From assembly GCF_050920415.1 (NCBI RefSeq), contig NZ_CP169309.1: DNA of 64,000 bases; one strand, written 5' to 3'. The notes under the pieces were generated by a model. The model was not told where the DNA came from. It saw nothing but the letters and a program-made list of their open reading frames with translations, and searched no databases. This document shows, one piece after another, positions 1-64,000 of the stretch. The translations under genes were made by a program, and so were the position numbers. Every line of letters begins with the position of its first letter. Position 1 is the stretch's first letter. The stretch comes from Escherichia coli. Lineage in GTDB: Bacteria; Pseudomonadota; Gammaproteobacteria; Enterobacterales; Enterobacteriaceae.

Positions 1-432
1 GCACGACCTGATGCCAGCGAACAAGAGTTACAAACAGCACTGGATAACGCGTGGGTCAGTGAGTTTCTACCGCTCCTGCCACAAGGCGTTGATACGCCTG
101 TTGGCGACCAGGCTGCCCGCCTTTCCGTAGGCCAGGCACAACGTGTGGCGGTGGCGCGTGCATTACTGAATCCCTGTTCGCTATTACTGTTGGATGAACC
201 CGCAGCAAGCCTTGATGCTCACAGTGAACAGCGCGTAATGGAGGCGCTGAATGCCGCCTCTCTGCGCCAGACAACGTTAATGGTCACCCACCAGTTAGAA
301 GATCTTGCTGACTGGGATGTCATTTGGGTAATGCAGGATGGTCAGATTATCGAGCAAGGACGTTACGCGGAATTAAGCGTGGCTGGTGGTCCTTTCGCCA
401 CATTGCTGGCCCATCGTCAGGAGGAGATTTAA
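1..432 (+). CDS. cydD: Cysteine/glutathione ABC exporter CydD, C-terminal part (5' end lies outside the window)
   Basis: Open frame from base 1 to the stop at 430-432; translation has an ABC signature-like LSVGQAQR and Walker B LLLLDEP; directly precedes cydC as in the cydDC operon. Confidence 0.9.
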   Translation, partial: ARPDASEQELQTALDNAWVSEFLPLLPQGVDTPVGDQAARLSVGQAQRVAVARALLNPCSLLLLDEPAASLDAHSEQRVMEALNAASLRQTTLMVTHQLEDLADWDVIWVMQDGQIIEQGRYAELSVAGGPFATLLAHRQEEI

Positions 433-2154
433 ATGCGCGCTTTGCTACCCTATCTGGCACTGTATAAACGTCATAAATGGATGTTAAGTCTTGGTATTGT
501 GCTGGCAATTGTCACGCTGCTCGCCAGTATCGGTCTGTTGACACTTTCCGGCTGGTTCCTCTCGGCCTCAGCGGTAGCGGGGGTTGCCGGACTGTACAGC
601 TTCAACTATATGCTACCCGCTGCGGGCGTGCGTGGTGCAGCAATCACCCGTACTGCCGGGCGCTATTTTGAACGTCTGGTAAGTCACGACGCGACTTTCC
701 GCGTGTTGCAGCATCTGCGCATTTACACCTTCAGCAAATTGCTACCCCTCTCCCCTGCCGGACTGGCGCGCTATCGTCAGGGCGAATTGCTCAACCGCGT
801 CGTGGCGGATGTTGATACGCTCGATCATCTTTACCTGCGCGTTATCTCGCCGCTGGTAGGCGCTTTTGTAGTGATTATGGTGGTGACTATCGGGTTAAGT
901 TTTCTTGATTTCACCCTCGCCTTTACGCTGGGTGGCATTATGTTACTGACGCTTTTCCTGATGCCACCGCTGTTTTATCGTGCGGGAAAAAGCACCGGGC
1001 AAAATCTGACTCATCTTCGCGGGCAGTATCGCCAACAACTGACAGCCTGGCTGCAAGGGCAAGCTGAGCTGACCATTTTTGGTGCCAGCGATCGTTATCG
1101 CACGCAATTAGAGAATACTGAAATTCAGTGGCTGGAAGCGCAACGCCGTCAATCTGAACTGACAGCTTTGTCGCAAGCAATAATGCTGTTAATTGGCGCG
1201 TTAGCGGTGATCCTGATGCTGTGGATGGCGTCTGGCGGCGTTGGTGGCAATACTCAACCAGGCGCGTTAATTGCCCTGTTTGTCTTCTGTGCGTTAGCCG
1301 CGTTTGAAGCACTGGCACCAGTAACGGGTGCATTTCAGCATCTGGGGCAAGTCATTGCCTCTGCCGTACGGATCACCGATTTAACGGATCAAAAACCTGA
1401 AGTCACCTTCCCTGATACCCAAACCCGTGTTGCCGATTGCGTTTCGCTGACGTTACGGGATGTTCAGTTCACTTATCCGGAGCAGTCCCAACAGGCACTT
1501 AAAGGGATTTCTCTTCAGGTAAACGCCGGAGAACATATGGCGATTCTCGGGCGAACCGGATGCGGTAAATCAACATTGTTACAACTGCTGACCCGCGCAT
1601 GGGACCCGCAACAGGGCGAGATTTTAATTAACGATAGCCCCATAGCCAGCCTGAACGAAGCAACTCTACGACAGACCATCAGCGTTGTGCCACAGCGAGT
1701 GCATCTGTTTAGCGCCACACTGCGTGATAATCTGTTACTCGCCTCGCCTGGCAGTAGTGATGAAGTTTTGGCGGAGATCTTGCGTCGAGTTGGTCTGGAG
1801 AAGCTGCTCGAGGATGCAGGTCTCAACAGTTGGTTAGGTGAAGGCGGACGCCAGCTCTCCGGTGGTGAACTGCGCCGTCTGGCTATCGCCCGTGCGCTGT
1901 TACATGATGCGCCACTGGTATTGCTGGATGAACCTACCGAAGGCTTAGATGCCACAACTGAAAGTCAGATCCTTGAATTACTTGCAGAAATGATGCGTGA
2001 GAAAACGGTGTTAATGGTCACCCATCGACTTCGCGGGCTCTCTCGTTTCCAGCAAATAATAGTGATGGACAACGGGCAAATTATTGAGCAAGGTACTCAC
2101 GCAGAACTGCTTGCCCGACAGGGGCGTTATTACCAGTTTAAGCAGGGTTTGTAA
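433..2154 (+). CDS. cydC: Cysteine/glutathione ABC exporter CydC (fused permease and ATPase)
   Basis: 573-aa ORF with N-terminal transmembrane region and C-terminal NBD (GRTGCGKST, LSGGE, LLLDEP); ATG immediately follows the cydD stop. Confidence 0.95.
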   Translation: MRALLPYLALYKRHKWMLSLGIVLAIVTLLASIGLLTLSGWFLSASAVAGVAGLYSFNYMLPAAGVRGAAITRTAGRYFERLVSHDATFRVLQHLRIYTFSKLLPLSPAGLARYRQGELLNRVVADVDTLDHLYLRVISPLVGAFVVIMVVTIGLSFLDFTLAFTLGGIMLLTLFLMPPLFYRAGKSTGQNLTHLRGQYRQQLTAWLQGQAELTIFGASDRYRTQLENTEIQWLEAQRRQSELTALSQAIMLLIGALAVILMLWMASGGVGGNTQPGALIALFVFCALAAFEALAPVTGAFQHLGQVIASAVRITDLTDQKPEVTFPDTQTRVADCVSLTLRDVQFTYPEQSQQALKGISLQVNAGEHMAILGRTGCGKSTLLQLLTRAWDPQQGEILINDSPIASLNEATLRQTISVVPQRVHLFSATLRDNLLLASPGSSDEVLAEILRRVGLEKLLEDAGLNSWLGEGGRQLSGGELRRLAIARALLHDAPLVLLDEPTEGLDATTESQILELLAEMMREKTVLMVTHRLRGLSRFQQIIVMDNGQIIEQGTHAELLARQGRYYQFKQGL

Positions 2155-2195
2155 GCTATTATTGAACGATCCGACTTGCGTGGAGTTTTGCGGTC

Positions 2196-2900
2196 ATGCG
2201 CCTGGTTCAGCTTTCTCGCCATTCAATAGCCTTCCCTTCCCCGGAAGGCGCATTACGTGAGCCTAACGGCCTGCTGGCACTGGGGGGCGATCTTAGCCCT
2301 GCGCGCCTGTTAATGGCTTATCAGCGTGGTATTTTTCCGTGGTTTTCTCCAGGCGACCCCATCCTCTGGTGGTCGCCCGATCCTCGCGCGGTACTATGGC
2401 CTGAATCATTGCATATCAGCCGTAGTATGAAACGATTTCATAAACACTCGCCCTATCGTGTCACGATGAATTACGCCTTTGGTCAGGTCATTGAAGGCTG
2501 TGCCAGCGATCGCGAAGAAGGAACCTGGATCACGCGTGGCGTGGTCGAAGCCTACCATCGCCTTCACGAACTCGGTCATGCCCACTCCATCGAAGTCTGG
2601 TGTGAAGATGAGCTTGTTGGCGGTATGTACGGCGTGGCCCAGGGAACGCTATTTTGTGGCGAGTCCATGTTCAGCCGGATGGAAAACGCGTCCAAAACGG
2701 CGCTACTGGTCTTCTGTGAGGAATTTATCCGTCACGGTGGCAAACTTATCGACTGCCAGGTCCTTAACGATCACACAGCTTCGCTTGGTGCCTGCGAAAT
2801 TCCCCGCCGGGATTATCTAAATTATCTCAATCAAATGCGCCTCGGACGATTGCCGAATAATTTCTGGGTACCACGGTGCTTGTTTTCACCACAAGAATGA
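2196..2900 (+). CDS. aat: Leucyl/phenylalanyl-tRNA--protein transferase
   Basis: 234-aa ORF, length and position (between cydC and infA) match Aat. Confidence 0.93.
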
Positions 2901-3181
2901 ATGTTTTCGGCACATTTCTCCCCAGAGTGTTATAATTGCGGTCGCAGAGTTGGTTACGCTCATTACCCCGCTGCCGATAAGGAATTTTTCGCGTCAGGTA
3001 ACGCCCATCGTTTATCTCACCGCTCCCTTATACGTTGCGCTTTTGGTGCGGCTTAGCCGTGTGTTTTCGGAGTAATGTGCCGAACCTGTTTGTTGCGATT
3101 TAGCGCGCAAATCTTTACTTATTTACAGAACTTCGGCATTATCTTGCCGGTTCAAATTACGGTAGTGATACCCCAGAGGAT

Positions 3182-3403
<222 letters not shown>

Positions 3404-3442
3404 TTGTTTTACCGCCTGATGGGCGAAGAGAAAGAACGCGTA

Positions 3443-3474
3443 AAAGGTCGGTTTAACCGGCCTTTTTATTTTGT
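3443..3474 (+). terminator. Candidate rho-independent terminator downstream of infA
   Basis: Hairpin aaaaggtcgg-ttta-accggcctt followed by tttttatttt. Confidence 0.5.
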
Positions 3475-3577
3475 ACGAAGAACGTTGGAAGTATAAGTAC
3501 ATAACTTGTCTCGATGTAGATATACTGCACAACTTGTTTACAGTATGAGCAAACGAGAATTGTCAGTAAAATTCTTC

Positions 3578-3606
3578 TTGACCGTTTTACTCCAACTCCC
3601 TATAGT
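3578..3606 (+). promoter_or_regulatory. Candidate sigma-70 promoter for serW
   Basis: TTGACC (3578-3583), 17-bp spacer, TATAGT (3601-3606), then a GC-rich discriminator typical of stable-RNA promoters. Confidence 0.4.
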
Positions 3607-3649
3607 AGCGCCCCGTTGCCCCCCATGAGGTCAGGCAGCAAAACAATTT

Positions 3650-3737
3650 GGTGAGGTGTCCGAGTGGCTGAAGGAGCACGCCTGGAAAGTGTGTATACGG
3701 CAACGTATCGGGGGTTCGAATCCCCCCCTCACCGCCA
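3650..3737 (+). tRNA. serW: tRNA-Ser (anticodon GGA), 88 nt including CCA
   Basis: GGTGAGGTGTCCGAGTGGCTGAAGGAGCACGCCTGGAAAGTG...GGGGGTTCGAATCCCCCCCTCACCGCCA; acceptor stem ggtgagg/cctcacc, long variable arm, encoded CCA. Confidence 0.95.
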
Positions 3738-3750
3738 TATTTGAAGAAGA

Positions 3751-3777
3751 GCTCGTACGAAAGTACGGGCTTTTTTT
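3751..3777 (+). terminator. Rho-independent terminator after serW
   Basis: 8-bp stem gctcgtac/gtacgggc with GAAA tetraloop followed by T7. Confidence 0.7.
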
Positions 3778-3787
3778 CGCATTTTAT

Positions 3788-3867
3788 CTGCCTGTACGGC
3801 AGTGAACAAAATTACAAAGCATCAAAACCAGGGAATAGTTTTCTAAGCTGCCTGTACGGCAGTGAAC
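3788..3867. repeat. Two copies of a 20-bp direct repeat ctgcctgtacggcagtgaac (3788-3807 and 3848-3867), each holding a small hairpin
   Basis: Exact 20-bp identity read from the sequence, 60 bp centre to centre. Confidence 0.6.
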
Positions 3868-3926
3868 TCAAATACTACACGTCTAGCCCGTTGTTAATAA
3901 AGCAAAACCATCTCATTTTCCTGCTG

Positions 3927-3945
3927 CCCCCCCCCCCCCCCCCCC
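3927..3945. repeat. Homopolymeric C19 tract followed by T6
   Basis: 19 consecutive C at 3927-3945, then tttttt. Confidence 0.9.
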
Positions 3946-4030
3946 TTTTTTATCCTTACCTTTCAGCTGCACTACTTATCAACAACTTACCATCATCATC
4001 AAAAAAAGGGTCTGAACCTCCTCCACCCCA

Positions 4031-4068
4031 TAAATAAAAAGTCCGTAACCTCTTTCGAGATTACGGAC
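4031..4068 (-). terminator. Candidate rho-independent terminator of clpA
   Basis: Inverted repeat gtccgtaa...ttacggac, followed on the minus strand by tttttattta, just 3' of the clpA stop. Confidence 0.6.
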
Positions 4069-4093
4069 TTCACCAACCTACCTAACAATTAGA

Positions 4094-6370
4094 TTAATGC
4101 GCTGCTTCCGCCTTGTGCTTTTGTGCACTCTGGAATCCGTAAGTCAGCTCATTTTTCTCTTTATCCAGCGCAACCGTCACCTGACCGCCGTCCACCAGCG
4201 AACCAAACAACAGTTCGTTGGCGAGCGGTTTTTTCAGGTTGTCCTGGATGACACGCGCCATCGGACGTGCGCCCATCGCCCGGTCGTAACCTTTCTCGGC
4301 CAGCCAGTTACGCGCTTCCTGGCTCACTTCCAGAGAAACACCTTTCTGATCCAACTGAACCTGCAACTCGACGATGAACTTATCCACCACCTGATGGATC
4401 ACGTCGGTGGAGAGATGATCGAACCAGATAATGTTGTCGAGACGGTTACGGAATTCCGGTGTAAAGATCTTCTTGATCTCTTCCATCGCATCGGTGCTGT
4501 TATCCTGATGGATAAGACCAATCGATTTACGCTCAGTTTCCCGTACCCCGGCATTAGTGGTCATCACCAGCACCACGTTACGGAAGTCCGCTTTGCGTCC
4601 GTTGTTATCGGTCAGCGTACCGTTGTCCATCACCTGCAACAGAATATTGAACACGTCCGGGTGCGCTTTCTCGATTTCGTCCAGCAGCAGCACCGCATGA
4701 GGATGCTTGATGACCGCATCAGTCAGCAAACCGCCCTGATCAAAACCAACGTATCCCGGAGGCGCACCAATCAGACGGCTGACGGTATGGCGTTCCATAT
4801 ACTCGGACATATCAAAGCGTAACAGTTCAATGCCCAGAGCTTTGGAAAGCTGCACCGTCACCTCGGTTTTCCCGACCCCGGTAGGACCAGCAAACAGGAA
4901 CGAACCGACTGGTTTATGTTCGTGACCTAAACCTGCACGCGCCATCTTAATGGCTTCAGTCAGCGCCTCAATGGCTTTATCCTGACCGAAGACCAGCATT
5001 TTCAGGCGATCGCTGAGGTTTTTCAGGGTATCGCGGTCACTCTGAGAAACACTCTTCTCTGGAATGCGCGCAATACGGGCCACCACGGACTCAATATCCG
5101 CCACATTAACGGTTTTCTTGCGTTTGCTTACCGGCATCAGGCGTGCGCGAGCGCCCGCTTCGTCGATAACGTCAATAGCTTTATCCGGCAGATGACGATC
5201 GTTAATGTATTTCACCGCCAGCTCCACCGCAGCACGCACCGCTTTCGCGGTATAACGCACGTCGTGGTGCGCTTCATACTTCGGTTTCAGGCCATTGATG
5301 ATTTGAACAGTTTCTTCGATCGACGGTTCAGTAATATCAATTTTCTGGAAGCGACGCGCCAGAGCACGGTCTTTCTCGAAAATGTTGCTGAACTCCTGAT
5401 AGGTTGTCGAACCAATTACGCGAATTTTACCGCTGGAGAGCAACGGTTTGATCAGGTTAGCCGCATCAACCTGACCACCAGAGGCTGCACCCGCACCGAT
5501 AATGGTGTGGATCTCATCAATAAACAGGATGCTGTTAGTGTCCTGCTCCAGCTGCTTGAGCAACGCTTTAAAACGTTTTTCAAAGTCGCCGCGATATTTT
5601 GTGCCCGCTAACAGAGAACCGATATCGAGAGAGTAAATCGTACAGTCAGCCATCACTTCCGGCACATCGCCCTGAACAATTCGCCAGGCAAGACCTTCCG
5701 CAATCGCGGTTTTGCCGACACCGGATTCCCCCACCAGCAGCGGGTTGTTTTTACGGCGACGGCAGAGAACCTGAATAGCACGCTCCAGCTCCTTCTCACG
5801 ACCAATCAGTGGGTCGATTCCGCCCACACGCGCAAGCTGATTCAGGTTCGTCGTGAAATTCTCCATACGTTCCTCCCCACCAGCTTGTTCTTCGCTGTTT
5901 GGCTGGCTGCCAGGATCAGAAGACTGTGTCGGCTCGTCTTTACGCGTGCCATGAGAGATAAAGTTCACCACATCGAGACGGCTGACTTCATGTTTGCGCA
6001 ACAGATATGCCGCCTGCGACTCCTGTTCGCTAAAGATAGCGACCAGAACGTTTGCACCGGTAACCTCATTGCGACCGGAGGACTGGACATGGAAGACCGC
6101 ACGTTGCAGTACACGCTGAAAACTCAGCGTTGGCTGTGTGTCGCGCTCCTCTTCACTGGCAGGCAGAACGGGTGTGGTTTGTTCAATAAAGGCTTCCAGT
6201 TCCTGACGGAGCGCAACCAAATCCACAGAACACGCTTCCAGCGCCTCCCGGGCAGATGGGTTACTGAGCAGCGCCAGTAACAAGTGCTCGACGGTCATAA
6301 ACTCATGACGGTGCTCGCGCGCTCTGGCGAAAGCCATATTTAAACTGAGTTCCAGTTCTTGATTGAGCAT
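4094..6370 (-). CDS. clpA: ATP-dependent Clp protease ATP-binding subunit ClpA
   Basis: ORF matches ClpA ([31 protein letters not shown]..., two AAA+ modules GESGVGKT and GPTGVGKT); start trimmed to ATG at 6368-6370, preceded by a gggagg SD. Confidence 0.97.
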
Positions 6371-6400
6371 AGGCACCTCCCCCAATTTTTATGCCTGCAT

Positions 6401-6721
6401 TCAGGCTTTTTCTAGCGTACACAGCAATGGATGCTCATTCTCCCTCGCGTACTTGTTCACCATCGCCACTTTGGTTTCTGCAACCTCGGCGGTAAAGACT
6501 CCGCAAATGGCCTTCCCCTGGTAGTGAACAGCGAGCATCAATTGCGTTGCACGTTCTACATCATAAGAAAAGAATTTTTGTAACACGTCAATAACAAACT
6601 CCATCGGAGTGTAATCATCATTGACTAATATCACTTTATACATAGATGGCGGTTTTAGCGCGTCGCGAACTTTTTCTTCCGCCAGTTGATCAAAGTCCAG
6701 CCAGTCGTTCGTTTTACCCAT
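6401..6721 (-). CDS. clpS: Clp protease adaptor ClpS
   Basis: 106-aa [46 protein letters not shown]..., immediately upstream of clpA. Confidence 0.97.
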
Positions 6722-7043
6722 TGTCAGTTATCATCTTCGGTTACGGTTATCGGCAGAACGCCCTGCCGCTGACAAGAGCTTATTTGCCTGACCAATCTAC
6801 TCCACATGATAGATAACTATCATCTATCGTTGGCATCAGCGACATCTGTCACATTCCTGTCAATAGCGTTAACTGCTTCAAATTTTTGATTCATACCTGC
6901 CCCCTGGCCCCTGTCAAATGCTTGACGGCTCGCCCTAATTCTCTAAATTGTATTTCTAGAGTTGGCGAGGTTTTGAACAGCCCCCTCTCTGACCCCGGTT
7001 TATTCCATCTTACTTGTATAAGATTTGCGAAGGATGTCGAAGC

Positions 7044-7268
7044 ATGGAAAAGGGTACTGTTAAGTGGTTCAACAATGCCAAAGGGTTTGGTTTCATCTGC
7101 CCTGAAGGCGGCGGCGAAGATATTTTCGCTCATTATTCCACCATTCAGATGGATGGTTACAGAACGCTAAAAGCTGGACAATCCGTTCAGTTTGATGTCC
7201 ACCAGGGGCCAAAAGGCAATCACGCCAGTGTTATTGTGCCCGTCGAAGTAGAAGCGGCAGTCGCATAG
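7044..7268 (+). CDS. cspD: Cold-shock-domain protein CspD (stationary-phase DNA replication inhibitor)
   Basis: 74-aa CSD protein MEKGTVKWFNNAKGFGFICPEGGGEDIFAHYSTIQMDGYRTLKAGQSVQFDV...; ORF-track N-terminal extension trimmed. Confidence 0.95.
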   Translation: MEKGTVKWFNNAKGFGFICPEGGGEDIFAHYSTIQMDGYRTLKAGQSVQFDVHQGPKGNHASVIVPVEVEAAVA

Positions 7269-7305
7269 CTCTTCTGTCTCATTGTGTACATCCTACAGGC
7301 AAAAT

Positions 7306-7330
7306 GCCAGCCCGATCGGCTGGCATTTTT
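7306..7330. terminator. Hairpin terminator between convergent cspD and macB
   Basis: gccagcc-cgatc-ggctggc followed by attttt on the plus strand. Confidence 0.55.
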
Positions 7331-7340
7331 ATCTCAAAAA

Positions 7341-9287
7341 TTACTCTCGTGCCAGAGCATCTACTGGATCCAGTCGTGCCGCATTTCGTGCGGGTAACCA
7401 GCCAAATAAAATCCCGGTGACCGTCGAGCAGAGAAACGCCAGCAGCAGCGCCAACGGTGAAAAACCAATCTCCCAGCCGGGTAAGAAAAGCTGCAAGGTG
7501 AAAGCAATTAACAGTGACAGTGTTATTCCCAACGCGCCACCGACCAGGCAAACCAGTACGGCTTCGATCAGAAACTGTTGCAAAACATCGCTTGCTCGCG
7601 CACCTACAGCCATGCGAATGCCAATTTCCCGCGTCCGCTCGGTCACTGATACCAGCATAATATTCATTACACCAATACCGCCCACCACCAGCGAAATCAC
7701 CGCCACCAGCGTCAGAAACAGTTGTAAAGTACGTGTGGTCTTTTCAACGGTTTTCAAGACGCCGTCCATGTTCCAGGTAAAGAAATCCTTCTTACCGTGG
7801 CGCAGTGAAAGTAAACGCGTGAGTTGCTGTTCCGCCTCGGCGCTGTCAAAGCCCTCTTTCACCCTGACAGTAATAGAGTTCAGCCACGACTGGCCCATAA
7901 CTCTCCCGGACATCGTGCTGTAAGGTAACCACACGCGCAGCACTTTACTACTGCCAAACATCGACTGTTTTTCCTCTGCCACGCCGATGACTCTCGCTGG
8001 CATATTACCAACCAAGATAACCTCGCCAACCACATTTGCTTTATGGGGGAAAAGCTGACGGCGAGTATTACTGTCGAGAACCACGACTTGCGCACGGCCA
8101 TTCAGCTGTTCCTGATTAAAGGTGTTCCCTTCACTGAAGGTCATGCCATAGACATTAAAATAATCGCCGCTCACGCCATTGGCACTGGCAGCCACATCGA
8201 CATTGTTATAACGCAGGCGCAGGTTTTGCGAGACGGCAGGTGTGGCTGAGGCGACCCACGGTTGTTTTTGGATGGCGATTAAGTCGTCGTACTTCAGCGC
8301 CTGCTGATATTGCGGATCGTCATCGCCAAAATCTTTCCCGGGATAGACATCAATAGTATTCGTACCAATAGAACGAATATCCGCCAGCACCATTTGTTTG
8401 GCGGCGTCGCCGACCACGACAATGGAAACCACCGACGCAATACCGATAATAATCCCCAGCATGGTCAGTAAAGTACGCATTTTATTCGCTGCCAGCGCCC
8501 GCCACGCCATCGTCAGCGCCTCGTTAAAACCGCTGACAAACTGCCGCCAGCCAGACGCCGTGTTGATAACAGGCTCCGTCCCGCCAGCAACATTCACTTT
8601 TTCAATGGCGGGAGGATTGCGCACAATTTCGCCGTCGCGAATTTCGATCACCCGCTCGGCCTGAGCAGCGACCTGCGGATCGTGGGTAACGATAATCACC
8701 GTATGCCCGCGATCGCGCAGCTGATGCAGGATCGCCATCACCTCTTCGCCAGAATGACTGTCCAGTGCGCCGGTTGGTTCATCGGCAAGAATTACCTGAC
8801 CGCCGTTCATCAATGCCCGCGCGATGCTGACGCGCTGTTGCTGACCACCCGAAAGCTGTGCCGGGTAATACTCTGTACGGTCTTCCAGTCCCAGTCGTTG
8901 CAGTAACTCCTGGGCGCGAAGCAACCGCTGTTTCCGCTCAAGACCGGCATAGACGGCGGGTACTTCAACGTTCTGCTCGGCGGTTAAATGTGAAAGCAAA
9001 TGGTAACGCTGGAAAATAAAGCCGAAGTGTTCGCGACGCAGTTGCGCCAGCGCATCGGCGTCCAGCATGGCAACATCCTGACCGGCGACGCGATAGGTGC
9101 CGCTGGTGGCCTTATCCAGGCAGCCGAGAATATTCATCAGGGTCGATTTACCGGAACCCGAAGCGCCGACAATCGCCACCATCTCACCAGCATAAATATC
9201 GAGGGTGATGCCCTTCAGCACCTCAACTTGCTCATCACCGGCAGGATAGCTGCGACGAATATCCTTTAATTCGAGCAAGGGCGTCAT
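7341..9287 (-). CDS. macB: Macrolide export ABC transporter MacB (ATPase/permease)
   Basis: 648-aa ORF with N-terminal NBD ([28 protein letters not shown]) and C-terminal FtsX-like permease. Confidence 0.95.
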
Positions 9288-10399
9288 TGTGCAGCTCCTG
9301 GTTTGGCCTCACCAATCACCACTTCATCGCCCGCTTCCAGCCCTTTGACAATCTCAACATCGGTATCGTTGCGTGCGCCAATCGTCACTTCACGCTCGCG
9401 TGTTTCACCATTACGCAACAATTTGACTTTATAACGATTATCGCCAACCGGATCGCCTAACGCCGACAGAGGGATCGTCAGCACATTTTTCACATCGGTG
9501 AGCTGAATATGCACTTGCGCGGTCATATCCAGCCGCAGCAAACCATTGGGGTTTGGAACTTCAAAACGGGCGTAATAGAAAATAGCGTCATTAACCTTTT
9601 CCGGCGTCGGTAGCACATCCTTGATTTGCCCCTCGTAGCGCGTCAGCGGATCGCCAAGCACTGTAAACCAGGTTTTTTGCCCCGGCTTCAGGTGAATTAC
9701 ATCCGCTTCAGAAACCTGCGCTTTTACCAGCATGGTACTCATATCTGCCAGCGTCAAAATGTTCGGTGCTTGTTGTGCGGCAATCACCGTCTGACCTTGC
9801 AGAGTGGTGATTTGCGTGACTTCCCCAGCCATCGGGGCAACGATGCGGGTGTAATCGAGATTGGTTTTAGCCGTATCGAGAGAGGCCTGATTGCGCTTTA
9901 TTTGCGCGTCAATGGTGCCAATTTGTGCCTGTTTCACAGCCATCTCCGTCGCGGCGGTGTCGAGATCCTGTTGTGAAACAGCCTGCGTTTGGGCCAGACG
10001 TTGCTGACGTGAATACGTCACCCGTGCCAGTTTCAGTTCCGCTTCCGCCTGCTGACGCTGCGCGCGCAACTCCATCAACGTTGCTTCCACCTCCTTGATC
10101 TGGTTTTCAGCCTGTTCAGGATCAATAACACCTAAAAGTTGGTCTTTTTTTACTTTATCGCCAATCGCCACCGACAGCGTTTTCAACTGACCGCTGACCT
10201 GTGCACCCACGTCAACCTTACGCAGCGCGTCCAGCTTTCCGGTCGCCAGCACGCTTTGCTGTAAATCGCCTGGACGCACAATCAGCGTCTGATAAGTCGG
10301 CACGGGTGCGTTAAGAATTCTCCATAACGTAATCAGCCCGGCAATGACTATCACCAGCGCAATAACGTAACGCTTCTTCACGGTTTTCCGCTTTTTCAT
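9284..10399 (-). CDS. macA: Macrolide efflux periplasmic adaptor MacA
   Basis: 371-aa membrane-fusion protein [18 protein letters not shown]...; 4-bp overlap with the macB start. Confidence 0.95.
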
Positions 10400-10513
10400 A
10401 AATATTCTGAATACTCCATATGCCAATCCGGGTCATTAACTTCAACGAAATATCAACAAAACCCTAAAATTTACGTTAGTAATCACACTATTGATGTTTG
10501 GTTAAGATACGCC

Positions 10514-11506
10514 ATGGTGAAATCGACGTTATGTATAACCATTGATTTCATGAATATGTCGCAGCTAACTGAACGGACCTTTACGCCATCTGACTCTCTC
10601 AGCAGCCTGTCACTTTTTCTTAGTCTGGCACGTGGACAGTGTCGGCCGGGTAAATTTTGGCATCGCCGTAGTTTTCGCCAGAAATTTTTGCTGCGCTCGT
10701 TGATTATGCCGCGTTTAAGCGTTGAGTGGATGAACGAACTTTCCCACTGGCCTAATCTCCATGTGTTGTTAACGCGCCAGCCGCGACTGCCTGTGCGTCT
10801 GCATCGCCCTTACCTTGCGGCGAATCTTAGCCGCAAGCAATTGCTGGAGGCGTTACGTTACCATTATGCATTGCTCCGTGCCTGCATGTCGGCAGAAGAA
10901 TTCAGCTTATATTTGAATACTCCCGGGCTGCAACTGGCGAAGCTGGAAGGCAAAAACGGCGAGCAGTTCACGCTTGAGCTGACCATGATGATCTCAATGG
11001 ATAAAGAAGGTGACAGCACAATCCTGTTCCGCAACTGCGAAGGTATTCCTCTGGCAGAGATCACCTTTACTCTGTGTGAATACCAGGGGAAAAGAACAAT
11101 GTTTATTGGCGGGCTGCAAGGTGCGAAATGGGAAATTCCACATCAGGAAATCCAGAATGCGACGAAAGCCTGCCACGGGCTATTTCCCAAACGTCTCGTG
11201 ATGGAAGCGGCCTGTCTGTTTGCCCAACGTTTGCAGGTAGAGCAGATCATTGCCGTCAGCAATGAAACGCATATTTACCGCAGCCTGCGTTATCGCGATA
11301 AAGAAGGCAAGATCCATGCAGATTACAACGCTTTCTGGGAGTCGGTTGGCGGCGTATGTGATGCTGAACGCCATTACCGCCTTCCGGCACAGATAGCACG
11401 AAAAGAGATTGCCGAAATCGCCAGTAAAAAACGGGCTGAATACCGTCGGCGCTATGAGATGCTCGACGCTATTCAGCCACAAATGGCCACGATGTTTCGC
11501 GGTTAA
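10514..11506 (+). CDS. ybjX: DUF535/VirK-family protein YbjX
   Basis: 330-aa ORF in the position and at the length recalled for ybjX; exact start not verified. Confidence 0.8.
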   Translation: MVKSTLCITIDFMNMSQLTERTFTPSDSLSSLSLFLSLARGQCRPGKFWHRRSFRQKFLLRSLIMPRLSVEWMNELSHWPNLHVLLTRQPRLPVRLHRPYLAANLSRKQLLEALRYHYALLRACMSAEEFSLYLNTPGLQLAKLEGKNGEQFTLELTMMISMDKEGDSTILFRNCEGIPLAEITFTLCEYQGKRTMFIGGLQGAKWEIPHQEIQNATKACHGLFPKRLVMEAACLFAQRLQVEQIIAVSNETHIYRSLRYRDKEGKIHADYNAFWESVGGVCDAERHYRLPAQIARKEIAEIASKKRAEYRRRYEMLDAIQPQMATMFRG

Positions 11507-13161
11507 TCCGCGCGACCGCGCGCCAGCCACAGCACGCGTGAGAACATTTTTTTCAGCAGCGTCGGTACGGAGTCCACACCACGACGGCCGGCCTCCATTG
11601 CCACTTCAATGGCAAGATCGGGTTTGGAAGAGCGATGGATCGCTTTCGAGATAATTTTACGCAGATTCATCGGCACATTTTCCGGGATCTGCGCCACGCG
11701 GTGGAACACATCGGAAAATCCCTGGCGATACATAAAATGTTCCATATCCAGCGCCGGTAACGCCGTTAAATGTTCTCGTTCGGCTTCCCGATCGTTATTC
11801 AACAGGCTGCGTACCGTAGCGGCATACTTCTTCCCGGCTTCATCGCCATCGACCAGCACATGCCATTCAATCCCCATTCGACGGGCGAATTTAACCAGTG
11901 GCTTTAGCCCGGACTGGGCAAACTCAATGACCTTGATCCCTTCGGCATCAAAATGATGTCCACACTGACGCGCCAGTTCATTGATAACCCAGGTTTCCGT
12001 TTCGCCTTCCACCAGCAGCCAGCAGCGAGCAAACAGCGATGACGGACGATTAAAACGAATGTGGAAAGAGATGCGTCGGCTATCTTCGGTACTCAAGCCA
12101 CTCGGCCCCAGACGCCAGGCGGCAACGCGAGAGGACTCACGTACCAGTCGGCAAACATGCTCTACCGGCGTTAACGAAAGCAACTCACCCGAGTTGGTGG
12201 TGGCAATGCGCTGCAATGGCAGAAGATTCAACAGATGCCAGGCAACTGAAAGCATAATAGGGTGTAAACGCGTTTCTGGATCTTCAATCAGCAATAATGG
12301 ACGTGCGTCTTTATCGAGCCGCAATGTGCCTTTTGCCTGCAATAAAGTAGCAAACAGGCCGAGCAAAATAACCCGATACGAGCGCCCTCCAGGCCGGTCA
12401 ATCATCCGGTTGATGATATCCAGATAGCGCCAGCTTCGTTGCTCATTGCTGGCTCGCCGCCGCATTAAACGATATCGCGCCTGTCCGGCCCCCTGCTCAG
12501 AGAAATAATGCTCAAGCAGTTGCACCATTGCGGAAAGTCCCTGACGAATCTGCCCATCAGAGAGATTTTGCGGATGTGAGGATAACTCACGGGCGAGGAA
12601 ATCGAGCTGGCGCGCGGTGACTTCCACATTAGGGACATTTGGCACCGTGCCGTTACGAATACGGCGCATAAAGCGGGCATCACGCAAGCGCAGCACCGGC
12701 ATTAAACGCACCAGATGGCGTGCCTGATCGTTAATATCCTCGACATCAATCGGATGTCCGTCTTTATCGAGAAAACTGCGGAGTGTCATCACGCTGCCGT
12801 CTTCCGCACTCTCCCCTTCCAGACGATAAAAAATACGGTGATAGCCATCGGTGCATGGCGTCCAGCACGCTTCCAGCGGCCGATAGCGGCGAACCCGATG
12901 TCGGCCTGGCAGAGATTCGCGGAAGGTCAAAATAATATGCAGATGATGTTCTCGCCCGTTGATATCTCCCGGCGGGAACCAGAAATCGTCGCGCTCAAAA
13001 TGGTAGAGATCTGATTCTGGCGATAGCAGCAGAGTTAAGGCGTCCAGCAAGCTGGATTTACCCCACGCGTTCTCCCCAATCAGGACGTTGTTTTGTTCCA
13101 GCATCAACGACAAACGGTTGATACCGCGAAAACCCACAATTTCAACGCGCTCAAGAATCAT
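11503..13161 (-). CDS. ybjD: OLD-family ATPase/nuclease-like protein YbjD
   Basis: 552-aa ORF with N-terminal P-loop LIGENAWGKSSLLDAL; position and length match ybjD. Confidence 0.85.
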   Translation of the reverse strand: MILERVEIVGFRGINRLSLMLEQNNVLIGENAWGKSSLLDALTLLLSPESDLYHFERDDFWFPPGDINGREHHLHIILTFRESLPGRHRVRRYRPLEACWTPCTDGYHRIFYRLEGESAEDGSVMTLRSFLDKDGHPIDVEDINDQARHLVRLMPVLRLRDARFMRRIRNGTVPNVPNVEVTARQLDFLARELSSHPQNLSDGQIRQGLSAMVQLLEHYFSEQGAGQARYRLMRRRASNEQRSWRYLDIINRMIDRPGGRSYRVILLGLFATLLQAKGTLRLDKDARPLLLIEDPETRLHPIMLSVAWHLLNLLPLQRIATTNSGELLSLTPVEHVCRLVRESSRVAAWRLGPSGLSTEDSRRISFHIRFNRPSSLFARCWLLVEGETETWVINELARQCGHHFDAEGIKVIEFAQSGLKPLVKFARRMGIEWHVLVDGDEAGKKYAATVRSLLNNDREAEREHLTALPALDMEHFMYRQGFSDVFHRVAQIPENVPMNLRKIISKAIHRSSKPDLAIEVAMEAGRRGVDSVPTLLKKMFSRVLWLARGRAD

Positions 13162-13586
13162 ATCCCCTCCAGAAATATGTGACTTATCCTTTACGCTGGC
13201 AGTATAACGGGAAAGGCCTTGCTAATACGTGATGACATCACATTTAAGCATGGCAAATGTCTGAAAAATGAGCGAATAATCGCGTTATACTCCCTCTTGC
13301 TGATAAGTCTGCAAAAACAACAAAATCAAATAATTAGCATGATAAATTATTTTTTATTACGCCTAAAGGATTAAATCTTTTGCTTGCACTACACTGTCAA
13401 TCAGACAAATGACTATATGGGGCAACCCGCTGTTGCCCTAAATCAAATTTACTGGATTTATTTATCTGGTGAATGACTCGCCTTCGTTTTTAAAATAGCC
13501 GCGCATTATTTCCGTCGTCACTTTTTTACGACGACCCTATAAAACGACCATATTTTTCACAGGGTCAATTTTTAATTGAGGTGGAT

Positions 13587-14282
13587 ATGTTCAGAAAATT
13601 AGCAGCTGAATGTTTTGGTACTTTCTGGCTTGTTTTTGGTGGCTGTGGTAGTGCCGTACTGGCCGCAGGCTTCCCGGAATTAGGCATTGGTTTTACCGGC
13701 GTAGCGCTGGCATTCGGTTTAACCGTTCTGACGATGGCCTTCGCTGTTGGTCATATTTCTGGTGGTCATTTTAACCCGGCGGTCACTATTGGCTTATGGG
13801 CTGGCGGACGTTTTCCGGCAAAAGAAGTCGTTGGCTACGTAATTGCCCAGGTTGTCGGCGGTATTGTTGCAGCGGCGCTGCTGTATTTAATTGCCAGTGG
13901 TAAAACGGGATTTGACGCGGCAGCCAGCGGTTTTGCTTCTAACGGTTATGGCGAGCATTCACCAGGCGGTTATTCCATGCTTTCCGCGCTGGTGGTTGAA
14001 CTGGTATTGAGTGCAGGTTTCTTGCTGGTGATCCACGGCGCAACCGACAAATTCGCTCCGGCGGGTTTTGCACCAATTGCCATTGGTCTGGCATTAACGC
14101 TGATTCACTTAATCAGTATTCCGGTGACTAACACTTCCGTTAACCCGGCGCGCAGTACTGCGGTTGCCATCTTCCAGGGCGGCTGGGCGTTAGAACAACT
14201 GTGGTTCTTCTGGGTAGTGCCAATTATCGGCGGTATTATCGGTGGTCTGATTTACCGGACTCTGCTGGAAAAGCGTAATTAA
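13587..14282 (+). CDS. aqpZ: Aquaporin Z
   Basis: 231-aa MIP-family protein with two NPA motifs (HFNPAV, SVNPAR); [25 protein letters not shown]... Confidence 0.96.
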
Positions 14283-14291
14283 TTAACGCAG

Positions 14292-14320
14292 AAGGCCTGG
14301 CGCAATGTCAGGCCTTTTTT
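14292..14320 (+). terminator. Rho-independent terminator after aqpZ
   Basis: aaggcctg...caggcctt hairpin followed by tttttt. Confidence 0.6.
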
Positions 14321-14379
14321 AAATATATAGATTCATCTTCCTGTTGCGCTCCTTGATGTGTTAAGCCACATATAGTCAC

Positions 14380-14600
14380 TGGCGCAGGGAGCGCGCAGGG
14401 GGCGGCCAATCGCCGCCGCCCCCTGCACCCCCGGGCTCTGGCGAACAAAATCGCCGCTGCGCGGTGCCCTCGACTTATCCCTTGCGGCTACCGGGTCGGG
14501 CGCGAGGTAACATCCCGGTAAAACGCGCCCTCAGCCCACATCCATGTGGGCTGCCCCGGCCTTCAGGGAACGCCTCGGCGATTTTGACGCCACCAACACC
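14380..14600. repeat. GC-rich multi-hairpin intergenic element (possibly a Box C or other small repeat family)
   Basis: Perfect 11-bp inverted repeat cagggggcggc...gccgccccctg, palindrome cccacatccatgtggg, several GC-rich stems; sharp contrast with AT-rich flanks. Confidence 0.45.
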
Positions 14601-14766
14601 GGTGCGGTTTGTAATTAAAGCGCAAGAACATCTTTAAATGAAAATGAATACCCTACCGATCCTTATGCATAACATTTCCTTTTAATTGCAACTTTACTCG
14701 TCCTTCCGCTTTCAGTAGTGTGTCATCGCGCATTTCGACTTATTTCTTTGCAAGGACTGGTTTTTC

Positions 14767-15666
14767 ATGTTTTCTGGGCTGTTAATCATTCTGGTTCCCC
14801 TGATTGTGGGTTACCTCATTCCGCTTCGCCAAAAAGCTGCATTAAAGGTTATTAATCAGCTATTAAGCTGGATGGTTTACCTTATTCTCTTTTTTATGGG
14901 TATCAGTCTGGCGTTTCTCGATAACCTCGCCAGTAACCTGTTGGCGATTCTGCATTATTCCGCCGTCAGTATTACCGTTATTTTACTGTGTAATATTGCC
15001 GCCCTGATGTGGCTGGAGCGAGGCCTACCGTGGCGCAACCACCATCAGCAAGAAAAACTCCCGTCACGTATTGCGATGGCGCTGGAGTCCCTCAAGCTCT
15101 GCGGTGTGGTGGTGATTGGCTTTGCTATTGGCCTTAGCGGATTAGGTTTCTTACAACACGCTACGGAAGCCAGCGAATACACGTTAATTCTGCTACTTTT
15201 CCTCGTCGGTATTCAGTTGCGTAATAATGGCATGACCTTAAAGCAGATTGTCCTTAATCGCCGGGGAATGATTGTCGCTGTGGTGGTGGTGGCCAGTTCT
15301 TTAATTGGTGGTTTAATTAACGCCTTTATTCTTGATCTTCCCATCAATACCGCGCTGGCAATGGCTTCCGGTTTCGGCTGGTATTCTCTTTCCGGTATTT
15401 TATTGACCGAATCTTTTGGTCCGGTAATCGGGAGCGCGGCGTTTTTTAATGATTTGGCCCGTGAGCTGATTGCTATTATGTTGATCCCTGGGCTGATTCG
15501 CCGTAGCCGCTCTACTGCACTGGGCTTATGCGGTGCGACGTCGATGGATTTCACACTGCCCGTTCTTCAACGTACTGGCGGACTGGATATGGTCCCGGCG
15601 GCGATTGTTCACGGTTTTATTCTTAGCCTGTTAGTGCCGATCCTCATCGCCTTTTTCTCTGCGTAA
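14767..15666 (+). CDS. lysO: L-lysine exporter LysO (YbjE)
   Basis: 299-aa polytopic membrane protein; position and length match ybjE/lysO. Confidence 0.88.
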   Translation: MFSGLLIILVPLIVGYLIPLRQKAALKVINQLLSWMVYLILFFMGISLAFLDNLASNLLAILHYSAVSITVILLCNIAALMWLERGLPWRNHHQQEKLPSRIAMALESLKLCGVVVIGFAIGLSGLGFLQHATEASEYTLILLLFLVGIQLRNNGMTLKQIVLNRRGMIVAVVVVASSLIGGLINAFILDLPINTALAMASGFGWYSLSGILLTESFGPVIGSAAFFNDLARELIAIMLIPGLIRRSRSTALGLCGATSMDFTLPVLQRTGGLDMVPAAIVHGFILSLLVPILIAFFSA

Positions 15667-15772
15667 TACCTCTCTGGCGGTAGATCCCTGCCGCCAAAAT
15701 TGCGCTAAATCAATCTCCCTTAAAGTTGCATGAAAAATCCCTTTTATCCCCGCGTTAAGCGTCTTAACCTTA

Positions 15773-15795
15773 AACATGTATATTAAATATAACTT
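15773..15795 (+). promoter_or_regulatory. Candidate NsrR operator in the hcp promoter
   Basis: aacatgtatattaaatataactt, an imperfect inverted repeat resembling the NsrR consensus, about 15 bp upstream of the hcp start. Confidence 0.4.
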
Positions 15796-15809
15796 TAAAA
15801 GGTGTGATC

Positions 15810-17462
15810 ATGTTTTGTGTGCAATGTGAACAAACTATCCGTACTCCGGCAGGAAACGGCTGCTCATACGCGCAGGGGATGTGTGGTAAAACGGCGGAAA
15901 CCTCTGACCTTCAGGATTTACTCATTGCGGCGCTGCAAGGGCTTTCGGCCTGGGCGGTAAAAGCACGTGAATACGGCATCATCAACCACGATGTAGACAG
16001 CTTCGCGCCGCGCGCATTTTTCTCAACCCTGACTAACGTTAACTTCGATTCTCCGCGTATTGTCGGCTACGCTCGTGAAGCAATTGCCCTGCGCGAGGCG
16101 CTGAAAGCACAGTGCCTGGCTGTAGATGCCAACGCCCACGTCGATAACCCGATGGCTGACCTGCAACTGGTGAGTGACGATCTCGGCGAGCTGCAACGTC
16201 AGGCGGCGGAATTTACTCCCAATAAAGATAAAGCGGCGATTGGCGAAAACATTCTCGGCCTGCGTCTGCTCTGCCTGTATGGCCTGAAAGGTGCTGCCGC
16301 CTATATGGAACACGCGCACGTTCTCGGTCAATATGACAACGATATTTACGCCCAGTACCATAAAATCATGGCATGGCTGGGTACCTGGCCTGCCGATATG
16401 AACGCACTTCTCGAGTGCTCCATGGAAATCGGCCAGATGAACTTCAAAGTGATGAGCATTCTGGACGCAGGCGAAACCGGTAAATACGGTCACCCGACGC
16501 CAACTCAGGTCAACGTCAAAGCGACGGCGGGTAAATGCATTCTGATTTCCGGTCACGATCTCAAAGATCTCTACAACTTGCTGGAACAGACCGAAGGCAC
16601 GGGCGTTAATGTCTACACTCACGGCGAAATGCTGCCTGCCCACGGCTACCCGGAGCTGCGTAAATTCAAGCATCTGGTCGGTAACTACGGCAGCGGCTGG
16701 CAGAATCAGCAAGTAGAGTTCGCTCGCTTCCCTGGACCTATCGTGATGACCTCGAACTGCATCATCGACCCAACCGTAGGGGCTTATGACGATCGTATCT
16801 GGACCCGCAGCATCGTTGGCTGGCCGGGTGTGCGTCATCTGGATGGTGATGATTTCTCAGCAGTTATTGCCCAGGCACAACAAATGGCGGGCTTCCCGTA
16901 CAGCGAAATTCCGCACCTGATCACCGTGGGCTTTGGTCGTCAGACGCTGCTTGGCGCGGCGGATACGCTGATTGATCTGGTGAGCCGTGAAAAACTGCGT
17001 CATATCTTCCTGCTCGGTGGCTGTGACGGCGCACGCGGCGAGCGCCACTACTTCACCGATTTCGCCACCAGCGTGCCAGATGACTGCCTGATCCTGACCC
17101 TCGCCTGCGGTAAATATCGCTTTAACAAACTTGAGTTTGGCGATATCGAAGGTCTGCCGCGTCTGGTAGATGCTGGTCAATGTAACGATGCTTACTCAGC
17201 GATTATTCTGGCTGTCACTTTGGCAGAAAAACTGGGCTGCGGTGTCAACGATCTGCCGTTGTCGCTGGTACTCTCCTGGTTCGAACAAAAAGCGATTGTT
17301 ATTCTGCTGACGCTGCTTTCTTTGGGCGTGAAAAATATCGTTACCGGCCCGACTGCACCTGGCTTCCTGACGCCAGACCTGCTGGCGGTACTGAACGAGA
17401 AATTCGGCCTGCGTTCTATCACCACTGTTGAAGAAGACATGAAGCAACTGTTGAGCGCGTAA
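15810..17462 (+). CDS. hcp: Hybrid-cluster protein Hcp
   Basis: 550-aa [31 protein letters not shown]... with the N-terminal Cys cluster. Confidence 0.96.
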
Positions 17463-17473
17463 GGAGTTTGTCG

Positions 17474-18442
17474 ATGACGATGCCAACCAATCAATGCCCG
17501 TGGCGGATGCAGGTTCATCACATTACGCAAGAAACGCCGGATGTGTGGACGATTTCCCTGATTTGCCACGATTACTACCCGTATCGCGCCGGGCAATATG
17601 CGCTGGTCAGCGTGCGTAACTCAGCGGAAACGCTGCGTGCTTACACCATTTCCTCCACGCCAGGCGTGAGTGAATACATCACTCTGACCGTGCGACGGAT
17701 TGATGACGGTGTCGGTTCCCAGTGGCTGACCCGCGATGTAAAACGCGGTGACTACCTCTGGCTTTCGGACGCGATGGGGGAATTTACCTGCGACGATAAA
17801 GCAGAAGATAAATTCCTGTTGCTGGCAGCCGGCTGCGGCGTCACACCGATTATGTCGATGCGTCGCTGGCTGGCGAAAAATCGCCCGCAGGCGGATGTGC
17901 AGGTGATCTACAACGTGCGTACGCCGCAGGATGTTATTTTCGCCGATGAATGGCGTGACTATCCGGTGTCACTGGTGGCGGAAAATAACGTTACCGAGGG
18001 TTTCGTTGCCGGGCGTCTGACACGTGAACTGCTGACAAGCGTTCCTGATTTAGCCTCTCGTACTGTGATGACCTGTGGCCCGGCTCCGTATATGGATTGG
18101 GTAGAACAGGAAGTGAAAGCGCTCGGCGTGACGCGTTTCTTTAAAGAGAAGTTCTTTACGCCAGTGGCGGAAGCAGCAACCAGCGGTCTGAAATTCACCA
18201 AACTGCAACCGGCGCAAGAATTTTACGCACCTGTTGGCACCACACTGCTGGAGGCTTTGGAAAGCAACAAAGTTCCGGTTGTCGCCGCCTGCCGTGCAGG
18301 CGTTTGCGGCTGCTGTAAGACGAAAGTAGTTTCCGGTGAATATACGGTGAGTAGCACAATGACGCTGACCGACGCCGAAATCGCAGAAGGTTATGTACTG
18401 GCCTGCTCCTGCCATCCGCAGGGGGATTTGGTTCTCGCATAA
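17474..18442 (+). CDS. hcr: NADH oxidoreductase Hcr (reductase partner of Hcp)
   Basis: 322-aa ORF with C-terminal 2Fe-2S ferredoxin motif CRAGVCGCC; SD aaggag at 17461-17466. Confidence 0.95.
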   Translation: MTMPTNQCPWRMQVHHITQETPDVWTISLICHDYYPYRAGQYALVSVRNSAETLRAYTISSTPGVSEYITLTVRRIDDGVGSQWLTRDVKRGDYLWLSDAMGEFTCDDKAEDKFLLLAAGCGVTPIMSMRRWLAKNRPQADVQVIYNVRTPQDVIFADEWRDYPVSLVAENNVTEGFVAGRLTRELLTSVPDLASRTVMTCGPAPYMDWVEQEVKALGVTRFFKEKFFTPVAEAATSGLKFTKLQPAQEFYAPVGTTLLEALESNKVPVVAACRAGVCGCCKTKVVSGEYTVSSTMTLTDAEIAEGYVLACSCHPQGDLVLA

Positions 18443-18574
18443 TCGTATTATGCCCGATGATATACCTGTCATCGGGCAGTTTAACCGTTAGTGCCTCATT
18501 TTTCTCCCACCCCATCCCCCTCCGTCAGATGAACTAAACTTGTTACCGTTATCACATTCAGGAGATGGAGAACC

Positions 18575-20293
18575 ATGAAACAAACGGTTGCAGCTTATAT
18601 CGCCAAAACACTCGAATCAGCAGGGGTAAAACGCATTTGGGGAGTGACTGGCGACTCTCTGAACGGTCTTAGCGACAGTCTTAATCGCATGGGCACCATC
18701 GAGTGGATGCCCACCCGTCATGAAGAAGTGGCGGCCTTTGCCGCTGGCGCTGAAGCCCAACTTAGCGGAGAACTGGCAGTCTGCGCCGGATCATGCGGAC
18801 CTGGCAACCTGCACTTAATCAACGGTTTGTTCGATTGTCACCGTAATCACGTTCCGGTACTGGCAATTGCCGCTCATATCCCTTCCAGCGAAATTGGCAG
18901 CGGCTATTTCCAGGAAACCCACCCGCAAGAGTTATTCCGCGAATGTAGCCATTATTGCGAGCTGGTTTCCAGCCCGGAGCAGATCCCACAAGTGCTGGCG
19001 ATTGCTATGCGTAAAGCGGTGCTAAACCGTGGCGTTTCCGTTGTCGTGTTACCGGGCGACGTGGCGTTAAAACCGGCTCCGGAAGGGGCAACCACGCACT
19101 GGTATCATGCGCCACAACCAGTCGTCACCCCAGAAGAGGAAGAGTTACGCAAACTGGCGCAACTGCTGCGTTACTCAAGCAATATCGCCCTGATGTGCGG
19201 TAGCGGCTGCGCGGGGGCGCATAAAGAGCTCGTCGAGTTTGCCGGAAAAATTAAAGCGCCAATTGTTCATGCCCTGCGCGGTAAAGAACATGTCGAATAC
19301 GATAATCCGTATGATGTCGGAATGACGGGATTAATCGGCTTCTCGTCAGGTTTTCATACCATGATGAACGCCGACACGTTAGTGCTGCTCGGCACCCAAT
19401 TCCCCTACCGTGCGTTCTACCCGACCGATGCCAAAATTATTCAGATTGATATCCACCCAGCCAGCATCGGCGCACACAGTAAGGTGGATATGGCACTGGT
19501 CGGTGATATCAAATCGACTCTGCGTGCATTGCTGCCTTTAGTGGAAGAAAAAACCGATCGCAAATTTCTGGATAAAGCGCTGGAAGATTACCGCGATGCC
19601 CGCAAAGGGCTGGACGATTTAGCTAAACCGAGTGAGAAAGCGATTCACCCACAATACCTGGCGCAGCAAATTAGCCATTTTGCTGCCGATGACGCCATCT
19701 TTACCTGTGACGTTGGCACACCTACGGTATGGGCGGCACGTTATCTGAAAATGAACGGAAAACGCCGCCTGTTAGGTTCTTTTAACCACGGTTCGATGGC
19801 TAATGCCATGCCTCAGGCGCTGGGCGCGCAGGCAACCGAGCCGGAACGACAGGTGGTCGCCATGTGCGGTGATGGCGGTTTCAGTATGTTGATGGGCGAT
19901 TTTCTCTCAGTGGTACAAATGAAGTTGCCGGTAAAAATTATCGTCTTTAACAATAGTGTGCTGGGCTTTGTGGCGATGGAGATGAAGGCTGGTGGCTACC
20001 TGACTGACGGCACCGAACTGCATGACACCAACTTTGCCCGCATTGCTGAAGCGTGCGGCATTACGGGTATTCGCGTGGAAAAAGCGTCTGAAGTCGATGA
20101 AGCCCTGCAACGCGCATTCTCCATCGACGGCCCGGTGCTGGTGGATGTGGTGGTTGCGAAAGAAGAATTAGCCATTCCGCCGCAGATCAAACTCGAACAA
20201 GCCAAAGGTTTTAGCCTGTATATGCTGCGCGCAATCATCAGCGGACGCGGCGATGAAGTGATCGAACTGGCGAAAACGAACTGGCTAAGGTAA
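18575..20293 (+). CDS. poxB: Pyruvate oxidase (ubiquinone) PoxB
   Basis: 572-aa ThDP/FAD enzyme [32 protein letters not shown]... Confidence 0.97.
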
Positions 20294-20330
20294 AAAGGGT
20301 GGCATTTCCTGTCATAAATAAGGACATGCC

Positions 20331-21332
20331 ATGATTGATTTACGCAGTGATACCGTTACCCGACCGAGCCGCGCCATGCTCGAAGCAATGATGGCCGCCC
20401 CGGTTGGGGACGACGTTTACGGAGACGACCCTACCGTTAATGCTCTGCAGGACTATGCGGCAGAGCTTTCCGGGAAAGAAGCCGCCATTTTTCTGCCTAC
20501 CGGCACTCAGGCCAACCTGGTCGCTCTGCTCAGTCACTGCGAACGCGGCGAAGAGTATATTGTCGGGCAGACTGCACATAATTATCTGTACGAAGCCGGC
20601 GGCGCTGCGGTACTGGGCAGCATTCAACCGCAACCTATCGATGCTGACGCCGACGGTACGCTACCGCTGGATAAAGTGGCGATGAAAATCAAACCCGACG
20701 ATATCCACTTTGCCCGCACCAAATTACTCAGTCTGGAAAACACCCACAACGGCAAAGTATTGCCGCGTGAATACTTAAAAGAAGCATGGGATTTTACCCG
20801 CGAGCACAATCTGGCGCTGCATGTTGACGGTGCGCGCATCTTTAATGCCGTGGTGGCTTACGGCTGCGAACTGAAAGAGATCACGCAATATTGTGATTCG
20901 TTCACCATTTGTCTGTCGAAAGGTCTTGGTACGCCAGTCGGTTCATTACTTGTCGGTAATCGTGATTACATTAAACGCGCCATCCGCTGGCGGAAAATGA
21001 CTGGCGGCGGGATGCGTCAATCCGGGATTCTGGCCGCAGCCGGAATGTATGCGCTGAAAAATAACGTTGCACGCTTGCAGGAAGACCACGATAACGCCGC
21101 CTGGATGGCGGAGCAACTGCGTGAAGCAGGCGCGGATGTCATGCGCCAGGACACCAATATGCTGTTTGTCCGCGTCGGACAAGAAAATGCTGCCGCGTTA
21201 GGCGAATACATGAAAGCGAGAAACATACTGATTAACGCCTCGCCGATTGTCCGCCTGGTAACCCATCTCGATGTCTCGCGTGAACAACTGGCAGAAGTCG
21301 CAGCCCACTGGCGCGCTTTCCTGGCGCGTTAA
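20331..21332 (+). CDS. ltaE: Low-specificity L-threonine aldolase
   Basis: 333-aa [36 protein letters not shown]... Confidence 0.95.
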
Positions 21333-21342
21333 GGAGAGAGAC

Positions 21343-22773
21343 GTGCCGCAACGCATTTTAGTTCTCGGTGCCAGTGGCTACATTGGTCAGCATCTGGTGC
21401 ACGCGCTTAGCCAACAAGGGCATCAGATCCTGGCGGCGGCACGTCACGTCGACAGGCTTGAAAAGCTGCAACTGGCAAACGTCAGTTGCCATAAAGTCGA
21501 TCTCAGCTGGCCGGATAACCTTCCGGCCCTGTTGCAGAATATCGATACCGTCTATTTTCTGGTGCACAGCATGGGCGAAGGCGGCGATTTTATCGCTCAG
21601 GAACGCCAGGTAGCTCTTAACGTCCGCGATGCGCTGCGCGAAGCACCGGTTAAACAATTAATCTTTCTCAGTTCATTGCAGGCCCCGCCTCACGAGCAGT
21701 CGGACCATCTGCGCGCCCGTCAGGCTACGGCGGATATTCTTCGTGAAGCGGGTGTCCCAGTGACCGAATTGCGCGCCGGAATTATCGTTGGTGCAGGTTC
21801 AGCGGCGTTCGAAGTCATGCGCGATATGGTTTACAACCTGCCAGTGTTAACGCCGCCACGCTGGGTTCGTTCACGCACCACGCCCATCGCGCTGGAAAAC
21901 TTGCTGCACTATCTGGTGGCGCTGTTAGATCATCCGGCCAGCGAACACCGCATCTTCGAAGCCGCCGGACCAGAGGTGCTCAGTTATCAGCAACAGTTTG
22001 AACATTTTATGGCGGTGAGCGGTAAGCACCGCTGGTTAATCCCCATCCCCTTTCCCACCCGTTGGATCTCGGTGTGGTTTCTTAATGTGATTACCTCCGT
22101 ACCGTCAACCACCGCCAAAGCGTTGATTCAGGGACTGAAACACGATCTGCTGGCTGATGACACCGCGCTACGTGCACTCATTCCACAACGGCTGATCGCT
22201 TTCGATGACGCGGTACGTCGCACCCTGAAAGAAGAAGAAAAACTGGTCAACTCCAGCGACTGGGGATACGACACTCAGGCCTTTGCCCGCTGGCGACCGG
22301 AGTATGGCTATTTCGCCAAACAGGCAGGGTTTACCGTTAAAACTTCTGCCAGCCTTGCGGCTTTATGGCAGGTGGTGAATCAAATCGGCGGTAAAGAGCG
22401 TTATTTCTTTGGCAATATTTTGTGGCAAACCCGGGCGTTGATGGACCGCGCAATCGGTCATAAGCTGGCGAAAGGCCGCCCGGAGCGTGAATATTTGCAG
22501 ACCGGAGATGCGGTGGATAGCTGGAAAGTGATTGTCGTTGAACCGGAAAAACAACTTACGCTGTTATTTGGCATGAAAGCGCCGGGGCTGGGACGACTGT
22601 GTTTTACCCTGGAAGATAAAGGTGACTATCGTACTATCGATGTTCGCGCATTCTGGCATCCGCACGGTATGCCGGGGCTGTTTTACTGGTTATTGATGAT
22701 CCCCGCGCATCTGTTTATTTTTCGCGGAATGGCAAAACGAATCGCCAGACTGGCAGAACAAAGCACAGATTAA
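21343..22773 (+). CDS. ybjT: NAD(P)-binding Rossmann-fold protein YbjT
   Basis: GTG start at 21343 gives 476 aa, preceded by aaggag; N-terminal [10 protein letters not shown] dinucleotide-binding motif; ORF-track 5' extension overlapping ltaE rejected. Confidence 0.85.
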
Positions 22774-22871
22774 TCGACAAAACCTGCGTTATTCTTTCAT
22801 GTTTCCCATTGCATCATGGGGGAAATCACGGAAGAATGCGCACGTCATTTTCTCAACAACAGTGGATTGAT

Positions 22872-32478: not shown

Positions 32479-33604
32479 ATTGCTTCACCAACAGTGTCAG
32501 CACTTCATAGTGCGCGGTGTGCGGGAACATATCAAAAAGCTGTACCCGTTCAATACGATAACCTGACAGTTCGCGGATATCTTTGGCCATCGTTTGGGCG
32601 TTACAGCTGGAGTAGATGATAAAACGCGGAGCCATCGTTGAAAGATAATCACACAGCGGTTTACCAATGCCGCGGCGCGGCGGGTTAACCAGCACCAGCT
32701 CCGGCACCTCCCCCTGAGCGGTGGCAAACTGAGTGGAGTCCAGCGCCTGAAATTGTAAACGCGTTAAGCCCAGTTCAGCGGCTGACTGCTTTGCACAGGC
32801 AATGGCCTCTGGCGCAATTTCGATCCCGGTTAACTGCATGTCAGGCGTCGCGCAGTGTAAACCAAAGCCCCCCACACCGCAGAACAGATCCCACATATGT
32901 TTAACCGGCAGCTGTCGTACCCAGTCGCGCGCGGTGGCGTACAACTGGCTGGCGACCGCCGGATTAGTCTGGAAGAAACTTTGCGGACGGATCCACAGCG
33001 GTACGTCATTAAAACGCTCTGCCAGCGCCTGTTGTTCGGTCAGGTAGATCTCCGTCTCCCCTTCCATAATCGCCATATGTACCGGCTGAATGTTGACGGT
33101 AATAACTTTCAGCTGCGGCAGTTGTGCCTGTAACCACGGTAGCGCCTTACGCAGTTGTGCCAGCTTGGTTTCGGAACGCAGTACAAAGCGCAGCATCATG
33201 CCACCATCGCTCTGGCTTTCAGTCAGCAGAATGTATTTCAGTTCGCCACGCTTACGCGCCACATTGTAGGGGGTTAGCCCCGCACGGGCGATAAACGGTT
33301 TTAGCGCCGCAAAAACGGGCGCAAATGAGGCAGGATAAAGCGGGCAATCGCAAAGGTCTTCTGGTGTGCCGTCGCGATGCAGCATACCGAGCAGTGGTTT
33401 TTCAACGCTACCACTCACCACCATTTTGGCTTTATTACGAAACCCTTGCTCCGGGCCTGACACCGGCGCGCACCATTCCTCAACCGAAAAGTCGGCGAGC
33501 AGATTTTTAAGATCGGCGGTTTTAGCGGAGAGTTGCTCTGGAATCAGCTGCGTTATCCACTGACAGGAACGACAGCGACCCGCGTCGTAAAGTGCGCACT
33601 GCAT
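32477..33604 (-). CDS. rlmC: 23S rRNA (uracil747-C5)-methyltransferase RlmC (RumB)
   Basis: 375-aa ORF with N-terminal Cys cluster [16 protein letters not shown] and a SAM-methyltransferase fold. Confidence 0.94.
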
Positions 33605-33644
33605 ACATTGACCTTCACATCATCAGGGGCGACGATTATACACA

Positions 33645-34133
33645 TTATTGCAACTGGAAGAACCGCCGACTGGTCGAGGGAACGAACAGTAGCAACAGGA
33701 TGAGCATATCCGGCAACTTCTGCAGCATCAGACTATGGAAGATTTCACGTTTTGATTCACCGGGAATGCTGAACAGCTCCGGATAACCATACCCCAGCGA
33801 AGCCGCCCACAAATAACTGGCGGCCGTGATTTGTGTCAACAGATACAGCCAGCGCGCCCAGCGACGCCCTTTCACCAGTGAAAACGCACACCAGATCTCA
33901 ATGAAAACCAGCACCAGGCTGCTTAAAAAGACCAGTGTTAAACTCCAGGTTTGTACACTGCGATGAATGAACTCGCCAATACCGCGCACGCCCAGCGTAT
34001 TGAAAATCATCAGCACGTCGAGGCCACGGATCATAATAATGGCGAGCGCCGCCACCTGCACCAGCGCAGGCACATTCAGGCGAGCATGAGATGAAGATGT
34101 TTTCTTAAAAAATCCCAACGTTTCGTCTTCCAT
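33645..34133 (-). CDS. ybjO: Inner-membrane protein YbjO
   Basis: 162-aa hydrophobic ORF in the expected position. Confidence 0.85.
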   Translation of the reverse strand: MEDETLGFFKKTSSSHARLNVPALVQVAALAIIMIRGLDVLMIFNTLGVRGIGEFIHRSVQTWSLTLVFLSSLVLVFIEIWCAFSLVKGRRWARWLYLLTQITAASYLWAASLGYGYPELFSIPGESKREIFHSLMLQKLPDMLILLLLFVPSTSRRFFQLQ

Positions 34134-34192
34134 GAAAACAATGCCGCGACATGCGCGGCATTATGTAGCCAGGTTGGCAAATTTTAGTGTCT

Positions 34193-35038
34193 TCAGCCAC
34201 GTCTTGCACGCTGGATGTCGCGTATCCGCTGTTTTTCTGCACGCGCCATCAGATACCAGGCGATAAATCCGACAATTCCGACCGCGCCGAGGATCAATGT
34301 TGCCAGGGCGTTGATTTCCGGATTCACCCCCATCCGCACGCTGGAGAAGACCAGCATCGGTAACGTGGTGGCTCCTGGCCCGGAAACAAAGCTGGCAATC
34401 ACCAGATCGTCGAGCGACAGAGTAAAAGCCAGTAACCAGCCAGAAATGATCGCGGGCATGATCATCGGTAGCGTAATGACGAAAAACACTTTCAGCGGCG
34501 TCGCACCGAGATCCATCGCTGCTTCTTCAATGGAACGGTCCAGCTCCCGCAGACGCGACGAAATAACGACTGCCACATAAGCCGTACAGAAAGTGACATG
34601 CGCCAGCCAGATGGTGAGCATGCCTCGCTCCGCAGGCCAGCCGATGGCATGTGCAAGTGCGACAAATAACAACAACAGCGACAAGCCCGTGATGACATCT
34701 GGCATCACCAGCGGCGCGGTGATCATAAAGGCAAAACCATTTGATCCGCGAAACCTGCCAAAGCGCACCAGCACGACCGCCGCAATCGTCCCGAGGATCG
34801 CCGCCGCCGTTGCCGCACAGGCAGCTATTGTCAGGCTTAAACCAACCGCGCTCATCATCGCGTCATCACGCAGTAATTCGCCATACCAGCGCGTTGACCA
34901 GCCCGCCCACACCGTCACCAGCTTCGAGCTGTTAAACGAATAGATAACCAGCATCAGCATTGGCGCGTAGAGAAAGGTGAAGCCCAACAGCAAAATCACA
35001 ATTCGCCAGGGCGAACGAACCACCGGTAAATTATTCAT
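34193..35038 (-). CDS. potI: Putrescine ABC transporter permease PotI
   Basis: 281 aa from MNNLPVVRSPWRIVILLLGF...; start overlaps the potH stop (ATGA). Confidence 0.95.
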   Translation of the reverse strand: MNNLPVVRSPWRIVILLLGFTFLYAPMLMLVIYSFNSSKLVTVWAGWSTRWYGELLRDDAMMSAVGLSLTIAACAATAAAILGTIAAVVLVRFGRFRGSNGFAFMITAPLVMPDVITGLSLLLLFVALAHAIGWPAERGMLTIWLAHVTFCTAYVAVVISSRLRELDRSIEEAAMDLGATPLKVFFVITLPMIMPAIISGWLLAFTLSLDDLVIASFVSGPGATTLPMLVFSSVRMGVNPEINALATLILGAVGIVGFIAWYLMARAEKQRIRDIQRARRG

Positions 35039-35988
35039 CCGTGTTCTCCCACGCTTTTTTGCTGATGCTTGTGGAACCACATTATCGGCACAATTAGCAG
35101 CAACAACATGATGATCGCCACTGCCGAGGCCACCGGCCAGTCACGGTTGTTAAAGAACTCCTGCCACAGCACGCGTCCGATCATGATGCTATCCGGACCG
35201 CCGAGCAGCTCCGGGATTACAAACTCGCCCACAGCCGGGATAAACACCAGCATCGATCCGGCAATAATCCCGCCTTTGGTCAGCGGCACGATCACAGTAA
35301 AGAACGTTTTCAGCGGTCGTGCACCGAGATCCAGTGCCGCTTCCACCAGCGAATAATCAATACGAATCAACGCGGTATAAATCGGCAGCACCATAAACGG
35401 CACGTAGGCGTAAACAATGCCAATATAAACGGCCAGGTTGGTATGCAGAATGGTCAGCGGCTGGTCGATAACCCCCAGCCACAGCAGAAAATTATTCAGC
35501 ACGCCGTTATTTTTTAATATTCCCATCCAGGCATAAACGCGGATCAGAAACGAGGTCCACGACGGCAGGATCACCAGCAGCAATAAGATATTGCGGGTCG
35601 AAGGCTTACTGTGCGCCACCGCCCACGCCAGCGGATAGCCGATCAGTAAACAACAAATTGTCGAAATCGCCGCTACCTGTAACGACTGGAGATATGCATC
35701 GAAATAGAGCGGATCGTCAGTCAGTTGCAGGAAATTACCAAGATTGAGGGTGATGGAAAGTTGCCCGTCAGCCCACTCCATCAGTTCGGTATAAGGTGGA
35801 ATAGCGCGCGCCATCTCCGCCAGACTTATTTTAAAGACGATCAGAAATGGCAGCAGAAACAGCAAGATCAACCAGATATACGGCAACGCAATGACCAGTT
35901 TGCGCCCATGCTTCATTTGCAGCTGCGACAACCACAGCTTAAATCCGCCCGGCGGTTTCGACTGGGCAGCAGGTTCAAGTGTACTCAT
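35035..35988 (-). CDS. potH: Putrescine ABC transporter permease PotH
   Basis: 317-aa permease MSTLEPAAQSKPPGGFKLWLSQ... Confidence 0.95.
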   Translation of the reverse strand: MSTLEPAAQSKPPGGFKLWLSQLQMKHGRKLVIALPYIWLILLFLLPFLIVFKISLAEMARAIPPYTELMEWADGQLSITLNLGNFLQLTDDPLYFDAYLQSLQVAAISTICCLLIGYPLAWAVAHSKPSTRNILLLLVILPSWTSFLIRVYAWMGILKNNGVLNNFLLWLGVIDQPLTILHTNLAVYIGIVYAYVPFMVLPIYTALIRIDYSLVEAALDLGARPLKTFFTVIVPLTKGGIIAGSMLVFIPAVGEFVIPELLGGPDSIMIGRVLWQEFFNNRDWPVASAVAIIMLLLLIVPIMWFHKHQQKSVGEHG

Positions 35989-35997
35989 CTTTGCTCC

Positions 35998-37131
35998 TTA
36001 AACCGTCAACACCACACAGCTGTCCACTTCCCAGCACAAACGCACTTCGTCGCCCCAGGTCGGTAACCCTTTGCGATAACGATGGGCGTTTTGTAGCTGG
36101 GCGCTAATCATCTGCCCGCTTTTTAGACGAACGTGATACACCGAAAGATCGCCGAGATAGGCAATGTGCATCACCTCCCCTACCGCGAAGTTACAACCAT
36201 TGGCGGGCGGCTCCTCGCAGAGCATGATTTTTTCCGGACGCAGCGCCACATGCACCGGCACGTTATCGACCACCGAAGCATCTACATCAACTTTCAGTGG
36301 ATGCACCAGCCCCGGCGAATAAAGCACCAGACCATCTTCCTGACGCTCTTTGAGTACACCTTCAAAGACGTTTACCGAACCGATAAATTCAGCGCTATAG
36401 CGGGTGGTCGGATGCTCGTAGATCTCTTCCGGCTCGCCAATCTGGACAAATTTCCCACGATTCATAATGGCGATACGCCCCGCCATGGTCATCGCCTCTT
36501 CCTGATCGTGGGTGACCATCACACAAGTCACACCAACGCGCTCCAGAATATCCACCACTTCAAGCTGCATCCGGTCACGCAATTTTTTATCCAGCGCGCC
36601 CATCGGCTCGTCGAGCAGTAATAGTTTTGGGCGCTTGGCAAGGCTTCGGGCCAGTGCCACACGCTGTCGCTGACCGCCGGAAAGCTGATGCGGTTTGCGT
36701 TTGGCGAACTCCTGCATATGCACCAGCCCAAGCATCTCATTGACCCGGCTGGCAATTTCTGCTTTCGGCAGCTTGTCCTGTTTCAGGCCAAAGGCGATGT
36801 TCTGCTCCACGGTCATATGCGGAAACAGCGCGTAAGACTGAAACATCATATTGATAGGGCGCAGGTAAGGCGGCACCTGTGATAAATCGACGCCATCGAG
36901 CATAATCTGCCCGGCAGAAGGTTGTTCGAAACCTGCCAGCATACGCAGCAGCGTGGACTTGCCACAGCCGGATGCGCCCAGCAGCGCGAAGATTTCGCCT
37001 TTATAGATGGTCAGGCTGACATCATCGACCGCATGCTGACCATCGTAAGATTTAGTCAGATTACGGATTTCTAATAGCGGCGTCAGCGCCTTACGGGTTT
37101 TCGCCTGGGGGCGAGGGATAGCGTCATTCAC
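35998..37131 (-). CDS. potG: Putrescine ABC transporter ATP-binding protein PotG
   Basis: 377 aa from GTG at 37129-37131 (N-terminus NDAIPRPQAKTRK...); Walker A GASGCGKST, LSGGQRQR. Confidence 0.94.
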   Translation of the reverse strand: MNDAIPRPQAKTRKALTPLLEIRNLTKSYDGQHAVDDVSLTIYKGEIFALLGASGCGKSTLLRMLAGFEQPSAGQIMLDGVDLSQVPPYLRPINMMFQSYALFPHMTVEQNIAFGLKQDKLPKAEIASRVNEMLGLVHMQEFAKRKPHQLSGGQRQRVALARSLAKRPKLLLLDEPMGALDKKLRDRMQLEVVDILERVGVTCVMVTHDQEEAMTMAGRIAIMNRGKFVQIGEPEEIYEHPTTRYSAEFIGSVNVFEGVLKERQEDGLVLYSPGLVHPLKVDVDASVVDNVPVHVALRPEKIMLCEEPPANGCNFAVGEVMHIAYLGDLSVYHVRLKSGQMISAQLQNAHRYRKGLPTWGDEVRLCWEVDSCVVLTV

Positions 37132-37225
37132 GGCTGCTCTCCGGCATTGAATGTGTGCAAGCGCACCCTGATGGTGCGAATTGCCGGCGGGTGTGGTGCG
37201 CCCGTCCGGCATCTACGGCTGCGGA

Positions 37226-38338
37226 TTATTTTCCGCTCTTCACTTTGGTCCACGCGCGGGTGCGCACACGGTCGATTTTCGGATCCTGCACTTTCAGAGT
37301 GAACAGCTTCGCACGGACATCCGCAGGCGGGTAAATACCGGGGTTATCACGCACTTCCGCGCTTACCAGCGGCGTAGCTTCTTTGTTCGCGTTGGCATAG
37401 AACACATGGTCAGAGATATGCGCTACGACATCCGGACGCAGCAGGTAATTCAGGAACTGATAAGCTTCGTCTTTATTTTTGGCATCCGCAGGCATGGCAA
37501 ATACATCAAAGAATGCCATCGCCCCTTCTTTCGGAATCGAGAACGAGACATTAACGCCATTCTTCGCTTCCTTCGCGCGGTTTGACGCCTGCCAGACATC
37601 GCCCGCCCAGCCAATAGCGACGCAGATATCGCCGTTTGCCAGGTCGTTAATGTATTGAGATGAATGGAAATAACGAATGTTCGGGCGCAGCTTTAACAGC
37701 AGATCGGTTGCCGGTCCGGTGTAATCATCTGCTTTAGTGCTGTTGGGATCTTTACCGAGATAATTCAGCACGGTAGCAAACACTTCTTCCGGTGCATCAA
37801 GGAAAGAGACGCCGCAGCTTTTCAGTTTTTCCAGATTTTCAGGTTTGAGGATCAAGTCCCAGCTATCGACGGGCGCGTTTTCGCCCAGCACCGCTTTAAC
37901 TTTATCGACGTTATAACCAATCCCGGTCGTCGCCCACATATAGGGCATAGCAAATTTATTGTCGGGATCGTGTTTGGCGACCAACTTCAGCAGTTCCGGG
38001 TCGAGATTCTTCCACTCCGGCAATTTGCTTTTATCCAGCGGCTGGAAAACTCCCGCAGTCAACTGGCGCTCCAGAAAGCTGGCAGATGGAACCACCAGGT
38101 CAAAGCCGGTGCTCCCTGCCATTAATTTGCCTTCCAGTACTTCGTTAGAGTCGAAAACATCGTAGACGACTTTAATACCGGTTTCTTTTTCAAAATTGGC
38201 CACCGTGTCCGGGGCGATATAATCAGACCAGTTATAAATGTGGAGTGTTTTTTGTTCAGCCGCGAGCGTGCCGACAGAGACGGCCATCAGAGCACCCGCA
38301 ACCAGACCCGATAGCCATTTTTTATTTAAGGCGGTCAT
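37226..38338 (-). CDS. potF: Putrescine-binding periplasmic protein PotF
   Basis: 370 aa from MTALNKKWLSGLVAGALMAVSVGTLAAEQKTLHIYNWSDYIAPD...; upstream extension trimmed. Confidence 0.96.
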   Translation of the reverse strand: MTALNKKWLSGLVAGALMAVSVGTLAAEQKTLHIYNWSDYIAPDTVANFEKETGIKVVYDVFDSNEVLEGKLMAGSTGFDLVVPSASFLERQLTAGVFQPLDKSKLPEWKNLDPELLKLVAKHDPDNKFAMPYMWATTGIGYNVDKVKAVLGENAPVDSWDLILKPENLEKLKSCGVSFLDAPEEVFATVLNYLGKDPNSTKADDYTGPATDLLLKLRPNIRYFHSSQYINDLANGDICVAIGWAGDVWQASNRAKEAKNGVNVSFSIPKEGAMAFFDVFAMPADAKNKDEAYQFLNYLLRPDVVAHISDHVFYANANKEATPLVSAEVRDNPGIYPPADVRAKLFTLKVQDPKIDRVRTRAWTKVKSGK

Positions 38339-38396
38339 ATCTCTTTCCTTCTGAAAGTTCGTTAACAAACGAACAAAAGTTGTCACACTGAAAGAT

Positions 38397-38413
38397 ATGC
38401 AATATTCGTGCAT
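38397..38413 (-). promoter_or_regulatory. Weak sigma-54-like -24/-12 element upstream of potF
   Basis: Minus-strand sequence aTGCACgaataTTGCAt resembles TGGCAC-N5-TTGCA (one G missing in the -24 box), about 60 bp upstream of the potF ATG. Confidence 0.3.
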
Positions 38414-38688
38414 ATTTTTTATCGGCTCGGTGTAAGAAAAGAGAACTCTCTCCCGGCCAGCACTGCTCGCTATATAAAAGCATCGCAAGAATAACTTTAG
38501 CCAGGGTTTGAGACTATAGCTCGGATTAAAAAACGGTATTTAACAAATTTTTATGCGTATTTGCTCTATGTGATAAAGCCAAATCGGCACAAGAGAAGTG
38601 AAATAATCTTTAAGAAAAGGTTAAAAACAGCAGATAATTTTGCAGCACGCAGTCACTGCGGCAGCGACTGCGTGCTCGAAAGGAGTTA

Positions 38689-39165
38689 TCAGTGGAGGAA
38701 ATAGTTTTCGGTAACGTTGTTTTGCCCTTCATCGTCAGTCGGTAACAGCAGTTGATGGGCATTAGCTTCAAGAATGACCATCGAAATCTGCTCTTCGCTC
38801 TGACGCACGAACCATGCAAACTGCTCATAGGTTACGCCCTGCATAACGGATAAAGACTGGCAAACCACCAGCTTTGGCAGATTATCATCCTGCATATCAA
38901 GAAATGCTTTCACGGTCAGCGAACTGGCATTGATGGCTGATAAATCCGCCGCCAGCGGTAACACGGCTGAAGGTCGAACTTCCGCCATGGCAGAAAACAG
39001 GATCGTGTTATCGATCAGATCGATTTTGGCATCAAAGACACCGTCGAAATTCTGCATATGGGGCAGATGCAGAGCCTGACAGTTATCACATTCAAAAAAA
39101 CTCATCCCCAGGTCATCGAGCCATTGACGCAGCGTATCCAGACCAGGAACGACCAGCGATGTCAT
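38689..39165 (-). CDS. ybjN: YbjN (putative sensory-transduction regulator family)
   Basis: 158 aa from MTSLVVPGLDTLRQWLDDLGMSFFECDNCQALHLP... Confidence 0.9.
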   Translation of the reverse strand: MTSLVVPGLDTLRQWLDDLGMSFFECDNCQALHLPHMQNFDGVFDAKIDLIDNTILFSAMAEVRPSAVLPLAADLSAINASSLTVKAFLDMQDDNLPKLVVCQSLSVMQGVTYEQFAWFVRQSEEQISMVILEANAHQLLLPTDDEGQNNVTENYFLH

Positions 39166-39252
39166 AATTTTGTACAACCTCTTTCGATAAAAAGACCGGC
39201 ACAGCTTACGCAAAAAGCGCAGGCAAAACCATGATCAGTAATGTGATTGCGA

Positions 39253-40155
39253 CTAACCACCCGTTTTCAGGCAATATTCGGTCGTAGCGTGGCGTTCGAT
39301 CCAGCGGATCATTTTACCCGCGATGTCAATACCGGTGGTTTTTTCTATTCCTTCCAGCCCCGGCGACGCATTCACCTCCATCACCAATGGCCCGCGATTA
39401 GCACGCAGAATATCCACACCAGCAACGTCCAGCGCCATCGTTCGCGCGGCTTTTATCGCGATTTCACGCTCCTGTGGTGTGATACTGGCAACGCTTGCCG
39501 CGCCACCTCGATGCAAATTGGAACGAAAATCGCCCTCTTTCGCCCGCCGTTCAATCGCAGCGACCACTTCATCGCCAACAACCAGGCAGCGGATATCGCA
39601 CCCTTGCGCCTCTTTGATATATTCCTGCACCAGAATATGCGCGTTCAGACCGCGAAAGGCGTCAATCACGCTTTCCGCCGCCTGACGCGTCTCCGCCAGC
39701 ACGACACCAATTCCCTGCGTACCTTCAACCAGCTTAACCACCAGCGGCGCACCACCGACCATGTCGATTAAATCGCTGGTATCATCCGGCGAATGCGCAA
39801 TGCCCGTGACAGGCAGGTCGATGCCCTGACGCGCCAGCAGTTGCATCGAACGCAATTTGTCACGCGCCCGGGCAATGGCGACCGACTCATTGAGCGGATA
39901 GCTCCCCAGCATCTCGAACTGGCGCAGTGCCGCCGTCCCATAAAAGGTAATGGCGGTGCCAATACGCGGGATCACAGCGTCAAAATGGGGTAACTTGCGG
40001 CCTTTGTAGTGAATAGAAGACGCCGCAGGATTTATGTTCATGTAGCAAGAAAGCGGATCAAGAATTTCAACCAGGTGACCACGCTGTACAGCGGCTTCAC
40101 GCAGCCGCTTACACGAATAGAGCGTTCCATCCCGGGACAATATGGCAATTTTCAC
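39253..40155 (-). CDS. rimK: Ribosomal protein S6 glutamate ligase RimK (ATP-grasp)
   Basis: 300-aa [25 protein letters not shown]... Confidence 0.95.
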
Positions 40156-40215
40156 CCTGCACCTCTCTGTCAGACCTGGTCAAAAGCCCGCGTATCATAC
40201 ATCGATGTGGCGGTT

Positions 40216-40938
40216 TTAGCGCGTCGCCCAACCCTGTTTGTGCAAATAATCCAGAATAAATGGGCGGCTTTCTTTAATGATTGTTCGGCGGATATGATCG
40301 CTCCAGGTATCCCTGCGATTATTGCTGCCACGGGTGAGGTAATATTCCGCCAGTTGTTCGTCATACTGCGCCAGTGCGTCTTTATCCAGCGGTTGATAGC
40401 TGTTTTCGTGCACCAAAATGGAAGCCGGTAAACGCGGCTTAAGATCTGGATTATCCGCAGGCCAGCCAAGGCACAGCCCAAACAGCGGCAGAACATGCTG
40501 CGGTAATTTCAGCAGTTCCGTCACCGCTTCAATATTATTGCGCAGGCCGCCGATATATACCCCGCCCAATCCCAGCGATTCCGCTGCGGTTAACGCATTC
40601 TGCGCCATCATTGCCGTATCAACGACACCGAGCAACAGTTGTTCCGCCAGGCCAAGTTGTGCATCCGGACAGATCTGTAAATGGCGGTTAAAGTCGGCAC
40701 AGAACACCCAAAACTCCGCCGCTTTCGCTACGTGTTTTTGCCCGCCGGTCAGCGTCACCAGTTCATCACGTAACGCTTTGTCGGTAATGCGAATAATGCT
40801 ACTGCACTGCAAAAAACTGGAACTGGACGTCGCACGGGCGCTGTTAATAATCGCCTCACGCTGCGCTTCGGAAATGGGTTCATCAGTGAAATGGCGAATG
40901 GAGCGATGGCCACAAATAAGTTCAATGGTTGGCGTCAT
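40216..40938 (-). CDS. nfsA: Oxygen-insensitive NADPH nitroreductase NfsA
   Basis: 240-aa ORF MTPTIELICGHRSIRHFTDEPISEAQREAIINSARATSSSSFLQ... Confidence 0.96.
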   Translation of the reverse strand: MTPTIELICGHRSIRHFTDEPISEAQREAIINSARATSSSSFLQCSSIIRITDKALRDELVTLTGGQKHVAKAAEFWVFCADFNRHLQICPDAQLGLAEQLLLGVVDTAMMAQNALTAAESLGLGGVYIGGLRNNIEAVTELLKLPQHVLPLFGLCLGWPADNPDLKPRLPASILVHENSYQPLDKDALAQYDEQLAEYYLTRGSNNRRDTWSDHIRRTIIKESRPFILDYLHKQGWATR

Positions 40939-41209
40939 TATCTTTTTCTCTTTCTGAACGTGAATATTGCGGTGGACGGTTCATCAGCTGTGGGGCAAGA
41001 CGTTTTGCCACCTGAAGAATAACCACCACCGCAGCGGGAAGCATGAGCAAAACACCGAGAAAAATCATCAGAATCTGCACCTCTGGCCGAGAAAATGGCT
41101 CAGGCAGCGACAGGGAGCCGCTTACCGACAGCAGCGCCACCGCCAGCAACATCATTCCGATAAATTCCAGTATCAACACGCTTTTAGGCAATTTACCGAT
41201 CGCGCGCAT
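40922..41209 (-). CDS. ybjC: Small inner-membrane protein YbjC
   Basis: 95-aa ORF overlapping the nfsA start by 17 nt (ybjC-nfsA operon arrangement). Confidence 0.9.
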   Translation of the reverse strand: MRAIGKLPKSVLILEFIGMMLLAVALLSVSGSLSLPEPFSRPEVQILMIFLGVLLMLPAAVVVILQVAKRLAPQLMNRPPQYSRSEREKDNDANH

Positions 41210-41368
41210 ACGCTTCCCTCTGCAAAGTGAGCCTTCAGTCTAAAACTTTTCACTGTACTGTGTTTAACAGTTATAGCTTTTAGCAATTAATGCAACAGGT
41301 TAAACCTACTTTCAGCGAATACATTTTAGCGTGATCATTACAGGCATAAGTCTATGAGGAGAGAAACA

Positions 41369-41626
41369 ATGCAAACCGTTATTTTTGGTCGTCCGGGTTG
41401 CCCTTACTGTGTGCGCGCAAAAGATCTGGCTGAGAAGTTGAGCAATGAACGCGATGATTTTCAGTATCAGTATATAGATATTCGTGCGGAAGGGATCACT
41501 AAAGAAGATCTACAACAAAAGGCAGGTAAACCCGTAGAAACCGTGCCGCAGATTTTTGTCGATCAGCAACATATCGGCGGCTATACCGATTTTGCTGCAT
41601 GGGTGAAAGAGAATCTGGACGCCTGA
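41369..41626 (+). CDS. grxA: Glutaredoxin 1
   Basis: 85 aa from MQTVIFGRPGCPYCVRAKDLAEKL... with CPYC active site. Confidence 0.96.
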   Translation: MQTVIFGRPGCPYCVRAKDLAEKLSNERDDFQYQYIDIRAEGITKEDLQQKAGKPVETVPQIFVDQQHIGGYTDFAAWVKENLDA

Positions 41627-41658
41627 GCGTCTGACAAGCCCTCGTGTTGAGGGCTTAA

Positions 41659-42033
41659 TTAATTTTTTCTGTGCTGTGATTTAAACAAACTGCTGATAAA
41701 TAAGAAACACAATGCCCCCAACGCACACCAGAACACCGCACTTAATAACCATGCCAGCTCTTGCCAGAATGAGCGCGTTGGTGAAAAAAACAGCCGCATT
41801 ATGAGCATCGAACAGGGTGCCGCCAGCATTGCGCCAAACAGAGGTTTCAGGACTTCTCTACGCTGTGAAAAGAAGCTGGCAACCGCTCCAGGAAGAATGA
41901 AAAACAGCAAACCAATTTCAGGATGCCCGGCAGCCCGAAAAGCGCCTTTCATGTGCGTCGCCAGAAAAAGGCACACCACAATGAAGAGGACAAAACAGCA
42001 GATTGCCCCCGCCCAACGTTGTTTATGTTTCAC
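41659..42033 (-). CDS. ybjM: Inner-membrane protein YbjM
   Basis: 124-aa hydrophobic ORF in the expected position. Confidence 0.85.
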   Translation of the reverse strand: MKHKQRWAGAICCFVLFIVVCLFLATHMKGAFRAAGHPEIGLLFFILPGAVASFFSQRREVLKPLFGAMLAAPCSMLIMRLFFSPTRSFWQELAWLLSAVFWCALGALCFLFISSLFKSQHRKN

Positions 42034-42302
42034 TCGTTCCTCCTGACACTGCGTCTATCGAACACATTTTTCGCCAGTGTGGCGTTCAGTAAGATAAAGC
42101 CGCTTCGCATTCCATGCTAATATAGGCCAACGCAATTCATATAGCCGTTGATACCTAATGTGATTACACTAGTAAAATATATTGTTACTTTACTATCGTT
42201 TAGGTGCGCTGAATGAATCTGCGCCCTGAATTCTGGTAAAAAACATTATCGTAAATTACCATTTCTTTCAACAGCTTACTAGTAAACAAGAAGTTAGTCT
42301 CC

Positions 42303-43988
42303 GTGAATATAAACGTCGCCGAATTGTTAAATGGGAATTACATTCTGTTATTATTTGTGGTCCTCGCGCTTGGGCTATGTCTCGGAAAGTTACGACTTGG
42401 TTCGATCCAACTGGGTAATTCCATTGGCGTTTTAGTCGTATCGCTGTTATTAGGCCAACAACATTTCAGCATTAACACCGATGCGCTTAATCTTGGCTTT
42501 ATGCTGTTTATTTTCTGCGTCGGGGTCGAAGCCGGACCGAACTTTTTTTCCATTTTTTTTCGCGATGGGAAAAATTACCTAATGTTAGCACTGGTGATGG
42601 TTGGCAGTGCGCTGGTGATCGCCTTAGGGTTAGGTAAGCTGTTTGGCTGGGATATTGGCCTGACGGCCGGTATGTTAGCAGGCTCTATGACGTCAACACC
42701 GGTTTTGGTCGGTGCTGGCGATACACTGCGTCATTCCGGCATGGAAAGCAGGCAGCTCTCACTGGCACTGGATAATCTGAGCCTCGGGTATGCCTTAACC
42801 TATTTAATCGGTCTGGTGAGTTTGATTGTTGGTGCGCGTTACTTGCCGAAATTGCAGCATCAGGACTTACAGACCAGCGCCCAGCAAATCGCCCGCGAAC
42901 GTGGCCTGGACACAGATGCCAACCGTAAGGTTTATTTGCCGGTGATCCGCGCCTACCGCGTCGGCCCGGAGCTGGTGGCCTGGACCGATGGCAAAAATCT
43001 GCGTGAACTGGGTATTTATCGGCAAACCGGCTGTTACATTGAACGTATTCGGCGTAACGGGATTCTGGCAAATCCAGACGGTGATGCCGTACTACAAATG
43101 GGCGATGAAATAGCGTTGGTAGGCTATCCCGACGCCCACGCCCGACTCGATCCCAGTTTCCGTAATGGCAAAGAAGTTTTCGATCGTGACCTTCTCGACA
43201 TGCGTATCGTCACTGAAGAAGTGGTCGTTAAAAACCATAACGCTGTAGGCAAACGTCTCGCACAACTGAAGTTGACCGATCACGGTTGCTTCCTTAACCG
43301 CGTCATTCGTAGCCAGATTGAGATGCCGATTGATGACAACGTCGTGCTTAACAAAGGTGACGTTTTACAAGTCAGCGGCGATGCCCGTCGCGTAAAAACC
43401 ATCGCCGATCGCATCGGCTTTATCTCGATTCACAGCCAGGTCACTGACTTGCTGGCATTCTGCGCCTTCTTTGTTATTGGGCTGATGATCGGGATGATCA
43501 CCTTCCAGTTCAGCACATTCAGTTTCGGCATGGGGAACGCTGCCGGGTTGTTATTCGCCGGAATTATGCTGGGCTTTATGCGCGCTAACCACCCGACCTT
43601 CGGTTACATTCCGCAGGGTGCATTAAGCATGGTGAAGGAGTTCGGCTTGATGGTGTTTATGGCAGGCGTTGGTCTGAGCGCTGGTAGCGGTATTAATAAC
43701 GGCCTGGGCGCGATTGGCGGTCAGATGTTGATTGCCGGATTGATTGTCAGTCTGGTGCCAGTGGTTATCTGCTTCTTGTTCGGTGCTTATGTATTGCGAA
43801 TGAACCGCGCACTGTTGTTCGGCGCAATGATGGGCGCACGCACCTGCGCGCCGGCAATGGAGATCATCAGTGATACAGCTCGCAGTAATATCCCGGCGCT
43901 GGGCTATGCGGGCACTTACGCAATCGCCAACGTCCTGCTGACGCTGGCAGGGACACTCATCGTCATGGTATGGCCAGGATTAGGATAA
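42303..43988 (+). CDS. ybjL: Putative transporter YbjL (AAE family, with TrkA-C domains)
   Basis: 561-aa ORF with GTG start ([20 protein letters not shown]...); duplicated membrane domains flanking a soluble domain. Confidence 0.9.
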
Positions 43989-44031
43989 AACTGAAGTTGC
44001 CCTGAAAATGAAATTTTTTTGCACAACCGCA

Positions 44032-44059
44032 GAACTTTTCCGCAGGGCATCAGTCTTAA
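44032..44059 (+). promoter_or_regulatory. Sigma-E-type promoter of rybB
   Basis: -35 aGAACTT (44032-44037), about 15-16-bp spacer, -10 gTCTtAA (44053-44059), with the sRNA 5' end a few bp downstream. Confidence 0.55.
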
Positions 44060-44064
44060 TTAGT

Positions 44065-44143
44065 GCCACTGCTTTTCTTTGATGTCCCCATTTTGTGGAG
44101 CCCATCAACCCCGCCATTTTGGTTCAAGGTTGGTGGGTTTTTT
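44065..44143 (+). ncRNA. rybB: RybB small RNA (sigma-E-dependent, Hfq-binding, represses OMP mRNAs)
   Basis: gccactgcttttctttgatgtccccattttgtggagcccatcaaccccgccattttggttcaaggttggtgggtttttt matches RybB, including the terminator hairpin and T run; lies between ybjL and rcdA as in K-12. Confidence 0.9.
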
Positions 44144-44162
44144 GTTATCTAAAATTTATCTA

Positions 44163-44699
44163 CTACCCTGCAACCCTCTCAACCATCCTCAAAATCTCCT
44201 CGCGCGATAGCGGCTTACGGTCGGTGACAAAATGCAGCGTCATCCCCTCAATAAACGCATCAAGCGCGCGGGCGGTTCCGGGTTCAAACCATTGTTCGAG
44301 CGTTTGCTGACTGCGCTGCATCCAGTTTTGCATTACCGTTTTTAATAGCGGTTTTCGGCTAGCCAGCGCGTAGAGCTGGTACATCAGCTCCATGTTATCC
44401 GGCGTTGCAACCTGTGAGCTGTAGATCATATCGGTGATAGCCTGGCATGCGCCCGGAGCATCACTAACATCGCTAAAAAATGCCTGATATTGCCGGGACA
44501 TGATCTCAGTAAAACTGCTGAACGCCTCCAGCAACAACTCATCAATTCCTGAAAAATAGTAGGTCATCGACCCCAACGGTACCCCGGCAAGGGTAGCAAT
44601 TTTGCGGTGCGTAACGGCATGTATTCCGTAAAGTTTCACCGCCTCCAGCGTGGCCTGGATAATTTTTTCTCGCCGTTGCGGATCGTTAGCGCGACGCAT
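44163..44699 (-). CDS. rcdA: TetR-family regulator RcdA (YbjK)
   Basis: 178 aa from [35 protein letters not shown]... with N-terminal HTH. Confidence 0.9.
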
Positions 44700-44782
44700 G
44701 TCATTTCCTCTCTCTGCAATTGTGTACAAATGTACACAACCTTGCTAATGTTGTCTTCCCTCTTCTTATTTTGACGTGATCT

Positions 44783-45991
44783 ATGACCGTAAATTCTTCA
44801 CGTAATGCATTGAAACGCCGAACCTGGGCGCTGTTTATGTTCTTCTTTTTGCCGGGCCTGTTAATGGCGTCCTGGGCAACTCGTACACCTGCTATCCGCG
44901 ATATTCTTTCTGTTTCGATCGCTGAAATGGGCGGAGTCCTCTTTGGTCTGTCGATCGGTTCAATGAGCGGTATTCTCTGCTCGGCGTGGTTAGTGAAACG
45001 CTTTGGGACGCGTAATGTCATCCTGGTCACGATGTCCTGCGCATTGCTCGGGATGATGATATTAAGCCTGGCGCTCTGGCTGACATCGCCCGTGCTCTTT
45101 GCCGTTGGTCTCGGCGTCTTTGGGGCTAGTTTTGGTTCTGCAGAGGTGGCGATAAACGTTGAGGGTGCCGCCGTTGAGCGAGAAATGAATAAAACGGTTT
45201 TACCGATGATGCACGGTTTTTATAGCCTGGGCACGCTGGCAGGCGCTGGTGTCGGGATGGCACTGACGGCCTTTGGCGTTCCGGCAACGGTGCATATTTT
45301 ATTGGCGGCACTGGTAGGCATCGCGCCTATTTATATTGCTATTCAGGCAATACCTGACGGTACTGGCAAAAATGCTGCCGATGGCACGCAGCATGGCGAA
45401 AAAGGTGTACCTTTTTATCGCGATATCCAGTTGCTGCTGATTGGTGTCGTGGTTCTGGCGATGGCCTTTGCCGAAGGTTCTGCCAACGACTGGTTACCCT
45501 TATTAATGGTTGACGGTCACGGTTTTAGCCCCACTTCCGGCTCGCTGATTTATGCCGGTTTTACCCTGGGGATGACCGTTGGACGCTTCACCGGCGGTTG
45601 GTTCATCGACCGTTACAGTCGCGTTGCCGTGGTACGGACCAGTGCACTAATGGGAGCGTTGGGTATTGGGCTGATTATTTTTGTCGATAGCGCCTGGGTC
45701 GCTGGGGTCTCTGTTGTACTTTGGGGACTGGGTGCCTCGCTGGGCTTCCCACTGACCATTTCTGCCGCCAGCGATACCGGCCCCGATGCACCGACCCGCG
45801 TCAGCGTGGTAGCAACGACCGGTTATCTGGCTTTCCTCGTCGGGCCGCCGCTGCTGGGCTATCTCGGCGAACATTATGGATTACGTAGTGCAATGCTGGT
45901 TGTACTGGCGCTGGTTATTCTTGCGGCTATTGTCGCGAAAGCCGTCGCCAAACCCAATACCAAAACGCAGACGGCGATGGAGAATAGTTGA
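44783..45991 (+). CDS. ybjJ: MFS transporter YbjJ
   Basis: 402-aa 12-TM-like ORF in the expected position. Confidence 0.9.
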
Positions 45992-46806
45992 TGAGCATTA
46001 AATTAATTGCGGTAGACATGGATGGTACTTTCTTAAGCGATCAAAAAACCTATAACCGTGAGCGGTTTATGGCTCAGTATCAGCAGATGAAAGCACAAGG
46101 CATTCGCTTTGTGGTCGCCAGCGGGAATCAATATTATCAGTTGATCTCTTTCTTCCCTGAAATTGCTAATGAAATTGCCTTTGTGGCAGAAAACGGCGGT
46201 TGGGTTGTAAGCGAAGGCAAAGATGTTTTTAATGGCGAGCTGTCGAAGGATGCGTTTGCTACTGTGGTGGAACATTTACTGACGCGCCCAGAAGTGGAAA
46301 TTATTGCCTGCGGAAAAAATAGCGCCTATACCCTCAAAAAATATGACGATGCCATGAAAACGGTGGCGGAAATGTATTATCACCGTCTGGAATACGTCGA
46401 TAACTTTGATAATTTAGAAGATATCTTCTTTAAGTTTGGCCTGAATCTTTCCGATGAACTGATACCACAAGTGCAAAAAGCATTACATGAGACCATCGGC
46501 GATATTATGGTGCCGGTCCACACCGGCAACGGCAGCATCGATCTGATTATCCCCGGCGTACATAAAGCGAATGGCCTGCGCCAACTTCAGAAATTATGGG
46601 GAATAGACGACAGCGAAGTGGTGGTCTTCGGCGATGGTGGTAACGATATTGAGATGCTGCGTCAGGCAGGCTTTAGTTTTGCGATGGAAAATGCCGGCAG
46701 CGCGGTCGTCGCAGCGGCAAAATACCGGGCAGGCTCCAATAATCATGAAGGTGTACTGGATGTGATCGATAAAGTTCTTAAACACGAAGCGCCTTTTGAT
46801 CAATAA
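45991..46806 (+). CDS. ybjI: HAD-superfamily (Cof-type) phosphatase YbjI
   Basis: 271 aa, HAD motif I LIAVDMDGT; ATG overlaps the ybjJ stop (TGATG). Confidence 0.9.
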   Translation: MSIKLIAVDMDGTFLSDQKTYNRERFMAQYQQMKAQGIRFVVASGNQYYQLISFFPEIANEIAFVAENGGWVVSEGKDVFNGELSKDAFATVVEHLLTRPEVEIIACGKNSAYTLKKYDDAMKTVAEMYYHRLEYVDNFDNLEDIFFKFGLNLSDELIPQVQKALHETIGDIMVPVHTGNGSIDLIIPGVHKANGLRQLQKLWGIDDSEVVVFGDGGNDIEMLRQAGFSFAMENAGSAVVAAAKYRAGSNNHEGVLDVIDKVLKHEAPFDQ

Positions 46807-46891
46807 AAACGGTAGCACGCCCGGCAACACAAAGCCTGAATGAAGGCTGCATAATTCGCAGAAATTAACCCGCTGCATTATTTCAGGCGAA

Positions 46892-47176
46892 ATGATTATG
46901 AGAAATTGTCTACTGTTGGGCGCGCTTTTAATGGGCTTTACTGGTGTGGCGATGGCGCAAAGTGTCACCGTCGATGTGCCGAGTGGATACAAAGTGGTTG
47001 TGGTCCCTGATTCAGTCAGCGTTCCACAAGCAGTCAGCGTCGCGACTGTGCCGCAAACCGTCTATGTGGCTCCTGCGCCAGCTCCGGCTTACCGCCCGCA
47101 TCCGTATGTTCGCCATCTTGCCAGCGTAGGTGAAGGGATGGTTATCGAACACCAGATTGATGACCATCACCATTAA
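46892..47176 (+). CDS. ybjH: Secreted small protein YbjH
   Basis: 94-aa ORF with signal peptide, Val/Pro-rich repeats and a C-terminal HHH. Confidence 0.8.
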   Translation: MIMRNCLLLGALLMGFTGVAMAQSVTVDVPSGYKVVVVPDSVSVPQAVSVATVPQTVYVAPAPAPAYRPHPYVRHLASVGEGMVIEHQIDDHHH

Positions 47177-47216
47177 TTTGAAAATGCCTGATTGCTTTGC
47201 GCAATCAGGAATTTTT

Positions 47217-48449
47217 TTACCCTTCGTGCGAATTTCCCATCTGTTTATCTTTTAAAAAGATAACCATCAGCAGCAGCCACAAAATCCCGTTGGCAAGGTT
47301 GAAGAGATTAAACAGGCCGTTGCCCCCATTCAGCCAGGCATGTTTGCTGATTTCAATACCGACGGTAAAAATAAGCATTTGCAACATTCCCATCGCCGCA
47401 GAAACCGTACCTTTACTCATATCGCTGGCAAACAGGGTCAATCGCACCAATCCCGCATTCGCCAGGCCAATACCGAAAGCATAAATACTTAACCCGGCGG
47501 TCATCCACAAATACGCGTGCGATGAGATAACCGTTGCCGCAGCAGCGACCAATAGGCCAATCATAATCGGCCAGCCGCCCATAATAATCAATGAACGTAC
47601 GGTGCGGCGCGAGGTCAGACGCGCTAGCAGCAAGTTACCCGCAATTAATGCCCCGAAAATAGGCACTTGCAGCAAGCCATATTCATAGCTACTCAACTGC
47701 TCGCCGGTAATGATGATAATCGGCGACTGGGCGATCCACGCCAGCAACGGCAGGCTAACAAATCCCAGCGCCAGTGCCCCTGCCACAAAGCGACCGTTCT
47801 TCAGCACCAGCTTATAGTCACGACCGAGTTCTTTCAGCGACAGTTTCTCGCCTATACGCGTGGCGGTTTCAGGCATGGCTCGTTGCAGACCGAAAAAGGA
47901 GATCGCTGCCAATGAGGCAAACAAGACGAACATCCCTTCCCAGGGCAGCACATGGATCCACGCCGCGCCCACCAGCGGACCAAGTAGCGGAGCAATCAGC
48001 GCCACGTTCGCCATCAGCGCGGTGATCTTGATACAAACCGCCTCTTCGAAGGACTCCTGAATTGCGGCGTAACCCACAGCGCCAATGAAACAGAGGCTTA
48101 TGCCCTGCAAGAAGCGCAACAGCGTGAATTGTTCAATGTTTTGCGCCAGTAATATCGCCAGACAAGTGATGATAAACCACACTACTCCCGCCAGCATCAC
48201 CGGACGGCGACCAATACGATCCGACAGTGGTCCCAGCAGCCACTGTAAAAACATCCCGCCCGCCAGATACGCGGTCATCGAAGTAGGAACCCAATCAATG
48301 CCCGCCTGATATTGTTCCACCACGGCCAACATACCGGGTTGAATCATATCGTTGCCGATATAGGTTGAAAATTCGTAAAGCACCAGACAGAGAGGGAAAA
48401 GTAACGCCTGACGTCCAAGCCTGGCACCGGAAGCTAATCTATTTTGCAT
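47217..48449 (-). CDS. mdfA: Multidrug efflux MFS transporter MdfA (Cmr)
   Basis: 410 aa from [40 protein letters not shown]... Confidence 0.95.
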
Positions 48450-48734
48450 GCAATTTCTTCGCCAATAATAATCGCGCAAAGTTTAATAAAAGCGCAGCTA
48501 ACGAGAAAGCGAATTTTGTAGCTGAAACTTCGGTTAAGCACATTCTTACATTATTGCGAGTATAGCTACGCTTTCTTTAAGTTTTATTTAACCTATGCTC
48601 GTTACAATCACCCACCGTAAACAGGGCCGCTTGAGGGAAATAAGACGATGCCGCTTTACCCAGTTTAACCTGCACTTTATTCTCAACGACTTGCCTGTAT
48701 TGGCTCCCTTTTAATCACTTTGCGTCGGGAAGTT

Positions 48735-49331
48735 ATGCTGGAAAATTTGAATCTCTCTCTATTCTCTCTTATTAACGCGACGCCAGACTCGGCTCCGTGG
48801 ATGATCTCGTTGGCGATTTTTATTGCTAAAGATTTGATTACCGTGGTGCCGCTGCTGGCCGCAGTACTTTGGTTGTGGGGGCTTACAGCACAACGGCAAC
48901 TGGTGATAAAAATCGCTATCGCGCTGGCGGTCAGCCTGTTAGTGTCCTGGACGATGGGGCATCTTTTCCCACACGACCGACCCTTTGTCGAGAATATCGG
49001 CTATAACTTCCTGCATCATGCGGCGGATGACTCATTCCCGAGCGATCATGGTACGGTAATTTTCACCTTTGCACTGGCATTTTTATGCTGGCATCGCCTG
49101 TGGTCCGGTTCCCTTTTAATGGTACTGGCTGTTGTCATTGCCTGGTCGCGCGTTTATCTTGGCGTGCACTGGCCGCTGGATATGCTCGGTGGATTGCTGG
49201 CAGGTATGATTGGCTGCCTTAGCGCTCAGATTATCTGGCAAGCGATAGGGCATAAACTCTATCAACGTCTGCAATCATGGTATCGCTTCTGTTTTGCATT
49301 ACCGATCCGCAAAGGCTGGGTGCGTGACTGA
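48735..49331 (+). CDS. ybjG: Undecaprenyl-diphosphate phosphatase YbjG (PAP2 family)
   Basis: 198 aa from MLENLNLSLFSLINATPDSAPW... with PAP2 motifs (PSDH, SRVYLGVHWPLD). Confidence 0.9.
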   Translation: MLENLNLSLFSLINATPDSAPWMISLAIFIAKDLITVVPLLAAVLWLWGLTAQRQLVIKIAIALAVSLLVSWTMGHLFPHDRPFVENIGYNFLHHAADDSFPSDHGTVIFTFALAFLCWHRLWSGSLLMVLAVVIAWSRVYLGVHWPLDMLGGLLAGMIGCLSAQIIWQAIGHKLYQRLQSWYRFCFALPIRKGWVRD

Positions 49332-49388
49332 TCTCTGCTAAAAAGTGTAGTATTGAGCGGCTCGCTTCAATAACTATTCAGAGGGATT

Positions 49389-50147
49389 ATGGAAACACGT
49401 CGCGAAGAGCGTATCGGGCAACTGCTGCAAGAATTAAAACGCAGCGATAAGTTACATCTTAAAGACGCCGCCGCCCTGCTTGGGGTTTCGGAGATGACGA
49501 TTCGTCGCGATCTGAACAACCACAGCGCCCCCGTCGTTTTGCTTGGCGGCTATATTGTTCTGGAACCGCGCAGCGCCAGCCATTACCTGTTAAGCGATCA
49601 AAAATCCCGTCTGGTAGAGGAAAAACGCCGGGCGGCAAAACTGGCTGCGACGCTGGTAGAACCCGATCAGACCCTCTTTTTTGACTGTGGCACCACCACA
49701 CCGTGGATTATTGAAGCGATTGATAATGAAATCCCTTTTACCGCCATTTGTTATTCGCTAAATACCTTTCTGGCACTGAAAGAGAAACCTCATTGCCGCG
49801 CGTTTCTTTGCGGTGGTGAATTTCACGCCAGCAACGCCATTTTCAAACCCATCGATTTTCAGCAAACGCTGAATAATTTTTGCCCGGATATCGCTTTTTA
49901 TTCCGCGGCGGGGGTGCATGTCAGTAAGGGCGCTACCTGTTTTAATCTTGAAGAGTTGCCGGTAAAACACTGGGCCATGTCGATGGCGCAAAAGCATGTG
50001 CTGGTTGTCGACCACAGTAAATTTGGCAAGGTGCGTCCGGCACGCATGGGTGACCTGAAACGCTTTGATATTGTGGTGAGCGATTGTTGCCCGGAAGATG
50101 AGTATGTGAAGTACGCGCAGACGCAGCGTATTAAGTTGATGTATTAA
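49389..50147 (+). CDS. deoR: Deoxyribose operon repressor DeoR
   Basis: 252-aa ORF METRREERIGQLLQELKRSDKLHLKDAAALLGVSEMTIRRDL... Confidence 0.95.
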   Translation: METRREERIGQLLQELKRSDKLHLKDAAALLGVSEMTIRRDLNNHSAPVVLLGGYIVLEPRSASHYLLSDQKSRLVEEKRRAAKLAATLVEPDQTLFFDCGTTTPWIIEAIDNEIPFTAICYSLNTFLALKEKPHCRAFLCGGEFHASNAIFKPIDFQQTLNNFCPDIAFYSAAGVHVSKGATCFNLEELPVKHWAMSMAQKHVLVVDHSKFGKVRPARMGDLKRFDIVVSDCCPEDEYVKYAQTQRIKLMY

Positions 50148-50194
50148 TGATGCATAACCGGATGACGTTTCCACGCCATCCGGTTATCACAAAA

Positions 50195-51397
50195 TTATGA
50201 GAACCAGCTGCCGAACCACTGATGGAATTTCATCATCACGAAATCCCACATCCGACCAAAGAATCCACCCTCTTCCACATTTTCCATCACGATCAGCGGA
50301 CGCTGTTCAATGGATTTACCGTTAAGCTGGAAATCAATGGTGCCGACAACCTGACCTTTTTTCAGCGGTGCGGTAAGCTGCGGTTCCGTTAATGTATAAC
50401 TCGCTTTCAGGTTTTTCAGCTGCCCACGCGGTATGGTCACGGATCCCGCTTCGCCTGCCCCGAGATTCACTTCGCTCTTATCACCAAACCAGACGCGCTG
50501 AGTCACAAAGGTGGCATCAGGTTTAATTGGCGTCACGGTTTCAAAGAAGCGGAAACCCCAGGTCAATAATTTCTCAGACTCATTAAAACGGATACGGTCA
50601 GTTTTCGCCCCCAGCACTACGGAGATTAAACGCATATCGCCCTGGGTAGCCGAAGCAACCAGATTATATCCCGCGCCTGCCGTGGTTCCTGTCTTCATGC
50701 CATCAACATTCAGATTGCTGCTCCATAGCAGACGGTTACGGTTAGGCTGACGAATTTTGTTGAAGGTGAACTCTTTCTCTTTATGAATGGCGTACTCTTC
50801 TGGCACATCGTGGATCAATGCTTTACCCAGCAATGCCATATCGCGCGCGGTACTGAACTGCCCCGGCGCATCCAGACCGTGCACCGTCTGGAAGGTCGTG
50901 TTGGTCAGCCCCAGTTTTTTGGCATAACCATTCATCAAACCAATAAATGACTCCTGGCTCCCGGCAACGTAATCAGCCAGCGCAATACAGGCGTCATTAC
51001 CGGACTGGATAATCACGCCTTTGTTCAAGTCTGCCACCGAAACCTGATCGCCTGGTTTGAGGAACATTACCGACGAACCACGCAGTGCCGGGTTTCCCGT
51101 CGCCCAGGCATCTTTACCGACCGTCACCATATCGGTGAGTTTAATCTTATCGGCCTTAAGCGCCTGCCCAACCACATAGCTGGTCATGATTTTAGTCAGG
51201 CTCGCGGGGTCCAGTTTCTCATCCGCATTGCCTTCTGCCAGCACTTTACCGCTGGCGTAATCCATTAAAATCCATGCACGCGCATCCACGCTCGGCGCTT
51301 CAACGGTTTGTTCCGCCGCGAATGCCGTTGGGGCAAAAAGGAATAAAAATGCAGAACCCGCTGCAAGACCACGAAGGAGAGAGGAGTATTGCGTCAT
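50195..51397 (-). CDS. dacC: D-alanyl-D-alanine carboxypeptidase DacC (PBP6)
   Basis: 400 aa from [19 protein letters not shown]... with SxxK (SLTK) and SGN motifs. Confidence 0.95.
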
Positions 51398-51643
51398 AAA
51401 TGCCACCCGAGTATCCATTCAAAAAAAATACGTTATATCGCCGTATGATAAGTTCGGTGATTAATAACGCACACACAAACTTAAAGAAACCGTAAGTTGG
51501 TAAAGTTTTTAAAGTTTATGCAATATCCTGCCGCTTCGCTGCTTCTGCCGTCATTTTTTTGCCAGCTGTTGCTTAAAAGTTAACTTTACTTCACCATCAA
51601 AGTCCTGTTCAGCCTGTGGCTGCCTGTCGGAAAAGGGGTAAGT

Positions 51644-52270
51644 ATGATTACGCTGTGGGGTCGGAATAATTCAACCAACGTAAAAAAAGTATTGCTGACG
51701 CTCGAAGAACTGGAACTACCTTATGAGCAAATTCTCGCGGGCCGTGAGTTTGGGGTAAACCACGATGCTGATTTTCTGGCGATGAACCCTAACGGGCTGG
51801 TGCCGTTGTTGCGTGACGACGAAAGTGATCTCATCCTTTGGGAATCAAATGCCATTGTCCGCTATCTGGCGGCACAGTATGGGCAAAACCGCCTGTGGAT
51901 CGACTCACCGGCACGCCGTGCAGAAGCGGAAAAATGGATGGACTGGGCAAACCAGACGCTCAGTAATGCCCATCGCGGGATCCTGATGGGATTGGTCAGA
52001 ACCCCCCCCGAAGAGCGCGATCAGGCCGCCATTGATGCCAGTTGCAAAGAGTGCGACGCCCTGTTTGCCCTGCTCGATGCGGAACTGGCAAAAGTAAAAT
52101 GGTTCTCTGGCGACGAGTTTGGTGTGGGCGATATCGCCATCGCACCGTTCATCTACAATTTGTTTAATGTTGGCCTGACCTGGACACCGCGTCCAAATCT
52201 GCAACGCTGGTATCAGCAACTCACTGAACGCCCCGCAGTGCGCAAAGTGGTGATGATCCCCGTGAGCTAA
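51644..52270 (+). CDS. gstB: Glutathione S-transferase GstB (YliJ)
   Basis: 208-aa [33 protein letters not shown]... Confidence 0.94.
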
Positions 52271-53382
52271 TTGCGTGAACTAACTTTGAGTAATTCCCCA
52301 CTGGACTCGTCGGTGAGAACGTATAAATAACCGTCGGGTCCAGTGCGAACATCACGAATTCGTTGCCCTCTGTCCGTTAAAATACGGCCATCTTCTGTCA
52401 CTTCGTCGCCGTTGACGCTCATCACAATGACATCTTTATCTTTCAGAGCGCCAATAAATAATTTTTGCTGCCACTGGGGGAATTTGTCGCTGTTATAGAA
52501 GGTCATACCGCTCACGGCAGGCGAATCTTTCCAGTAAAAAACAGGTTGCTCAGTCCCGGTGACGATCTCCCCTTTCGCTTCCGGTATCTTAAATCCCGAA
52601 TAGTTGATTCCCCAGGTTGCCAGCGGCCAGCCGTAGTTTTTGCCTTTTTGCGGCATATTAATTTCATCACCACCGCGGGGGCCATGTTCATTTAGCCACA
52701 GTGCATTACTCCACGGATTCATCGCCATTCCTTGCGGGTTACGAATACCATAAGACCAGATCTCGGCGCGCGCACCGGATCTCCTGGCAAAAGGATTATC
52801 ATCCGGGATCTCGCCCTGGTCAGTAAGACGCACCAGTTTGCCCTGTAATTTATCCAGATCCTGCGCCGTCGGGCGCTGATTGTTTTCGCCCAGAGCAATA
52901 AAAAGATAACCTTTACCGTCGAATACCAGCCGCCCGCCAAAATGGTTGCCGGTAGACAGTTTTGGCATCTGGCGAAAGACGGTGCGGAAGTCGGTCACTT
53001 TTGAGAGATCATCACTTAAGCGGCCATAACCCACAGCAGTTCCGGCTTTGCCATCATCGCCAACTTCGGAATAACTTAACCAGATGCGGCGCGACTGGGC
53101 AAAATCAGGCGCTAAAACCACGTCCAGCAGACCGCCCTGCCCGTGCGCCCAAACGTCCGGCACTCCGGAAAGCGGCGCAGATAATCCTTTTCCTGCTTGC
53201 CAGTGACGCAACTCGCCGCCGCGCAGAGTGATTAACATACCGTGATTATCGGGTAAAAAGGCCAGCGCCCAAGGGTGATCGAGTTTGTCTTGCAGTACTT
53301 CGACATTTACCGTTGCAGGAGCTGCCCAGAGAGCAGAAGAAAGACAGATAAGGGGCACAAGGAAAAAGGATTGTCTCTGCAT
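52267..53382 (-). CDS. yliI: Soluble aldose sugar dehydrogenase YliI (PQQ-dependent)
   Basis: 371-aa ORF with signal peptide; beta-propeller dehydrogenase at the expected position. Confidence 0.9.
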
Positions 53383-53492
53383 AACGCCTCCAGATTGACT
53401 CTGGCTTAAAGCGTAGTCAGTGGAGGAGATAACAAATTCATTTTTACAAAAACTTAAACATGAAGGGGGAGACGCTTTCTCCCCCTTAGTTT

Positions 53493-53876
53493 TCAGGCCT
53501 TCTCAAGCATGGCGTGCTTCTGCAGGCTCTGGATACTCAGCGTTAAGCTCATCAGACAATTTTCAAGCTTATCGGCGTTGACGGTAATAACAGTCGGGCA
53601 ATCATGGTGCCCACTCATCAAACATACTGCGGCTGTCGCTAATGCTTCTTCAGCATGATGAAGAGCACTCCACTCTTCCTGATCCAGATGAAGATTCAAC
53701 CGCAGCGATTTATCGTGCAGTTCGCGATTCAGTTTAAAAAAGTTATCTCGTAGATGATTGCTTTCGCTGACGGACATGTATCCTTTTGCCTTCCTCAGTT
53801 GCACGTATGCAGCGAGGTCAACGCGTGCGTCGATCAACCGGTTCAGCAGATCGATTCGCTGTCTGTCAACGAACAT
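53493..53876 (-). CDS. bssR: Biofilm regulator BssR (YliH)
   Basis: 127 aa from MFVDRQRIDLLNRLIDARVDLAAYVQLRKAKGYMS... Confidence 0.9.
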   Translation of the reverse strand: MFVDRQRIDLLNRLIDARVDLAAYVQLRKAKGYMSVSESNHLRDNFFKLNRELHDKSLRLNLHLDQEEWSALHHAEEALATAAVCLMSGHHDCPTVITVNADKLENCLMSLTLSIQSLQKHAMLEKA

Positions 53877-54088
53877 ACTTCGATCCTCCTCTTTCCAGCC
53901 TTGTTGCAATTAAATAGTATGGCTATTTATTGAGCAAAATGCTGTCCAGGATCAATTCTTCACCCCGAATTAACAAAATTTACATTTCCTTCGCCTCCGC
54001 CAGCGAATGAGATTGCGATACAAATTTTATCCAGAACTCTGTAGAATCCCTGCCCTGACCTTTCCTGTAACTGAATATTTTTTAAGCT

Positions 54089-64000: not shown

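Follow-up and report, generated by a model that had tools for sequence, protein, structure and literature searches.

The closest described counterpart of the locus analysed here is the rybB gene of Escherichia coli K-12 (b4417), which occupies 79 nt on the minus strand of NC_000913 (887979-888057). The native seed of RybB is 16 nt long (PMC11402225), the published sigma-E consensus consists of a −35 element GGAACTTTT and a −10 element GTCAAA, and the Salmonella rybB promoter drops to background when rpoE is mutated (PMC1804206). Integration of P2-like (Felsduovirus) prophages at the 3′ end of rybB has also been described already (PMC10121019, PMC4048246). The DNA analysed here is a stretch of 64,000 nucleotides from an E. 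coli strain (contig NZ_CP169309.1), hereafter the window.

When the whole window was searched against Rfam 15, the RybB family (RF00110) was matched on the plus strand at 44068-44146 with 104.8 bits (E 1.7e-20), well over the gathering score of 40, and model positions 1-79 of 79 were covered, revealing a full-length RybB match. As the Rfam model begins 3 nt inside the mapped transcript, the start of RybB was set at the 5′ end annotated in K-12, where the window reads GCCACTGC. The K-12 gene aligns with the window over the resulting transcript with 77 of its 79 bases conserved, and the order ybjL-rybB-rcdA (ybjK) is the same in both. A preliminary description, made from the sequence, had proposed a 79-nt RybB in the ybjL-rcdA spacer that ORF-based annotation would easily miss. 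The covariance-model score and the alignment bear out the first part of this proposal and, regarding the second, the RefSeq annotation of the closest genome, that of E. coli MFDS1022581 (NZ_CP169399.1), holds no rybB feature, nor do most E. coli records list any feature under the RybB match. This confirmation that RefSeq annotation leaves rybB out of most E. coli genomes is a useful by-product. We put at about 0.96 the probability that the features collected in Table 1 correspond to a functional rybB of this strain, at its usual locus and with its sigma-E promoter, judging from its sequence. It is an already known gene, present as an ordinary minority allele; as the copy of a textbook sigma-E-dependent sRNA is intact, the finding has little weight beyond annotation.

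Table 1. Features of the rybB locus, in window coordinates.
Feature	Coordinates	Strand	Basis or remark
ybjL, upstream neighbour	42303..43988	+	561-aa ORF; annotated ybjL in K-12 and NZ_CP169399.1
Sigma-E −35 element, GAACTTT (−33 to −27)	44032..44038	+	Identical to K-12; cross-species conservation; published consensus
Sigma-E −10 element, AGTCTTAA (−13 to −6)	44052..44059	+	AGTC and A at −7 conserved; published consensus
RybB sRNA transcript, 79 nt	44065..44143	+	RF00110, 104.8 bits; 77/79 bases as in K-12 rybB b4417
5′ seed, target-pairing domain, 16 nt	44065..44080	+	Identical to K-12; native seed length
Terminator hairpin	44099..44139	+	Rfam consensus structure; covariation; MFE
Substitution U56 (K-12 C), apical loop	44120..44120	+	K-12 alignment, fold, cross-species column
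Substitution G69 (K-12 A), 3′ arm	44133..44133	+	U41-A69 pair becomes U41-G69 wobble
Empty attB of P2-like prophages, covering the 3′ end of rybB and ~16 nt downstream	44134..44159		Overlap of the two pieces in split genomes
U tract of intrinsic terminator	44138..44143	+	TTTTTT followed by GTT, identical to K-12
rcdA, convergent downstream neighbour	44163..44699	−	Annotation of NZ_CP169399.1, identical to the window here

The relationship of the window to MFDS1022581 was followed over its whole length. Window positions 25642-64000 are 100% identical to NZ_CP169399.1 and positions 6807-25646 are 99.99% identical, without the IS2 carried there. Positions 1-6806 (cydC-aat-infA-serW-clpA-clpS by ORF sizes) differ from that genome, which carries at that place a P4-like island (integrase, primase, Icd-like) adjoining cspD; the window therefore derives from a close relative of MFDS1022581 and not from that strain. 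Within this first segment, one perfect copy of a type I-F CRISPR repeat was found on the minus strand at 3840-3867 (50.1 bits to Rfam CRISPR-DR4), between tRNA-Ser(GGA) (3650-3737) and the clpA ORF (4094-6385); no second copy within 3 mismatches was found in the whole window, and the repeat looks like an orphan left over from an array. An intact 594-aa ORF lies between ybjQ and ybjP (25242-27026, minus strand), its matches to pentapeptide repeats being weak and under the Pfam cut-offs, and its counterpart in MFDS1022581 is interrupted by an IS2, with the two pieces annotated as pseudogenes; K-12 is not known to have a gene there. Finally, a match to the Rfam naRNA4 family (RF02564, 78.4 bits) in the artM-artJ spacer (31313-31393, minus strand) is most likely a REP/BIME-type repeat.

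The comparison with K-12 was carried out over the 182 bp extending from the stop of ybjL to that of rcdA and revealed three differences: T for C at 44120, G for A at 44133 and T for C at 44155. The first two correspond to RybB nt 56 and nt 69, and the third lies 12 nt past the terminator U tract. From −76 to nt 55 the window does not differ from K-12, a stretch including promoter, +1, 16-nt seed and linker, and the U tail is identical too. Therefore, the two differences from K-12 noted in the preliminary description are both real (C56U and A69G), and the K-12 strings that it gave (tttcgg and ggttgatgg) proved correct on alignment. That they could be sequencing or assembly errors is refuted by the finding of the identical 79-nt allele in 151 independent complete genomes and of the G69 intermediate in 739, leaving this explanation with next to no probability. 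Equally improbable is that rybB is here a decaying or silent copy: such a reading has nothing in its favour beyond the two substitutions in the 3′ half, whereas none of promoter, +1, seed, stem and U tail is damaged and the same allele is retained in those 151 genomes.

The sigma-E promoter was analysed across species. For this, one genome per species was scanned for RybB nt 4-26, which yielded at least 120 loci with 114 distinct upstream regions from Enterobacterales, aligned gap-free from +1. That nt 4-26 are invariant is built into this search pattern and is no independent evidence, whereas the upstream regions and positions +1 to +3 lie outside the pattern. Among the matches listed, positions −33 to −27 (GAACTTT) carried the same base in 112-114 of the 114 upstream sequences and positions −13 to −10 (AGTC) in 108-114 of them, and A at −7, T at −1 and GCC at +1 to +3 were invariant. 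Conservation in these listed matches was restricted to the −35 and −10 blocks, −4, −3, −1 and +1 to +3, both blocks sitting at a fixed distance from +1, whereas the 13-nt spacer between them held nearly no information (0.05-0.6 bits per column) and the flanks were unconserved. The gap from GAACTT to TCTTA in the rybB promoter is 16 bp. A search with the loose motif GAACTT-N15-17-TCNNA gave 2 matches in the window vs. 1.57 expected, which is not significant alone, and the motif count was rejected as promoter evidence. The second of these matches, GAACTT-N17-TCAAA at 6667-6694 (plus strand), falls within the region of the clpS ORF, on the opposite strand, and the number of matches is that expected by chance. 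Therefore, the sigma-E promoter claimed for this locus was accepted on its identity with K-12 and on the footprint in the 114 listed sequences, not on the motif alone. This clear cross-species footprint of a sigma-E promoter is a further useful by-product.

Regarding the RNA itself, the conserved 5′ end GCCACUGCUUUUCUUUGAUGUCCCC, corresponding to the seed, is present and identical to K-12. The terminator hairpin is formed by arms at nt 35-46 (44099-44110) and nt 64-75 (44128-44139) enclosing a loop of nt 47-63 (44111-44127); the arms contain the segments CCCATCAACC (44101-44110) and GGTTGGTGGG (44128-44137), after which TTTTTT extends to 44143. In the window, all 12 pairs of the helix are standard. 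When the Rfam helix (nt 35-46 x nt 64-75) was tested on 59 distinct aligned RybB sequences, among the matches listed, 97.5% of the helix cells were standard pairs, compared to 15-51% in controls slid by 1-3 columns, and both sides changed in 6 of the 12 pairs in these same sequences. An example of such covariation is the CCCATCAACC/GGTTGATGGG type found in Enterobacteriaceae vs. the CCCGATAGTC/GACTATCGGG type, which Yersinia, Xenorhabdus and Providencia carry. A short inner helix of three pairs (G49-U59, C50-G58, C51-G57) was 96% paired, and the 79-nt RNA folded with an MFE of −25.0 kcal/mol (z = −2.17). With 12/12 pairs, six U and a helix supported by covariation, the hairpin plus T run read earlier as a terminator stands. 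A simple terminator scanner missed the rybB hairpin because its limit on loop length is 8 nt, and its negative result is not evidence against the terminator. A bidirectional terminator serving also rcdA appears unlikely, as on the minus strand the hairpin is followed by CTCCACAAAATGGGG, without a U tract. From what is known of the family in the literature (PMC4102768), the U tract of the window would also act as the 3′ Hfq-binding tail.

The preliminary description had located both differences from K-12 in the terminator stem and had suggested that they may be compensatory. Location in the stem holds for nt 69, which pairs with U41, but not for nt 56, which lies in the apical loop. Among the matches listed, the nt-56 column had T in 34 distinct sequences, A in 15 and C in 10, T/U being the commonest base across Enterobacterales, and nt 56 is a free, variable loop position. 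The compensatory proposal was discarded, as neither the Rfam structure nor the ViennaRNA folds nor the helix supported by covariation pairs nt 56 with nt 69, the change in the stem goes from U-A to U-G, and the predicted energies are at most 1 kcal/mol apart. The MFE values obtained with ViennaRNA were −25.2 kcal/mol for C56/A69 (K-12), −24.6 for C56/G69, −25.6 for U56/A69 and −25.0 for U56/G69 (window), in such a way that window and K-12 differ by 0.2 kcal/mol and the four haplotypes fall within 1 kcal/mol, inside the error of the model; nearest-neighbour energies of this kind are still compatible with termination efficiency or RNA half-life being slightly affected. The fold of the window allele showed an extra A52-U56 pair and kept the terminator hairpin. 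The homologous pair is also a U-G wobble in the Serratia oryzae and S. grimesii types. In the folding model, C56U and A69G are thus predicted to leave the terminator hairpin intact, and the two substitutions are most likely neutral. A truly compensatory pair would have provided a modest case of RNA structure being conserved within a species, which this pair does not.

The frequencies of the alleles were determined as exact 79-nt matches in 5420 complete E. coli records. The K-12 type C56/A69 was found in 4497 records (83%), C56/G69 in 739 (14%) and the window type U56/G69 in 151 (3%), carried for example by strains MFDS1022581, PCN033 and EC42405, with about 33 records left by subtraction for other alleles. 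The U56/A69 combination had 0 records, meaning that the other counts contain no surplus from alignment trimming. This same U56/A69 RNA was, however, present in Raoultella ornithinolytica and in a soil MAG, and its presence in Raoultella shows that U56 does not need G69. Among the matches listed, G69 was found in no other species with the CCCATCAACC stem, thus supporting that A69 is ancestral and that G69 is derived within E. coli. The distribution of the haplotypes points to nested descent, in which A69G would have appeared first within E. coli and C56U later on the G69 background. Strains of O157:H7 were found under both A69 (PV15-279) and G69 (TR01), suggesting that G69 may have arisen more than once or been moved by recombination. 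The sole strongly divergent copy among the 5420 records was that of E. coli AR_0017 (NZ_CP024886.1, 159372-159441), a RybB match of ~70 nt with 88.6% identity. Apparent copies of RybB on "plasmids" came from Mb-sized or chromosome-fragment records, such as pCombat13F7-1, and were rejected as real plasmid-borne copies. This quantified spectrum of alleles of a terminator hairpin is another by-product of use.

These counts bear also on the idea that U56/G69, in ~3% of E. coli genomes, is a functionally distinct RybB, either with U56 offsetting a weakening produced by G69 or with termination, stability, Hfq binding or a loop-dependent activity being altered, so that U56 was selected only on the G69 background. 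If true, this tuned allele could show, for example, altered read-through towards the convergent rcdA, a different half-life, or a loop-dependent activity as in other sRNAs. That U56 never appears without G69 in the 5420 E. coli records would fit this idea, but for two sites separated by 13 nt plain nested descent yields three of the four haplotypes, and the fourth exists in Raoultella and the MAG; on the same grounds, the absence of U56/A69 from E. coli was rejected as evidence of epistasis. By the predicted energies, G69 weakens the fold by 0.6 kcal/mol and U56 strengthens it by 0.4, although these differences are within model error and the two nucleotides do not pair together; moreover, U is the commonest base at nt 56 across species among the matches listed. 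The terminator loops of SdsR, RseX and ArrS matter for the control of fepA, which RybB represses too, but the loop effect was shown for those three sRNAs and not for RybB, which acts independently of the long 5′UTR (PMC11979758). Overall, a functionally tuned U56/G69 allele seems very improbable compared to neutral substitutions in an intact gene.

The 3′ end of rybB in the window also contains the attachment site of P2-like prophages in an empty state. A 131-bp query across this site was contiguous in 4225 of 5422 E. coli genomes, and ~22% were split by an insertion, with the two pieces overlapping over the segment listed as attB in Table 1. In the Klebsiella phage 4LV2017, the annotated attR of 19 bp begins at RybB nt 69. 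Both lysogen junctions were seen in pCombat13F7-1 and in APEC O78, ybjL-rybB being followed by a P2-like prophage in the former. As the att core starts directly after nt 69, a phage origin of G69 was considered and rejected, since A69 is present in the copies examined from the phage side and from lysogens.

The proposed mode of action follows the steps that were shown experimentally in K-12 and Salmonella (PMC1804206, PMC11402225, PMC4102768). Envelope stress, in the form of unfolded outer-membrane proteins, would lead to the release of sigma-E, and the sigma-E holoenzyme would then use the promoter at 44032-44059 to initiate transcription at 44065. Transcription would be halted by the hairpin and the U tract, leaving an RNA end at 44143, and the 79-nt RNA would be bound by Hfq. 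Its 5′ 16-nt seed would pair with omp and other mRNAs, resulting in less synthesis of outer-membrane proteins, relief of the stress and feedback on sigma-E. Expression, sigma-E dependence, Hfq binding and target repression are expected for the window allele from its identity with the K-12 and Salmonella genes.

Compared to known systems, the other sRNAs of the sigma-E regulon resemble RybB in being Hfq-dependent, in having a sigma-E promoter and in repressing mRNAs of envelope proteins (PMC4102768), but their sequences, loci and targets are unrelated to RybB and they are not the family present here. Within the RybB family, the RNAs of Serratia, Yersinia, Proteus, Xenorhabdus and Providencia have another stem (CCCGATAGTC type) with compensatory changes, and their loops vary in length and sequence. 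In Salmonella and other Enterobacterales, the seed, the promoter blocks and the hairpin architecture are as in the window, and the RybB RNA of S. enterica arizonae has the exact K-12 sequence. The closest system is K-12 RybB (b4417, RF00110), which coincides with the window in locus, sigma-E promoter, +1, 16-nt seed, linker, U tail and 12-bp terminator helix, and differs from it by two transitions, one in the loop (C56U) and one in the stem (A69G, which produces a U-G wobble), plus one substitution 12 nt after the terminator.
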